Part shown: in pieces, positions 1-64,000 of the stretch
Position numbering within the stretch: position 1 is the stretch's first letter
How the letters are laid out: each line of letters opens with the position of its first letter
DNA from: Hyaloraphidium curvatum SAG 235-1
Lineage: Eukaryota > Fungi > Monoblepharomycota
NCBI GenBank assembly: GCA_025558095.1
Contig: JAIVFI010000028.1
Location: 62,001 to 126,000, forward strand
DNA length: 64,000 bases
Reading direction: 5' to 3'
Notes under the pieces: generated by a model
Told to the model about the DNA's origin: nothing
Seen by the model: only the letters and a program-made list of their open reading frames with translations
Database searches by the model: none
Made by a program: the position numbers and the translations under genes

Positions 1-902
1 GCCGGTCTCGGGGTTGACGTACGACACCTGCACGCGCTCCTCGCCGGCCTCGGCCAGCGCCAGCAGCGCCGCCTTGGCCTCGGCCCAGGGGTAGCGCAGC
101 ATGGGGTAGGGATCGGCGGCGCGGCGGAAGGCCGGGGTCGGGAGCACCCCGCCGCGGGCGTAGAGCTTGTCGCCGCGCTTGGCCGTGTGCCCCTGCCTCG
201 AGCCCTCGATGACGTACGACGCCTCGGCGTAGTACACGAGGGGCAGGTCGAGCACGTCCAGCCAGACCACGGGCTCCGAGCCGGCGTGCTCGTGCTCGTG
301 CCACTGCCCCGTCGGGGTGAGGATCAGGTCGCCGCGCTCCATCGGACACTTCTCGCCCGCCACGACGGTGTAGGCGCCCTTGCCCTCGACCACCATGCGC
401 ACGGCGTTGGGGGTGTGCCGGTGGGCGGGTGCGAACTCGCCGGGCAGCAAAAGCTGCATGCCTAGGTAGATCGACGGCGACGCCTGCATGTTCTCGAGGC
501 CGCGGCCGGGGTTGGCGAGGACGAGCACGCGGCGCTCGGCCTTTTCCATGGGGGTGAGCTCGCCGGCCTTGAGGAGCAGGGGGCGGATGTCCTTGTAGGC
601 CCACGCGGTGGCCTGCGTGCGTCGCGAGGGCACGCCGGGGGGGAGGACGGCGCGGAGGGATGGCCACAGGGGGACCAGGTTGAGCTTGGTCAGGTCGTCG
701 CGGTAGTCCTGCAATGGGACGAAAGAGTCAGCACGATTCTCAGCTTCAAGGGCAGTCGGCCGCGCACCTGCGGCAGATCTTCGAGCCGCCCGAGGGCCGG
801 CAGGTCCGTGATGGTCTCCTGCATCTTGCCGGCCGCCTTGGCGGCGGCCTGCGGGGCGACAGCGTGCACGCCGTTGGCGACTTCCTGGGTGACGGGGGAC
901 AT
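1..902 (-). CDS. Gentisate 1,2-dioxygenase (cupin, NagI/GtdA-like); 3' end runs off the window
   Basis: Exon 1 is 902-768, a GT-AG intron is 767-709, and exon 2 runs from 708 past position 1. The spliced protein reads LGRLEDLPQDYRDDLTKLNLVPLWPSLR...AERRVLVLANPG...QLLLPGEFAPAHRHTPNAVR...GDLILTPTGQWHEH, with the cupin His ligands typical of proteobacterial gentisate dioxygenases. Confidence 0.92.
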
Positions 903-1172
903 GCTGGTGTGCGTCGGGTACTCCGGGTGGTGAGATGCCGTTCCTTCGGGCGAATCGCTTCGGGCACGGGCGGCGTTGACTGCCTCCCGCTGCTTTAATG
1001 ACTCAAGCGTTGCCCCCCGACGGCTGCATGCGGGAGTGGCGAGGGGGGCGAAGCTCCGTACGGGGGGCAAATCGAGAGGGACCTTTAACCCCCGGTTCGG
1101 ACGGACGGCAAACCTCGTATCCTCCAGCTCACATCTCCACTCGTTGCACTCGGCACTCATTCGCCCGAAGCC
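903..1172. promoter_or_regulatory. Bidirectional promoter between gentisate dioxygenase and 3-hydroxybenzoate 6-hydroxylase
   Basis: 270 nt separate the divergent ATGs (902 and 1173). The region contains a perfect inverted repeat TTGCCCCCCG (1010-1019) / CGGGGGGCAA (1061-1070) and a CGGACGGACGG run. Confidence 0.6.
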
Positions 1173-4100
1173 ATGTCGAGCCTGAACGTGCAGAAGCCGG
1201 ACGTCGACGTCGGTGCGTCCCTTTCTCGCCGCGTCTGTATGTAATGAGGAGCTAGCAATCCCACCGTACACTTAGAAATCCCCCTACGCCCCAAGAATCA
1301 GCTCCTCATCTACATTCAAACCAAATGCGACCGGCGCGGGGGCCGGAGCGTTGACAGCGGCGGCTTCGGTGCACAGCTGAAGCCAGTGTTGGAGTTGGGC
1401 CGCGACGCCAAGAGCCCAGGCCACCGCGATCCGTTCGCGGAAGCGCCGCACAAAACGAGAGTAAAGGCCATCGAGGTCCACGGGCTGCCCATCGCGGCCG
1501 ACGATCCCGGGATACTGGATGCGCCCCATCTCCGAGGAGAAGCGCGAGAAAGTGGCAGAGACAGCGCTGTACGAATCAAAAGCAAGCACGATCAGAGGGT
1601 AGAAGTTGGCGTTGAAGACGAAACGGGAGTAGTCCTTCCTGGCGGCCTCGACCCGCCGTTCGACTGCGTGGCCCGGGACCGAGAAGACCAGGCCCGTGTG
1701 CAAATGGGCCATAGAGGTGAGGGTCTTGATCTCGAGCAACCACCGTTTCCGGGTTTCGCGGTGCGTGATGAGAACGTCGCCAAGGCGGCCAGCATCCGCA
1801 GGCGTGGGCGGGGTGACAGTCTCGTAGCCATGTGCAAGGAGGTTTGGCGGCATGGGGTGCACGCGGAGGAGCGGGATGGAGCGAAGCGCCGCGCGGATGG
1901 CCGCGCAAATGTCGTCGTGACCAGGACTGAAGAGATCCCGGCCATAGCAGCCCGAGAACGCGTGCTCCCCCGTCAGCGACATGGCCGATCGCTTGCAGCC
2001 CCGCCGGCAGGGCAAGGAAAGACCAGGGTAGTCGGCCTCGTGCAGGAGCGGGAGGCAAAGCCGGAAGCGTACAAGTAAGCGGAAAAAGTTGTTGCGAATG
2101 TGGTTGGCAAGCAGCGCGGGAGAGGCAGTCAGGAAAGCCGACAGGCCGTCCTGCGCCTGGACGAGCCGCTTGCGGCGCTCCAGACCAGCGGAAGTGGTGG
2201 GTTGCAAGGCAATCAGAGCCGCGAGGCGGCGCTGGTCCTCGAGACGCGTAAGGTCGCTCTGCAGGCCGTGCCAAACCGGCTGGGCGAAGAAACTGGCGTC
2301 CGCAGGGAGCGTACGGCGGGCGGGCGCGGCGCCCACCGGTTGCCCAGCACGCGCAGCCTCGGCGTACGCTGCGGCCGTGTCATCCTCGACACGCTCAAAG
2401 GCGGGGCGGAGGGCCTCGATGACGGGAACCAGTTCCCGCACGTGCTCCACGCCCACACCCCGGGCCGAGGTTCGAAGACCAAGCATGGCGTCCAAGGGGC
2501 CCGCCGTGAGGTTGAGTGAAGACAGGTAAGCCGCCGAGGCCACCTTCTCCGATGACAGAAGCCCCATCCCCGAGTAGTGCAGACCCAAGAATACCTGCTC
2601 CCGCACAGTCCGACCCTCCACCGACAGCGGATCCAGATCCTCGGCCCGATCTCCCAGCAAGCGCAAGAAGGTGGTGAAAAGCGCGTTGTCAAGACGTCGA
2701 GCAAAGGGTTGGGTAACCGAGGGGGGGAGAATGCGGAGCCAAAACGAGAAGAGCTGGGTCACACAGAGACGGAGGAGGGAGTACAGGCCCTGGAGGGAGG
2801 GGATGTCGGCCGGCATGGCGTAGCCGAGCGCAGCGCGCTCGATTTCATCGAGAAGAGCGGCAATGGAGTCGATCTTGGCCGCGAGGAACGACTCCACATA
2901 GGCAGGGGTGCCGACCGGGGCACCTAACACCTTGAGGCCGCACGAGCGAGCGAAGTCAGGCGAGCCCGGGGCCGACGCCGTGGCATGCGCCTCGGGGTCG
3001 GCCTCGTGAGGCGGGAAGCCAGCGACGCGGATGTTGTGGGCCGCACCGGCCGCGCGCACCCGCTCCAGCACGGCCGGGTTCGTCGAGAGCGAAAGCAGGT
3101 AGCTCTTGTCCGGGCGGTGGGTCATGCCGAGGGAAGCAAGGCTGTCACGCACCTCTCCCAGGACGGCCATGACCGAGTCCAGCGGCCCGACCACGGTGAG
3201 GTCGTCGAGGTACCCAAGGATGAGGCAGTCGGGGTGCCCAGAGCGGATGGGCCGCAGCATGCGGCTCATGGCGCAGGAGAAGATGGCAGACGACAGCGGG
3301 TCGCCCTGGATGTTGCCCTCGTACATGGTGATCCGGAAAAGGAGCTCCGCCGAGCGCCGGTCGCGGAAGTAGGCGTGGGAAGGGCGCGAGTAAACGAGGT
3401 TGTAGTACGGGATAAGCTGAGGCACCTGGCGGACCACCTCGCGCGCGAAGAGGCGGCGCAGCGTATTGAAGGCGTTCCTAGAGTCGACCTTCATGACGAC
3501 GTGGTCGGGGAAGGCCGCCAGCCACGCGTTCACCGCGTGGGCGGTCGCCTCCGCGCCCCCGTCCACCCCGTGACCCAGGTCCTCCTGCTGTTGGAGCTTC
3601 CTCAGAAGAGCCTTGTGCCGCACGGCCAGGTACGAGCCCGCGAGCCGCGTGATGCCCTCCATAATGCCAATCGGCCGGAGCCCCCCCTCCGGCTTGAGCA
3701 GAGGGACGAGGATTTGATCCGTGAGGAGCGGCCGGAGCATGGGGGTGTCGAGTCGGCCAGTGCACACGCCGTGCACCATGGCCGCCAGCGGGCGGAGCTT
3801 CCGTCGCGTCGCGTCGTTCTCGCAGTTGTGCACGATGAAAAGTTTGGCCATGCTGAAACCCGACATGCCGGCCCCCACGCCGTCCTTCTTCCGGCGCAAC
3901 CGGGCCCAGATGTCCTCCAGGAAAGCCGCGTCCGTGTAGGCAGGGCAGGGCGCGGGCGCGTTGGGGGGCAGAGACAGCCGACACAGCGGCTCTCCCTCCC
4001 GCGGCCCCGGGTACAGCTCCTCCAGTTCCGCCTGCAGCGTGGGCGTGAAGCCAGCCGGAACGGCCTCCCCCGAGAGCGCCGCGGACGCAGCACCAGGAGC

Positions 4101-7100
4101 GCCCTTCAAGGCGGCAAGCACGATGGCCTTGAAGAGCTGGTAGTTGAGCGGCCGCAGCCCGTCCCGCCGCGCGCCCCGGTTGACCTGACGGGCGGCGAAG
4201 TAGTTCTGCTCGTACATGTAGTCCCCCGACATGACGTAGCCGCCAAACGCAAGGTAGGCGGTGAGAGTGCGGTGCAGGTCGGTTTCCGGTGCCGCCGGGT
4301 CCTCGTAGGCCCGTTGGAAAGACTCGCTGGCCCGGAAGGCGAGCGTGCTCCAGGTGGTGGTCCGGTAGCGGTGCTTCAGCGGCTCCGGCGGCGGCGCCCC
4401 CGCGCCCCCGCCCGGCGGCGGATCAGGCCCGGGACCCCCGGGTGGACCACCGTCGCCTGGGTCGCCCGGATCACCGCCGTTGCCGTGCCCGCCAGCCGCG
4501 GCGTTGCCGCCCGGCGCGCCGTCGCCGCCTGGGGGATCACCGCCGTCCGGGGCGGCACGCGCCGCCGCCGCCGCCGCCGCCAGCGCCGCCCGTTGCGCCT
4601 GGACGTCCTGCGGGGCGTCGGCCGCAACCCGGGCGGCCGCAAGGGCCGCCATCAGCGCGGGCGCGGGTGGCGAAGCACGGGGAGATGCCGACGATGCCGC
4701 CGGTGACGCCGGTCCCTCCGCGCGTCCCGTGGCAGCCGCCCGCTCGGCACGCACGCGGTCGAGGAACTCGACAAGATCGGGTGGAAGCGAAGCTAAAGAG
4801 ACGCCGAGTGGCGGGTTAGCTGCGTCCGGGTTGCACGAGGTGTGCTGTCCAGAAACACCGGCACCAGAGGCGTTTGCGGCGTAGGGACGCCGGCAACCCC
4901 CGCACCGCGCGAGCCCCATGGCGCGCAACGCATCGGCAGACAGGCGCTGCATCGCCAACCAGTGCTCCGGGCTCCGTGTGACCCGAAGATGACCGTCCCG
5001 TTTGTTTTTGTTTGGAGTTGGCTGGAAGCGGCAACCATCAACCGGGCACGCATGGAGGCCGGGTTCAGCAGGCGCCTCCGCCATCGGCACATCGCCGTCG
5101 ATGCAAGATTGGTGATGAAGAGATAGAGCTCCGATGTTGGCGAAAGCTGCCGCGCAGCGGTGGCAGCTGTAAGGCAGGAGCGGCGTGCGGCTCATGGCGA
5201 ATACGGTGGCGGCGGCGATGCCGGTGTCCCGCCGCCAGGATCAGCTACCGCGGACGGTGCTTTGTCCGACGAGATATCCCAATCGTCGAGCGCATGTGTC
5301 CGCATCCAAACCTCCTGTGACTCGGTCAGGTCGCCCCCCGCCCTGTGCCAGGCCGCAAGCGCCGACCACGCGTCACCGATAGCATCACGGCCGCCGTCAT
5401 CGAGGAGCTCGGAACCTGGCCATTCGAGGTGCGCCGGCGAACCGGGCTCCGTGTGAGCATACCAAGGAGGCAAGGTGCGCGTCGGAGTGGATACTTCCGA
5501 GGAGCTCTGCCCCCCCCCGGCCGTTGGTGCCGGCGGCGTGCCGGGGGTTGTGCGGGGCGGCGCAGGCGGCAGCTGCAAGCTCGGCACGGCGGTTGCAGCT
5601 GGGGTTTCCCACGGAGGATGGCCTGGGTGCGCCGGGAGCATGGAAGCGGCCGAAGCCGGGGCATCAGCGATCAAGATCGGCGATGACGAGGAGGGAGATA
5701 CTTCCGAGCGTGCCGCCCCTTTCCCCCCCGCTGGTGCCGGCAAGCGGGAGGAGCCGCGGGGCGGCGTGGGCAGAGTGTGACCCTCGGCCAAGCTAGGCAA
5801 GCGTCTCCCAAACCTCTCAGAACTGACTTCCGCCCCCTCCAGTCGTTGTCGGCGGCGGTATCGGCGGCCTCGCGACCGCTTTCGCGCTCACCCGCAAGGG
5901 CCTCAAGGTCCGCGTGCTCGAACGCGCGCCCGAGTTCGGCGAGGTCGGCGCCGGCCTGCAGATCGCGCCCAACTGCACGCGCATCCTCGACGACTGGGGC
6001 CTGCTGGACGAGGTCGTCAGCCTCGGAGTGCTGCCCGAGAACATCGTCGCACGCGATGCGATCACCGGCAAGGAGGTGGGGATCCTTTTGCACCGTCATC
6101 TGGTGCACATCGCTGATCACGCCTCCGGTGCAGCTCACCCGCCTTGACCTCAAGGACTGCGAGCGCCGCTACGGCCACCCGTACCTCGTCATCCACCGCT
6201 CGGATCTGCACGGCGTCTTTCTACGCGCCTGCAAGCGCGTGGGCGTCGACCTCGTCACCAACGCCGCCTGCACCGGCTACGAGAACGTCGACGGCGGCGC
6301 CGTCGCCAAGTTCGGCGACCGCACCGAGCGCGCCGAGCTCGTCATGGCCGCCGACGGCATGCACTCCGTCGCCCGCCCCCTGCTAAGCGACGACAAGCCC
6401 GTCTCGTCGAGCTACGTCGCCTACCGCGGCACGCTCCCCGCCGACAAGGCGGTCCGCGAGCTCGGCGTCTCCCTCAAGGACGTCGTCGTCTACGTCGGGC
6501 CCAAGTGCCACCTTGTGCAGTACCCCCTCCGCGCGGGGGAGATGTTCAACCTCGTCGCGGTGTTCGAGTCGCCCAAGGCCGTGCGTGGCGAGGCCGACTG
6601 GGGCACCCCCGACGAGCTCGACGGCGCGTTCGCCAAGACCCACCCCGGGGTGCGGGAGTGCCTGCCCAACATGTGGCGCGACAAGTGGTGGCGCATGTTC
6701 ACCCGCGAGCCGATCATGGACTGGGTCAAGGGCCGCATCGCGCTCACGGGCGACGCCGCGCACCCGCCGCTGCAGTACCTCGCCCAGGGCGCGGTCATGG
6801 CCATCGAGGACGCCTGGGTACTTTCGGAGCACGTGGGTCTTGCGGGCGGGCCCAAGGGGTCGGCGAGCAGGGGCACCGCGACGGGGATCCCGTGGGAGAG
6901 GGTGCTCCAGGCGTACAACGCGGTGCGGCCGGAGCACTGCCGCCGCGTGCTCACGACCGCGTGGATCTGGGGCGACCTGTGGCACCTTGAGGGCGAGGCG
7001 CGCGAGTGGCGCAACAGGGTGTTCGAGGAGCGCGACACCCACTCGTACGACTACGTGGATTGGCTGGTGGGTTTCTCGCGCTTGGGCCTGGCGCTCTGTT

Positions 7101-7269
7101 CACCTCAGCTCACCTCATCCTTCCTCCTCCGCAGTACGGACCCACCGCGCTCTACCCCGAGCACGAGAACAAGATGTTCGACCCCAAGGCCTACGAGAAC
7201 CAGTCCTCCAAGAAATCCCCGCCTGCTGTGCGCCGCGACTCTTCGCAGGGCTTCGAGGCGCGCCTCTGA
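1173..7269 (+). CDS. 3-hydroxybenzoate 6-hydroxylase-like FAD monooxygenase (4 exons; intron 1 carries the retrotransposon)
   Basis: Exons are 1173-1212, 5843-6075, 6134-7066 and 7135-7269. Joining exons 1 and 2 restores [24 protein letters not shown] (GxGxxG). Further motifs are [23 protein letters not shown] and [21 protein letters not shown]. The protein ends in -ARL. Confidence 0.88.
1284..5195 (-). CDS. Retrotransposon ORF2: N-terminal zinc fingers, reverse transcriptase, CCHC knuckle, REL endonuclease (1303 aa)
   Basis: Zinc fingers are CHRC..H..C, CPVDGC..H..H and CGGC..H..C. RT motifs are [27 protein letters not shown] and KVLGAPVG. The C-terminal part has CRRGC-x10-H-x4-C, GHDD, GDVLI and LEIK. 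There are no stops or frameshifts. Confidence 0.93.
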   Translation of the reverse strand: MSRTPLLPYSCHRCAAAFANIGALSLHHQSCIDGDVPMAEAPAEPGLHACPVDGCRFQPTPNKNKRDGHLRVTRSPEHWLAMQRLSADALRAMGLARCGGCRRPYAANASGAGVSGQHTSCNPDAANPPLGVSLASLPPDLVEFLDRVRAERAAATGRAEGPASPAASSASPRASPPAPALMAALAAARVAADAPQDVQAQRAALAAAAAAARAAPDGGDPPGGDGAPGGNAAAGGHGNGGDPGDPGDGGPPGGPGPDPPPGGGAGAPPPEPLKHRYRTTTWSTLAFRASESFQRAYEDPAAPETDLHRTLTAYLAFGGYVMSGDYMYEQNYFAARQVNRGARRDGLRPLNYQLFKAIVLAALKGAPGAASAALSGEAVPAGFTPTLQAELEELYPGPREGEPLCRLSLPPNAPAPCPAYTDAAFLEDIWARLRRKKDGVGAGMSGFSMAKLFIVHNCENDATRRKLRPLAAMVHGVCTGRLDTPMLRPLLTDQILVPLLKPEGGLRPIGIMEGITRLAGSYLAVRHKALLRKLQQQEDLGHGVDGGAEATAHAVNAWLAAFPDHVVMKVDSRNAFNTLRRLFAREVVRQVPQLIPYYNLVYSRPSHAYFRDRRSAELLFRITMYEGNIQGDPLSSAIFSCAMSRMLRPIRSGHPDCLILGYLDDLTVVGPLDSVMAVLGEVRDSLASLGMTHRPDKSYLLSLSTNPAVLERVRAAGAAHNIRVAGFPPHEADPEAHATASAPGSPDFARSCGLKVLGAPVGTPAYVESFLAAKIDSIAALLDEIERAALGYAMPADIPSLQGLYSLLRLCVTQLFSFWLRILPPSVTQPFARRLDNALFTTFLRLLGDRAEDLDPLSVEGRTVREQVFLGLHYSGMGLLSSEKVASAAYLSSLNLTAGPLDAMLGLRTSARGVGVEHVRELVPVIEALRPAFERVEDDTAAAYAEAARAGQPVGAAPARRTLPADASFFAQPVWHGLQSDLTRLEDQRRLAALIALQPTTSAGLERRKRLVQAQDGLSAFLTASPALLANHIRNNFFRLLVRFRLCLPLLHEADYPGLSLPCRRGCKRSAMSLTGEHAFSGCYGRDLFSPGHDDICAAIRAALRSIPLLRVHPMPPNLLAHGYETVTPPTPADAGRLGDVLITHRETRKRWLLEIKTLTSMAHLHTGLVFSVPGHAVERRVEAARKDYSRFVFNANFYPLIVLAFDSYSAVSATFSRFSSEMGRIQYPGIVGRDGQPVDLDGLYSRFVRRFRERIAVAWALGVAAQLQHWLQLCTEAAAVNAPAPAPVAFGLNVDEELILGA
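5192..5641 (-). CDS. Putative retrotransposon ORF1 (Pro-rich, ~149 aa from ATG 5641; frame open to the element end at 5800)
   Basis: The open frame ends in a TGA (5194-5192) that overlaps the ORF2 ATG (5195-5193) as ATGA. I recognise no domain in it. Confidence 0.4.
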   Translation of the reverse strand: MLPAHPGHPPWETPAATAVPSLQLPPAPPRTTPGTPPAPTAGGGQSSSEVSTPTRTLPPWYAHTEPGSPAHLEWPGSELLDDGGRDAIGDAWSALAAWHRAGGDLTESQEVWMRTHALDDWDISSDKAPSAVADPGGGTPASPPPPYSP

Positions 7270-7485
7270 GCGATGAGTAGGAGATTGGACGATCCGAGTT
7301 GGTAATGGCTGCCCACGCACATGTGACTTTTGATGAATTGCATGATAGAGATGATCGCCTTACAGTTTCCGGCCCTTCGAATGCATCGCAGGACTTCGTC
7401 GTGCTCATCAGCCTCGAAGTTGTGGCAACGCCTTCGGCTGACTCGTCTGCTCTTCGTTTGTCCCCCACCTCGCTTCTTTCCGAAC

Positions 7486-9246
7486 ATGACGGCCCCAAAC
7501 GGGGACCGCAGCGCCGATGCCATCGCGTCCGAGTGGCTCGCCGCTTTCGGCAGCGCGCTTTCCGTGGGCGCACCGGCGGGGATCGCGGCGTGTTTCTCCC
7601 CGGAAGAGGCGCACTGGCGCGACATCCTCGCCTTCTCGTGGGACATCCGCACGACTTCCGGCGCCGGAAAAATCGCGGAGCGGCTTGCCGAACTGCTGCC
7701 CCCCGCGAAGCCGCGCGATTTCCGGTTCGCCGAGGGCCGCACGCCGCCGCGGTCCGCGAAGCGCGGTGGTCGCGACGTGGTCGAGGCCATCATCTCCTTC
7801 GAAACCGCCGTCGGACCCGCGTTCGCCGTCGCTCGGCTCGTAAAGGAGGGAGATCGTCACGCCGCTGTCTCGCTAATGACGGTCCTGGACGAGATCCGCG
7901 GGCACGAAGACCCGGCAACGGGCTCCCGCTGGCAGAACGTGGATTGGAAAAGGAACTTCGGGGGTGAAAACTGGTTGGACAGGCGCAACCGCGCAAGGGC
8001 GTACACCGACCACGATCCTGCTGTATTGGTCGTCGGTGCCGGCCAGGCGGGGCTGTCGCTGGCTGCCAGGCTGACGCAGCTGGGCATTGACGCGCTGGTC
8101 GTGGACCGAGAGAAGCGGATCGGCGACAACTGGCGCACGCGGTACCACGCGCTGACGCTGCATAACGAAACGCGCGTCAACCACCTGCCCTACATGCCCT
8201 TCCCCCCCAACTTCCCCGTCTTCATCCCCAAGGACATGCTGGCCAACTGGTTCGAGCTCTACGCCGAAGCCATGGAGCTCAACGTCTGGACCGAGACGGA
8301 GCTCTCGCACGCCGTGCGTGACGAAGCCGCCGGTTGTTGGACTGCGGTCCTCAAGCGCGCCGACGGCACCGAGCGGCTCATGCGCCCCCGCCACGTCGTC
8401 TTTGCCACCGGCGTCTCCTCCATCCCCCTCACCCCCGACCTCCCCGGCCTCTCCTCGTTCAAGGGCACCGTCGTCCACGCAGGCCACTACGGCAGCGGCC
8501 TCCCCTGGCGCGGCACGCGCGCGCTGGTCGTCGGCACCGGCACGTCGGGCCACGATGTCGCGCAGGATCTGACCGTCTGCGGCGCGCATGCCACGCTGAT
8601 CCAGCGCAGCCCGACCATGGTCGTATCGCTCAAGGAGGCCCAGTCGGCCTACGCGCTCTACGACGAGCCCATCCCCTTCGCCGACAAGGACCTGCTAGCC
8701 GTCTCCACCCCGTTCCCCATCCTGCGCAGGGTGCACCAATCGCTCACCGCCGCCGCGCGCGACGCCGATCGCCCGCTGCTCGACGCCCTCGCCGCGCGCG
8801 GGTTCCGGCTCGCCTTTGGGCACGAGGACACGGGCTGGCAGATCATGTACCAGCAGCACGGAGGAGGGTACTACTTCAACGCTGGTGCGTCAGAGATGAT
8901 TGCGGATGGCGCGGTTGGGCTGCTGCACTGGGATGACCTCGAGGCGTTCTGCCCCGAAGGGGCAAAGATGAAGGACGGCACCGTGGTACCCGCCGATCTG
9001 GTCGTCCTGGCGACGGGATACGCCTCGCAGCGCGAGACGGCCCGGCTGGCGCTCGGCGACGCGGTGGCGGAGAAGATCGGCCCCATATGGGGCTTCGACG
9101 ACGAGGGCGAGCTGCAGAACATGTTTAGGCCGACCCCGCAGAGGGGGCTGTGGTTCATTGCGGGGAGCCTGGCGCAGTGCAGGATCTTTTCCAAGGTGCT
9201 GGCGCTGCAGATTAAGGCTAGGGAGCTCGGGATCGTGGACGGGTAG
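7486..9246 (+). CDS. Flavin-containing monooxygenase, type II (N-terminally extended), intronless, bacterial-like
   Basis: Motifs are VLVVGAGQAG, GDNWRTRYHALTLH, the FMO fingerprint FKGTVVHAGHY, VVGTGTSGHD and LATGY, preceded by a ~170-aa N-terminal extension. Confidence 0.88.
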   Translation: MTAPNGDRSADAIASEWLAAFGSALSVGAPAGIAACFSPEEAHWRDILAFSWDIRTTSGAGKIAERLAELLPPAKPRDFRFAEGRTPPRSAKRGGRDVVEAIISFETAVGPAFAVARLVKEGDRHAAVSLMTVLDEIRGHEDPATGSRWQNVDWKRNFGGENWLDRRNRARAYTDHDPAVLVVGAGQAGLSLAARLTQLGIDALVVDREKRIGDNWRTRYHALTLHNETRVNHLPYMPFPPNFPVFIPKDMLANWFELYAEAMELNVWTETELSHAVRDEAAGCWTAVLKRADGTERLMRPRHVVFATGVSSIPLTPDLPGLSSFKGTVVHAGHYGSGLPWRGTRALVVGTGTSGHDVAQDLTVCGAHATLIQRSPTMVVSLKEAQSAYALYDEPIPFADKDLLAVSTPFPILRRVHQSLTAAARDADRPLLDALAARGFRLAFGHEDTGWQIMYQQHGGGYYFNAGASEMIADGAVGLLHWDDLEAFCPEGAKMKDGTVVPADLVVLATGYASQRETARLALGDAVAEKIGPIWGFDDEGELQNMFRPTPQRGLWFIAGSLAQCRIFSKVLALQIKARELGIVDG

Positions 9247-9447
9247 AGTGTGGGCGGCAAGTCGCGATCTGTACGGGGAGAGCGCCGTCCATCAGTGTGT
9301 GCCTGCATCCATGTACAAAATCAAATCGAATGGCAACCTACTCCGATATGTTGTAGTTCGGAGAGGATCCGAATGGCGGGCTTGGGCTTGGCGTCATTCT
9401 CGCGCGGCCAGCGCAAGTGGCGACATCGCGAGAACTCCCTCTTCGCG

Positions 9448-11253
9448 ATGCCCCCGAAGAAATCCGGTGTTCCTAGAAAGTCCTGCGGGCCCTGCTTCGT
9501 GGATAAAAAACGATGTCTTCCCGGCACGGCCTCGGGGGCTGCGTGCCAACGCTGCGCGACGACCGGCCGGACCTGCGACTTTGCGGGCGCAGACGTGCTT
9601 CCGACACCAATCGCGCCGCCGACCGATGACATGACTCTTTTGGACTCTTCTTTGGACGTCGACGTCGGCACGATTTTATTCTCGGGACTTGCGGAGGCCG
9701 TGGAGTCATTCGTGGCGGGCGGCGCGCTTCCCATTCTCCATCCCACGACGCTCGCCGCACCGGGCCCGACGCTGCTGCTCGCTATTGCTGCTCTGGGCTC
9801 TTCCGATCTCGATGACGCGCGGACTTTCGCCGGGGCGGCCCTGACGAGCGTCCTGGCCGGTCTGCTGGACCCCCTCGAGACGGCACAGAGCGTGGTCCTG
9901 CTCCTCCATTACGCCATTTTCCGGACAATGTCGGCGGCCGTCCCACCGCTTCTGGTCACGGGACGTGCCGCCCTGGCTGCCCTGTGTTTGGACGCCTCGG
10001 GGAGCTTCTCACAGGAGATGCGGGAACCTGCCACGGTCGAGCAGTGGATCCGGGCCGAATCAGCATTGCGCTGCTGGTGCATGTTCAACGAGCTGGACAG
10101 CGGTGTGGCCTCCTACTTTGGCGACGCGGCCCTCTTCGATGCCGCCGTGTACCCCGTGCCTCTCCCGGCGCACGACAGCTATTTCCTCAGCCCGGACCCC
10201 CAATCGTCCTTCGACGCCCTCGTCGAAGCCGGAGCGTTCGGTCCGGGCCGCTTCGCCATCTTTTCGGCCAGCGCGGAGATGCACGCGCTGGAAGCCTGCA
10301 CCGCGGCCGTGCGGCAGATCGTCGGCGCCATCTTTGACCGGCGCGCGAGCTGCCTCGCCGCGTGCTCCGTCAAGGCGTTTGTCCGCAGTCTGCGCGCCAA
10401 GCTCCGCGGTTTCGCCAGCGATCACGGAGTATGTCCGTTGGCGATCGTCGGCAAGGAACGGGACGAGTGCACGCCGGACGAGGCCACCTATTGCGACGCG
10501 CTGGACGCTCTATACGACCTCGTTGGCGTCCTGTTGGATTCCATGCCTGAAGGTGTTGGGGTACCCCTGGCCGCTGGGGAGCCGCTCCCGCTCCTGTCGG
10601 ACCCTAGCTTCCCCGACCGCACGTGCGCGCGCATCGTTTTCATCGTGGTGTTCAATGTCCTGGCTACCTGCTTCGAAGCCGCCGCCGACCCGCGGGAGGG
10701 CTCCTCATCCTTGCCCTCGGTCGACGCCCTGTTCGGCTCCCCCGCCTTCCTCCGCATCCTGGACCGCGTGCAGACCATGTGCGACCTCCTCGAGCACCTC
10801 GACGACGCCGACCTCCCGCAGCTGCACCCGACGGTCATCGTCCACATGATGCGGGTTGGCATGTTCTCCGTCGTTCTGTTCCGCGTCGTGCGGGACGACC
10901 CGGCTTCGGGCTGGGCCGCGGACAGACTGCGCAGGAACGTGGAGGACATCGCGCGCGCACTGACGGCCATGGGGAACGGCAGCGCGCCCGCCGCGGCCAA
11001 GGTCGCGGCCGATTTCGCACGGGCCGCGAGGGCCGCGGGGGCGCTGGACGAGGGGTATGTCTCGCCGGAGGTGACGGATGCGGAGCTCGGGGAGGTACAC
11101 GTCGAGTTTGCCAAGCTGGGGATCGCGGAGCGCGAGTCGCCCGTGGCCGCGCTGTCGGAAGCGATGATCCAGCTCGACCGGGGAGTGTCGACTTGGCTGC
11201 CGTCGCTGGAGGATTGGACGCGGAGGCCGATTTCGGGCCAATTGATTCCGTAG
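9448..11253 (+). CDS. Zn(II)2Cys6 transcription factor
   Basis: CGPC-x6-C-x9-CQRC-x6-C at the N-terminus, plus a fungal TF middle-homology-like segment ESALRCWCMFNELD. Confidence 0.85.
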   Translation: MPPKKSGVPRKSCGPCFVDKKRCLPGTASGAACQRCATTGRTCDFAGADVLPTPIAPPTDDMTLLDSSLDVDVGTILFSGLAEAVESFVAGGALPILHPTTLAAPGPTLLLAIAALGSSDLDDARTFAGAALTSVLAGLLDPLETAQSVVLLLHYAIFRTMSAAVPPLLVTGRAALAALCLDASGSFSQEMREPATVEQWIRAESALRCWCMFNELDSGVASYFGDAALFDAAVYPVPLPAHDSYFLSPDPQSSFDALVEAGAFGPGRFAIFSASAEMHALEACTAAVRQIVGAIFDRRASCLAACSVKAFVRSLRAKLRGFASDHGVCPLAIVGKERDECTPDEATYCDALDALYDLVGVLLDSMPEGVGVPLAAGEPLPLLSDPSFPDRTCARIVFIVVFNVLATCFEAAADPREGSSSLPSVDALFGSPAFLRILDRVQTMCDLLEHLDDADLPQLHPTVIVHMMRVGMFSVVLFRVVRDDPASGWAADRLRRNVEDIARALTAMGNGSAPAAAKVAADFARAARAAGALDEGYVSPEVTDAELGEVHVEFAKLGIAERESPVAALSEAMIQLDRGVSTWLPSLEDWTRRPISGQLIP

Positions 11254-11282
11254 GGGATGGTTGATTGGGCAATTAACCGCAT

Positions 11283-12043
11283 CTACTCCGCCTTGCCGAC
11301 CGTCAGCTCCACCTCGGCGATGCCCTCGACGCTACCCTCGATCTTGTCGCCAGGGAGCACCGCAGCGACGCCCTCCGGCGTTCCCGTGTAGATCAGGTCC
11401 CCGGCCTGCAGGTGGTAGAACTGGCTCAGGTCGGCGATGATCTCCGGGATGTCCCAGATGAGCTTCGCAACGTCCGAGGACTGCTTGGTCGCGCCGTTGA
11501 CGCTCAGCACGATCGCCCCCTTGGACACGATCTGCCCCTCCATCGGCACGATCTCGGAGCACACGCTCGAGTGCTCCACGTCCTTGCCCAGGTCCCACGG
11601 CCGGCCCTTGTCCCGGGCCTCCAGCTGCACGTCGCGTCGGGTCATGTCGAGCCCGGCGGCGTATCCATACACGATCTCGGCGGCCTTGTCGGCAAGAACG
11701 CGGAAGCCGGGCTTGCCGATGGCAACCACCAGCTCCATCTCGAAGTGGTAGTTCTTGGTCGAGGGAGGATAGGGCGTGGTGGCACCTGGAAGCGCGAATC
11801 AGTTGGAGTCCGAGCGCGACTGGTAGTAAGCACCGCACCGCTCAGGGTCAGCGTGTCAATGGACTTGGTGAAGTAGAACGGCCTCTCCACCGACTTGTCC
11901 ACCGGCCGGCCCATCTCCCGGGCGTGAGCATGGTAGTTGCGGCCCACGAAGAAGAGGCGGTTGACAGGGAACTTTCGCTGCTCGCCGCGAACGGGCAGCG
12001 ACCGGACGGGCGGAGGCTCGAACAGGTATTCCGAGGCGGTCAT
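11283..12043 (-). CDS. Fumarylpyruvate hydrolase (FAH family, NagK-like)
   Basis: Exons are 12043-11839 and 11785-11283 (53-nt intron). Motifs are VGRNYHAHAREMG, FYFTK, YHFEMELVVAIGK, GLDMTRRD, GRPWDLGKD and GDLIYTGTPEGV. Confidence 0.92.
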
Positions 12044-12291
12044 CGTGAGCGTGGGCGGAACGTGCAGACAGTCTAGACGATGCGGCAGCAGCTAGTTTGC
12101 CTGCGGACCTTTTCTGTGATTCGGGGGACAGTTGCGGGGGCGAGGCCGCGTCTATCCCCCGACTTGCCCCCCGAGGGCAAACTGCTCGACCTAGAAGAGC
12201 CGCGAGCCACGATGCCTCCCGCATTGCCTCCCGTCTTCATCGCCAGTCGCCCTCTCGGACGCTCTCCCCGACACCGACAACCACCGTCGCA
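12044..12291. promoter_or_regulatory. Bidirectional promoter between the NagK-like hydrolase and the MFS transporter
   Basis: ~250 nt separate the divergent ATGs. It contains TTGCCCCCCGA (12164-12174) plus related CCCCCGA/TCGGGGG copies. Confidence 0.5.
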
Positions 12292-14076
12292 ATGGCAGGC
12301 TGCCTTTGTGGGTGACGCCGAACGCGACGCCCGTCCCTTGGGACGCTGGCGTTGCGCGCGCTCAACGACCCGCCACTTACGCGTTTTTCTTCGCAGGGCC
12401 CGACAAGAACAAGAAGATCGATGTCGCTCAGGAGTCCTTCATCCCCGAGGGCGACTGGTCCGCGGAGGAGGAGCGCCGCATCGTCCGCAAGATGGACAAC
12501 CGCATCCTGCTCCCGTGCTTCATCATGATGTTCCTCGGCTACCTCGACCGCCAGAACATGGCCAACGCCAAGGTCCTGAACTCGGGCACCGACGAGTCCA
12601 TCGAGGCCTCGTGGAACCTCACCGGCGTGCAGTTCAACTGGGTCATCTCCATCTACGGCATCGGCCTGTTCCTCTGCGAGCCGTTCGGCAACTTCCTGCT
12701 CAAGAAGATGTCGGCGCCCAAGTGGTTCTCCCGCATCATGGTCACCTGGGGCGCGATCGTCATGTGCCAGGCCGTGGTGCACAACTTTGCCGGCGCGATG
12801 GCAACACGCTTCTTCCTCGGTGTCGCCGAGGCCGGTCTGCTCCCCGGCGTGCCCTATTACCTCTCGTTCTGGTGGGTTGCGGCCTCTCTACCTCCCGCGT
12901 TTCGACTGACCTCGGCTTGTCCTTCCAGGTACACGCAGCGCGAACGCGGCAAGCGCATGGGCGTCTCGTTCACCGGCCTCGGCGTCGCGGGCATGGTCGG
13001 CGGCTTCATCGCCATCGGCGTCTCCAACATGAACGGCCTCGGCGGCTTGTTCAGCTGGCAGTGGCTCTTTATCCTCGAGGGCATCCCGGCCATCATCTAC
13101 GGCGTCGTCCTCTTTTTCATCCTGCCCGGTTTCCCGCAAGACGCCAAGTTCCTCACCGACGCCGAGAAAGACATCGCCGTCCGCCGCCTGCCGCCCAATG
13201 CGCCTTCCGCTCTGGACAAGATCACCAAGGACGACATCCTCAAGGAGCTCGCAGACCCCGTCCTGTGGCTCTTCTTCTTCTTCCAGTTCTTGATCGCCAT
13301 TCCCAGTGGGTGTCTTTGCCGTCTGCAGCACCCGATCCGCCCTCACCTCCTCGATCTCGCAGTCGCTGGCTCCTCCGCCCTGCTTCCCTCGATCATTCAG
13401 GGTCTCGGCTTCAAGACCTCGGTCCAGGCCAACGGCATCGCCGCCCTCTCGCACGGCTGCAACACCATCGCCATCCTGATCAACAGCTGGCACTCGGACT
13501 GGACCAACGAGCGCATCAAGCACATCATCTTCACCATCGCCTTCTTCCCGCTCGTCGGCTCCCTCCCCCTCGCCATCACCGCCCTCAACCCCTCCGCCGT
13601 CCCCGCCGGCGTGCGCCTCCTCTTCGTCCTCCTCGCCGGCCTCACCACCTCGGCCTACCCCATCATCTGGGCCTACCGCGCCAACAGCTCCAAGGGCACC
13701 GGCCGGGCGACGGTCAACTCGGCCTTCACGCTCACCGCCTACGCCGGTGCCCTCGTCGTCGGGCCGTTCCTGTTCCCCAACAAGGACGCGCCCAACTACG
13801 TGCCCGGCATGTTTGCCTCGTACGGCTGCTACGCCATTTCGCTCCTTTGCTTCATCCGTGGGTCTTGGACGCCTTTGCGCGATGGACAGGCTCTGAACCA
13901 CCCTACCTCCAGCCATCCCCTACATCCTCCGCTACCAGGCCGCGAAGAACGTCGAGGACATGCAGATCATGGAGACCGGCCACCACGCGGCCATCGCGAT
14001 CCCGATCGGCAAGGTGGCCCCGGAAGTCGCGGCCGAGATCCCGGAGAAGGCGCCTGTCGCCGAGGAGAAGATCTAG
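12292..14076 (+). CDS. MFS transporter, anion:cation symporter (Dal5/Tna1-like) family, multi-exon
   Basis: Motifs are EERRIVRKMDNRILLP, YLDRQNMANA, RFFLGVAEAGLLPG, YLSFW|YTQRERGKR, WQWLFILEG and DAPNY. Several short introns are in-frame. The first exon is inferred. Confidence 0.88.
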
Positions 14077-14178
14077 ACGATAGAGAAGACTTGGAAAAAG
14101 CAGCGTTTGTAGGCTGCAATTGTGTATTGGCGATTTCGTTTCTGATTGCATGGATTGTCACGATCTTGGCGATCACAG

Positions 14179-17100
14179 CTAGTCCGCATCGTCCGCCGCA
14201 GCCATCATCCTGTCTGTCGACCTAATCTCCCCAATGAGGGCGAACGGGATGAGCTGCGTGGATGTCAGCCCGAGGGAGCCGAACTCGCTGATGACTTGGT
14301 CGCTGCGGATTGAATCTATGAGACGTCGATTCGGCGAAGCAGACAGGCGCATACACACCTCATGATGCTCAGCAGCCACTTGTAGTACGGCGACAGAGAC
14401 ACCTGCTTCTTCTTCTTGGATCCCTTGCCCTTGGCCCCCCGCACCTCGCTTCCCCGGTCGACGAACCGATCCACCAAGGACGAGAGGTTGGGCGTCGACG
14501 TGGGCTCGGGGGCCGGGTGCAGGTTCCCGTAGAGCGTCATGACCTTGCCGTAGTCGGACATGGTGCGCAGCCACTTGCGGTACGCCTTTCCGCGGTCCGC
14601 GACGGGTTCGGCGGCAGCGTCCCCGGCGCCTTGGTCCTCGGAGTCGAGGTCCTCGTCGTCGTCGTCGTAGTCGCTCTCGTACTCGTCGTCGTCGTCGTCC
14701 TCAATGATATCCTTGACGACGTTCTTCGCACCCGTGCCCTCGACGTTGTTGCTCTTCAGGCTCGCGTCGACGTCCTCGAACCGGTACGGGCCCTCGCGCA
14801 CGGCCTTGGCAGCCATGTGGTTGCGCAAGGCGACGGGGAGGTACAGCGGGTTCATGAGGCCGAGGCCACCGGCGGTGCTGAATGCGACGACTCAGCACGT
14901 GAAAGCAAACGGAACCCGGTCGGCGCGCTCACATGGGCCAGAGCATCCATCCTTCCGGGATCGCGGAGCCGTCGACGCCGAACCGCCTCTCGCACTCGGC
15001 GCGGATCCATTCGACGACGCTCTTGCCGTCGAAGAACTCCCCGTATGCCTTGTCGAGCGCTTCCAAACCCTGATCCAGGATGTACGATGAAGGATTCCAC
15101 GCAATCCCGAGCATCTTGGTCACGTCGCGGGCCACGATGGTGTTGTAGTAGTTGACCGCGGCCAGGAGCGAGCCCGAGCGGGCGAGAAGCCGCGCGCGCA
15201 GCTTGGAGAGGTGCGAGTCCAGCTGCGACCGGTCGGCCCGGAACTCGAGCGATGCGAGATCGAGAGTGAGGAAATTCCAGGTCACCGGCCCCTGAGGAAG
15301 CCCGTGTTCGCGAACCAGCGCCTCCGTATCGCCGGCGACCGCGGCGGAACCGCACTTGTTCGGGTTCTCCCGCAGCCCGAACCCGGCCAGGGATGCCTTC
15401 CAGGTCTTCCAGGCCAGGCCGGCGTTCTCGGGTGCGGGTGAGAAGAAGTGCACATCGTCCACGACCCGGCGCGAGAAGAGCTCGTGCCCGCCCCGGCAGG
15501 CCGTGCAGACGGCAACGTCGGTGCCGAAGAGGATGAGCTCCGAGGCGAGGCGGGAGAGGGAATGGGCGAGGGGGACTCCCCGTGCCATTTTTTGCAGCGA
15601 GATTGCACCGGAGCTGGGATCCGTGAACTTGACGGAAGGAGTGAGGAAGCGCCTGAAAAAGTCCAGCACGTGGGTGGGAAAACCGAAGAATTCGAGCACT
15701 TGGTGCCACCTTCGGCGTCAGGCGCGATCGAGAAGTTGCGTCGAAACCGAAATCCCTCACCGGAAAGGCACACGTCGACCTCGATCGACAGGTAGAAGTC
15801 GGCGACATCGCCCTTGACTAGTACGCCCTTGGCATCGCTGTCCGGGTTCTCCGCGGGCCCGTACTTGGCGAACCCGATCTCGGCCAGCATCCAGTGCAGC
15901 AGCGCCTGCTTCTTGCTCAGGTACTGGGGCGCCGAGCTCCCGCCGTAGCCCGTCGTGTGCTCCTGCATCTCCACGTTGTCGGGCAGGCTGGCGCAAAACA
16001 GAAAGCCGCCGAGGACGTTCCTCCCCTGCGCAACGGATTGGTACGGCGCCCAGCTGTTGGTCAGGTCAGGGTAGTTGTCCTTCTTGACCTTCTCCTCCAC
16101 CGCGCTCCAGAGCTTCTCCAACAGGCCCTTTGCCCGCACACCGAGCCGAGCCCCGACGATCTGGTGGTACAGCGCCGTCAGGGGATCAGGCGGCACGACG
16201 AACGGCCTGATCTTGAGCGCCTTGTTGACGTGCAGCTCCAGCTTCGGCGGCGCTTCGGGGTCCCAGTCCCAGGCTTCCACGCCCGCCAGCATGCGGATGG
16301 TGAGCACGGTCGCGTACTCGGTCGCCAGGTCCTCCGAGGCCTGGATCGCGCGCAGCTGGGCGCGGCCGGCGGGGCCGAGCAGGTTGTCGCGCAGCACCGC
16401 CGCGAGCGCGGAGCGCAGCTCGGCAGGGGAGACGGGCGCGTAGAGGCCGCCGTTATTGGTGGTCGGGCCCAGGGGGGAGCTGGAGGACGAGGGCGGGCGG
16501 GTGCAGAATGCGGCGACCTGCTTGCGAATGTCTTCGAGCTGGGATGCAAAGGGGGCGAAGATGGAGTCCAGGTGCGCCTTGACCCCAGGTGTCGGTGCCT
16601 CCGGTATCTTGAGCAACAGGCCGTGTACCTTGTCCCGCACGAACGCGTCCCGGTCCGCCATGACTGCCGGGTCCTCCATCATGAGCCAGTCGTCTGACTC
16701 CTCTTCGGCCTCGGAATCGTCGCCGCCGTTGGCCGACACCCATTCCTCGAGGACCTTGCCGAACAACCAGGCCATGTCGGCGCGCTTCAGGCTCTTGTCG
16801 ATGTCCTTCTCCAGCTTCGCCACCCACCCGGCGACGGTCGCCGGCGCCACCGTGGCCGGGAACTGCGTCGCCTGGTCGACGAATGACTTGAGGTTGGCAT
16901 GATCTGCATGAATCAATTAAGCTCCGAGACGCATGCCGAAACGGAGCGGCACGCGCACCTCCGACGGACAGCACCCCCGTCGACCCGGCCGCCCCGCCGC
17001 GCGCGGTCCCCGACGCGAACGCGGCATCGGCCGAGGTCAGGGCATCGGAGAGCACGCGCAGCTTCTCTGCCGGCGAATCTTTTTCCGAGGCTTCGGCGCG

Positions 17101-17220
17101 GGCGCGCTCGAAGTGGGAGCGGAGCGCCCCGCGCTGCCGCCCGAGCTCGGCGAGCTTGATCCGCGCGAGCGCGTGCAGCTGCCCCTGCGCGCCGCCCGCG
17201 GTTTTGTCCGCGTGCAGCAT
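14179..17220 (-). CDS. rvt: rvt-class cellular reverse transcriptase-related protein (5 exons)
   Basis: The N-terminal coiled coil is LARIKLAELGRQR. Further motifs are ANLKSFVDQA, WLFGKVLEEW, EYATVL, WDW, GDVADFYLSI..VLEFFG, RGVPLAHSLS, RVVDDVHFF, GL.ENPNKCGS, LPQGPVTWNFL, WPI|TAGGLGLMNP and YYKWLL..FGSL. It has spliceosomal introns and no endonuclease or TSD. Confidence 0.85.
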
Positions 17221-17814
17221 CGGACGGTGGGGAATTGAATGGTTGCAATCGACGGGAGTTGCTCGAAGCGGGCCCCGCGAGATGAGTCGGGGTCGATTTC
17301 CCGCTCTGGGTGGAAGATCCCCGTGCTGTGCAGGGTTTTGGCAGCGCTTGCACCCGTCGGAGTGGAGCGGGGAGCGCGGGTGCCCTCGCACTGCATTGAT
17401 CAAGACTGCAGGACACCGTTGGAAGCCTGCAATCCTTGTGAAGGTGGTGACGGAACCAAGGCCCACCACGTTGCTGCGAGAGAGTATACATGAGTAACGT
17501 CGGCGGGTCCGCCTGCCATGCTTCTTAACAGGTTGTGATCAAGAATCCAAGGATGAACATGAGCGCAGCAGATTGATCCGAACGAATTGCTAATGCTAGC
17601 TCTGGATCGCATCTACGTGTGTATAGCAGCCGGCCATCTCCCCGCTCACCCAATCGTTCAGACCCTAGCTAGGCTCTCTGAAGGACATCCAGAGGGAAAG
17701 AGCGGTCTGTATCGCAATGGCATGCTGGTGGATGGCCGAGAGGGTTCGATGGCGCGCGGAGCTGAGGCGACGGCATCTCTAATTACATCTATCCCCCCCC
17801 CGGCGCGTCTTCGG

Positions 17815-18569
17815 CTAGGAAGACAGCTTGGGCCACTTTCCGTTGGCCTCGAGCCAATCCACGACCTGCTTCACCGACTCCTCGACCGACTGCTGGTCCG
17901 TCCGCACGTGGATCTCGGGCTTTAGGGGCGGTTCGTCTGCCGACGGGGTCGCGGGTGAGCGGTCCCGCCGCGGAAACCCGGCAGAGGTGCTCACAGGGTG
18001 CGTCGGGGCTCACGCCGGTGAAGTTTTTGATCTCGCCGGCGAGGGCCTTCTTGTAGAGGCCCTTGGGGTCGCGGTCCTTGATCAGCGTCTCGATGGGGCA
18101 GTCCACGAACACCTGGCGGCGAAACGGCGGTCCGTGACCGCGGAGGAGGCGGGCAGGACATGCGGCGCCGCACCTCGACGAAATCGAGCCCCGCGTCCGA
18201 CACCAGCTTCCGCACATTGTCCCTGTCCTCCCGGTACGGGCTTATGAAGCTCGTGAGGGCCGCCACCCCCGCGTCCGCAAACAGCTTCGCGACCTCCCCG
18301 ATCCGGCGGATGTTCTCGGCCCTGTCCTCGGGCGAGAAGCCGAGGTTCTTGTTGAGCCCGAACCGGATGTTGTCCCCGTCCAGGCGGTACGCGTTCACCC
18401 CCAGGTGGAGCAGGTGCTGCTCCAGCGCCACAGCGAGCGTGGATTTGCCCGAGGCGGAGAGGCCGGTGAACCACACCACGAGGCCGCGCTGGCCGAGGAG
18501 GGCGAAGCGCTCGGCGTGGGTGACGGTGCCGGCGTGCCAGGTGATGTTGGTGCTCTTCGGCTCGGCCAT
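17815..18569 (-). CDS. MET14: Adenylyl-sulfate (APS) kinase
   Basis: [45 protein letters not shown] and [10 protein letters not shown]; two short introns. Confidence 0.95.
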
Positions 18570-18746
18570 TCCGCGGACAGTGGGAGGCAAGCCCGAAATG
18601 CGGGGTAGCGAGGTATGAATGAGGGATGAATGGGGGCAGAGAGCGCGAGAGAGAAGAGGATGGCGCGATGGTTGGGAGCGGCTTCTGTTGCGCACCGTGC
18701 GGAAGCGCCTCTGAGAGGCAGATCGCACTTCGCCCTCGCGTCGGAA

Positions 18747-21700
18747 ATGGCCAGCGGAGGGCCGTCCGGGCCTTCCGGCCACCGCGGGCTGCCTGTCGTG
18801 GTTCGCGACGGGCGGCCGTGGCACGTCGTGACGGTGGAGAACGACGAGGGCGACTTTGTCGAGGAGTTCATCCCGGCGGACGAGGCGGGCATGCAGCCCG
18901 GACCCGCCGACGCGCCCAACGCGGGAGCACCGGGAAACGGCGGCGGCTTGAGGCGCGATGTCACGGAGGCCAAGGTCGACGCGGTCGTCGAGGTGCTCGG
19001 CGGGGCCGACTGCGCCTGGGGAAGGAACCAGATCCGCAACGCGCTGAAGAATGAGGGCGGCGACCCAGACCGCGCAATCGACCGCCTGCTCGGCCAGCCG
19101 CCCAAGCCGGACCCGGTGCCGCGGCCGCCGCGGCCCCCGCGCGAGAGGAAACCGCCGACGCCGCGGAAGCCGCCGCCCAACGGCTCGCGCGAGCTGGCCG
19201 CGCTGATGGAGCCCAGCGACGTGCACGGCGCGCCGGTGTTCGTCGACGTCGAGGGCACGATGGAGGGGTCGTCCGGCGTGGACGTGGAAATGGAGCCCGA
19301 GGCGCGGGAGGCGGTGAAGTCCGAGGCGGAGGTGGTGGTCGACGGCGGGCAGGCGCTGCCCAGGCCGGCCAAACCCGCCAAGCCGGCCAGGCCTGCAAAG
19401 GTGCAGCAACCCAACAAGGCGACCAAGGAGCCGCAAAGGGCCGCGGCACGCTCGCCGACCCCCTCTTCCGAACGCTCGCGGTCTCCCTCGCCTCCCGACT
19501 CGCCGCCTTCCACCGAATACAGGCCCAAGGCACCCGCAAAGAACGGCAAGTCGGCACAGGAGAAACCCCGCCGCAGCGAGCGCCACCGGCCCCCCGCCTC
19601 GGACCTCTCGCCCTCGCAGAACGGCCAGCCCGCCGGCGTCCGCGGCCACCGCGGCGAGGTGGCAACGGAATGGGACGGCTCCCCGCTCGTCCTCGCCGAC
19701 GTCGCCCCCACCGAGCGCATCCACATCGGCGACCTCCGCATCCCCCTCGCCTCCGTCCCCACGCAGATCAAGAAGCACGCCTCCGCGGGCCTGGCGTACG
19801 GCAACCTTTCCGTCGTCAACGACGGCACCCGCGACGGCGCCCTCGACATCGTCGCCACCCCCGCCTCCCGTCCCGTTCCGTTCGACGCCGATGGCACCGG
19901 CATCCACCTGCACAAGGCGCCCGCCCTCCCGCGGGGCAGGAAGCGCAAGGCGGACGAGGTCGGCGAGGAGCTGGCTGCTTTGCTCTCGGACCCGGACAAC
20001 TGCCCCGTGGTCTCGGTGGCCCTTGCCGGCACGCCGTACCAGCACAGGTTCGGCAACGGCCTGGGACACCACCTGCTCGCGGCGTACAAGGCGGGCTGGG
20101 TCGGGCTGGCGGCGTCCGTGTGCGCCGCGGCGAAGGTCGAGGCACACGACGCCGCGAAGCAGAAGTCCAAGGCCAAGGGCAAGGAGAAGGCGGCACCGGG
20201 GGGCTCCGTGCCGCTGCCGCCGCTCATGGACGGCAGCGACGATGACGGCGCCACGGAGGAGGGTCCGGACGACGGCAAGGAGGAGGGAAGCTTCCCGTAC
20301 GTCCTGGTGCTGTCGGTCTACCTCACGGAGCGCGCCCTCCGCTACGGCGCCGACCCGCACACGGCCGCGGACGCCTTCGTGGACGGTCCCCACCCTGCGG
20401 CGGACCGCAGCGCGTTCTTCCTCGCGCGGACGTTCGCCGGTGCTTCGCCGGCGCCAAAGGGGGTCGACGCGTTTGTGGACGGGTACATGCCCGACGCGCC
20501 GAGGAAGAAGGGGCCCGGGTGGAACCATTCGGTCCGGTTGGGGCCGCAGCGGGTCAGGGGGTGGCTGTCGGTGGACCCGGCGACGGATTCGTACTACACG
20601 AGGTGGGTTCCGTCCTCCTGCCCGCGCAAGCCGCGGCCCTCACCGTCCCCGTTCGTTGCAGCGCGAGGACCTACTACAACCCGCACGGCGATGCGTCGGT
20701 GTACGACCGCGCCGAGGCGCAGGCGCTTTCCCTGGAGCTCGACGGCCTGCTCGAATACGTCCGCCCCCCGGCAAACGCCGCGGAGGCCGAGGCGCCCGAG
20801 GGGATCGCGGCGACCTTGCTGCCGTTCCAGAAGCGCGCGCTGCGGTGGATGCTCGACAGGGAGACGGAGCTGCACCCCGACGGCGGGCGCGCGCTGCACC
20901 CGCTCTGGTGGGCGCTGAAGATGGGCGGGCACGGGGCCAAGGGGCGGATGCTGTACGCCAACGAGAGCACGGGGACGCTCTCGCTCAAGCGCTTCCACCC
21001 CGCCAAGTGCGAGCCCGGCGGGCTGCTCGCGGAGGAGATGGGCCTGGGCAAGACGGTCGAAGTGCTCTCGCTGGTGCTGGCCCACCCCCGGGACTTTTCC
21101 GCGCCCGACCCGAGCAGGTCGTTCCAGCTCATGCGGACCGTCGCGGACCCCGCCGCGAGGCCGGTCCCGGTGCGCGGGACGCTGATCGTGGCGCCGCAGT
21201 CGATCCTGGGGCAGTGGATCTCCGAGACCAAGAAGCACTCGCCGGACCTGAAGTTCCTCGAATTCGAACGGCGCAAGTGGGACGCGCACTACGCGCGCTC
21301 GCCGAGGGGCACGTCGGAGCGGGACGCGGCGGCGGCCTTGTTCGCGGACGCGGACGCGGTGTTTGCTTCGTACGAGACGCTGACGGCGGAGCTGAGGAGG
21401 AGCGGGAGGGCGAGGAAGTCGGCGCTGCTGTGGGTGCAGTGGTGGCGGGTGGTGTGCGACGAAGCCCAGCAGGTGGGTCCCCACGGCTGTCGGGAATGAG
21501 GTTGGACGCTGATGGCCTCCGGTTGGGACAGGTTGCGGACAGCAACGGGACGGCCGCGCAGATGGCGGGCGAGCTGTGGCGCGTCAACGGATGGGTCGTC
21601 ACCGGCACGCCCATCTCCAATGCCCTGCACGACATTCACGGCCTGCTCACCTTCTTGGACAGCGACCCCTTCGCCAGCCGGGAGGTGATCAAGAACTCGG

Positions 21701-23991
21701 TCATGGACCCGTTCACGCGGCGCAGCCCCGCGGGGATCCAGCGGCTGCGCGGCCTGCTGGCCAAACACACGTGGCGCAACACCAAGGAGCACGTGCGGCA
21801 CGAGTTCGAGCTGCCCGAGTCGTCCGAGGAGCGGATCGAGCTCGACCTTGTCCCCGCGGAGCGGCTCTTCTACAAGAAGCAGCGCCAGGACACCCTCGAT
21901 TTCCTCCGCGCGCAGCTCTCTGTCAACGACTCGCTGAGCCTGTCCAGCGCAGTCGTGGCCAAGATGACCATGCTGCGGCAGTGCTGCGACCACCCGCAGC
22001 TGACGGGGCAGTACAACGCGTCGTCGGCCAAGACCTGGGACGAGCTCAAGAAGCGCACGCTGAGCTACGAGGAGATCATGCGCGAGATCCTGAGCAAGGC
22101 CGAGGCGGAGCTGGAGCAGGCCGAGCTGGACCACGTCAACGAGGTGCTCCTGGTCGGGTACGCCACGCTGCAGCGGGAGCGCGACGACGAGGCCAAGGAC
22201 CGCGGCTCGGATTCGGGTTCGGACTACAGCGAGAGCGAGGAGTCGGAGGAGGAGGAGCCCCCGCCGCCAAAGTTCTCGCGCGCCCAGCTCGAGGACATGT
22301 ACCTCTCCTGCCTCACCGTCGTCGACCGCAACCTCACCCTGTGCCTGGAGCGGGACCGCTCGGCCGAGCTGATGCTGGCCTACTTCGACGCCGCCAAGCC
22401 CGCGCTGCGCAAGTGGCTCAGGGCAAAGTGGCACACCTTCGCCGCGCTGCGGGCGCTGGACCCCAAGCATCCGGTGCTGGAGGTCATGGGGGCCGAAAAG
22501 GAGACGGCCGAGATCGAGGAGCTGCTCAAGGAGACCGAGTTTTCCAAGGACGAGATCGAGAACCGGTACTGGCTCAAGAGTGGGTTTTTGTGGCGGGGCA
22601 AACGGGGCTCTGTCTAATTCTGGGGCAGTCTACAAGCAGGTCGCCATGATCCGCAACGAGCAGGAAGGCCTGCGCCGGAAGCGGGTCAACGAGGTCTCCA
22701 AGAAGCGGCGCCGCCCCCTTGCCGCCATCGAAAAGACCATGGAGCAGATGGCGCAGAAGGTCCGCACCAAGCAGAGCGAGGTGAACCACGTCAGGGGCCG
22801 GATGGAAGCCGAGATCGCCAAGAAGCGGGCGCAGGGCGGGGACGGTGCGGGCCCTTCGGACGCGCCGGCCGAGGACGAGCCCGAGCGCGCGCCGGCGCCG
22901 TCCAACGCGGCCGACGGCAACGCCTGCGCCGTGTGCTTCGACACCAACATCGAGGAGCCGTGCGTGACCCCGTGCGCGCACGTGTTCTGCTTCGGGTGCA
23001 TCAGGCCGGTGCTGGACGTCACCAAGGAGTGCCCGCTCTGCCGGACGAGGCTCACGGCCAGCGACCTGAGGGTCGCGGCGCCGGAAAAGGCCGAGGAGGA
23101 CGAGGGGGCGCCGCAGGAGGTGCTGGATGTGAAAGGAGGTGGGCCTCTTGTGTTTGCGCATCGGAGGGCTTCGCTGACGCCGGTTTTCAGAGTACGGCTC
23201 CAAGATCACCCGCATCGTCGCCGACGTCCAGCAGCGCCTCGCCCGAGACCCGACCACCAAGTTCGTCATCTTCTCGCACTGGACCAAGATGCTCCGCCTG
23301 GTGGCCACCGCGCTCGAGGCCAATGGGATCGGTACCGCGGACTTCACCGGCCCGCGCGACGGCCGCGGGGACGCGCTGACGCGGATCAAGGAGGACCCCG
23401 GGACGAGCGTCATCCTGGTCGGGATGCGGTCGAGGGAAGGCGCGGCGGGCCTGACGCTGACGTGCTGCAACGTCTGCTACATCGTCGAGCCGGCCATCAG
23501 GTGGGTTTGGCGACCGGCACGAGCTTGCGCATTGCTGACGTTGCCCCGCCAGCCCCGGCCTTGTGGACCAGGCCATCGGCAGGATCAACAGGATCGGGCA
23601 GACGCGGCCGACGACGGTGGTACACCTCATCGTCAAGGACTCGATCGAAAGCAAGATCGAGGCCTTGCAGAAGCGCAAGCGGATGGCGGCCAAGCGAGGC
23701 GGGCAGCAGCTCGCCGAGGCGGCCAGCTCGATCGCGGAGCGGGCGGGCAAGGGCAAGCAGAGCGCGGGCGCGGTCAAGTTCGCGGGGGCCAACCAGGAGA
23801 GGGAGGAGCTGCTGACGGAGGAGGTTTGCTTCATCTTTGACGTGGACGTGGACGAGCTGCGCAAGGATTCGGAGCTCCAGCAGGAGGCGATTGCCACGGT
23901 GCAGCAGCGTGTGCGGGAGATGGGCGGCGGGCGGTCGCGGAGGCGAAGGATCGACTGGTCCGATGACGAGCTCGAGATCATGGAGGAGTGA
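18747..23991 (+). CDS. SNF2-family helicase with RING finger (SHPRH/Irc20/Rad5-like) and N-terminal CUE/UBA-like domain
   Basis: Helicase motifs are [33 protein letters not shown] and VTGTP. The RING is [18 protein letters not shown]. The helicase C-terminal motifs are FVIFSHW, GLTLT and [12 protein letters not shown]. Multi-exon. Confidence 0.9.
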
Positions 23992-24250
23992 TCTCGAGAT
24001 CGGGGAGGCGTGATACTCGAATCATGGAGGACCGATACCCGGGGCATTTGTATGGGGATACCCAATGCTGTCATTCTGGCATTACATGACGTTTCTCGGC
24101 GGTGAGGCGGGGTTGCTGAGGGTCGGTGCGTTCGTTCTGCGGGGCGCGGATGGGGCTTAGTCCAGGGTCCACCGCAGAGGCCGACGCCCGGGCGTCCCTT
24201 CCTCGTCGAACAAAAGCCGGCACCCGCGGCTTCTCCCCTCGGCAGCGGCC

Positions 24251-26738
24251 ATGGCTCCTCGCACGGCCCTCGCGATCGGCGTTGCGCTTTGCGCGCTCGC
24301 GGTCTCCGCGGCCGCCGCGCCGCCGCTGCGGTTCCATCCGCGCGACGAGTCGAAGCCGTTCCTCCGGCGCCAGGGCCCCAATGTCACCGTCGCGGAGGGC
24401 TCCTACGTGATCGTGTACAACTGTGCGTGGCCCGCCGACGCAGGCCGAGGGTTGCGTGGCGCTGATTCGGCGGCCCTCCCCCGACAGACCCCCAGAACGT
24501 CGACGACTACTTCAAGACCTGGGCGACCACTCCCGCCCCGCTGGTCGCCAACCCGGCCGACCTCGAGAAGCTCTACTGGCCGCAGACGCCGCCGTCGTAC
24601 GAGACCTGGAAGAACGACTCGATCAAGTGGATCGCGAAGCGCGAGGAGGAGAAGAAGCTCCAGAACTGCACGTTCCTGTACACCGGCCCGCTGCTGCACT
24701 CGGCGACCTGCCAGGTGTACCCCGGCTCGGACTGGAACGCCACTCTGACCGAGCTCAAGGCCAACACGGCGACCTGTGGGTCCTCTTCACGCCTTAGCCG
24801 GCTTTCCTCGATCTGACTCCCCCAACCTCGTCTAGTCGACTTCGTCGAGCCCAACATCAACCTCGCGACTCCTCCCAACAACGGGTCCGTGACGCCGTCG
24901 GACAACCCGTGGATCTGCATCAAGGACGTCTCGCCCCAAGGCGCCGGCGAGTATGCCCCCGTCCACGTCGACATTGACGGCGAGGTGGCATGCATGGCCA
25001 ACGCCACGCGCGGCGCCTGCTTGTGGAGGCCCACGAACGCCAGCTGCGTCCAGCTCATTTCGAGCCCTCCCGACCCGATCGTGGAAATCCAGTGCGGTGC
25101 CGATCACGAGGCCATCTTCGGCTTCACTGGCTACGACGAACCCTCGTCGTGGTGCAACTCGCTCAACCGCACCACCAACGGCACCGCGGACGGCCGGCCC
25201 ACTGGGCTGCGCTTCGTCGACAGGCTGCTGCGCCGGCAGAGCCCGCGCACCCAGCAGACCCCCGTCCGCCAGAACTGGGACATCGACCGTATCAACCAGC
25301 GCAACCTGCCCCTGGACCAGAGCTACGACTACCTCTCCACCGCTGGTCAGGGTGTGACGGTCTACGTCATCGACACGGGCATCCGCATCACCCACTCGGA
25401 GTTCGAGGGCACCCGCGCCCGCTGGGGCATCACCACCTGCAAGAGCAAGGGCTGCCCCGACATCGACGACCAGGGCCACGGCACGTTCGTCGCCGGGCTC
25501 GTGGCCGGCAAGATGCTCGGCGTCGCCAAGAAGTCCGAGGTGGTGGCCATCAAGGCGCTCAACTCGCAGGGCTCGGGCACCAACTCGGACATCATCGCCG
25601 GCATTCAGTGGGCGCTGGATGACTTCAAGAGGCGCGGAGGGAAGCCTAGCGTCATCAACATGTGAGTATACTTCTCCGCGCACGTAGCGCGTCGAGGTCC
25701 CTGACCTTGTGGTTCCCCAGGTCTCTCGGCGGCGGCAGGTCCGAAGCTCTGAACCGCGCCGTGCTGTCGGCGATCGCTATGGGTGTTCACGTCGTCACTG
25801 CGGCCGGCAATGAGGACCAGGACGCCTGCGGCGTCTCCCCCGCTTCGGCCTCGCCCGGCACCGCCGTCCTCACCGTCGGCTCGACCAACAAGCGCGATGG
25901 GCTCTCCTCCTTCTCCAACTGGGGCACGTGCGTGGACATCCTTGCCCCTGGTGAGGAGGTCGTGTCGGCCAGCCACAAGGGCGACACCCAGGCGACCCAG
26001 AACTCGGGCACCAGCTTCTCGTGCCCGACCGTCGCCGGCGCCATGGCCCTGCTCCTCGGCAACAACCCCAACGCCGGCCTCGCCATCACCCCGCAGCAGC
26101 TCAAGAGCGCCATCCTCGCTGACACCACCCCCAACGTGATCTCGATCCCCTCGGGCTCGCGCCGTTCGACCCCGAACAAGCTCCTATACACCGGCGCTCA
26201 GCAGGGCAGCCCGGACACAACCACCCGCCCGCCGAGCTCCAACTTCAACCAGCCCCCGCCCGAGCAGGTCACCACGACCACGACCACCAGCTCGTCGGGC
26301 CTCTCGACGGCCGCCATCATCGGCATCGTCGTCGGCGTCGTCCTCGTCATCGGCCTGATCGCGTGGTTCTGCATCGCGCAGAAGAGGAAGAAGGACAAGG
26401 CGGCAAAGGCCGCCGCTGCGCAGGCCGCGGCGTACCAGCAGCCCCCGGTCGACGTCAAGACCCAGCCGGCGATGCAGACCGTGCCTCCGGCGCAGTACCA
26501 GACCCCTGGTTGTGGGTATTCCCCTCTGCCGACCAACCCCGATCGTATCCTGACTGTTCCCTCAGACGCTGCGCCCGCGGTCGCTGCTCCCGCTGCCACC
26601 GTTTACCAGCAGCCTGCCTACGCCCCTCCTCCGGCGGGCCAGCCGGCCAACCTCTACAGCGCGCCCAGCTACGCCGACGGATCCCCGGTGGGAGCGGACT
26701 GGCAGAGCACGGTGCCGCCGGCCACGCCGCCCAAGTAG
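24251..26738 (+). CDS. Subtilisin-like serine protease (S8, proteinase K type) with I9 prodomain and C-terminal transmembrane anchor
   Basis: Signal peptide; catalytic motifs VYVIDTG, GHGTFVAG and SGTSFSCP; Thr-rich stalk; TM segment AIIGIVVGVVLVIGLIAWF; Pro/Tyr-rich tail. Confidence 0.9.
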
Positions 26739-26830
26739 GTGGGGAGCGGATGCGACGTTGGAAGCATGTATTTTCCGAATGCGATTATTCTGTGCGCAAC
26801 ATATCGTTCGCCACCAAATGTCTGGCAAAG

Positions 26831-28272
26831 TTACGGGATGAGGGCCATGCGGCCCTTGATCTGCCCCTTCTCGAGGGCATGGAACTGGTCCACGAGCGTG
26901 GACAGCGGGGCCGTCTGGACGACGGGGTTGATCTGCTTCTTGGCGATGGCGTCGAGGATGTCCACGAGCTCGTCCTTGTTGCCCCTATCAGGAAAGTCAG
27001 CCTTACGAGCCGGGGATTGCACCGACGGAAAAGACTCGCCAGAAGCAGCAGTTGATGGTGAGCTCGCGGAGAGCTGTCGGCGTGACGGGGACAGTGAGCA
27101 TGGGAGCGTGAAGGCCGACCTGCGTGTAGCGGCCTATTGCGCGGGGCATTAGTCGCTCAATCATCGTCATGTGTGCCCCCAGCTTATCGCCACGTACCGC
27201 CGCTGGTCACGCAGATCATGCCGAGGTCGAACGTGTCCTGCGAAACGACGCAATCGATCACGAGATCAATTTCGATGTTGTTGTCCTTGATGAAGTCAAC
27301 CAGCCCCTTGCTGTCGACCGCGTGGGTCGCCCCTTTGGCGAGGGCGTCCTGGCGGGCGGACTCCTTGACGTCGGCCGCCACGATGGTCTTGGCACCCTTG
27401 AGCTTGGCGATCTCAACCGAGTTCAGGCCCAGCCCACCGAGGCCGATGACGAGCACGTTCTCCCCCGGGACCATCTTGGAGCGGTTGAGGATCGCGTGCC
27501 AAGGCGTCAGCACCGCGTCGGTGGCGACGGCTGCGACGGCTGCCGACACCCCATCGGGGACCTTGACGAGGCTCTGCGCCGGCACCTTGCTGTACTGGGC
27601 CCAGGAGCCGTCAACGCCGAGCCCGAGCCACTGACGACTGGGGTGAACGCAGAGCGGGTCCTGGCCCTTGGCACAGGGGCGGCACTGTTCGGGCTTGCGG
27701 CACGGGTTCGTCGAGTGGACGGCGTAGAGCGCGCCAACCTCAATGTCTTTGACGTTCGAGCCGAGCTTGACTGGAAGCAATCGGAGAGCCGTTGAAAGCG
27801 ACGATCGTAAGCGCCCGCCAGAAGAGCGCACCCGAAGGCGAAGATGGGAGGCGTCAGCGGGAGACAAGGAGACGGAGGCACATTCCCCACCTGCGCGGCC
27901 GGCACCCTCGTGTCCGAGCTGGTAACACGCCAGAAAGATAGGCAAAATTGGGTATCAAATCCTCGGCAAGAACGTCGCACAGGGCACGGAGACCCACAGT
28001 GAACCCGGAGGGAAAGAGCGAAGAAGCGGCGCTGCCGGGCTCATACAGGTGGAGGTCCGAATGGCTGTTGATACTGAGTGACCCTGCCCCTTCAATTCGG
28101 CATATGAAGAGACCAACCAGAGCCCCGCGGCCTCGATTTTGATTAGGACCTCGTCCGGACCGATGTCCTTTGGGACCGGCACGTCGGCGCGCTTCGGCTG
28201 ATTCTCGCCCGCTTTAATCGCGGCCGGATCGAACCGGAAGGCAAGCATCGTGTCGGGAATGGCGGCCGCCAT
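26831..28272 (-). CDS. Zinc-dependent alcohol dehydrogenase (MDR family), multi-exon
   Basis: EVLIKIEAAGL|CHSD, LGHEGAG, Zn Cys cluster, GLGVDGSWAQY, VATDAVLTPWHA, IGLGGLG and a C-terminal KGRMALIP. Confidence 0.9.
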
Positions 28273-28404
28273 GATGGGCGTTTCGGTTGGGAGCGAGAGA
28301 GGGGCGCGGAAAGACGCGAGTGAAGGCGGCAAATCGGCAACTTCCTTCACCCGCGTACACCCCGTTGATCGAGGACAGCAGGAAGCCAGGTCACTCACAG
28401 CAAT

Positions 28405-29820
28405 CTAGAATCCTTTCAGCTTGAACGAGTATATACTAGCATCCGGCGTCCGTCCCGAGCCGTCATTCACCACCTCATCGTGACCAACCCGTCCCGCTGA
28501 CGGCGTCATGGCGTACTCCAGGACTTTCTCGACCTCCTCCTCCCCCTTGCGCAGCACGATCTGCGCAAGCTGCTTAACAGTCGTCCCCGTGGGAACCAGC
28601 ACCACGTCGCGGAAAACGCCCTGCGAAACCGTTCCGCCCGGCGCCGCGAAGCTGTTGATGTTTCCAACCACGTAAACGGGTGCCATGCCGAGTCGTTGAA
28701 CCGCCAGGGAGAGGATTTTGCCCACGCCCGTACCGCCATACCGAAAGAGCACGAGATCCTGCACGTTGTTCAGTCGATGCCGGGTCTTGTCATCCAGTGG
28801 GACAAGCCCGAGCTCCGGAGCCGTTTCCGAAGTCTCGTAAGTGTCCGCTCCTTCCCGATACCCTGCAGGTGGCGCAACATGGTCAGCACTCGAACTAGCC
28901 CCGGCGAGACTCGGCCCACGGATGAAGTTCTGTTTGGCGAGCTTCCTCAGGAAGAACTCTGCCAGAGCCGATGTCAATACAATCTCGTCCTGCCCATATC
29001 GTCGGCAGATCCGGTCAATATTCCGATCGGTATCCGGCGTCGCCAGGTCTATTTTGTTGAGCGCAATGACGGTCGGGAAGCGCTCCCGTAGGAAGCACTC
29101 GACGACAAAGGAAAGGTCCTCGGGAGTCCAGGTCTCCAAATGTTCCAATTGGAAGTTCTCCGACAGCGCCGGCTTATCCCGCGCCGCGGCCTCCGAGTGC
29201 ACCCTCGCCAGGCACCTCTGTACGGTCGCCAAGTCCGCTCCGTACCCGGAAAACTGCGTCAGCAGCGCCTCGGCCGACGTGCTCCGGATGGCGAGGTGCC
29301 TCCGAAGCGTCCCTGACCATTTGGCCTCCAGGTTCCCCAGGACCCAAGCGTGGATCTCGCTCTTAAGCCAATCAATGTCGTCGATGGGATCATAGCCGAC
29401 AGTTTCCTTTCCACCGGCGTCGGTCGTCCCCGAAACGTCCACAACGTGGACAAGAACGTCCGCGGTCCGCAAATCGTCGAGAAACTTGTTCCCCAGGCCA
29501 GCACCCTTGCTGGCGCCGGGCACTAAGCCCGCAACGTCCGAGATCCGCACGGGGATCAGCCTCTCCCCGCCCTCGCAAGCGCCGTAGCGCGGTTTGCAGT
29601 TCTCGGTTACGCCGAACCGCGCGCAGGGGCACGGATAGCGGACATAGCCGACCCCGTGGTTGGGGTCGATGGTCGTGAACGGGTAGTTGCCGGCTTTGGC
29701 GACCGCCTGGCCGACGAGGGAGTTGAGGAGGGAGGATTTGCCCGCGCTGGGTTTCCCGACGCAGGCAATGAGGGGTGTCGGAGGCGGTTGAGGGCCCGGA
29801 CCGGGCGGCGGGGGAGGCAT
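28405..29820 (-). CDS. Obg/YchF-related GTPase (YGR210C/archaeal-type)
   Basis: [39 protein letters not shown] and ALNKID; one in-frame intron. Confidence 0.88.
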
Positions 29821-30251
29821 ATCGGGGGCGGAATGATCCCAGAAAAAGGGACGACGCGATCCCAGGACGGATCCCGGCGGGAGCGGGACGGAAACGAGAG
29901 CGGTAGTACGGGAGTCGACAGACGCGTCCGTTTGTTTATTCCGTCCGCCCGCTTGTCTGAGGTCCCCGAGCACCGCTCGATCTGCTGGATCGATAAACAA
30001 ATCGCTGATCGGAGCTGCTGCAGCTATCGGTTCTCGCAAGCTTGTGAATCAACTCGATTAGCTTGTCAAGGCGGCCCTCCCGGCTCTGGCATGCGCCTCG
30101 GGACGCGAGGAACACAGGACTCCAACGATCTCGAACGCATTTGTTGTTATTCTTGTGCTGCTTCAAGCTGAGTGGCACCCGGGAAGCTTTAAGTGGGTTT
30201 GCGCAGGGATCTTCGAACGAGGCGAGCGGGGATCCGGGAGACGCCAACAAC

Positions 30252-31910
30252 ATGGAGCAGCCTCCAGAGTCCGCACCGCCGGCCGATACCGCGGCCAAAG
30301 CGTCCGGCTTCTTCTCTCCTGCTGACCTATATGCGGCCTTCCCGCTTCCACTCCCTCCCGCGGGCCCGTGGGACCGCGACCGCCCGCGGTCCGACCCCGC
30401 AGGCGCTCTGCGCAGCGAGCTCCGCAGCTGGGACTCGCTGCGGTCCGCGCTGGAGCCGCACCCCACACTCCTGACGCTTGTCGGCTGGGGACGGGTGCTG
30501 TGGTGGATGCCGGTGACCCTTTTTCCTCGTTACACCGCGATGGGCGCGGCTGTCGCGGCCTTCTGCGCGACCATGTTCCCGTTCGGCGCAGATTCCTTCG
30601 GTCGGACGCAGCTTGTCGGCGGCTACGTGCTGGTAGCGCTGCACTGCGCCGCGTATCCGATCCTGTGGTTCGCCGGCCAGGTGGTGTTGATCAAAGACCA
30701 GCAACTCGGGGGCTCGGTGAGCACTTGGGACGCGCTACGCGCCGGGCTGCGGGCGAACGCCTGGCCAACGCCTTGGAAAGGCGCCTTGGAGGACACGTGG
30801 TGTTCTGCGCTCGCCATTCTGCCGCCTTGGGCGCGGCGCGTGGGGGACCCTTCGTCCGGCACTGCCCTAGGGCACGTCGAGGGCGATGTGGACTGCACCT
30901 GCGCCGCCCCGCGGTGTGGGGGTGGCCTGGTGTCCGCCGCAGTCCGCCACTGGGTGGGCGACGTGGCCGTGCGGGTCGCTTTTGCGTCCCTGTGGATTTT
31001 CGTCGCCTGGACGCCTCTCTTTGGGCTCCCACAGGTCTGGACGCATGCGTGGAGCATCTTTCTGGCCGTCTGCTTTTGTGGGTTGAACCTGCCGCGCTCT
31101 TCGCAGGGCCGCTGAAGCTCCCCATATGACAGGTTCCGTGACAGCCATGTCCGCCGTGGAACAGTTCAGCTACCCGGCCTCGGAGTTTGGCCTCCTCAAG
31201 CTCGAGGGCCGCGTCCGCCGGCGGCTCACGCGCCGTGCCCTGGCCGCTTTCCTCGACCGCGCGCGCCGGACCGTCCTCGACGGCGACGATTTCAAGACCC
31301 CGAGCGAGCTCTGGGGCTCGTCCGACGAGCCGTACATCCAGCTCCATACCGAGCTGCGCCCCCGGTGGTCCCACGCGGTGGGCTCCAGCAACCTTCCAGC
31401 CGCCTACCCGTTCCTGATCCTCCTCCTCGTGGCATTCATGGCCACCAGCATAGTGAGTGCGAGTGGCTGCCCTTATCGGCGCTACCTCACGGTCCGCCTG
31501 TCCAGATCATCGGCAGCTGCATCCCCGCCTGGATGATCTCCTGGGTTGCCTACGCCTTCTACGTCCTCTTTCGCGACCTCTGGATCGCGGGGGTGGCCAA
31601 CGCCGAGGTCGCCGCCATCGGCGACCTCTACTCCTCCGCACTCACCGAGCTCCGGAACCTCCTCGTCGCCGCCACCCCACCCCCACCCAAGGGCTCCCCC
31701 TGGGCCCCGCACCTCGCTGCCCACGCGGCCGCGCTGGAGCGGTACGCCGCCGAGGCCGCCGCTCCGGGGCGGACGTTCCTCGGGTTCGTGGTCAGGTTCG
31801 GGTCGCTACGGGCCCTGCTGGTGTCGCTGCTGACGGTGGCGTTCGCGGCGTGGGGGTTGGCGAGGGGATTCGGTGTGGGGGCGGTACTGGACACTGTTTG
31901 CCCAGGATAG
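30252..31910 (+). CDS. Seven-TM membrane protein, paralog of 50838-52286 (possible gustatory-receptor-like 7TM ion channel)
   Basis: Three exons and about 7 hydrophobic segments. It shares CxCxxxxCxGG, GSCIPA, ANA[E/Q] and the C-terminal FLGFxV...TV motifs with its paralog. Confidence 0.7.
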
Positions 31911-31986
31911 CCAGATCGGAGTGGCGTACGAGAGCAGCGAGGGTGAATTCGCGGGGCAACGTGAAGCCATGCCGTCGTACTACCCA

Positions 31987-34565
31987 TCACCCCGCCGCCT
32001 TCCTCCCCCTTCCCATTCCCAGCAATCTCCTCACCTCGTCCGCCTCGTCCACTTCCCCTTTCCCCGCCCCCGCAAACGGCGCCATCCCCGCCGCCAGCAT
32101 CTCGGCCAGGTGGGGCGGCTCGCAAGGCAGGAAGTTGCCCACCACTGCGGCGGGAGCGCCGGACCAGGGTTCGCGGTGCACGGTGAAGGAGGCGGAGCAG
32201 CGGATGGTCCCAGTGCCGGGGCGGAGACGGTTGGTGAGCGAGAGCGGGAGCATCCCCGCCTTGCGCGAGGGATCGGCGGCGACCCCTACGAACGCCTCGT
32301 AGAGCGCCGCGGCTGACGCGCCGTCCAAGAGCTCGTACACGGCCCAGCCCTTGCTGGTGCGGCCCGCGGGGACCGGCGAGGCGCCCAGCAGTTCCTCCAC
32401 GGGGACGCCGACCAGCGCGGCAAACTCGCGGTTGGCCCGCAGCAGCTCCCCCGTGCGGCGCCACATGGCTGCCGGGACGCCCGTGGCAGAAAAGAGCCGG
32501 TCGGCGAGCAGGCAAAGCCGCTCGGTGTGCTCGGCAGAAAGCAGCGGCCCCTGGGCGTCGGCGGCGCGATCGTCGTACGCGTTCCACAGCTCCCCCACGC
32601 TCGCGCGCACGCGATCCCGCTCGGAGGCGGGCCAGCCACTCGAGTCGTCGAGCCACTTGAGCAGGCGGGCGTAGCCGCCGGCGTGCGAGTGCGGCGCGAG
32701 GAGACCGGCACGGTGCTTGAGCTCCAGAATGGCCGTCAGAGAGGCGCAGGCGTCGGGGTCGGCGAGGGTGGTGGCGGCGGAGGATGCGTCGCCGGCCGCG
32801 AGCAGGTAGAACCTAGAACGGCGAGGGTCGTCAGCCGGCCGAACACATGACAGCAGCCGACGAAACCAACCTGTCTTTGAGGCTGAACGGGCACCCCTCG
32901 CACGCCTCGTCCGGCCCGTGCATCCCGAAGCACGCCGGCGCCACCTGCCCCCCAAAGCCCGGCCCCTGCGCCGCCGACTCTGCCCTCCGCCTTGTCGCCT
33001 TCTTCCCCCTCCCCTGGGAATGCGACGCCGCTGCGCTCGCCCCATCGTCTTCCCCACCCGTGCCGCCCGCTGATCCGAACACCAGCATGTCCACGAACCG
33101 CGAGTTGCCCAGGTCCTCGATGTCGAACCCGATCGGATCCGGCAGGGCCGAGAGTTGCTGCGGGGGGTCCATCATGCGCGAGGTCCAGTCCGAGGGGGCC
33201 ACAGAGGCGCCGTCGTCCTCCATTGGGTGCGGGTCAGCGGGAGGAACAAAGTCGCCGCCGGCGAGGAGGTCCGCTGCGAGGGCGTCGAGGTCGGTGAGCT
33301 CGGCGAGCATGGGGTTCGAGGAGGCCGCGAGGGGGGCGCCGGCATCGGCAGAAGAAAGGCCGCTGGTTGCGAACGAGCCGGCTTGCGCGAGCGCGGGGGA
33401 GGGGCCAAAGGGCAGGTAAGGCACCTGCGGGCCGAAGGAGAGCTGGGCGAGGAGCTCGGCAGGGAGGGCGCCGGCGTCGAACTGCCCCGGGACGAAGGCC
33501 TGCGGCTGCGGCTGCGACTGCGGTGCAGGGCGCGCCTGCTTCGGCCGCTTGGTCACGTTGGGGCGGATGATGCCCGAGATGCGGGCAGCGGGAGGTTCCT
33601 CGGTCCTGGGGGTGGGTGCTTCAAAGGGCGACTGCGGGTCCGTGGGGGACAGGCTCGAGGCGAACGACTCCACCCTCGAAACCCGCGGCGAAAAGACGGA
33701 CGAGACGGGTGTGGCCACGTCCTCGTCCATGGTGCACTCGAATTCGTCGGCCTTGCCCGAGTTCTGGAGCCGGCGGAGCTCCGCGAGCCGGGCCTTTTCC
33801 CGGGCCTTGGGGCCCTGCCCCCGCGGAGCCGGCACCTTGGGCACCGAGTCGACGCAGACGAGGCCCTTGCGGGCGCACCGCAGACAGGGGCGGAAAGGGT
33901 CGCAGGAGAGCTGGGGCGCGACGGGGGCGTGTCAGCAAAAACAGCAACGACGGATACGACGAAGAAAAGCCCACGTGAGACCGCTTGCAGTGCGTGCACG
34001 AGTTGGGCACCTTTCTTCGCTTCTTCCCGTCAGCCTCGGCGCCATCGCCCGCCCCGGCGCCGTTCCCGTCGTCCGACGCCGCCGCGCTGTCCGCCGTCTC
34101 GGACTTGACCCGCGTCCGCACCCCCGGCGACGCCGCCTTCCTGCCGCCGGCGTTTCTCGGCGAGGCGGTTCCCACGACAGGTTTCGGCACGGCCGGCGGT
34201 GCGATTGTGGGCATTTCTGCGCCAGGGTGAAGGTTCCGAGGTCCGCCGTCCGGGAAGGCCGATTCGGCTTCCTCGGGTGCCCACCCCGCCGGGCCCTCCA
34301 CCGCCGCTCCAATATGCTGGAATTCCCCGCCGAAATTGTTGAAAGGGCCGGGCGAGTCGAACGCCGCGTCCATCGCGTCGGCCTGGCCGCCCGGCATCTC
34401 TCCGCCGCACTCCGACTCGCCGTCGCCGTCCGCGTTCAGGCAGCAGCCGGGCCCGCCGGGGTTGCGGCAGCACAAATCGCCGCCGAACGCGAACGCGCCG
34501 CTGCCGACCGCCGAGTGCGACACGAAGCCCGCGGGCTCGTCGGGCTGCGAAGGCTGCGGGGCCAT
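31987..34565 (-). CDS. Zn(II)2Cys6 transcription factor of the Ert1/Rds2/AcuK-AcuM type (C-terminal PAS-like domain)
   Basis: The Zn cluster CTHCKRSH..|CDPFRPCLRCARKGLVC is split by an intron. The C-terminal region has MWRRTGELLRANREF and CSASFTVHRE..P..VVGNFLP. The start codon is uncertain. Confidence 0.8.
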
Positions 34566-35016
34566 CGCGGCGGGAGGGCCGACCGGAGCGGCCTGGGAAC
34601 CGGGCACCTCCTAGGCAGAGAGATGAGGTCCGCGAAGACGGCCTAGGAGGACCGCATAGGCCTCTGGCTCGCGGGTTGGGCGCTCGGAGAAAAGGGTCGT
34701 TGCGGCTCGTGCGGACCAATCATGCGGCCGGAGGCAAAGCCCCCCCCCGGAAACATCCTCACGGCCTGATCGCGGACGATCGGCCGCAGCTGTCGTACTT
34801 CTCTGGCCATGCTAGAGCTCGGAAACCGGAGCATGGGCATTTCCCGCGCTTCATCTCGGATTCCGGCGACCGGTCGCCCGCCCTCGACACGTGAAGGGAG
34901 GGTTAACCAATCACTCCACCATCTACGTCCATGACATCAGGCAGGGTATCACCGAAACAGTTGCAGAAGACAGATACAGAGCACATACTGCCCCCTTGTC
35001 CCAGCCCTCGTCCGCA

Positions 35017-36903
35017 TCAATCCATGACCCCGAGCACGTCCAGCACCCACGCAAACCACCTCCCCCTCTCTTCCGCGTCGCACAGCACGAACTGCCCCGC
35101 GCACCATTCCATCAGTGCCTTCTGCGAGGCGTAGAACGAGTCCAACGGGACGCCGGCAGCCAGCAGGGCCGCGAGGCCGATGTAGGCCAGGTCCAGGATG
35201 GGCGGGAGGTCCACCTTGGACCGCCCGGGGGAGGTGAACTTATAGAACGTCCCGTAGGTCTCCAGCCCTTTGCCGAAACGGCCGAGCTGCGCGGCCACGG
35301 CGGGGAGGAACCTACCCTGATCCAGCGTCGTGTTGAGCCCCTTGAGCTTGGCGATGGGGATGCGGTGGTCCCCGTAGCTCCCCAGCACGAACGGCCGCCC
35401 CGTTCCCGCGAGCGCGGCGTTCAGCCTGCCCAGCGCGTACGAGCTCTCGTTGATCCGCACCAGGTAGGTCTGCAGGTTCACCACCTCGTTGGCGTCCTTG
35501 ACCCAGGGGAACCGGTTCGTCTGCCAGAAAACGGGCAGCCACGGCAGGGGCCGGTAGTCGTGCGGGCGGTGGTTGTTGATGGTGAGCATGAAGACGAAGA
35601 GCGGCCGACCCTGGGACCGCAAGGATTCCGTCACGTTGAGCGCCGCCTGGAAGATCTTCCAGTCGGGCACGTGGTACCCGTTCCCCCACCCGAAATGCAC
35701 GGCGTCGTACAGCCGGTCGAACCCGTAGGACCTATAGGCCGCCCTGGTGTTGAGCTCCGCCGCGATGCCCGGGTACACCGCCACCGTGACGTAACCCAGG
35801 CTGCGCAGGTAACCTCCCAGGGAATGCCTCATCCTCGGGGCGAGCGTGAAGGGCGCGTACTCTGGCGCGGCCCCCCGGAAGGACCACGGGAGGAACCCGC
35901 TGTGCGCGGCGCACTCGACCATCCAGGTGCCGTACCCGTTGGCCGAGGACCGCAGCACGCCGATTGCCAGGGTGTCGTTGTCCGGGAGGAACATGGAAGG
36001 GCGGCAGAGCGAGGTGATGTTGCACGCGGCCCAGGTGTAGGGATCCCACGCGGATTCCTCTTGGATCAGCCAGATGTCCGGGGGCGATCCCGGTGCCGAG
36101 GGCGGCGGGTCGACGAGGGTCGACCCGAACGCCTCGCGGGCTTCGGCGACGGAGCTCCGTTCGGGCCAGACCACCGAGAGGTACTGCATGTTGAACACAA
36201 AGTTGGACAGCGAGGTCGACCTGTTGGTGAGGGCGCCCCACATGACACGCGGGTAGTCGATCAGGCGCCAGGCTGCCTGGAACACGAGGCCGGTTCCGAC
36301 CACGACCGCCAACAGCCTCCAGAAGGGCCAGCGGGTTCCGCCGAAACAGCCCAAGACCCGGTACCATACGCCCCACCAACCCCGGTGGAGCACGTCGGCC
36401 CCCCGTGCGTCGTCCACATCCCGTTCAGCGCGCGTCAGGGGCTCCAACAGCTCCAGTCCGTCGGCTTCCAACGACGCTTCTGTTCGTAAAGGAGTGCGGC
36501 CCGGGCCGGGAGACTCGAGGATCCACGTGCCGGCCAGCGCGGCGCAGAACACCGCGGCGACGAGCAGCGCGCCGAGGAGCACCTCCGGAAAGTCGCCGAC
36601 GACCGTGAGCGCCGACTGCAGCAGGAAGTACACGTCGTAGGGCAGCAGCGGGCTCGCGGTGTAGGAGAACTTGGCGGCCGAGGCGAGCTGCTGCCCCGCC
36701 AAAATGGCCGCGGAAAAGAGCAGCCCGAATCCCGGCCTTCCTGAAGCACCGACGGCAGCGAGCGCCAGGCCGACCGCGAGGACGCAGTCCCAAAAGGCGT
36801 CGCGCCAGAGCGCCTCGGCCCGCGACAGCGCGACGAGGACGCCGAAGAAGAACAGCAGGGCCGCCCCGCGGACCGCCGTCAGCGGCCGCGCGAGGGGGCC
36901 CAT
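35017..36903 (-). CDS. LTA synthase-family / sulfatase-like membrane phosphotransferase, intronless, bacterial-like
   Basis: N-terminal TM helices, then PDIWLIQEES, GYGTWMVE (catalytic Thr), YGFD, LTINNHRPH and YGDH. Confidence 0.8.
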   Translation of the reverse strand: MGPLARPLTAVRGAALLFFFGVLVALSRAEALWRDAFWDCVLAVGLALAAVGASGRPGFGLLFSAAILAGQQLASAAKFSYTASPLLPYDVYFLLQSALTVVGDFPEVLLGALLVAAVFCAALAGTWILESPGPGRTPLRTEASLEADGLELLEPLTRAERDVDDARGADVLHRGWWGVWYRVLGCFGGTRWPFWRLLAVVVGTGLVFQAAWRLIDYPRVMWGALTNRSTSLSNFVFNMQYLSVVWPERSSVAEAREAFGSTLVDPPPSAPGSPPDIWLIQEESAWDPYTWAACNITSLCRPSMFLPDNDTLAIGVLRSSANGYGTWMVECAAHSGFLPWSFRGAAPEYAPFTLAPRMRHSLGGYLRSLGYVTVAVYPGIAAELNTRAAYRSYGFDRLYDAVHFGWGNGYHVPDWKIFQAALNVTESLRSQGRPLFVFMLTINNHRPHDYRPLPWLPVFWQTNRFPWVKDANEVVNLQTYLVRINESSYALGRLNAALAGTGRPFVLGSYGDHRIPIAKLKGLNTTLDQGRFLPAVAAQLGRFGKGLETYGTFYKFTSPGRSKVDLPPILDLAYIGLAALLAAGVPLDSFYASQKALMEWCAGQFVLCDAEERGRWFAWVLDVLGVMD

Positions 36904-37495
36904 GGGTATGTTTGGGCCGAGTCAACAGCCCCGCGGATCCCCCTGCGTGAGGAGCTGACTCGGTGGCCCCCTCCGCATGGGCTCTACGAATCGCGACAAT
37001 TCGATCCGGTGCCATCTTCCTCGCAGCTGGAGAGGCGGTTCCCGATATTCGCCCTACCACCGCGTCCATCGCGGTGCTGATTTCGACCTGCCAGCGGATC
37101 TCCCAACAACAATCCCACGTTCGAAGCAAAACTGCGTTGTGCCGACGCCACATGAAGGCGGGGTGAGGATCTTTTCGAGCTGTAGATGACGATGACAGGT
37201 GGAGGAGTGGAATGCTCGGGATTGCAGTTGGGCAGCAGCCAGCACCAGAGCGGAGTCCGAACTCGGGCAAAGGCGCTCACGAAACTCGTTGTACCGCCGG
37301 ATGGATAAAGGTACAACTAGGAGGATGGTTCGGAGCACAACAATGGAAGCTTCCAACGGCCGTCAACTTCGCGCTTTCAAGGGGGGCGCCAATCAACTGC
37401 TGACCAGCCAGTGGCTGACACGAGGCGCAATGGCCGGCCCTCCGCTCCCCCTTTTCCTCCCCAGCCGCGCCGCGCTCGCTCTCGCCGACGCCGAC

Positions 37496-38850
37496 ATGGG
37501 CGCGCGCCGCACCCTCTCGCTGCTGCTCGCGCTCGCCGCCGTTGCGGCGCTGCTCTTCCCGGCGGGCGCGGCCGCGTTCCAGGTCACGTACCGCGTCAGC
37601 TGGACCGCCGCGCCCGGCGTCCCTCCCGGCTGCCGGCCCGCCACGCTGGGGAGCGTCTCCGCGCAGGGTGCCAATTGGGGGCAGCTCTACACCGCGATCC
37701 TGCCCGGCAGCTGCCGCGCCGGCACGCCCAGGACGTTCGCCGCCGCACAGGCGGCTTGCCGCCTCACGACCACCACGCCCTCCGGAACCCACTACATCGG
37801 GTCTTTTTGCGTCAACGTCCCGCACAACCGGCTGCCCGCTTACAGGGGTATCCTGGGCCTGCCCATCGACGAACCCCTCTACCAGGCTCTGCAGGTTGCA
37901 AAGACCTTCAACCAAGGACGGCACCCCGCCGTCGAAATCGACTACAGTGGCGCAAACCAGATGGGCAGCGTTCCCGGCTGTCCGAACTTCTCGAGGCCGC
38001 CGAGCAGGATCGGAGACCTCACCAGCTGGGCCAAATTCGTCGCCTTCGGCCCCAGGACGGGTTGCGAAGGCGGCAGGCCGTCTAGCGTACGTTGCGCTGA
38101 CGGTTTCATCATGGGCTGCTCGCAAGCAAGCAATATCCGTGGGTGCCTCGGTCGTTCCGCGGACGATAGCGGCCGCTGATCGGCGGACGCCTCCCGGCCG
38201 GTTCAGGCAACAACCCGGCCGTGCGGGCTGACGTCAGGAACTACCCGATCCCGGGGATGAAGTACACGACGACCAAGAGGGTCGCCCGAACCACCACACG
38301 GCGGCCGCCTCCCGGGGTGAAAGCGACCACGGCCCGTCCGCCGACGACGACCGCCGCCCGCCCGACGACCACCACCCCGCCTCCCGGGGTGAAAGCGACC
38401 ACCGCCCGTCCCACCACAACCGCCGCCCCGACGACCACCACAACCGCCGCGCCGCGCTGCGGGCAGTGCCCCGCCGGGACCGCATGCTCCTTTGACGCCG
38501 CGGCGGCCGTCAACCTGACCTCCACCCTCGACCTGCGGGTCGGACGGGTCTGCAGCTTCGCGGAGGAGGCCTTCCCCGCCGGAATCTGCTGGCTCAACCA
38601 GCCCGGCAACACGATCGAGAGCTGCTCCGCGCAGTGCGTCGCCTCCTGCGTCGCAGCGGCTCCCGGCCGCCCCGCACCTGGCCTCGGGTTTCCGATAACT
38701 GCGTACATGTACCTCGAGAAGGGTGCCGGGGACGGTGCGACATACGGGCTCTGCCTGTGTGGGCAAAAGTGCTACGTAGGCGACAACCCGTCGTCGACAA
38801 CGTTGGGGAACTTTGCTTTCGAGATCCCGGGGGGTTGCAGGGCGCCCTAG
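37496..38850 (+). CDS. Secreted Cys-rich protein with Thr/Pro-rich linker, unknown function
   Basis: Signal peptide MGARRTLSLLLALAAVAALL. A phase-1 intron at ~38139-38206 joins two ORFs. Cys-rich N- and C-terminal domains. Confidence 0.7.
38304..38450 (+). repeat. Intragenic tandem duplication encoding PPPGVKATTARP(P)TTT twice
   Basis: ccgcctcccggggtgaaagcgaccac occurs twice, ~72 nt apart. Confidence 0.8.
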
Positions 38851-39126
38851 GAAGAGCGGCTCGGGAGGTGGCAGATTGGGGACATGGGACGTTTCGCAGC
38901 CGTGCATCATGAATCTTATGTAGCAGAGCCATCGTTTGGAGAGGCTGTCCCCCGTGACCTGTGCTTGTCAAACCAGCTAGGGACAGGGACGAGTCGACGG
39001 TCGCGCACAATCGGAAGATCGGAGCTTCCACCCTGAGAAGTGCTAGCAGGCCGCTCAGCAGCTGTTTCTGCTCGCACTCCGGTCGTTTGCTTCGGAGCAC
39101 ACGGGCGTGCCCGCACCGAGTCCGGC

Positions 39127-39552
39127 ATGCCGCGCGGGAAGGTCAAGCGCCGCTGCGAGCTCGGCGCGTCGTGCCCGTACCGCAACGAGCACCAGCACAT
39201 CTGGGAGTTTTCGCACGGGGAGGAGGAAGCCGACAAGGGAAAGAGCTCGTCGTCGCCGAAGAAGCGCGGGAGGCCGGCCAAGTTTCCCGGCGAGGGCGTG
39301 GTGCTCAAGTCGGGGGAGCCGCCCAAGAAGCGGCAGCGCAAGCCGAAGGAGAGCGACGGAAGGACGCTGGGCGAGCAGCCTGCTGCGAAGGAGCCGAAGC
39401 CGAAGCCGTCGAATCCCAAGCCGCCGGCGGCGAACAGCGGTGCCGCCGCGATGTGGCCCAAGGAAGTGCTGAGCGCCGGAAACATCCCGAAGATGCCGGC
39501 CTCTAAAGTCAAACAGACGAAAGTCAAGAAGGAGGTCGTCGTCATCGACTAG
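39127..39552 (+). CDS. Small basic protein with PBZ-like zinc finger, AT-hook and SIM-like C-terminus
   Basis: KRRCELGASCPYRNEHQHIWEFSH, KKRGRPAK and a C-terminal EVVVID. Confidence 0.65.
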   Translation: MPRGKVKRRCELGASCPYRNEHQHIWEFSHGEEEADKGKSSSSPKKRGRPAKFPGEGVVLKSGEPPKKRQRKPKESDGRTLGEQPAAKEPKPKPSNPKPPAANSGAAAMWPKEVLSAGNIPKMPASKVKQTKVKKEVVVID

Positions 39553-39742
39553 GCGGAAGGCTGTTCGTCTTCTCCGTTCTTTGTTTGGACAGGGCTGCGA
39601 GCATGGAACTCCACGAGGTGGTGAAGGAGCGGGAGGCCGGGTGGCCGTTGGCGACATGAGAACCTTGATTCCGTGTTCAAAGATGATTGCATCGATTGTA
39701 GTAGCAGCATATACCATCTACGGCTTCGTCTCTTGCCCCTCT

Positions 39743-41310
39743 TCATGCCACGGCCGCAATCACTCCAGCGCCGACGCCGCTGCCGTCCTTTCCCAGCTCC
39801 AGCTTGACTTTGGAACCCGTCTCCTCCCCGAGCAGTTCCACGATTGCCTTCTTCATTCGCTTTTGGAAATGCGCTGTGGAAAGGGGGGATCGTCAGCGGA
39901 AGGCGTGAGTGCAACGCAAACGAAAGCCCACGGTAGTGTTCGAAGACGCTCCCATCGACTGCGACAGTGCACGCCTTCCCCATGTGCTCGATGAGTCCGG
40001 CGACGATTCCGCCGCAGAGGAACGCCGACCGTTTCCCGACCGCGTCAAAGATCGCCACCAGGCCCAAGTTGTCCGTCTCGGACGTCTTGATCCCGATCGT
40101 CTCCTCGAAAAAGGCCGACAGCTCGACCAGCGGCTTCGCGCCGGCGCGGGAGAGGATCTCCGTGTCGAGCGAATGCCGCTCCTGGAACTTTTCGGCTAGC
40201 GGCTGGCCCTTGCAAAGCGCGCCGCGGGCGTGTAGGTCCAGGATGGCGTGGCGGGCAATCTCCCCGAGGTACTTCCCCGAGACGAGCTTCTCGATCCATT
40301 GCTCCTTCGGGGCCGTGGAGTTGTCGATTGTCGCCTTGTCGTACCTGTGCCGCACGACGTGTCAAGGTCTGAGTCAATGAACCAAACGCAGGCCTCACTT
40401 GGTCAAAGGAAGAATGTTGGACTCGCTCCCAAAGTTGCCGCACTCCAGGTTGATGACCATCCACTCTGCATCCTTTGCCCTCTTTCCCCCCATCTTGGTC
40501 ACCTTCTCCCGCTTCTCCGCGTAGCACGCGTTGCTCCCCGTCCCCACGATCATCCCGATCCTCGTGTCCACATCCTTGACGGCGTACGCCATCATCGTCC
40601 CGACCGTGTCGTTGACCAGCGCGGCCACGTGCACGTTGGGCAGGCCGACCTTGACGCAGGCCGCCTGGAGCAGCGCGACGACGTCCTCGCCGACCACGCC
40701 GGGCGCGTTGAAGCCCTTGGTCCAGGCGATGAGCTTCCCCGAGTCGAGCGAGGTCTGCTGGACCGGGAACGAAAAGGTGAAGCCGAGCTCGATCTGGCCG
40801 CCCTTGCCGCCCTCGATGGGCCGCTTGTCCAGGAAGGTTTTGATGGACTGGGCGAGGAAGTCGAAGAGGAGGTCCTTGCTGGCCTTGGCCTCGGCCGGGA
40901 TGGCGAACTTTTCCTGGTCCAGCTCCACTGTGCCCTTGTCCATCTTCACGGAGCAGACCCTGAAGTTGGTCCCGCCCAGGTCGAGGGCGAGCGAGGTCGC
41001 CTTGAGGTCGGCAGGGGGGAGAGCCGTCACGTAGGAAGGTAAACATCGAATTTGCTGTTGGGGAGGTCGTCGTGACCGGCGTTGCGAGTGCAGGGCCGAG
41101 GCAGTCGACAGGCGGAAATGAGAACAGTCAGACGCCGACGACCACATGGAAGCGTAGCATGACGACGGTTACCTGTCCATCCTTTTCGAGCCCTTTGCTC
41201 ACTTCGCCCTTGAAGGCGTCCACGATCCCGCGGAGCTTGCCCGGGGTCAGCTCGAACTCTTTGACTACATCGAGCACCTCGGCCGGCACCTGCTCGGGGC
41301 AAAGCGCCAT
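39743..41310 (-). CDS. Hexokinase, multi-exon
   Basis: LALDLGGTNFRV, LGFTFSFP, WTKGF, VNDTVGT, GTGSNACY, INLECGNFG, EKLVSGKYLGE, DGSVFEHY and DGSGVGA. Confidence 0.95.
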
Positions 41311-41537
41311 CGGGACGGTAAGCTTCTCAATGAACATGTAGCGATGGCGAGAACAAGGCACCTGAGGCGGCATGGCGAGCGAGCTTCCTGAAAGTCAAGG
41401 GGTTTCTCCGCAGGCCCTGAAGAGCTCTTGCTGCGCAAAGGTGTCTCCCTGCTTCTAGTGCCCAACGGACTGGCCTTGAAGTGGCTTCGATTTGATTGAA
41501 AGACTCCATACACTGCTTTGTAACTCCTGGAGGACCC

Positions 41538-42945
41538 ATGCCGGCGGACCCGCCCACTTCGGACGCAACGGTCGCACTCCTTCTCACCGGACCAAAAGAG
41601 CTCTCGCTGGGCCCCTTTCCGGCCCCGGAACTGGCACCTGATCATGTCTTGGTGAAAGTGAAGGTGCGATGCTGTGACACTAGGTGGTTCAGACCTCGGT
41701 CTCATTGGAGATGGCGCTTCGAAGACGGTCGGCATTTGCGGTTCCGATGTCTCCTACTGGAGCAAGGGCAAGAACGGCCTGCGGGTGATCAAGGAGCCGC
41801 ACATCCTGGGCCACGAATCGGCGGGCGAAATCGTCGCTCTCGGTGCCGAGGTGGCAAAGGAGGGGAGCCTGGCCGTCGGCGCCCGGGTCGCGGTCGAGCC
41901 GAGCATCGGCTGCATGAAGTGCGACGGTTGCAAAAGGTGTCCGTACATCGTCGACTGAGTGCCTTTAGCTGACACCCGAGTCCGTACGACAGGGGTTACT
42001 ATAACGTCTGCCCGACGATCATCTGTTAGTGGCTGCTCTCGCCGGCGAGAAACGCTCCAGCTAACCCTTGAATCGCAGATGGCGGAACCCCGCCCAACCA
42101 CGGCTCCTTCCGGACCCTCATATCCCACCCCGCGACCTTCATCCACCCCCTCCCGCCCTCGATTTCCTACGAGGAGGGCGCTTTCCTCCAGCCCCTCAGC
42201 ATAGTCGTCCACGCAATCAAGCGCGTGGGCATGAAGGGCGGGGACAAGGTGTTCATTGCCGGCGCCGGGCCCATCGGCACCTTGTGCGCACTGCTCGCGA
42301 CGATACATGGGGCCAGGCACGTCACGGTGACGGACATCAACGCCTCGAGGCTCGCGATCACCGCTTCGCTGGTTCCGGGGCTGCGGACGATCCATGTGAC
42401 CCCCGAGCTACTCGCGGATCCGCCGGCGGTGGCGAAGATGGTCGTCGAGGGGGACCGGGAGGGCTCGGAAGGGCTCTGCGAGGTGACGCTGGACTGTGTC
42501 GGGACCAAAGAGGCCGTCGAGGCCTGTGTGGCAAGCACGGGAATCGGAGGGAGCGTTCTCCTGCTGGGAATGGGCGGTGGCGGCAAGGTGGACCTTCCCG
42601 TGGCCATTGTCCAGGCGAGGGAGGTGGGTTTCGCCGTAATCCGCAATCGTTGGTGCCGATTTCAATCATTGCCGTCGGAAGATCGACCTCAAGGGCTTGT
42701 TGCGGACGCGAAATGGGTACCATGCGGCCATCGAGCTCGTGCGGTCAGGGAAAGTGGACTTGAAAAAGCTCATCACGCACAGGTACGACTTTACCCTGGA
42801 GGTGGGTGGCAACTGCGCCTTGCAACTCTGTAGGGTTTCTGGCGCTCACGGAATCGTATTCTGCTCGGCACAGAACGCGAAGGAGGGGTTCGAAGCCATG
42901 TATCGCGGCGAGTCGATGAAAGTCATCTTCAACCTGGACAAGTGA
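41538..42945 (+). CDS. Sorbitol/xylitol (polyol) dehydrogenase, multi-exon
   Basis: VGICGSDV, LGHESAG, RVAVEP..C..C..C, GAGPIG and LITHRY. Confidence 0.9.
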
Positions 42946-43164
42946 GACACCAAGGCCGAGGAGGACAACCCAGATCAAGCGAACAAGCGAGAAAAGAAGC
43001 GTGGATTCCCTGGATTCCCAATTTTCTGTACAGTGCAGCCGAGAAGAGACTTTGTCCTCCGTCGTTGCGAAAGAGCCCGAGGTCGCCCCGAATCCAACAG
43101 AGTCCCGTCATTCCCACAGCCGCAGCAACCGACATTGTCGGCAGCAGCAAGTCCGTGGCCGCAA

Positions 43165-43611
43165 TCACTTGCTGTCCTTCTTGGCCTCGGGAAGGTCGAT
43201 GCCCTTGTCCTTCAGGGCCTGCTCCATCTGCTTCATGCGGTCGAGCATCTTCTGGATCTATGACATGCCGGAACAAGCAGAGATCAGATACTCGGCCGAT
43301 TCCGGCGCGATGGAGGCAGGATGGCACCACGGAGTCGAGCCCTCAGGCGCCGTGGTGTCCCCCTCTGTTTCACCCACCAGCTCCTTGTCGTGCTGGTAGA
43401 CCCACTGGTCCTCCATGGCGCCCTCGCGGCTGCCGAACACACCGCCACTCCCGGCGCTGCCGTATGTCACGCCGGTGTTGGGCAGCTGGTTGTAGCCGAC
43501 CGTCGTCTTCGGCGCCTCGGGCTCCGCCGGCTTCTTCGGCGCGGCGGCGACCGAAGCGGACGAGAAGGCGCGGACGGGCAGGCGCGCGGCGCGGAGGCGG
43601 AGGGCGAGCAT
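43165..43611 (-). CDS. Mitochondrial ATPase inhibitor (IF1/Inh1-like)
   Basis: Arg-rich presequence, then GGVFGSREGAMEDQWVYQHDKEL|IQKMLDRMKQ; intron 43377-43258. Confidence 0.75.
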
Positions 43612-43689
43612 CGCGGTGGCGTGGGGTGTGACTGGGCGAAACGGGGTTCGTTGCGCGGCGTTGACGGCGCCACCGCACGTCAACCCGCG

Positions 43690-44104
43690 ATGGCGGAACC
43701 CCCGTCCTCAACCAAGGAGCAGCTCTCGGAATCGGGATCAGAGGGCTTGAAAGGGGTCGGACATGTGTCCCAGTTCTCGCTCGTTCATCCGGAGCCACTT
43801 CAGGCGCCTGAAATGAGCGGCGTAGCGGAGGCCGCGGACCGGGCCAAGGACTCGTTCCAGAGCGGCCTCAAGTCGGCTGACGAAGAAGTGCAGAAGGCAA
43901 AGGATGCCTCTGTGTCGTCTACCGTGACGCGAATGGACTGGGGCGCGGGTGCGGCGATGGGGACGATGCCGGCAGTGGACGACGTGTCGATCGTGAGAAG
44001 CCCGCCCTCTGCCAAGGTGCCGCCCCGACCTGCGGCAGCAGCGTCGACTGAACAGCTCATCCGCGTGCTCCCTCCAGGACAGCGAGCTTCCATCCAACGG
44101 CTAG
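43690..44104 (+). CDS. Small hypothetical protein (3 exons inferred)
   Basis: ATG at 43690, two plausible GT-AG introns and a stop at 44102-44104. It lies divergent from IF1. Confidence 0.4.
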
Positions 44105-44145
44105 GTGACCACCATTGTCGATTGACTAGCTTTTTCAAACGAAGT

Positions 44146-46314
44146 TCAGATCTTGCTCTCCTTGCGCTCCAGCCAGCCGAAGCTCTGCGCCTTCCTGCCT
44201 CCGCTGGGCGAGATCATGACGTTGATGATGCAGAGGGTGTCCAGCTTGAGGGCCTCGGTCATGGCCTGCCGGATCTCGGCGGGGGTCCGGCAGAGCCAGC
44301 CGCGGCCGCCAACGGCCTCCGCGAACTACGTAGCGTGCGTTAAATCCACGTCCGGCACGAAAAATCTATAGACCCACCTTGTCGTAGCGCGTCTCCGGGA
44401 GCAGAACGCCCGCGGGGGTCGGGATCTTGGCGCCCTTGAGCTGGTCGTACTGTTCGGGCGACACGCCGCCGCCGATGCCGTTGTTGTTGCTACAAACTTC
44501 ACCGTCAGTGCCAGTCCGGATCCAGCCCGTTGCCAAGGAACCCACATAATGATCCAGAGGATCGGCAGCTTCTCGCGCGCGACGGTCTCGATCTCCATGC
44601 CCGAGAAGCCGAAAGCAGAGTCGCCTTGGACAACAACTGTGCGGAGGTCAGGGCGGGCAATGGCGGCGGCGATGGCGTAGCCCGAGCCGACACCTGAACC
44701 AGAAAGGGTCAGCAAAAGGCGGTCCTCTCGGCCGAAACCAGCCGGACGCACCCATGGTGCCGTAGCTGCCCGCGTCCAGCCTCGTCCGCGGCTCCTTCTG
44801 GTCGAAGATGGTCCTGGCAATGTCCATGGTGTTGCTGCCCTCGCTCACGAAGAAGGACTTCTGGGGCATGAGCGCCTTGATCTCGGCAAAGGCGCGGTAG
44901 TAGGTCATGGGCAGCTGCTCGTCCTTCATGAGCTCGGCCGAGGTCTTGGCATTGGCCTCGGACTTGGAGCGCAGGGTGGACCACCACGGCGAGCTCTGGG
45001 GGTGCGAGAAGCCCGAGAGCGCGGCGGTGAGCTGGGGCACGGTGAGGCGGAGGTCGCCGAGGAGGGAGGCCGCGGGGCGGACGTTGTTGCCGATTTCCTC
45101 GGGGGCGATGTCGAGCTGGATGAGCTTCATGTTGCTGCGGTAGCGAGGAGCGGTGCCTGAAACAAGAAACGTTAGCACGAAGTTGACGGCGAACAAACAA
45201 CGTAGCCCACCGAAGTGCAGGATCCAGTTCAGACGGCCACCGATCAGAATGACAACGTCGGCACCACCAAGAGCCTGGCTACGAGCAGCGATGACGTTGT
45301 TGGCGTCCTCGTCGTCGACAACACCCTTGCCCATGGGAGTGGGAAGCCTTGCTGGACGTCAGGACAATTCCCAAGCGATCCGCTTCCGACAGCAACGCAC
45401 CAAGGAATGTTGGTCTTCTTGACCAGCTCCCGGACCTCCTTCTCCGCGCAGGCCCACCCGGCGCCCTTGCCGACGATCACGAGCGGCGACTTGGCGTTGC
45501 GGATGGCGTCGGCGGCGCGCGCGACCTCGGCGGGGTCAGCCTGCGACAGCGGGGGAGGCGCGTGCTTGGGACGCCAGTTGACGGTGCCGAACTTGGTCGA
45601 GTCGGTGATCGTGTCGGCGGGCTGGCGAAACCGAAGTCAGGAACGAGTCCGAAGTGCTTCCGGGATGTCCAAAACCAACCATGTCGATGTAGCAAGCACC
45701 GGGCCTGCCGTAGATCGACGACCTGACGGCCTTCTCCACGACGTAGGGGATCTGCTCGAGGCTCGGCGGCCTGGCGGCGTACTTGCAGTACGGCCTGGCC
45801 ATCTCCACCTGGTACGCCTCCTGGAACCCCCCCATGCTCTCCTGCCTGGCCTCTTGCGAGCCTCCGATGACGATGAGCGGCCACGTGTTCTCCTTTGCGT
45901 TGGCCAGGCCCGCGAGCGCGTGGACCAGCCCGGGGCCCGAGACGACGAGCGTCGCGGCCGGCTTGCCGGTCAGGTAGCCGTGCGCCTGGGCGGCGTAACT
46001 GGCAGCCTGCTCGTTGCGGAAGCCGACGTACTTGATGCCGACGGCCTGCATGGCCTCGGCTGCGGGGGCGGTCAGCGGATGCCTCCAGGGAGGGAGACCG
46101 AGTGAGCCCACCAATCTCGTACACCGGGAACCCGACGATTCCGAAGCAGACTGGAAGAGATGGTAAGAGACGTTCTCTTCCGAGCTAAAGCATGCCGCCC
46201 ACCGTCGACGCCCTGCTCCTTCAGCGCGCGGGCCATAATGTAGCCCCCGTCGACCAGCGTGTCCGGGTTGGATGTCGCCGCGTGAATCTTGGCGTACTTC
46301 TCGTACATCGACAT
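44146..46314 (-). CDS. 2-hydroxyacyl-CoA lyase / oxalyl-CoA decarboxylase family (TPP enzyme), peroxisomal
   Basis: [52 protein letters not shown] and [11 protein letters not shown]; ends in -SKI. Confidence 0.9.
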
Positions 46315-46504
46315 TTTGGCGCCGGACCGTGTAGGGAACGCCGCACAGGCCGGGTTGGGAGGGGGGGGGACGAGTCGGTGTTTCCTCGTGCCGATTCGCG
46401 GGAGGTCGACCGGCGGCAAATCGATTAGACGGCGTGGCCCAGAAAAATGCTGTTCTAGAAACTCAAAGCCGCAGAAATTGCTCGTCTAACAAAGCGAGTC
46501 CAGG

Positions 46505-47521
46505 ATGGGAAAAGTCCGGAATCTCGCCGTCGTCGGCCTTGGCAACGTCGGCAAGGCGCTCATCGAGCTGCTCCTGGAACGCTCCATCCAAATTCGTGTC
46601 GAGTATGGCCTGGACCTGCGCGTCACGGGCCTGATGTCGCGCCGGATCGGCATGGTGGCCGACCCCTCCGGGCTGGACCTCGGCGCGATCGCTGCCGGCA
46701 ACATCCCGCGAGGCTCTGCGTACGACGCGTCGGCGGTCGGGAGCTGGCTCGAACGGGCCGCGGCACACGTGCTCATCGAGCTGAGCACGGTGGACCTTGC
46801 GTCTGGCCAACCGGCGAAGTCCTTCCTCGAAGCGGCGCTCCGCCGCGGGATCCACGGGGTGACGGCCAACAAGGGCCCGGTCGTGCACGCGTACCGCTCG
46901 CTGACGGCCCTCGCGGACGCCTCGGGCGCGAGGTTCCGCTTCGAGTCCGCGACTGCGGATTGCCTGCCCGTGTACAACCTTTACCGCGAGTCTCTGCCCC
47001 TGGAACGGCCGAAAAAGGTGCGGGGCTTGGTCAACTCCACGACGAGCGTGATCCTGGAAGCGATCGAGGCTGGGAGCTCATTCGAAGACGGGATTAAGAT
47101 TGCGCAGGATCGAGGGGTGGCCGAAGCCGACCCGTCGTTGGACATTGACGGCTTCGACGCCGCTGTCAAGGTCGTCGCGATCGCCAACGTGCTCATGGAT
47201 GCCGACCTGCGCGTCTCGGACGTGGAAGTCACGGGCATCCGCGGAATCGACGTAAATGCCGTCCGCGAGGCTGCCCAAGCGGGGACGCCGATGCGGATCG
47301 TCGCGACCGTGGAACGGATCGGGGATTCGGTGAAGGGACGGGTTGGTCCTGTCAAGTTGGTGGAAGGAGACCCTTTCCGTGGGCTGGATGCGATGGCTCT
47401 GGGTCTGCACTTCGAGGGCGACTTGATGCCGGGCCTGACCGTGGTTGGGCATGGATTGGAGCCTAGGCAGACTGCATACGGCGTTCTGGTGGATGTGCTC
47501 GGGGTCTTGAGGGGGCGTTGA
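46505..47521 (+). CDS. Homoserine dehydrogenase, short prokaryotic type, intronless
   Basis: VGLGNVG, VTANKGP, FESAT, GLVNSTT, GVAEADPSLDIDGFDAAVK and TAYGVL.D. Confidence 0.88.
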   Translation: MGKVRNLAVVGLGNVGKALIELLLERSIQIRVEYGLDLRVTGLMSRRIGMVADPSGLDLGAIAAGNIPRGSAYDASAVGSWLERAAAHVLIELSTVDLASGQPAKSFLEAALRRGIHGVTANKGPVVHAYRSLTALADASGARFRFESATADCLPVYNLYRESLPLERPKKVRGLVNSTTSVILEAIEAGSSFEDGIKIAQDRGVAEADPSLDIDGFDAAVKVVAIANVLMDADLRVSDVEVTGIRGIDVNAVREAAQAGTPMRIVATVERIGDSVKGRVGPVKLVEGDPFRGLDAMALGLHFEGDLMPGLTVVGHGLEPRQTAYGVLVDVLGVLRGR

Positions 47522-47749
47522 AACTAGAGCGGGCGATCGGTTTCAATGTCGCGATCTGGGCGAGGAGATACAGCAAATGAGGCAAAAGAACGAATTGACC
47601 GTGAATGCAATTGCGTATTTGGGCTACATCAAAGCTGAGCGATGTCGTGAACGGGATCGCATCACGTCGGGAAGTCGGATTTGCCGTCGTCTCCCGGGTT
47701 CCAGGAGCCTCCCATTGAACTGTCATGCCATCAATCCAATTGTACCAGC

Positions 47750-48745
47750 CTACTCCTTCGGCCTGCACATCTTCTTGTGCGACGGCCAGGCGGCCCTTTG
47801 GCACTCGACGGAGCAGTAGCAAGCTATCTTGCACCGCGAGCAGCGCTTCATGGAGGCCTGTCCACCTTCCGGCGAAAAACCACACTGATAACATCTCGGG
47901 GTCATCGATTTGGGGTCGGCCTCGAGGCGATCTCTGGCGTCTTTGTTCATAAGCTTCATGAGACTGCGCAGGCAGTGCGCGTCCGAACACGACGGCCAAA
48001 TGTCAAGGACCAGGGCTTTAACCCGCGGATCAAGCATGGACACGCGGCGGAGCTCGTCGACCGTCACGAAAGTCCTCAACTGGTTGCAAACCAGACACGG
48101 CAGAGGCTGAGGCCTGATCAGGGCGTCCATCCACTCCGCCGTCAGGCCGAGGATCACCCGAGTCGCCCGCTCTCGAGCCTCCGATGACGGGAAGCGCCAC
48201 CCTCCGTCGCGAAGCTGCGCGGAGTCAAACAGGCCCTTCTCCGCATCGATCACCTTCGAAGACACCCTGCGCTTGAGTTCGCCGCTTTCGTTCTTGAAGA
48301 CGATGCGGAGCACGGCCGTATCCCGCTCCGTGGCGACCGGATCTCCAGACAGAGGCACGGCGGCATGAAAAGGGGTACCTTCGACGGCCGCTGCCAGTTG
48401 CTCTGCGCACGCTGGTGCGCCGCACACGAGACGCGTCGTCGAGACAAGCGCGATGCGCGGGCCTACTGACTCCTCGGGCAAAAGCTCGCCGTACGCGACG
48501 TCCCGCCACCGATGGTCGTGGTCCTCGGATGCCGGCGCTCCGCACACCGCGCACGCCCACTCGCGGCTGCTGATCAGCTCTTGCTCCCACGGCACTGAAA
48601 CAGAGCCGAGGCCGCCGTCCCTGAGCACGCCGGCACCGGGCGCGAGCAGCGCCGCTCGCACCGCGGAGACGCGCTCGCCACTGACGATGCGGGAAGGGCC
48701 ATCGTGGATTTCGTATCGGAACAGGACGTCCTTCTTGTCGGGCAT
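47750..48745 (-). CDS. MYND zinc-finger protein
   Basis: C-terminal CYQC..CSRCKIACYCSVECQRAAWPSHKKMC. Confidence 0.85.
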   Translation of the reverse strand: MPDKKDVLFRYEIHDGPSRIVSGERVSAVRAALLAPGAGVLRDGGLGSVSVPWEQELISSREWACAVCGAPASEDHDHRWRDVAYGELLPEESVGPRIALVSTTRLVCGAPACAEQLAAAVEGTPFHAAVPLSGDPVATERDTAVLRIVFKNESGELKRRVSSKVIDAEKGLFDSAQLRDGGWRFPSSEARERATRVILGLTAEWMDALIRPQPLPCLVCNQLRTFVTVDELRRVSMLDPRVKALVLDIWPSCSDAHCLRSLMKLMNKDARDRLEADPKSMTPRCYQCGFSPEGGQASMKRCSRCKIACYCSVECQRAAWPSHKKMCRPKE

Positions 48746-49163
48746 GTGTGCAGAATGACGTGTCGCGCGTTCCCGGCCAGCTGATTCACGCCGCCAACCT
48801 TCGCGCATACAACTCCGGAAAACCAATGTTTTCATCCCGGGAGGTATCGTGCAGATGTTGACATCAAATGAACGAAAACCTCATAACTGAGCTATCTTTT
48901 CCGTCTCGACGTCCATCCATGGCGTCTCGCAGAGCCACTAAAAACGAGACGTCGCTGCCGATCGGGCAGCAGCGATGCATCGCGAGGAAAAAGGCAACGA
49001 AATGAATGCCAAGCATAGCATTTATATCATATTGGCCGGCGAAGTATACCGTTGCCGAGAGTGAGTGAGACATCAACGGGGCTACGGCTGTTTCCGATTC
49101 GCCGCACTGCCGACCGGGCCCATAAGGTCTCCCACGTCGCGCAGCGAATCCCGCGCAGAAGCC

Positions 49164-50096
49164 ATGTCGGACCTCCGCGTCGAGCCCGTGGACCTCACCG
49201 GCGCGACTCCCTCGTGCTCGCTCTCCCCCGAGGCCGCGCTCGCCGGCGCCGCCTCGGTGCTCTCCATCGCCTTCTCGCAGAACGACGTCGCGTACGAGTA
49301 CATCCTCGAGGGCGTCCCGCTCGACAAGCGCATCGCGTTCGGCGACGACGAAAAGCACCTGTTCGCCCTGGTCGTCGCAAGCACGGGCCCGCGGCAGCTG
49401 TGGATCGCCTCGGTCCCCGCGCCGACCGACGCCGACCCCGCCGCGCGCAGGGTCATCGGCGCGGCCCTCTGGATCGCCCCCGGGCACACCTTCGCGTCGC
49501 GGATCGAGGAGTACGCCGAGAAGCAGACCTTCTCCTTCCTGCGGCGGTACGCGCACTTGGTCCTGTGGCGGATCGGCTACCCGTGGTGGGACCGCCGGCT
49601 GTTCGGCCGGTGGAGCTCCATGGGGGACGCGATGGGGCCGCCGCACGAGAAGAACGTGGGGACGATCAAGTGCGAGGTGGACAAGGCGGGGAAGCCCGTC
49701 GAGGCGCCCGCGGATCTCGCGCGGCGGGCGCGGACGGGGGAGGAGCGCGCCGTGTCCGAGGGCGCCAAGACCAAGGAGGTCACGGTGCCGCATCACTACC
49801 TGTTCATGGTCGGAGTGCTGCCCGAGTTTCGCGGCTCGGATCTCCACGTGGGCACCAATTTGCTCGAGCCCATGCTCAAGCAGGCGGCCGAGGACAACAT
49901 GACCAGTGAGTTCATTGGCTTGCTTTTCGCACCCAGTTTCGGTGTTCACCTTTACCGTCGCCTAGTCTACCTCGAGAGCACGAACCCCCGCAACTGGACC
50001 TTCTACCGTCGGCTGGGCTTCATCGACGACATGGACGACGTCGTGCTGGCCCCGGGGCACAACGCGAAGCCGTTCATCAAGCGGGCTGCGAAGTAG
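49164..50096 (+). CDS. GNAT-family N-acetyltransferase
   Basis: IGAALW, HHYLFMVGVLPEFRG and YLESTNPRNWTFYRRLGF; one in-frame intron. Confidence 0.85.
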   Translation: MSDLRVEPVDLTGATPSCSLSPEAALAGAASVLSIAFSQNDVAYEYILEGVPLDKRIAFGDDEKHLFALVVASTGPRQLWIASVPAPTDADPAARRVIGAALWIAPGHTFASRIEEYAEKQTFSFLRRYAHLVLWRIGYPWWDRRLFGRWSSMGDAMGPPHEKNVGTIKCEVDKAGKPVEAPADLARRARTGEERAVSEGAKTKEVTVPHHYLFMVGVLPEFRGSDLHVGTNLLEPMLKQAAEDNMTSEFIGLLFAPSFGVHLYRRLVYLESTNPRNWTFYRRLGFIDDMDDVVLAPGHNAKPFIKRAAK

Positions 50097-50177
50097 CTGT
50101 GCCTTTTTTCGTGTTGCTCAGACGACGCGTCTCACGCGACGCAGAAGATGCTCTCGGTTGATCTCGGGCTAGCAGCC

Positions 50178-50576
50178 TCAGGTGCCCAACCAGTAGGAGG
50201 CCGCTAGGGCAGCCAGCGTTGCGATTAAGGCGATGCGGTGTCCCAGCACGGTGGTGTGCCAGAGCGGCGCCTCCTCGTAGCGCGCGGCCGAGTCGGTGAC
50301 CACGTTCACCGTCGCCAGGCCGGTCCAAATCCACAGCAGGTCCGCCGCCCTGCCGATTGCCAGCACGTACGCTGCCAGCACGACGACGGCGATGACGAGA
50401 TTGGACCGCAGCGAGTATTGCCACTGCAGCTCGGTGACGAGCGCCGCGGGCGCGCGGGCAACGAAGAGGGGGCGGGACGAGGGCGGCGCGTAGTGCGCGC
50501 GGAACAGCGCTGCGGTGAACGCGAGGAAGGCCACGTTGGCCCACAGGAACCACTCCAGGTGTTGCCCCGCTGCCAT
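50178..50576 (-). CDS. Small 4-TM membrane protein, unknown function
   Basis: A 132-aa ORF with four hydrophobic segments and GC3-rich codon usage. Confidence 0.55.
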   Translation of the reverse strand: MAAGQHLEWFLWANVAFLAFTAALFRAHYAPPSSRPLFVARAPAALVTELQWQYSLRSNLVIAVVVLAAYVLAIGRAADLLWIWTGLATVNVVTDSAARYEEAPLWHTTVLGHRIALIATLAALAASYWLGT

Positions 50577-50837
50577 CGCTTCGAGGGTCCGGCGCTGGCT
50601 CTGGGAGTTTCAGCTAGAGTCCGAGCTTGGTCCGAGCTGACCTGTTGGGGGCGCGCATTTTGTCTCCCCTTCCGGTCCTTGCCGTGCACCGCATCTCGGT
50701 TTCGCACTGCAGCAGTATCATTGATTGCGCAACATGCAGCTTTCTTTGCGAGATGTGCCCCAGTGTATGCATGGCGGACCCTGATTTCCGCCGCATCCCG
50801 TCCACAGGAATTGGTCGCCGGCCACTCACTCCCACAG

Positions 50838-52286
50838 ATGGGCCCGGCGTTCAGCGACCGCGCGTGGCTCGCGCTGTTTCCGTCCGCCGCATCGCCCGCG
50901 CCATCGCTTGCGCCCGGGCCGCCGCCGGCCGACCCCGCCGCGGCGCTCCGGGTTTCGGACCCGCTCCCGCGGTCCGCGCTGCTCCGCGGCCTGCCGGTCG
51001 CGCCGCTGCGGCTGCTGACGCGGCTGCAGCTGGCCGTCGGCCCGTACGCGCGCCTGGCGCGGCTGAACTACTCGCTCGTGCTCGCCGGGCAGGCGGCCGC
51101 CGTGGCCGTCGTGTTCGTCGTCAACGCCGCGGCCGCGCGGTTCGCGACGCGGGACCTCGTCGTCGGCGCGGTGTGCGTGCTCGTCGAGATCGGCTTCGTC
51201 GCCCTGGCCACCTTCGTCGGTCCCCGCATGAACGCTGCCTTCTCGCACAGCGCGAAGCTGGCGCGCGACCCGGACGCGAGCATCCATCCCTTCGCGGTCT
51301 TTGCGCGGTGGCGGCAGCTGGTGGCCAGTGCGGGAGGCGGCGACACGGGGCTCCTGGAGCACGACCCGGCCGACCCGCGGTGCCCGTGCAGCGACGGGGC
51401 CTGTGCCGGCGGCCTGCCCGGGACCGCCGCGCTGTACCTGGCGCTCGAGCTCGTGACCCGCTGGGCTGTCGCCTATGCGATTCTCGTCTTCCTCTTCTGG
51501 ACCCCCGTCGTCACGCTCGACGGGATCGGCTACTCGTGGTGGTCCGCGCTCATCCTGCTGGTCTACCTCGCCCACTACGCCGTCGTCCAGTTCTGCAACA
51601 CGGCCGCCAGGCTCACGGGGAACGCCGCCGCGCTCGAGCTCTCGCTAAGGCTGCATAATCGCGCGATGCGGATGTGCCTCGCGGACCTGCTCATGCGCCT
51701 GGACGCTGGGGTGGCCGCAGGACAAAAGGGGGAGCAGGATGCCCCCCCGCCGCCGCAGTCTCCGACGGACGAGGAGTACGTGCGATTGTACCACTTCCTC
51801 TCGGATGCGTGGCGCACCCGCTTCCCCGTCTTCCTCCTGACCCCCCTTTTCCTCGTGGCCACCGTGCTGGTCCCGGCGCTCTGCGCCTTCGCCAGCGCCG
51901 CCTCGGGCTCCTGCATCCCCGCTTTCTACCTCTCCGTCATGTTCTATGCCCTCAACCTCCTCGTCATCGACCTCGCCAACGCTTCGGCGGCCAACGCGCA
52001 GATCACCGTCGTCACGGACCTCCTCCGCGAAGCCCGCAGGGAGGTCCGCCTGCTCCTCCTCCGCGCCTCCTCCGCGCCGAACCCCGCATGCGCGGCCCTG
52101 GAGGCCAACGCCGCCGTGCTCTCGTCCTTCCTCGAGGGCGAGGCGTGCAAGGTCCGCTTCCTGGGGTTCAAGGTGGACTACGCCGCCACGAGGACGGTGC
52201 TGGTGACCGTGCTGACGATCGCGGTCGGGCTTTGGAGCGTGCTGAGGCCGTCAGGGGTCAGGGTTGTCATGGACTTTGCATGCTGA
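50838..52286 (+). CDS. Seven-TM membrane protein, paralog of 30252-31910 (possible gustatory-receptor-like 7TM ion channel)
   Basis: Intronless, with 7 hydrophobic segments. Motifs are CPCSDGACAGG, GSCIPAF, ANAQI and RFLGFKVDYAATRTVLVTVLTIAVGLW at the C-terminus. Confidence 0.72.
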   Translation: MGPAFSDRAWLALFPSAASPAPSLAPGPPPADPAAALRVSDPLPRSALLRGLPVAPLRLLTRLQLAVGPYARLARLNYSLVLAGQAAAVAVVFVVNAAAARFATRDLVVGAVCVLVEIGFVALATFVGPRMNAAFSHSAKLARDPDASIHPFAVFARWRQLVASAGGGDTGLLEHDPADPRCPCSDGACAGGLPGTAALYLALELVTRWAVAYAILVFLFWTPVVTLDGIGYSWWSALILLVYLAHYAVVQFCNTAARLTGNAAALELSLRLHNRAMRMCLADLLMRLDAGVAAGQKGEQDAPPPPQSPTDEEYVRLYHFLSDAWRTRFPVFLLTPLFLVATVLVPALCAFASAASGSCIPAFYLSVMFYALNLLVIDLANASAANAQITVVTDLLREARREVRLLLLRASSAPNPACAALEANAAVLSSFLEGEACKVRFLGFKVDYAATRTVLVTVLTIAVGLWSVLRPSGVRVVMDFAC

Positions 52287-52945
52287 TGCGCGGGCTTGCG
52301 CCGTGCTGAACGGAGATACGGTGCGATCCCAAGAGCCTATAGGGGAGACTGTGTCAGCCGCACACACCGTCGCGGAGGCCCCCACCCCGGCCGCGGAAGA
52401 GCTCCGGCGTCTCAAGCGGGTCGCCCCGCGTAGGCATCCGGCGGAGCAGTTGGGCCGCGCCGGACGTGCGCGCCGCACCGGGGACTGAGGCCTCCAATCC
52501 GCAACGACGGGAGAGCGGTGACACCATCGAGGGAATAGGGAAGCTGCGCGCTAAGGAGCACGGTGTTGGAGGGAGCTTTGGTGCTGGATGTAGCCGGCGT
52601 GGCCACGATAACCACGCTCTGCCCTCCGTACCATCTCGGTAGAAGCAATCCGTACCATGACCATGCAAATTTGACGTCTTGGCCCCCCCGAGGCAGGCCG
52701 ATGACTGCCGTGCGCCGGACAGAAGGACAGTGACAGCTCGTCTCACGCGGGAGCCGGTCGAATCCGCCGTCCGCCGCCCAGATTCGATTTCTGCCGACCA
52801 TTTGGAGCGTGAGAGCCGATATAGAGCCGGTGATGCGGGTTGCCTGATGCTGTTTCGACCCGCTCCGCCCAGCCATTTGGGGTCGCAGACTCGATGCTTT
52901 GCGCGTCCTTTGCACTTCCACCTCTTCGGGCTCCCCGTGCCAGCG

Positions 52946-54737
52946 ATGGCGCCCAACGGGGTCCCGTGGGGCGCCGGCGGCCGCGCGCACACGCCGGAGC
53001 AGGCGCGGCCGCGCGCGTTCCCCGCGGACCATCTGACGTCGCTGCCGACCGACATCGTCCTCGCGCACCTGCTGCCGCGGCTGTCGGCGGCGTCGCTCAC
53101 GCGGTTCCCGCGGCTCTGCCGGGCGACGCACGCGCTGTGGACGGATGCCGCCGACCCGCACGTCAACGCCGTGTGGCGGTCGCGCGTGGCAGCGGACTGG
53201 GGAGCCGCGACCGCCGCGCACTTCGACGCCCCCGGGAAAAAGACCGACTGGGAGGCCGTGTACCGCCTGCAGTACAACGTCGAGCGGGGAATATTCCACT
53301 TCCGCACGGTCGCGGAGCCAAAGGGCCTGGCGAAGCGCGCGGCGAGGCAGCTGGTCATGGAGAGGGAGGCGGGGGGCGACGCGCACTTTGGCATCGCCAT
53401 TCCACCGCCGAGGGAGGTCGAGGTGACCGTGGGGCAGCCGACGATCGTCGAGACGGGCTACGGTGGGCTCCCCTGCTGCGATTCATCTTTTTCTGTCCGT
53501 CTGACTCCGGGGCGACCTCCGAAAACTTTCTTCGCTTCTAGCCGTGAACCTCCGCCTTCTTCAACCCTACATCCTCCACATTCACGGACCGCGAGTAGCG
53601 CTGGCGTCGACCAAAGACCCGTTCCTGCCGCCGCGGTACCTCCCCCCGCACGGCGGCACCGTCGTCGCGCTCGCAACCTGCGGGAGCCTGGCTGCCACCG
53701 CCGGCGAGGACATGCTGTGCCGGGTCTACGATTTTTCCCGCATCTCGGGCGGCCTCCCCAAGCTGGTCGCGGAGCTGCGCGCCGGGGAGGTCCTCGACGT
53801 CGCGCTGTATGGGAACAGGCTGGTCACCTACGACAACTCGAACGTGGTGCGCGTGTTCGAGCTGGGACCGGACATTGCCCAATCCCGCTCATCGGGCGCC
53901 GAGGTACCCCCAGACCGCGCACCGGACGCCGTGCTGGACCTCGGCGAGGTCGTGCGGCGGTACCTCGCCCTGATCGGCCAGCCCGCCTCCAACTTTGCCC
54001 CCGATGACGAGCCGCCGCCGCCTCTCCCCTCCCCATACCCGCCCCTGGACCCAACGACCCTTCAGCGCGAGGTCAAGATCGCCCTCTGCGCGGACCTCCT
54101 CGTCTGCGGCTTCGAAAACACCCACTTCCTCGTCGTCGACCTCGGCCCCGATCCCTCGCGGCACCTCCGCTCCCCCCCCGGCGCTGCCCCAGACGGCACC
54201 CCCCGCTTCACCCTCCGCCAGATGCACTGGCCCCTCCTCTTCCACCTGCACGACCCGTCGCCCCTCTCGTCCCTGGACGCCCCGCAGCGCGGCAACCTCG
54301 GCACCTACGCCTCGACCTCGTACCCGACCGTGCTCCATCTCAGCCCCGCGCACCTCGTCGCCCGGTCCCCGCGCGCCAACGAGCTCCTCGTCTTTTCCCT
54401 GCGCACGGGGGACCTCCTCCACCGCCTCTCCGAATCCGCGTGCTGCCTGCGCGCCGCCGGCTTCCTCCCCCCCGCCGACAACGGGTCCGACGGCGAGGTC
54501 GGCGAGGGCCTCGAGGTGGTCACGGATTTCGCGTACCACCCCGCCGCGGGGGTCGTGCTGTGCACCGCCGAGGACGCGAGGGGCGACGTGCTGCTGCATG
54601 CGTACGATTTCGCGCCGCCGGCGAGGGGGGGGCGGAGGCGCAGGTGGAGGTTCGAGAAGAGGAACCTCGAGTGGGGTGGAGGGGGGGACGGGGTGTACGA
54701 GTACGGGTGTTTTTGGGTCGGGTGGCGCGATCCTTGA
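52946..54737 (+). CDS. F-box protein with beta-rich (WD40-like) C-terminus
   Basis: F-box LTSLPTDIVLAHLLPRLSAASLTRFPRLCR..W; intron ~53463-53541. Confidence 0.75.
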
Positions 54738-55017
54738 TTCGGGACGGGTACGGGGGGCGAGGCCTGGGACGGGGATGAGGACGGGGCGTGAGATTTTGGA
54801 GACATACCCAACGGCAGTGATCCATTCAAGCTGTACAGGATATGATATCGACACAAAGCTATTGACCATCGCACGTCAAGAAAGATTCCGCGATGATCTT
54901 AGTTGGTTGTGGAGATGGTGTGACGAGCGCTGGACACGCATGGCGGTGGGCGTGACACGAAATCGTCCCACTCGACCGCCACCATCCCGCACTTCCCTCC
55001 AGCTGAAATATCGGTTC

Positions 55018-55405
55018 ACTCCAGCTTTTCCCTCTTCTTCGGCCTCCAAGTCGACGCCGCCGAACTGCGGCGGGCCCTGCGCATTTTCGAGGCCTGGCGG
55101 CCCGCCGCCGAGGAACTGCGCCTGGCGCACCGTTGCACCGTTTCCGAGGGTCCTATGGCGCAGGACCGCGCCAACTGGTGCGCCTGCATGCCCGCCGAAG
55201 TCCTGCAGGGGATCGAAAGCGCTCTCTGGCGCGCCATCTCGGCCGATCTCCGCAAGGCCTAGCTCGCCCGCATGCACCTCTCCCCCGAGGAAACCCGAGA
55301 GGGGCCGTCCGGCCGAGACGACAAGTTGTCTTGAAGGTGGATGTGGATCTCCTCGAACTCCACGTCCTCGATCACGCGCCGAAGTTCTGGGGCCAGATCG
55401 GCTAG
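55018..55405 (+). pseudogene. Degenerate copy of the orphan gene at 59355-60050 (N-terminal part)
   Basis: Translates to SLFFGLQVDAAELRRAL..WRPAAEELRLAH..IESALWRAI, matching the N-terminus of 59355. It has no nearby ATG and an in-frame TAG at 55260-55262. Confidence 0.7.
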
Positions 55406-55582
55406 AAAGGCGATGGATCGTGGTCGCTTATGTATGTCGACTAGGCGGCGTACTGGAGGCAGGTCATCTGTCGACGAGATATGGCGAGGATCTCTAGCGC
55501 GTCGGGGACGCACGGCCAAGGGAGCTCGAGCACGGTCAACCAGGGCTGAAACTGCTGCCCGGCAACGAGAAACCCCGCTGGA

Positions 55583-56434
55583 ATGTTCGGACTCGCCAGC
55601 CGCCGTGCGCCCCGGCTCGCGGTCCGCGGGAGCCTCGGCCGGCGCGGCGCGGCGCAGGCCACGCTCGCGGCGCTCGAGGATCGGCTGGTGCGCGGCGAGC
55701 GCGTCGGCGGCGCGGAGCTGCGGGGCGGACTGCTGGGCGCACTGGTGGCGCTGCGGGCCGCCGAGGCCGAGACGGCGGGCCACCGGGCGGGCATGGAGGA
55801 GGCGCGGGCGCGCGCGGACGAGGCGCGGGCCCGCGCGGAGGAAGCGCGGGCGCGCGCGGACCTGGCGGCGACGAGGGCCGAGGAGGCGGCGGCTCGGGTG
55901 GAGGAGGTGCGCCAGGCCACGGCCCTGGAAGCCGAGATCCAGGCGAGAGAGCTGCGGAGCGTGGTTGCCGTGGTGGGCAACCGGGTCGTCGTCGAGATCG
56001 TGACCCGTGTCCTGGCGGAAAAGAGCGGCAAGGGCACGAGGGGGTCGCTCAGCAGCATGTTCGCCGAGCACGTGCTCCCCATGCTGGTCACGGACCGTCA
56101 GGGGAGGAAGGCGCTCACGCCCTTCGGTGAAGAGCTGCTGGCTCCGCTGGAGGGAGCACAGATGGTGAACGTCTACTCCGCCAACGTGGCAGAGCAGCTG
56201 TCGACGCTCTACAAGGACCTCTCGCGCGAGATCCACTTCGCGGTGGACGTCACCCGGCCCGCGGGGATCTACATTTCCGGCCGCGTTGTCCTCCGCGCCG
56301 CGGTCGCGCTTGTGGTGCGGGCCGGGTTCGCTCGGGGCGCGCTGCCCGACTCGCTCTACCGCTACGCGGACGAGGACATGAACGTTCTGAAGGTCATTTC
56401 GGCCGAAGGTGTCTCGGCGGACATCCGGGCGTGA
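55583..56434 (+). CDS. Hypothetical coiled-coil protein (Arg-rich N-terminus, EARAR repeats)
   Basis: Intact 283-aa ORF with ~21-nt tandem repeats near 55800-55860. Confidence 0.6.
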   Translation: MFGLASRRAPRLAVRGSLGRRGAAQATLAALEDRLVRGERVGGAELRGGLLGALVALRAAEAETAGHRAGMEEARARADEARARAEEARARADLAATRAEEAAARVEEVRQATALEAEIQARELRSVVAVVGNRVVVEIVTRVLAEKSGKGTRGSLSSMFAEHVLPMLVTDRQGRKALTPFGEELLAPLEGAQMVNVYSANVAEQLSTLYKDLSREIHFAVDVTRPAGIYISGRVVLRAAVALVVRAGFARGALPDSLYRYADEDMNVLKVISAEGVSADIRA

Positions 56435-56793
56435 GGGCGCTCCGATCGATCGGGGCAATGTCCCGGGGAGTCGTTCGTAGCGTCTTTCTCGGGAAGCTTC
56501 TGCACGGTGGAGCTTGCTGGGCTCTGTTTCCTGACACGGGAGTGCGTGGGGTGGACAAGGCGCGGGGCTGTGGGTGTTTTGACTGTGTTCTGTAGCCAAC
56601 CACGGCAGTTGGTCATTCTTTGTTCATCATTTTCGTGAGATACAAACGATTACCCTGCTTTTGCAGCCTCCATTCAGGCAGATCTGACAGTAGCGGCGCC
56701 CGCGCCCGCCCCGACGCGGGTGGTGATTGCACGCACCGCTGAGCTGTCTGTCCCGCACTTCCGAGCCGCAACGATCACTGCCGAGCCACAAAG

Positions 56794-57560
56794 ATGCCCG
56801 CCCTCAGCCGCGTGCCCTTCACCCTCTACCGTGTTTCCACCCAATTCCTCGCGCCGCACACAGCGTCGCAGCGCCGCGGCATGGCGGACGACACCGGCTC
56901 GCGCGCCGCCCCAACCGACGCTATGCCCGCCCTCGCCGATCGCGCGTGGAGAGAGTGGGAGGGCATTGATGGTCTTCTAGGGCTTGTCGAGAGCCCCAAG
57001 TACACAACGTCACGCAGAGTGCACGAGCTAGAGGCTATGACCAGAATTTCCCCGTCCTCGTCCTCGTTGCCGGGGCCCGATATACCACGTCACGGTCCAC
57101 CTCCGGAAGTCCCAGAAATCGAAGCGGGGCTTTGGGACGGGCCCCTGGAGGACGACGACGACTGGGAAGACGGCAGCGCCATTCTGACGAGGCGGCTCTC
57201 CGTCGAAGATGAGGCCTTGGACAGGAAGCTGCTCTGTACCCTCGAGGGATGCCTCGGTGTGTCAGCAAGGCTCCTCCAGGGGGACAGGGAGGGCAACCAC
57301 TGTGCTTGCTTCCTGGTCCTCCTGCGGCATGCTCAGTCCATCAGCAGCCTGGATGCGAGAAACGAGGACGGCTTCGACCACGTCGTCTCGGGCGCCCAGA
57401 TTTGCCATCACCGAAGCCGATCGGGAGCGGCTCCTCGCCGCCATGCGGGTGCTCCACCTCGACCAGTACGACGGCGTGAAGCGTTTCGAGATCAGGGATC
57501 TGCCGCCGGGGAAGGTGCCCAAGCCGTCGCGCGATCCGAACAAGGTCGATTTAGGCAGCA
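56794..57560 (+). pseudogene. Second degenerate copy of the orphan family (frameshifted)
   Basis: GVSARLL..CFLVLLRHA in one frame and RFAITEADRERLLAAMRVLHLD in another match the C-terminal half of 59355-60050. The frameshift lies near 57395. Confidence 0.6.
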
Positions 57561-57605
57561 TTATCTCTCCCATACACTCTTTCCCGGTGGGGAATGCCTC
57601 GTTAC

Positions 57606-58886
57606 TCACAGCTTGGAGAGCACGCCTAGTCCCTCTGTGCCGAGATCCTTGGGCGCGGCCGGCTTCTTCGCCACGAGCTTCTCCAGCGCCGTAAACTCCT
57701 CCGGCGTCCCGCCCTCCAGGAACGCCCCCACGATCTTTCCCCCCTCGACCCAGAACTGCCCGAACTTGCCCTTGGACTGGTCCCCGAACGCCACGGGCGA
57801 TCCCTTGGCCACACCGTGGAACTGCCAGCTGAGGTTGAAGAACCGCGAGTAGAAGAACGGCTGGTACGCGATTTCGCCCGGCTCCCCGTTCAGGAGATCC
57901 GCGACCGCATGCCCGCCCGACTTGCGCGCGAGCGTGACGTGCTCCTGCCTCGCGTGGGCGCCGTCGTGCAGCTGCGGGAACGCCGCGACGTCGCCGACGG
58001 CCCAGACGCCCGGGCGGGAGGTGCGGAACCGCCCGTCGACCTTGATCCCGCCGTGGACGAGGTCGAGCTGGCCGGCGAAGAGGTCCGAATTGGGGCGCGC
58101 GCCGATGCCCAGGACAACGAGAGAGGTGGCGAGGCGGCGGCCGTCCTTGAGGACCACGGCGGACGCGGCTCCTTTTTCGCCGACGACCTCGGCCACGAGC
58201 GCGTCCTTGACGAGCTCGATGCCCTTGTCGGCGAAGACCTTCTCGTAATATCCCGCAATGTCCGGGGTAAAGAGCCGCTCCAGCAGCCGCGACTCGGGGA
58301 ACACCACCGAGGCGCGGACGCCGTTGGTGGCCAGCGCGGCGGCAACTTCCATTCCGATGTACCCGCCCCCGACCACAACGGCGCGGGTTCCGGCGGCCTT
58401 TGCGGCGGCGATGTCGGCGACCAGCGCGTCGGCATCGCGCACGTCGCGGAGGTAATGCACCCCCTTGAGCCCATCGCCCTTCGCGCCGAGGTCGGCGAGC
58501 GTGACGGCGCGGGCGCCGGTCCCGATGATCAGCTTCTCGAAGGAGACGGTGTCGCCCGACGCCGTGGTCAGCGTGCGCGCGGCGAGGTCGGCCTTGGCCA
58601 CGCGGGTGGAAGTGAGGAAGTTGACGCCCTTTGCTTCGTAGAACTCTTTGTCTTGCCGCGGGCCGCCAACGCCTGCAGCGGCGAGGAACCCGGGGAGCCG
58701 CGCCGGGTTCGTCGGTGCGAGGTATCCCTTCGAGAGCGCGGGCCGCTCGTACGCCAGCTCGGGCTCGTCGCCGAGGATCGCGAGGGCGCCGGGCTGTCCC
58801 CCGCGGGCCACGAACTCCTTGGCCGCGTAGCCGGCGGACACGCCGCCGCCCACGAAGACGTACGGGAAGGAGAGCTGGCGCGGCAT
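57606..58886 (-). CDS. Monodehydroascorbate reductase-like flavoprotein (plant MDAR type), intronless, PTS1 -SKL
   Basis: VGGGVSAGYAA.EF, AYERPALSKGYL, ARLPGF, YLRDV.DAD, GGGYIGME, GDVAAFP, RQEHV..AR.S and PFFYSRFF.LSWQF.G; ends in SKL. Confidence 0.88.
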   Translation of the reverse strand: MPRQLSFPYVFVGGGVSAGYAAKEFVARGGQPGALAILGDEPELAYERPALSKGYLAPTNPARLPGFLAAAGVGGPRQDKEFYEAKGVNFLTSTRVAKADLAARTLTTASGDTVSFEKLIIGTGARAVTLADLGAKGDGLKGVHYLRDVRDADALVADIAAAKAAGTRAVVVGGGYIGMEVAAALATNGVRASVVFPESRLLERLFTPDIAGYYEKVFADKGIELVKDALVAEVVGEKGAASAVVLKDGRRLATSLVVLGIGARPNSDLFAGQLDLVHGGIKVDGRFRTSRPGVWAVGDVAAFPQLHDGAHARQEHVTLARKSGGHAVADLLNGEPGEIAYQPFFYSRFFNLSWQFHGVAKGSPVAFGDQSKGKFGQFWVEGGKIVGAFLEGGTPEEFTALEKLVAKKPAAPKDLGTEGLGVLSKL

Positions 58887-59354
58887 CGTGGGAGATCACG
58901 CAGAACGGACCGGCTCGCGATGGATGGCGGGCGAGCGGAGAATCGGGTCGGATGGTGTTGAAGCCGATCGCGTGCACGCCAGGTGGCGCAACCACCGTTC
59001 TTGCATCGGAGGTCCGCTGCCGCAAAGTGGGGCTTCCGAAATAGAAGCCCGCGTTCCGCTCTTCGCTTTTCAATTCGCTTGTTGGACCGGAGAGCCATCG
59101 TGATTCGTGCACAACACGTGCGAACTGTGAGATCGATGACTACTGAACGAAAGCGACTTCATGGCTTCGAAAAGGGAGCTGCGATTCATCAGACCAATCA
59201 TTCTTCGGCGTTCTGGCTCTGGTTCGGGAAGAATCGAACTGCAGTTAAGCGAGTGACCATCGTCCCACTCGTCCCGGCCGGTTTCCTTTCCGAACACCTC
59301 CCACCGCCGCCTCCCTCATCGTTTCATCGTCATCGTTCTCATCGTCTCGCCGAC

Positions 59355-60050
59355 ATGTCGACCTTTTCGAGCGCCTCCGTCTTTTTCGGCGTCCGCGTCG
59401 ACGGGGCGGCCTTGGACCAGGCGCTCTCCACATTTGCCCTCTGGCGCCCCGCGGCCGAAGAACTTCGCCTCGCCCACTCCTCCCGCTACCCGAACCCTTT
59501 TGCCGCGCTGCCCATCGAGCTAGTCTGGAAAATCGAGTCGGCCTTGTGGGACGCCATCGCGACCGATGACGCGGCCGACGCGGGCGCCCCCAAGGACGAC
59601 CCCCACGCCCCCTTCCTGCGCCTCCTCGAAAAGACCAAGGCACGCGCCGAGGCCCCCAAGATCCTCGGAAAATGGTTCGGCATCTCGGCCCGCTTCTTCC
59701 CCTCGGGCCCCCTAGGCGACAACGGCGACCTATGCTTTCTCGTCCTGCGCCGGCACGCCCGCCCCGTCTCGGAGATCTCCGCCTGCTGCGACGACGACGA
59801 CATGGAGCTGTTCGACGGCGTCGTCTTCGGGCACCAGGCCTTCCGCCTCCCCGCGTCGTACTTCGCCGTGCGGCAGGCCGATCGCGACGGGCTGCTGACC
59901 GCGCTGCGGGTGCTCCGCCTGGATGCGCACGGGGGCGTGCCGCTGGCCAGGGAGCTGCCCGCCAAGGACATGGCGATCGGTGGGGGCAAGGGCGCGGGGA
60001 GGCCGTCCTGGATCGTGCACCATTCGGTGGACTGCGAGGTGATCTGGTGA
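59355..60050 (+). CDS. Hypothetical protein (orphan family; intact member, F-box-like LPxE segment)
   Basis: Intact 231-aa ORF containing FAALPIELVWKIES. Two degenerate paralogs lie nearby. Confidence 0.65.
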   Translation: MSTFSSASVFFGVRVDGAALDQALSTFALWRPAAEELRLAHSSRYPNPFAALPIELVWKIESALWDAIATDDAADAGAPKDDPHAPFLRLLEKTKARAEAPKILGKWFGISARFFPSGPLGDNGDLCFLVLRRHARPVSEISACCDDDDMELFDGVVFGHQAFRLPASYFAVRQADRDGLLTALRVLRLDAHGGVPLARELPAKDMAIGGGKGAGRPSWIVHHSVDCEVIW

Positions 60051-60853
60051 TCGGTGCGCACGGAGCGCAGCTCGTGTGCTGCAAAAGAGCTATTCAAAAA
60101 CGGGATCGCCATCTGGTGAAAGAACTGGACTACTTCGTGGCTAGGAGCGATAGCGACTGCCATATCGCTGGTGTAAGAGCTCCATTGTGGCTAGGACCTG
60201 CTATGCGCTGCCGTATTCGATTATAAAGACTACTGTACTTCTATAGAGCGAAGACGATACGCAAACCGTTCGAGCCAAGCGGCCGCGTCTTGTTGGATTC
60301 CGTGGTAGATTAAAGTCCGCAAGAACGTCTAGAGGCGCTTGCAGTGGCCATCCCCGGCCCGATATGAGAAGCCCGCTCTGATTGCTCTATCGTCTAATTA
60401 GCCATCGCCAAGAAGTTCGAGGCCGGCTCTGCCGCCAAAAAGGCATAGAGGCTCCTAGCGATCCCTTCCGCGCGGTGTCAATCGGGACGGCCGAGCTTTT
60501 GTAGAGTCAAACGGTCCCATTGCCACCCTCATCGGACAGAACTTCGTCTGCGGGCATCGACACTCAGCTGTCTCCTGTCTCGAACTTGTTGTCCGACAGA
60601 GGTGAGACAGCTTCCGAAGAAACTCGCGGCAATGGCATACTTGCGGGGAAAGTGCCAGCCGGAGCGGCCCAGTGCTCCCTGCTGTTCCAATCATTCCAGG
60701 AGAAGCGTGCAGAATGCAGATCAACACTGTTGCGTGACCTTTGGGTTGTCGCGCGGGGCTTCCTAGGCGGATGTTCGGCCGACCCGGGCGGACCCATCCC
60801 CCCCTTTTGAGACGGCCGATCAGGCCACTTTACGAAAAACCGCTCTCCACAAA

Positions 60854-62958
60854 ATGGGCGCTCCGGGCGTGCGCGAGGCGCCGCCGGCGCTGCCGTCCAA
60901 GCCGCTCGGCTACGTGCTCGCGGCGGGCGTGGCGCTGCTGGCGGTCGTGCTCAAGGCGTACCCGCTGCTGCGGCTCCTCGCGCTGTTTGCCTCCGCGGCG
61001 CTCTTCTTCGCGCTGCGGCCCGCGGCGTACGCGCCGCTGTCTCAGCGCGTCGGCGCGCCGTTCCGCCGGTCGCTGCTGACGACGCGCGCGTCGCCGTCGA
61101 CGCTGCCCGCGCCGGGCGAGGCGTCGCACGTGCTCGTCGGCGCCGGCCTGTCGTCGCTCACGTGCGCCGCGCTGCTGGCGCGCCTCGGCCACAAGGTGCT
61201 CGTGCTCGAGCAGCACGACATCGTCGGCGGCGGCACGCACTCGTACGAGCTCGGCACGCGCGCGGACGGCGGCCCGTACAAGTTCGACTCCGGCCTGCAC
61301 TACACGATCCCAGAGTCGGAGCTGCTGGTGCGCATGTGCACCGGCCAGCCCGACTCCGAGGGCTGCAAGGTGTCGCTCATGGGCGTGCGCGAGAGCGAGG
61401 TGCCCGACTGGGCCGGGGGGCCTAAGAAGGCGGCAAACGGCGCCGCGAATGGCCACCACCCGGCAAAGCCGATCGATTTTAGTCCGGGTGCCACCAACGA
61501 AGAGCCCATCGTCTGTTGGTATCGGATGTGAGCATCTCCGTGTCTTCTGATTGCTGACACGCTTTGTTCCCTTCAGACGAGAGGGTCGTGATTGGATCGC
61601 CCAAGGCGGAGGCCTTCCTCTTCTCGCTGTGGCAGCGCCACGTGCCCAACCTGTACAAGCGGTTCCCGAACCTCAAGGCCGACATCGACCGCTACGTGAA
61701 GCACGCCTCGGGGGCGGTCAACTCGATCCCGATGTTTGTGCTCTCGAAGCTTTTCCCGCTCTGGCTGCAGCGGATCGTGAACCCTTACCTGCTCAAGACC
61801 TTCCGGTACTACGCCGGCATGACAACGGAGGAAGCTTTCGAACACATCACCGACAAGACCGAGCTCCGAAACCTGCTCTCTTCGCTGTGGATGGACATTG
61901 GCGCGCCGCCCGCGCGCGGCACCTTCACGCTCACTGCGGCCGTCGTCTGGGGCTTCCCCCAGCGCGGCGGCGCATACCCCGCCGGCGGCTCCGAGGAGCT
62001 GGCAAAGAGCCTCGTGCGCACCATTGAACGGTACGGCGGGCGGGTCCTCGTCAAGGCCGACGTGGCCGAGATCCTGGTCGAGCCCGAAGGCTCGGGCTTC
62101 CGCGCGGCGGGAGTCAAGCTGCGCGACGGCACCGAGATCCGCGCGCCCAACGTCGTTTCCTCGGTCGGCTACGCCAACACCTGGTCCAAGCTCGTCCCCG
62201 AGCGCGTCACCTCCAAGCTCGGCATCCCCCGCACCCTCTCGGACCGGGTCGGCCCCTCTGCCGGCTTCGTCATGGCCAACATCGGCCTCCGCGCCTCGCG
62301 CGAGGAGATGGGCCTGCAGTGCTACAACACGTGGTACCTCCCCGTCGACGGGTCGGGCGACACCTTCCCCGCCATCCGGGCCAACTTTGCCGACCCCCTC
62401 GGGTGCGACGTGCCCTGCATGATCACCTTCCCGTCCATCAAGGACCGCGCGTGGGCCGAGAAGGACCGCGAGACGTGCCAGATCCTGGTCATGGTGGACG
62501 GCGAGCCGCACTTTTCCAAGTGGCTGGGCAAGGACAGCGGCAAGCCCGGGGAGGACAACGAAGCCTACGAGGCGCTCAAGAAGCGCTGGGGGGACGTGCT
62601 CACGGAGCGGCTGCTCTCGCTGTTCCCCAAGATGAAACGGGAGCATGTGGCCCTGGTCGACATCTCCACCCCGGCGACGATCCAGTACTACCTCCGCGAG
62701 CCCGAGGGCGGCGCGGTGGGGCTGGACCAGACCCCGCGCAGGTTCACGGATCCGGCGGTGCAGGAGCTGCTCGATATGAGCACCCCCGTCAGGGGGCTGT
62801 GGCAGACGGGGCAGGACACCCTGATCTGCGGGCAGCCGCTGGTGCAGCTGGCGGGGGCCATCACGGCATTCAGGATGATGGGCTTCTGGAAGGCGGCGGG
62901 GCTGCTGCTTCAGACTTCGCTGTGGGAGTTGGAGGGCGACGGGGAGGAGAAGAAGTGA
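60854..62958 (+). CDS. All-trans-retinol saturase / phytoene desaturase-like FAD oxidoreductase
   Basis: VGAGLSSL, VLEQHDIVGGGTHSY, FDSGLHY, GAYPAGGSEEL, ISTPAT..YY and GLWQTGQD; intron ~61515-61576. Confidence 0.85.
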
Positions 62959-63268
62959 AACAGCGGACCGGTTGGAGCGAGTAAGGGGGCACCACGAGTC
63001 GGGAAGGGGAGGAGGCAGGAACCATGTAGAGAATGTCGACATCGACGTGCAGTTCACACGATTGCCTTTCAAATTGTTCTCCTGAGCACAAGCTTGTAGA
63101 CATCGTAAAGCGCTTCGAGTTAGGATCTTTGAGGATAGGATTGCGGCGATGCTTGAGCGCTGTTCACGTGTGAATAGCCGCCCGCCCTCCTTCCCACCCT
63201 TTGTCCCTGAAGGACCCCGGCGGCGAACCAGGGGAGCAAAAGGCGGCCTCCCGCCAGCTGACGTCGAT

Positions 63269-64000
63269 ATGCCCGTCGTGCTCTTCGCCTGCGTCGGCTC
63301 CCGCGGCGACGTCCAGGTGCGTCGGCCCTCCGGCGCCGCGCCGCTCTTCTGACGCCCGGGGCCGCCCCGCAGCCGTACATCGCCGCGGGCCTCGCGCTCA
63401 AGACCGCGGGATGGCGGCCCGTCCTGCTCGTCCACGAGCCGTTCCAGAAGATGGTTACTTCCGCCGGGCTCGAGGTCGCGCCGTTCCCCATGCGCGGCAA
63501 TCTCGTCGAGCTGTTTGCGACAACCGAGGCAGGCCGCGCCGTAAAGCAAGCCAGCCTCTTTACGGCCATGAGCGCGCTGAAGAACTTCTACCGGCCGGTG
63601 CTCAAGCAATACTTCGAGGACACTTTGAAGGCTACAGAAGCGCTGAACGTCGACCTCCTCGTGCTCACGACGTTCCCGATGGCGGCGGGCGGCCTTGCCA
63701 TCCCGGAGATCGTCAAGAAGAAGGACGGACGGGTCGTCTACACGGTCATTGCCCACACGGTCCCGTTCTCTCCGACATCTGAACTCGCCGTGCCCCTGCT
63801 GGGCGCCGGGCAGACTTCCATGTTCGGATGGATCAACAGCTTGAACTGGAGCGTGACGGACAAGGCCAGCTACAACAACCTGTACGGACCGATGGTATCT
63901 GAGTACCTAGGAACGTACGGGGTAACCAAGCCTCCCAAGGACCTCATCTCGTACACGGCGAATCGGCTCACGGTACCGCCGACGCCCGTCTGCTTCATCT
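63269..64000 (+). CDS. GT1 UDP-glycosyltransferase (sterol glucosyltransferase-like); 3' end beyond the window
   Basis: After splicing a short intron the N-terminus reads GSRGDVQ|PYIAAGLAL, the Glyco_transf_28 signature. Confidence 0.8.

Follow-up and report, generated by a model that had tools for sequence, protein, structure and literature searches.

The question raised by this locus is how the fungus Hyaloraphidium curvatum SAG 235-1 came to possess a set of clustered genes for 3-hydroxybenzoate and gentisate catabolism whose enzymes resemble those of bacteria. The window analysed is a stretch of 64,000 nucleotides (positions 62,001 to 126,000 of contig JAIVFI010000028.1), and the cluster occupies its positions 1-14076. 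This locus, hereafter copy A, is very probably one of two nuclear copies of a 3-hydroxybenzoate/gentisate cluster of multi-donor bacterial origin, for which both a pathway and a history can be proposed. The derivation of its four enzymes from three bacterial lineages is supported by protein searches and trees. Together with its relatives, the cluster affords a view of how a eukaryote may build a pathway stepwise from borrowed genes.

Layout of the cluster and its second copy

All six genes of the original prediction were found in the order and orientation given there (Table 1), namely those for gentisate 1,2-dioxygenase (GDO), 3-hydroxybenzoate 6-hydroxylase (3HB6H), a type II flavin-containing monooxygenase (FMO), a Zn2Cys6-like regulator, a NagK-type hydrolase and a major facilitator superfamily (MFS) permease. 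Both divergent pairs, GDO with hydroxylase and hydrolase with permease, were confirmed, as were the introns in three enzyme genes: those for GDO, the hydroxylase and the hydrolase contain GT-AG introns with native sizes of 53-68 nt. Three features had been overlooked, which are the partial GDO gene, a retrotransposon in hydroxylase intron 1 and a second copy of the cluster. The GDO gene lies only partly in the window, its 3' end being 311 bases left of position 1. The order and orientation of the genes stand, but their adjacency does not hold throughout, because the retrotransposon separates GDO from the body of the hydroxylase gene.

Table 1. Features of copy A, with positions counted from the first base of the window
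Feature	Position	Strand	Evidence or remark
GDO exon 2	1-708, extending 311 bases beyond the left edge of the window (full exon = L001:1189-2217)	-	six-frame translation
GDO intron, 59 nt, GT-AG, CTGAC branch site	709-767	-	splits LEDLPQ/DYRDD
GDO exon 1, 45 codons	768-902	-	translation, alignment
Bidirectional GDO/hydroxylase promoter	903-1172	.	inverted half-sites TTGCCCCCCGA (1010-1020) and ACGGGGGGCAA (1060-1070)
Hydroxylase exon 1, 13 residues, phase 1	1173-1212	+	translation, splice sites
Hydroxylase intron 1, 4630 nt	1213-5842	+	holds retrotransposon; native ~60 nt
Non-LTR retrotransposon, 4570 bp	1232-5801	- (antisense to hydroxylase)	within hydroxylase intron 1
Retrotransposon 1303-aa ORF, zinc fingers and RVT_1	1284-5195	-	RVT_1 E 3.8e-10
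Retrotransposon upstream ORF	5192-5800	-	upstream of the 1303-aa ORF
Hydroxylase exon 2, GGGIGG FAD-binding fold	5843-6075	+	translation
Hydroxylase intron 2, 58 nt	6076-6133	+	not present in L014 or L019
Hydroxylase exon 3, catalytic core	6134-7066	+	shares 62-72% identity with Actinomycetota proteins
Hydroxylase intron 3, 68 nt	7067-7134	+	between VDWL and YGPT; position occupied in L014 and L019
Hydroxylase exon 4	7135-7269	+	homologous to bacterial C-terminus; ends in PTS1-like ARL
Type II FMO, 586 aa, intronless	7486-9246	+	Pfam FMO-like, Pyr_redox_2
Putative Zn2Cys6-type transcription factor, 601 aa	9448-11253	+	Cys spacing CX2CX6CX9CX2CX6C
Hydrolase exon 2 (stop codon 11283-11285)	11286-11785	-	FAA_hydrolase E 8e-34
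Hydrolase intron, 53 nt, phase 1	11786-11838	-	absent in L014 and bacteria
Hydrolase exon 1	11839-12043	-	translation
Bidirectional hydrolase/MFS promoter	12044-12291	.	palindrome TTGCCCCCCGAGGGCAA (12164-12180)
MFS permease, anion:cation symporter type, several short introns	12292-14076	+	MFS_1 E 1.5e-22

The second, rearranged copy of the cluster (copy B) lies at C28:153832-165479, 90 kb from copy A. It lacks the FMO gene and the retrotransposon, and its hydroxylase intron 1 is 58 nt long, with the same intron position being found in a related eukaryotic contig (L014). The copy B GDO protein at NCBI (P0001) shows the same splicing as copy A. The retrotransposon, a recently active element whose insertion accounts for the 4630-nt length of intron 1 in copy A, makes up one third of positions 1-14076 and is present genome-wide in at least 40 copies of 96-100% identity, nearly all of them 99-100%.

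The 4.6-kb insertion may impair the copy A hydroxylase, and copy A could be a decaying duplicate in which the retrotransposon has put the hydroxylase out of action and the FMO has no part in the pathway, being carried along as a passenger. This alternative, which we consider rather unlikely but worth weighing, is favoured by the enlargement of intron 1 from ~60 to 4630 nt by an antisense insertion, by the public gene model P0241, in which a truncated hydroxylase is fused to the FMO, and by the presence of the FMO in copy A only; the examined parts of L014 and of a second related eukaryotic contig, L019, contain nothing resembling an FMO, and the gene context of the FMO in bacteria is unrelated to gentisate. 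However, every reading frame and splice site of copy A is intact, its proteins are 96-100% identical to those of copy B, and the insertion is, as judged from several other copies of the element with 100% identity, very recent.

As for regulation, two occurrences of the 11-mer of the GDO/hydroxylase promoter were counted in the window, where 0.06 would be expected, and the copy B promoters hold versions of it with one or two mismatches. The inverted-repeat motif common to the cluster promoters, which is the sole evidence for co-regulation, suggests that the genes may respond together.

Affinities of the enzymes, the permease and the regulator

Protein searches with GDO, the hydroxylase and the FMO covered 5.8 billion proteins, and in each of the three H. 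curvatum was the sole named fungus among the best 120 matches. In the trees, GDO, the hydrolase and the hydroxylase nest with support inside their respective donor clades, and the FMO was placed by an unrooted quick-search tree. The predicted likenesses of GDO to betaproteobacterial NagI (search and phylogeny), of the hydrolase to betaproteobacterial NagK (search, operon neighbourhood and tree), of the hydroxylase to the actinobacterial, Rhodococcus-type 3HB6H (search, tree and full-length match to the Rhodococcus jostii enzyme) and of the FMO to intronless bacterial type II FMOs (search, match to 8ACS and grouping) were all borne out.

The HRH and WHEH motifs of GDO (H99, H101, H140 and H142), which we take from GDO structures to be the metal ligands of the N-terminal cupin of this bicupin Fe(II) enzyme, are invariant in alignment A1. 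GDO matches the solved GDO structures 2D40 (E 9e-60, residues 8-333) and 3BU7 (E 1.7e-46) and is 69% identical to a Polaromonas naphthalenivorans protein named gentisate 1,2-dioxygenase in UniRef. It scores below the NCBIfam equivalog cut-off of TIGR02272 (244.7 against 442.1 bits, with exon 2 as a query spanning the whole profile), a shortfall that may reflect subfamily rather than function. Its identity to Burkholderiales GDOs is 66-73%; among the best 120 of 4848 matches, the named organisms other than H. curvatum are all betaproteobacteria (69-73% identity), and 72 of the best 80 species-genome loci are titled Betaproteobacteria, the remainder consisting of unclassified bins, two MAGs that were probably mis-binned, two Alphaproteobacteria and one member of the Hydrogenophilia. 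In a careful tree, the eukaryotic GDO sequences form one clade (99/96) within the Burkholderiales/Rhodocyclales radiation. The first ~33 residues encoded by exon 1 are an N-terminal extension missing from bacterial GDOs, and the intron site is uninterrupted both in the bacterial homologues and in L014.

The hydrolase is 65-78% identical to the gene adjoining GDO in 62 of the 80 Burkholderiales-type loci and is placed inside a betaproteobacterial clade with support of 99/98, and an AU test does not reject a single eukaryotic clade (p 0.29). From its FAA_hydrolase domain and its orthology with the gene after GDO, it is predicted to be a fumarylpyruvate-hydrolase-like member of the FAH superfamily. 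Because GDO and hydrolase genes are adjacent in donor-type operons, the two were most likely acquired in one event, which gives three donor lineages for the four enzymes.

The hydroxylase is assigned to the group A flavoprotein monooxygenases. The near-identical copy B protein matches the R. jostii RHA1 3HB6H structure 4BJY over its full length with E 1.6e-122 (residues 10-406 against 6-394) and conserves His and Tyr in the motif CH..QYP and Gln in PPLQYLA, residues ascribed to the substrate site of the R. jostii enzyme. All named organisms among the best 120 hydroxylase matches other than H. curvatum are Actinomycetota, and in a tree rooted on the hydroxylases of betaproteobacterial operons the protein is nested among Actinomycetota; the root is a very long branch, and the bootstrap value of the eukaryote clade is only 86%. 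Exon 3 alone scores 211 bits against the NCBIfam equivalog cut-off of 459 for NF006021, a profile that appears to describe the other subfamily, since a betaproteobacterial operon hydroxylase scores 690 bits on it. The C-terminal tail suggests a peroxisomal location.

The FMO is a single-copy gene whose closest paralogue in the genome is 34% identical. It carries two Rossmann motifs and the N-terminal extension of the family, which place it in type II (class B), and its homology to 8ACS extends over the full length with that extension included (E 4.5e-102, residues 24-583 against 38-604). 8ACS is the type II FMO of Janthinobacterium svalbardensis (PMC10028610). The protein is 65-77% identical to Acetobacteraceae-like proteins, with which it groups, and the genes of its closest bacterial relatives lie between CN_hydrolase and amidohydrolase genes, not in aromatic-acid clusters.

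The permease and the regulator were expected to be of eukaryote type, and both belong to large families of this genome. The closest Atlas clusters of the permease are eukaryotic without exception, and intron-bearing paralogues in the same genome reach 53-71% identity, as compared with 32-34% for the best match in GDO-carrying betaproteobacteria. The permease also matches TIGR00893 (E 4e-49) and HpaX (E 1.5e-25), both under the curated cut-offs. Tracing of its introns covered the first boundary, and in-frame introns are placed at about 12873-12929 and 13308-13367. The putative regulator has at least 60 paralogous matches in the genome; its Fungal_trans match is weak (E 0.067, 12.7 bits against a cut-off of 23), and at threshold it has no Pfam Zn_clus match, the two copy B paralogues giving weak matches below the cut-off (E 0.036 and 0.064).

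Related eukaryotic loci and the history of the cluster

Two other eukaryotic contigs carry parts of the cluster. L014, which is syntenic with H. curvatum in coatomer and V-ATPase genes, holds GDO, hydrolase and hydroxylase genes, and L019 holds GDO and hydroxylase genes whose products are 71-81% identical to those of H. curvatum. The position of hydroxylase intron 3, PTS1-like hydroxylase tails and a C-terminal PNM extension of GDO are common to all three organisms; the L019 GDO intron occupies a site of its own, four codons from the H. curvatum position. Because both the GDO/hydroxylase pairing and the hydroxylase intron position recur in these contigs, the core of the cluster is older than H. 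curvatum. The original prediction of a mosaic built in the fungus from acquired parts thus stands with respect to multiple bacterial donors, but the core was assembled in an ancestor and not in this species.

In the proposed history, a GDO-hydrolase segment would have been acquired from a Burkholderiales-type operon, the donor operon's own hydroxylase would not have been retained, and the step would have been filled by an actinobacterial 3HB6H. The trio would already have been united in an ancestor common to at least one close relative, and at least the GDO/hydroxylase pair in one common to the more distant eukaryote. The evidence leaves us evenly balanced on whether this trio was assembled once in an ancestor and its introns then gained in a datable series, in which hydroxylase intron 3 and the addition of the peroxisomal, PTS1-like tail would come first (common to all three organisms), hydroxylase intron 1 next (common to H. 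curvatum and its close relative L014), and hydroxylase intron 2 with the GDO and hydrolase introns last (H. curvatum lineage only). If true, these genes, whose ancestral state is known to be intron-free, would record the gain of spliceosomal introns as a natural time series. A permease and Zn2Cys6-like regulators from large families of this genome would have been recruited beside the enzymes and placed under promoters with a common inverted repeat. Finally, the modules would have been duplicated in H. curvatum, with copy A also holding an FMO of Acetobacteraceae-like origin and its hydroxylase intron 1 recently hit by the retrotransposon.

The assembled cluster could instead have been passed laterally from one eukaryote to another, the L019 organism being one possible recipient, in which case its presence in three organisms would not date it to a common ancestor. 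The L019 ELO gene, at only 62% identity to that of H. curvatum against 71-81% for GDO and the hydroxylase, would fit such a transfer, and the gentisate cluster of Candida and Mucorales has been proposed to have moved as a cluster between distantly related fungi (PMC5144973). Vertical descent to L014 and L019 may also account for the pattern, and the branching order (L019, (L014, Hc)) of the GDO and hydroxylase trees agrees with the order of housekeeping-gene similarity; we regard spread between eukaryotes as improbable.

Somewhat less probable still is a single donor, an unsampled bacterium whose ready-made mosaic operon, with GDO and hydrolase of betaproteobacterial type and a hydroxylase of actinobacterial type, was passed whole to a eukaryote in one event. 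Mosaic make-up is frequent in bacterial aromatic operons, the same GDO/hydroxylase pairing occurs in three eukaryotic loci, and GDOs of this clade already cross bacterial class boundaries, as identical rows in the tree come from Sphingomonas, Sphingobium, Curvibacter, Comamonas and Pandoraea assemblies. Yet the two types were found together on none of the bacterial contigs inspected: a hydroxylase gene lies nearby in 55 of 80 Burkholderiales loci and its product shares only 32-38% identity with the fungal enzyme, the best hydroxylase match in 301 sampled betaproteobacterial genomes is 38% identical, and the actinobacterial clusters L015 and L016 carry a GDO at 29% and a hydrolase at 31% identity. 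Acquisition from several bacterial donors thus remains the favoured reading. That the gentisate enzymes of Dikarya (Candida Mnx2, Gdx1 and Fph1) are closer kin is provisionally considered unlikely from the absence of Dikarya among the best 120 matches and in the well-supported clades, in trees built without these enzymes.

Bacterial contamination or a chimeric assembly, as might be suspected from the 62-74% G+C of the region and the identity of about 70% between its proteins and bacterial ones, has a negligible probability, given five spliceosomal introns within bacterial-derived coding sequence, two diverged cluster copies, an inserted host retrotransposon, a GC3 equal to that of the two housekeeping-gene exons checked, the same genes with the same introns in independent assemblies, and eukaryote-type genes on both sides of the cluster within one 607-kb contig, where the ordinary-looking neighbours include a DRG GTPase gene. 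The introns, the eukaryote-type neighbours, the host retrotransposon, the second copy and the independent assemblies likewise support physical integration of the genes into the nuclear genome.

Proposed pathway and comparison with known systems

On the basis of homology, the permease may import a hydroxybenzoate, which the hydroxylase, possibly in the peroxisome, would convert from 3-hydroxybenzoate to gentisate; GDO would then open the ring of gentisate to form maleylpyruvate, and the NagK-type hydrolase would cleave fumarylpyruvate to fumarate and pyruvate. The intervening isomerization of maleylpyruvate to fumarylpyruvate could be catalyzed by an enzyme whose gene is not part of the cluster; the most likely candidate is an intron-bearing gene on contig 16, which is the only GST-zeta-like gene found in the genome. 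The isomerase had been expected outside the window, perhaps to its left; the first part agrees with this result, but the 10 kb directly left of the window contain no maleylpyruvate isomerase gene. A whole-genome search found no isomerase match on the contig of the cluster and no mycothiol-dependent isomerase in the genome.

The gentisate cluster of Candida parapsilosis comprises MNX2, GDX1, FPH1 and HBT1 with a nearby transcription factor (PMC5144973, PMC5566891, PMC8929692). Both fungal clusters unite a 3HB6H, a GDO, a fumarylpyruvate hydrolase, an MFS permease and a transcription factor, and both lack a maleylpyruvate isomerase. The Hyaloraphidium enzymes fall in bacterial clades, with GDO and hydrolase 66-78% identical to bacterial proteins, and no Dikarya protein is among their best matches. 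The Hyaloraphidium permease is of the anion:cation symporter type, whereas that of Candida is of the AAHS-like Hbt type; moreover, the Hyaloraphidium cluster includes an FMO and has no GFA-family gene beside it.

The betaproteobacterial operons of the nag/mhb type (L008, L010 and the 80 loci L034-L113) are MarR-regulated and contain hydroxylase, GDO, hydrolase and GST genes. They resemble the fungal locus in that the hydrolase directly follows GDO and both fungal genes belong to that clade (66-78% identity). Their hydroxylase, GST-type isomerase and MarR regulator are missing from the fungal cluster, whose genes are interrupted by introns, encode proteins with N- and C-terminal extensions and are arranged divergently, not as an operon. 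The actinobacterial clusters L015 and L016, with an IclR regulator and GDO, hydrolase, mycothiol isomerase and R. jostii-type 3HB6H genes, share only the hydroxylase type with the fungal cluster; the fungal protein is colinear with theirs over its full length at 62-72% identity and keeps the catalytic motifs, unlike the GDO and hydrolase noted above.

Bacterial genes acquired by fungi include the siderophore operon and thiamine-salvage genes of Wickerhamiella/Starmerella yeasts. As in those cases, the Hyaloraphidium genes are integrated in a fungal genome, have eukaryotic gene features and are still clustered. They differ in that at least three donor lineages appear to be combined in one cluster, the genes were received by an early-diverging fungus, and an ordered series of intron gains can be proposed from related eukaryotic contigs.

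Organization of the cluster and its place in the nuclear genome

All six genes that the original prediction had placed at positions 1–14076 were found there, including the two divergent pairs of gentisate 1,2-dioxygenase (GDO) with hydroxylase and hydrolase with MFS permease. The spliceosomal introns that it had proposed for three enzymes are also present as GT-AG introns in GDO, the 3-hydroxybenzoate 6-hydroxylase (3HB6H)-type hydroxylase, and the NagK-type hydrolase of the FAH family. The enzyme introns (five of five GT-AG) have a native length of 53–68 nt and CTGAC-like branch sites.

Features of the gentisate cluster (copy A), in window coordinates
Feature	Position	Strand	Remarks
GDO	exon 1 768–902; intron 709–767; exon 2 from 708 to 311 bases left of the window	minus	intron 59 nt
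Hydroxylase, 3HB6H-type	exons 1173–1212, 5843–6075, 6134–7066, 7135–7269	plus	
Non-LTR retrotransposon	1232–5801	minus	4570 bp; 1303-aa ORF with RVT_1; inside hydroxylase intron 1
Type II flavin-containing monooxygenase (FMO)	7486–9246	plus	586 aa; without intron
Regulator	9448–11253	plus	601 aa
Hydrolase, FAH-family	11839–12043 and 11286–11785	minus	intron 53 nt
MFS permease	12292–14076	plus	

The cluster is nuclear fungal DNA. Contamination was rejected on the basis of spliceosomal introns in bacterial-looking genes, a host retrotransposon inside one of them, a eukaryote-type flank, and the 607-kb length of the contig. The window (C28:62001–126000) is part of a 31.9-Mb assembly, and public protein records from the contig carry the name of Hyaloraphidium curvatum, a member of Monoblepharomycota. 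Read by eye, the ORF translations of the adjoining 10 kb to the left (L003) include a DRG GTPase, a lipase, and a flavohaemoglobin as well as a VanZ-like gene. The flavohaemoglobin-like gene (L003:1001–2310), whose translation contains a globin and an FAD/NAD-binding reductase, is about 8 kb away from the cluster. Right beside the cluster on the other side, two long minus-strand ORFs (15282–16916 and 14929–15699, within 14179–17220) gave no Pfam match. The GC3 of the enzyme genes (0.87–0.96) equals the value of about 0.95 for the two housekeeping-gene exons checked, which is uninformative for dating because the donors and the host are all GC-rich.

The original prediction had missed both the retrotransposon in hydroxylase intron 1 and a rearranged second copy of the cluster (copy B, C28:153832–165479) about 90 kb away on the same contig. 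At least 40 copies of the retrotransposon occur genome-wide; nearly all show 99–100% identity, and the full-length ones (about 4.56 kb) number about 20. The family thus seems to be active at present or to have been so until very recently, and the insertion in copy A is young. Each junction of the element carries a CGTCT repeat, perhaps a target-site duplication. In public records, the protein model P0241 (898 aa, "hypothetical protein"; 6344–9243) is chimeric and joins the 3' part of the hydroxylase to the FMO, probably because the gene caller was defeated by the retrotransposon-bearing intron. Copy B is arranged as the pairs hydroxylase|GDO and then MFS permease|hydrolase, followed by a tandem pair of regulator paralogues; the FMO and the retrotransposon are missing, and its hydroxylase intron 1 is 58 nt long. 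Between copies A and B, protein identity is 96–100% for the enzymes and the permease and only 65–68% for the regulators (tblastn; 9448–11253 versus C28:161377–165479, i.e., L006:1377–5479). The enzyme modules were either homogenised by gene conversion or duplicated after the regulators. When the copy B permease (C28:158677–160089) is read through, one TAA appears at a point where the copy A frame is open; it may be intronic or the mark of a broken gene.

Probable bacterial sources of the enzyme genes

Database searches were run exon by exon, and each copy A gene was represented in the phylogenetic trees, which hold no Dikarya homologues, by its largest exon (GDO exon 2, hydroxylase exon 3, and hydrolase exon 2). 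Among 5.8 billion proteins, the best 120 of 4848 matches to GDO exon 2 comprised the H. curvatum paralogue (97%) and then only proteins with 69–73% identity, the named ones belonging to Burkholderiaceae, Polaromonas, Ramlibacter, and betaproteobacterial MAGs. The MAG contig with the best match carries the operon MarR / hydroxylase-GDO-FAH-GST, in which GDO and FAH are 72% and 71% identical to the window genes and the hydroxylase is 34% (main exon) or 42% (short exon 2) identical. In a species-level bacterial scan (one genome per species), the best 80 GDO loci showed 66–73% identity; the titles of 72 name Betaproteobacteria, in most cases Burkholderiales. A hydrolase homologue (65–78% identity) lies directly downstream of GDO in 62 of the 80 loci, and an upstream hydroxylase, present in 55, is 32–38% identical to that of the window; no matches to the FMO, the MFS permease, or the regulator were found in the flanks of these loci. 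In a careful maximum-likelihood tree, four eukaryotic GDO sequences form one clade (99/96) within the Burkholderiales/Rhodocyclales radiation; one sequence from Psychrobacter and one from a betaproteobacterial MAG branch outside. Hydrolases of H. curvatum and of L014, a contig of another eukaryote (SRR23967301), fall within a betaproteobacterial clade of 30 rows (99/98); the tree itself leaves their mutual position unsettled, and eukaryote monophyly was not rejected by an AU test (p 0.29).

Two observations concern individual bacterial loci. Identical GDO and hydrolase proteins occur under the labels Sphingomonas, Curvibacter, Sphingobium, Comamonas, and Pandoraea (L051, L052, L053, L055, and L057), and three of these five assemblies are of strains sharing the prefix "H39-"; this identity suggests a mobile element or cross-contamination among the assemblies. 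Two MAG loci labelled Chitinophaga pinensis (L069) and Spartobacteria (L097) have GDO and hydrolase sequences beside Malikia and Curvibacter in the trees, and their contigs are probably mis-binned.

The hydroxylase has a different affiliation. The exon 3 search returned the copy B protein (reported at 100%), an 82% identical protein from an SRA assembly, and then matches at 62–72%; the named ones among the best 120 are all Actinomycetota, for example Streptosporangium, Nonomuraea, Intrasporangium, Geodermatophilus, and Streptomyces. In a careful tree rooted with hydroxylases of betaproteobacterial operons, the eukaryotic sequences and one metagenomic protein form a clade (86/98) among Actinomycetota, and the best match in 301 sampled genomes of the GDO-donor class reaches 38%. 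The Streptosporangium contig has the arrangement IclR / GDO-FAH-mycothiol isomerase-hydroxylase, and its GDO and FAH share only 29% and 31% identity, respectively, with those of the fungus. Over its full length, the copy B hydroxylase matches the Rhodococcus jostii 3HB6H of known structure (4BJY, E 1.6e-122), and it keeps the active-site motifs. A single donor that already possessed the mosaic operon was sought in the 80 Burkholderiales loci, the 301 genomes, and two actinobacterial contigs and was not found there.

For the FMO, the best 120 matches show 65–77% identity, and the named ones are Acetobacteraceae (Caldovatus, Roseomonas, Belnapia, Sabulicella, and Crenalkalicoccus), one Reyranellaceae MAG, and one unclassified alphaproteobacterial MAG. 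The closest match resides on a contig of 71% G+C with TctC and transposase genes, and in a quick unrooted tree the fungal FMO groups with three metagenomic proteins of this kind, beside Caldovatus. The gene is single-copy in the H. curvatum genome (the next paralogue is 34% identical), and its product matches the Janthinobacterium type II FMO (8ACS) over the full length. In both Acetobacteraceae genomes inspected (L118:4022–10919 and L119:4293–10752), the orthologue has CN_hydrolase genes on both sides and an amidohydrolase gene upstream; in L118 a TctC gene comes after this block, and a CN_hydrolase gene is also near the FMO on L017, the contig of the closest metagenomic match. This neighbourhood looks like an uncharacterised catabolic module, and the bacterial FMO context gives no hint of a gentisate-catabolic role. 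The donors originally proposed thus gain support for each enzyme: GDO and hydrolase nest in betaproteobacterial clades in the per-protein phylogenies suggested at that time, the Rhodococcus-type hydroxylase nests in Actinomycetota and matches 4BJY, and the bacterial type II FMO has Acetobacteraceae-like relatives and a full-length match to 8ACS.

Related clusters in other eukaryotes and the proposed order of events

Contigs of two other eukaryotes contain related genes. L014 (11.9 kb, 57% G+C) encodes GDO, hydrolase, and hydroxylase with 69%, 72%, and 82% identity. The adjoining coatomer and V-ATPase genes run colinear with contig 27 of H. curvatum (about 73–85% DNA identity), which holds no cluster copy at the corresponding site. 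L019 (SRR26194948; 55% G+C) has GDO (72%) and hydroxylase (71–81%) side by side, and its ELO gene shares 62% identity with the H. curvatum one. A second GDO-like gene of L019 (L019:3762–4901) is 34% identical to the window GDO. Used as a stand-in for the Dikarya-type GDO, it has bacterial nearest clusters in the Atlas protein-cluster resource; ten 50%-identity representatives named in the same effort to place Dikarya-type GDO bear only Psychrobacter and alphaproteobacterial names.

The hydroxylase intron between VDWL and YGPT occupies the same point in H. curvatum, L014, and L019, and actinobacterial homologues are uninterrupted there. The three eukaryotic hydroxylases end in ARL, PKL, or AKL, a tail absent from actinobacterial homologues, and a C-terminal PNM extension is found in GDO of all three eukaryotes and not in bacteria. 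Only H. curvatum and L014 have hydroxylase intron 1. L014 lacks three other introns of H. curvatum, namely intron 2 of the hydroxylase and those of the hydrolase and GDO, and the L019 GDO intron lies four codons from the H. curvatum position. These shared introns, tails, extension, and gene pairing indicate that the mosaic core is older than H. curvatum and that introns were added stepwise. Of the proposal that the mosaic was built in the fungus from horizontally acquired parts, the multi-donor origin is upheld by the trees, and the place of assembly has to be moved to before H. curvatum.

Fungal gentisate clusters and the uptake of bacterial genes by fungi are already known. What is unusual is a single eukaryotic catabolic cluster that can be dissected gene by gene into its sources. 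Judged from sequence affinities, two enzymes probably derive from one bacterial operon type, the first pathway enzyme was probably replaced from another phylum, and the fourth enzyme probably comes from a third lineage. Since the ancestral enzyme genes were intron-free and related contigs hold intermediate states, the locus can be read as an ordered record of intron gain, peroxisomal-tail gain, and conversion of an operon to divergent promoters. It adds a case from Monoblepharomycota, an early-diverging fungal phylum.

Proposed pathway, permease, and regulation

[quoted passage not shown] The maleylpyruvate isomerase had been suggested as possibly lying left of the window; ORF translations of the first 10 kb there (L003) include none, and a betaproteobacterial GST isomerase query had no match in L003 or the first 16 kb of the window. 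In the whole genome this query matched only on contigs 16, 4, and 5; the only GST-zeta-like gene found, which bears introns, is on contig 16, and neither cluster copy holds an isomerase. A mycothiol-dependent isomerase (query from the actinobacterial cluster L015) was not found in the genome, and GFA-family genes, the candidate isomerases of Candida, are present with none near either cluster copy on the contig. The Candida gentisate cluster is likewise reported to lack a maleylpyruvate isomerase gene (PMC5144973).

The permease and the regulator are members of large gene families of this genome, in agreement with the eukaryotic type assigned to both. At least eight paralogues of the permease, with introns, occur in the genome (up to 53–71% identity per exon). 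In three betaproteobacterial genomes that carry GDO, the best permease matches reach 32–34%, and the nearest Atlas clusters of the permease, as a lead only, are all eukaryotic. The regulator shows the six-cysteine spacing of Zn2Cys6 proteins and has at least 60 family matches in the genome; Pfam Zn_clus gave no match to the copy A regulator even at E 10, and family scores for Zn_clus and Fungal_trans stay below threshold. Within the 64-kb window there are exactly two occurrences of the 11-mer TTGCCCCCCGA (0.06 expected), one per bidirectional promoter, where it is arranged as inverted repeats; the copy B promoters hold versions with one or two mismatches. The TTGCCCCCCG inverted repeat is a candidate target of the regulator.

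Follow-up and report, generated by a model that had tools for sequence, protein, structure and literature searches.

Elements of the R2 type (R2Bm, R2Tg) consist of a single ORF, use one target in animal 28S rDNA, and recognize DNA upstream of the nick. SLACS and CZAR have more than one ORF. L1 moves by target-primed reverse transcription with a TTTT/AA preference and leaves frequently 5'-truncated copies, variable duplications, and antisense copies in introns. Elements of the CRE group (CRE1/2, SLACS, CZAR, Cnl1, MoTeR, and FoTeR) target spliced-leader genes or telomeric repeats (PMC12857005, PMC7367193). Among the HERO and NeSL/Utopia lineages, HERO counts many members with no strict repeat target, and others are directed to short repeats (PMC4640811), so elements with a restriction-like endonuclease (RLE) are not all bound to multicopy genes; Utopia is described as comprising single-ORF elements (PMC4640811).

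Here, we describe an insertion in the window (the whole 64-kb stretch of Hyaloraphidium curvatum DNA that was analyzed) that is very probably a recent, 5'-truncated copy of a young three-ORF RLE family, targeted by a (T)CTGAGA word in an intron. The family resembles R2 in its domain order (N-terminal Cys/His motifs, reverse transcriptase [RT], CCHC knuckle, and PD-(D/E)XK-type endonuclease), in its best profile and best structural matches, in having no poly(A) tail, and in its variable 5' junctions. In contrast to the single ORF and one 28S rRNA gene site that mark the R2 clade, it has three coupled ORFs and a 6-7-bp word at dispersed sites, and sequence identity to R2 is very low. With the CRE group it shares an RLE signature of the same form (PMC12857005) and occurrence in fungi; compared by description, it differs in using dispersed CTGAGA sites, in ending with ATTACA(CA)n, and in its three ORFs. 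HERO and NeSL/Utopia, compared by description only, likewise bear an RLE but are single-ORF families as described, whereas this family has three ORFs, and a limited literature search found no CTGAGA-type word specificity reported for them. The short preferred target word and the 5'-truncated, "dead on arrival" LINE-type copies in introns are reminiscent of L1; however, L1 ends in a poly(A) tail and uses an APE-type endonuclease, whereas the enzyme of this family is restriction-like and its word lies 8 bp from the nick.

RESULTS

The host gene, its split intron, and the empty sites

H. curvatum has two near-identical hydroxylase genes: the copy in the window and an uninterrupted paralogue that lies 86 kb from it on the same contig, with 95% nucleotide identity between them. 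Codon 7 specifies Q in the window copy and K in the paralogue, and residue 48 is V in the former and A in the latter. The host gene has a Pfam PF01494 (FAD_binding_3) domain and an N-terminal GxGxxG motif, and close homologues of its protein in a protein search are named 3-hydroxybenzoate 6-hydroxylase or salicylate hydroxylase; judged by sequence, it is a Group A FAD-dependent aromatic hydroxylase of the 3-hydroxybenzoate 6-hydroxylase/salicylate hydroxylase type. The parts of the gene that flank the insertion are as follows.

1173-1212, + strand: exon 1 of the FAD-dependent aromatic hydroxylase, 40 nt (13 aa and the first base of the next codon), placed from the sequence, P0011, and L039
1213-1230, + strand: 5' part of the original intron, donor GTGCGT, joined directly to the 3' part in the paralogue
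1231-1236, + strand: left copy of the target-site duplication, GCGTCT (AGACGC in element sense), adjoining the element's 3' tail
5801-5806, + strand: right copy of the target-site duplication, GCGTCT, adjoining the truncated 5' end
5807-5842, + strand: 3' part of the original intron, branch point CTGAC at 5823-5827, acceptor CAG at 5840-5842 (compare the L039 intron)
5843-6077, + strand: exon 2, beginning (G)TC GTT GTC GGC GGC GGT = VVVGGGIGG, the FAD-binding GxGxxG motif

An initial annotation of this DNA had placed a 40-nt first exon at 1173-1212 with an in-frame join to exon 2 at 5843, and the joined protein indeed matches the paralogue's annotated protein, P0011, which begins MSSLNVKKPDVDVVVVGGG. 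The donor GTGCGT, branch point CTGAC, and acceptor CAG are all present, as it had held, and deleting 1237-5806 from the window sequence rebuilds a 60-nt intron. In a related organism, L039, the empty site is a 60-nt intron that agrees in position and phase (L039:4417-4476), behind an orthologous exon 1 of 37 nt. The proposal of an antisense insertion into a formerly 60-nt intron is borne out by a minus-strand element of about 4.56 kb between the GCGTCT copies, which has lengthened intron 1 from 60 nt to 4,630 nt.

A second empty site lies in the paralogue (G000:C28:155128-155515, minus strand), where the flanks are contiguous and (G)CGTCT is present once. This site is 2 nt shorter, reading CGTCT in place of GCGTCT, and the exact pre-insertion sequence can therefore only be inferred. 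Both copies of the 6-bp duplication were located at 1231-1236 and 5801-5806, as annotated, and their bases are target DNA. That these bases might instead be part of the element, a point on which the annotation had said its reading could fail, was ruled out by their single occurrence in the paralogue and by the full-length copies, which read ...AATGCCG and not AGACGC ahead of TGCCTAGC.

The element and its family

The inserted DNA comprises the following features.

1237-5799, - strand: 5'-truncated non-LTR retrotransposon copy, reference positions 2376 to end
1237-1245, - strand: element 3' tail, ATTACATAC, read from the sequence
1284-5195, - strand: ORF3, 1303 aa, uninterrupted, Pfam RVT_1 (E=3.8e-10)
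5192-5799, - strand: ORF2 remnant, the C-terminal 202 of 283 codons, without the family start codon, its stop overlapping the ORF3 start in ATGA

Base 5800, at the 5' junction, is one extra, untemplated nucleotide. The uninterrupted RT ORF described earlier on the minus strand is present over its 1303 aa (1284-5195), and the copy as a whole is 99.8% identical to another at G000:C22:21424-28352. The search for other copies that had been suggested was run and returned a shared 3' end, variable 5' ends, and 20 copies with a longer 5' end. The full element is about 6.94 kb long with three coupled ORFs (ORF1, 712 aa; ORF2, 283 aa; ORF3, 1303 aa), all open in complete copies and in most other copies examined. 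The family 5' end is carried by 20 copies, compared with at least 68 candidate 3' ends in the genome, among which identity is 99-100%; the family is young, multicopy, and dispersed over many contigs in unrelated flanks.

While the 3' end, ...ATTACA(CA)n, is shared, the 5' ends of copies fall at reference positions 1, 1833, 2050, 2376, 2474, 2993, 4433, 4626, 4643, and others. Duplications measure 6-13 bp across the insertions examined, no terminal direct or inverted repeats were found in the one full copy checked, and some copies form head-to-tail tandems or use one target sequence repeatedly. By these sequence features, the family is classed as a non-LTR (LINE-like) retrotransposon.

Other copies extend 2,375 bp further 5' than the window copy, to ATGGACCCC..., so that the description of this element as intact does not hold: this copy has no ORF1, and its ORF2 is short of the first 81 codons. 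The truncation makes the copy non-autonomous, and for want of these coding regions it looks dead on arrival. The earlier view of the insertion as recent and possibly active accordingly survives in its first half, given the 99.8% identity and the perfect duplication, and falls in its second, the 5' end, ORF1, and the ORF2 start being missing.

This bears on the reading in which an intact, possibly active element sits in a hydroxylase that is still functional, the 4.63-kb intron still being removed by splicing between its original donor and acceptor sites. ORF3 is open, the insertion has spared the donor, branch point, and acceptor, with the join in frame, and all hydroxylase exons in the window are open and nearly identical to those of the paralogue. 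However, the missing 2,375 bp at the 5' end, with ORF1 and the ORF2 start, speak against an intact element, and open exons prove nothing for function, since decay would not yet be expected after so recent an insertion. Neighboring introns measure about 57-60 nt, both here and in the relative, and the enlarged one is 77-fold larger. Fungi with short introns define them across the intron, and so a large intron with an antisense element likely splices poorly or cryptically; a competing donor, GTATGT, lies on the host strand at 1237-1242, in the element tail. A search of the protein collection turned up a model for the paralogue and none for the window copy, which is weak evidence given the length limits that apply. 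We consider this reading unlikely.

An assembly artefact, with a repeat copy misplaced between the two intron halves, appears very improbable. Multicopy repeats of 99-100% identity are a class that assemblers can misplace, and a near-identical paralogue without the element lies on the same contig. Against this, the clean 6-bp duplication, the usual 3' tail, the 8-nt spacing described below, and the typical truncated 5' junction are marks of real insertion that would not arise from a mis-join, and the window flanks differ by about 3-5% from the paralogue and are thus not a collapsed copy of it.

RT, endonuclease, and class membership

Three regions of ORF3 bear on its class.

4833-5165, - strand: three Cys/His motifs near the ORF3 N terminus, read from the sequence
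3042-3695, - strand: RT domain, Pfam RVT_1 at aa 501-718, with YLDD at 3201-3212 (aa 662)
1731-2009, - strand: zinc knuckle and restriction-like endonuclease signature, aa 1063-1155

C-terminal to the RT, ORF3 reads C-X3-C-X10-H-X4-C-X8-GHD-X30-E-X12-LGD-X14-E. The published signature is a CCHC knuckle followed by RHD/N ... E ... R/KPD ... D/E (PMC12857005), which ORF3 fits with deviations (GHD for RHD, LGD for R/KPD, and X10 for X7-8). Among 45 homologues, the endonuclease region has conserved C, H, D, and K columns. An AlphaFold model (pLDDT 84, pTM 0.83) gave R2Tg, R2Bm, and other R2 chains as top Foldseek matches, with probabilities of 0.98-1.0 and TM scores by query of 0.38-0.50 but E-values of only 1e-3 to 6e-2, followed by Prp8 and PD-(D/E)XK nucleases; the best of the R2 matches in the PDB had probability 1.0 and TM scores of 0.44-0.50. 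A family profile search found R2 at 1e-31 and L1 ORF2p at 1e-23, while R2 was absent among the best matches of a single-sequence search, and the closest sequences in the databases, all metagenomic proteins, reach no more than about 35% identity. The only Pfam domain recognized in the three ORFs was RVT_1, in ORF3, with no N-terminal APE-type endonuclease found. The family carries an RLE, with a predicted PD-(D/E)XK fold as in R2, and the initial assignment to retrotransposons encoding such an enzyme is upheld by the signature at aa 1063-1155, the R2 structural match, and the conservation in 45 homologues.

The target word and its spacing

Beside the insertion, two further features could be discerned.

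5807-5814, no strand: 8-nt spacer from the target word to the nick and duplication, the same spacing as in most other insertions
5815-5821, - strand: target word TCTGAGA (TCTCAGA on +), preserved next to the insertion

Both junctions were examined for 19 of the at least 68 copies, and a check of their flanks for target preference, as earlier advised, brought out a recurrent word. CTGAGA lies 6-8 nt before the duplication in 9 of the 19 insertions, exactly 8 nt in seven of these nine, and variants occur at 8 nt in three more (CTTAGA twice, CTGATC once), so that 12 of 19 have the word or a variant. By eye, two further insertions fit, L028 with TTGAGA at 8 nt and, after its junction was reread, L020 with CTGAGA at 7 nt. 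The CTGAGA word is all that the flanks of the 19 copies share; they are unrelated single-copy or other-repeat DNA, without sign of spliced-leader or telomeric-repeat targeting, the habit that the initial annotation had named for CRE-clade elements.

Could a nonspecific element have landed by chance beside a coincidental CTGAGA? The dispersal over many contigs in unrelated flanks would suit such an explanation, as would the five of 19 insertions without the motif (C30, L014, L016, L022, and L025, some interrupted by other elements or without a clear duplication) and C1b, whose motif is unreadable with another copy now on its 5' side. Yet the word's background in the 64-kb window is 4.7e-5 per position, or about once per 21 kb, against nine matches at 6-8 nt and three variants at 8 nt, and by our own arithmetic from this background the chance of nine CTGAGA matches at the observed spacing is about 1e-30. 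Moreover, TCTGAGA occurs just twice in the window, and one of these sites is where the element inserted. We regard coincidence as extremely improbable.

The targeted insertion of a truncated copy is thus our preferred reading, and a single-copy intron target, earlier thought unexpected, ceases to be so: the family inserts at dispersed sites chosen by CTGAGA plus about 8 bp, and this intron has such a site. Since the word lies on the antisense strand of the intron (5815-5821), it determined where the element landed and that it lies antisense. Tandems and target reuse fit with a word that survives each insertion.

DISCUSSION

Our results lead us to propose that the family would integrate by target-primed reverse transcription. 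The ORF3 protein would recognize (T)CTGAGA, probably via its N-terminal Cys/His fingers, although that part is guesswork, as Pfam does not call these motifs zinc fingers. The bottom strand would be nicked about 8 bp downstream of the word, RNA copied from its ...ATTACA(CA)n 3' end, and the top strand cut 6-13 bp further on to give the target-site duplication, an order of nicks that we infer. Reverse transcription would often halt early, which may account for the 5'-truncated copies.

For the host, the window copy of the hydroxylase is probably impaired, and the uninterrupted paralogue can cover its function. As a product of retrotransposition, a truncated, non-autonomous copy within the intron of a duplicated gene, as at this locus, is nothing unusual. 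The wider possibility, which we hold tentatively and at somewhat less than even chance, is a previously undescribed and still-active three-ORF RLE lineage that reads TCTGAGA, cuts at a fixed 8-bp offset, reuses its sites, and builds arrays. Should its reading module be the small N-terminal Cys/His region, the family would represent a compact, natural case of word-guided integration outside multicopy genes.

In an early-diverging fungus, the family represents a young element of the RLE type, with many near-identical copies and open frames in most of those examined, and it shows that RLE elements need not depend on rDNA, spliced-leader, or telomere targets. The constant spacing between a short word and the nick provides a simple model of site choice that can be tested. 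In the annotation of this genome, first exons displaced by such insertions may lie hidden several kilobases upstream of the rest of their genes.

The insertion and its empty sites

The insertion in the first intron of the FAD-dependent aromatic hydroxylase gene is a genuine, recent retrotransposon event. Its landmarks, all read from the window, are the following.

1173-1212, plus strand: host exon 1 (ATG...GACGTCG), followed by the donor GTGCGT
1231-1236 and 5801-5806: the two copies of the duplication GCGTCT
5823-5827: intron branch CTGAC, 5' of exon 2
5840-5842: intron acceptor CAG, 5' of exon 2

When 1237-5806 is deleted from the sequence, a 60-nt intron (18+6+36) remains, and in the window sequence the exon 1-exon 2 join, G|TC, is in frame. 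On all of these points, as on the 3' end of the insert and the bounds of the duplication, the initial annotation agrees with the sequence. The intron now measures 4,630 nt, compared with about 57-60 nt for introns at the locus and in a relative.

The window covers bases 62001-126000 of contig C28. A genome search found a second hydroxylase copy on the same contig, inverted, at C28:153832-155515 with 95% nucleotide identity to the window copy. Window 1040-1231 aligns with C28:155515-155324 and window 5802-5999 with C28:155325-155128; the two flanks therefore adjoin in the paralogue and (G)CGTCT is present once, an empty site that was deduced from match coordinates and not from the letters of the paralogue. 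By the same coordinates the paralogue is shorter by 2 nt in a CGCCGCG run, which gives a 58-nt intron, and the exact pre-insertion sequence is therefore one that we infer. The relative, represented by Logan contig L039 and its hydroxylase P0012 (80% identical), has a 37-nt exon 1, a 60-nt intron gtgggt...ctgac...tcag at L039:4417-4476, and then TCGTCGTCGGCGGCGGC; this intron is identical to that of the window in position, phase, and length, and a cupin gene lies upstream in both. Together, the contiguous flanks of the paralogue and the intron of the relative lead us to conclude that the duplicated bases are target DNA and that the 60-nt intron is ancestral.

A protein search also returned P0011, which is 99% identical to the window hydroxylase and named "aromatic-ring hydroxylase [Hyaloraphidium curvatum]". 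The last exon of P0011 agrees at 98% with the paralogue and at only 81% with the window copy, which marks the protein as the paralogue's annotated product; its N terminus begins exactly as the proposed exon 1-exon 2 join predicts. The hydroxylase searches used genomic window:5843-7276, which is in frame with exon 3 but out of frame with exon 2, hence the 66% coverage in the protein search.

The surrounding gentisate/3-hydroxybenzoate cluster has a partial, inverted duplicate about 86 kb away (C28:153832-165253, minus strand, beyond the window, against window 5801-14150), with 95% identity in the hydroxylase segment, 94% in a 2.9-kb segment, and 72-75% in other parts, and P0011 belongs to this second, inverted copy. 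Gene order around the hydroxylase differs between the window and the relative. Two neighbors of the window hydroxylase are listed here; the intergenic region 711-1172 is common to the first and the hydroxylase.

1-711, minus strand: cupin-type gene, divergent and upstream of the hydroxylase, 74% identical to its L039 counterpart
11286-12043, minus strand: FAA-hydrolase homologue, 5 kb downstream of the hydroxylase

Consequences for the host gene

The exons of the window hydroxylase are open, and outside the divergent last exon very few residues differ from the paralogue. Codon 7 is CAG (Q) in the window copy and encodes K in the paralogue, and residue 48 is V in the former and A in the latter. 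No decay of the window gene was seen relative to the paralogue and outgroups, a comparison for which the insertion is too young to be informative, and for the same reason the open exons say nothing. In fungi with short introns, an intron enlarged in this way is expected to be spliced poorly or cryptically, and on this general basis poor or cryptic splicing is the predicted outcome across the element. On the host strand the tail of the element reads GTATGT at 1237-1242, a consensus-like predicted donor placed 24 nt 3' of the native one, with which it could, from its sequence, compete in splicing. The uninterrupted paralogue could supply hydroxylase function.

A truncated copy of a larger element

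The minus-strand insert carries a single long open frame (1284-5195, 1303 amino acids), and the initial annotation took the element to be intact and possibly active. Neither description holds against the rest of the family. A genome search with the insert gave more than 40 matches at 96-100% identity, nearly all at 99-100%, and the other long copies run past the 5' end of the window copy (TGCCTAGC...) into the same upstream sequence, for 2,375 bp more, up to ATGGACCCCCCTGACAC, so that at the 5' terminus, the other copies do end differently. A complete natural copy at C22:21424-28352 plus tail comprises 6,929 nt followed by ATTACA(CA)n, lacks direct and inverted repeats at its termini, and contains three frames.

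1-2139 of the complete copy: ORF1, 712 amino acids, its ATG directly following a short variable leader
2132-2983 of the complete copy: ORF2, 283 amino acids, overlapping the ORF1 stop
2980-6891 of the complete copy: ORF3, 1303 amino acids, with an ATGA stop-start overlap with ORF2

The window copy is 99.8% identical to the full-length reference element over the part from position 2376 to its end. It lacks ORF1 and codons 1-81 of ORF2, and at the junction base 5800 is an additional T. LINE-like elements are expected to carry their promoter at the family 5' end. Because the window copy lacks both that end and ORF1, it is best read, on its sequence, as dead on arrival. Across the genome we count 20 full 5' ends, whereas candidate 3' ends number at least 68, the usual picture for 5'-truncated LINE-like copies.

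Several further features of the family were seen among these copies. In full-length copies, 10-22 extra bases separate the duplication from ATGGACC; they fall into two recurring types, ...AATTTACCCGGA or ...CGAGAGT, and could represent either variants of a short leader or bases added without a template. The junctions lie at L033:1857-1869, L034:6168-6180, L035 near 9503-9520, L032:5408-5424, and L031 near 9368-9377 (L numbers here and below denote genomic stretches with element copies). An imperfect 45-nt direct repeat in the ORF2 region (window 5491-5535 and 5698-5742, 71% identity, 207 nt apart) recurs at L031:6683-6727 and 6890-6934. Three copies are cut at differing internal points by one foreign end sequence (TGCGAAGGTACAGGACGTCTGACATTCGG...), apparently the terminus of a different mobile element that has inserted into them; the breakpoints are at L014:1137-1186, L021 from about 5225, and L023 near 1500 (3' side of a minus-strand copy). 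An identical 1.17-kb 3' fragment occurs three times about 11,078 bp apart (C11:512305-513472, 523383-524550, and 534462-535629) and appears to be carried within a larger tandem duplication. A literature search for Hyaloraphidium curvatum and retrotransposons returned nothing relevant.

Element class

Pfam recognizes RVT_1 in the 1303-residue frame (E=3.8e-10) and has no match in ORF1 or ORF2; within ORF3, both the Cys/His motifs at the N terminus and the endonuclease region go unrecognized. ORF3 has three Cys/His motifs within its first 121 residues, an RT domain with YLDD at residue 662, and, at residues 1063-1155, the arrangement C-X3-C-X10-H-X4-C-X8-GHD-X30-E-X12-LGD-X14-E. The latter fits, with three small deviations, the published signature of the non-LTR restriction-like endonuclease (RLE), C[X1-3]C[X7-8]H[X3-4]C[X9-10]RHD/N.X19-33.E.X9-21.R/KPD.X12-14.D/E (PMC12857005).

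At E<=1e-10, an exhaustive search of proteins yielded 1,773 relatives, whose identity does not exceed about 35%; the nearest in protein searches are metagenomic proteins. Of the 150 best matches, more than 100 share the same C-terminal domain, as do ten word-search matches, and in an alignment of 45 of these homologues the Cys/His, D, D/E, and K positions vary little or not at all. A structural model of this domain (pLDDT 84, pTM 0.83) has R2 proteins as its best PDB matches (R2Tg 9dou, R2Bm 8gh6, and others, mostly at probability 1.0 and TM 0.38-0.50), followed by Prp8 and PD-(D/E)XK nucleases. The family profile reaches R2 at 1e-31 and L1 ORF2p at 1e-23; of the sequence searches, only the profile search reached R2, the single-sequence PDB search giving only HIV RT around YLDD. 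Taken together, signature, conserved columns, model, and profile identify the family as an RLE-type non-LTR retrotransposon and a new member of the RLE-bearing group.

A target word and its consequences

Both junctions were read in 19 copies, the window copy included, in element sense throughout, and a clear duplication, 6-13 bp long, is present in 13 of these. In nine of the 19 insertions, that of the window among them, the word CTGAGA ends 6-8 nt before the duplication, at exactly 8 nt in seven of the nine; three more have variants of the word at 8 nt (CTTAGA twice, CTGATC once). By eye, L028 has TTGAGA at 8 nt and L020 has CTGAGA at 7 nt, the L020 junction having been re-read since the BLAST alignment ran into the target. 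Tallied by position, the bases read T-T/G-C-T-G-A-G-A from -16 to -9, with G in 7/10 at -1. With a background for CTGAGA of 4.7e-5 per position in the window, the chance of nine such coincidences is, by our arithmetic, about 1e-30.

Within the window, TCTGAGA lies on the minus strand at 5815-5821, exactly 8 nt from the duplication, and the orientation of the word sets that of the element, hence antisense. Counting both strands, TCTGAGA occurs just twice in the 64-kb window, where shuffled sequences lead one to expect 6.7; this may hint at depletion of the target word and is not significant on this one-window sample.

The word is left intact beside the insertion, and because it survives, a target can be used again. 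One target holds two head-to-tail copies, C1:231869-238805 and 238835-245769, and its sequence served again at C1:515043; on C2 and C43 there are further pairs of a 3' end and a 5' end with 25-95 nt between them. The initial annotation had considered a single-copy target unexpected; this is resolved because the family is word-specific and not repeat-specific, with a CTGAGA-type word at most of the 19 insertions. Its targets differ from those of CRE-group elements, and the family is unusual in combining three coupled ORFs with a dispersed, word-guided choice of target.
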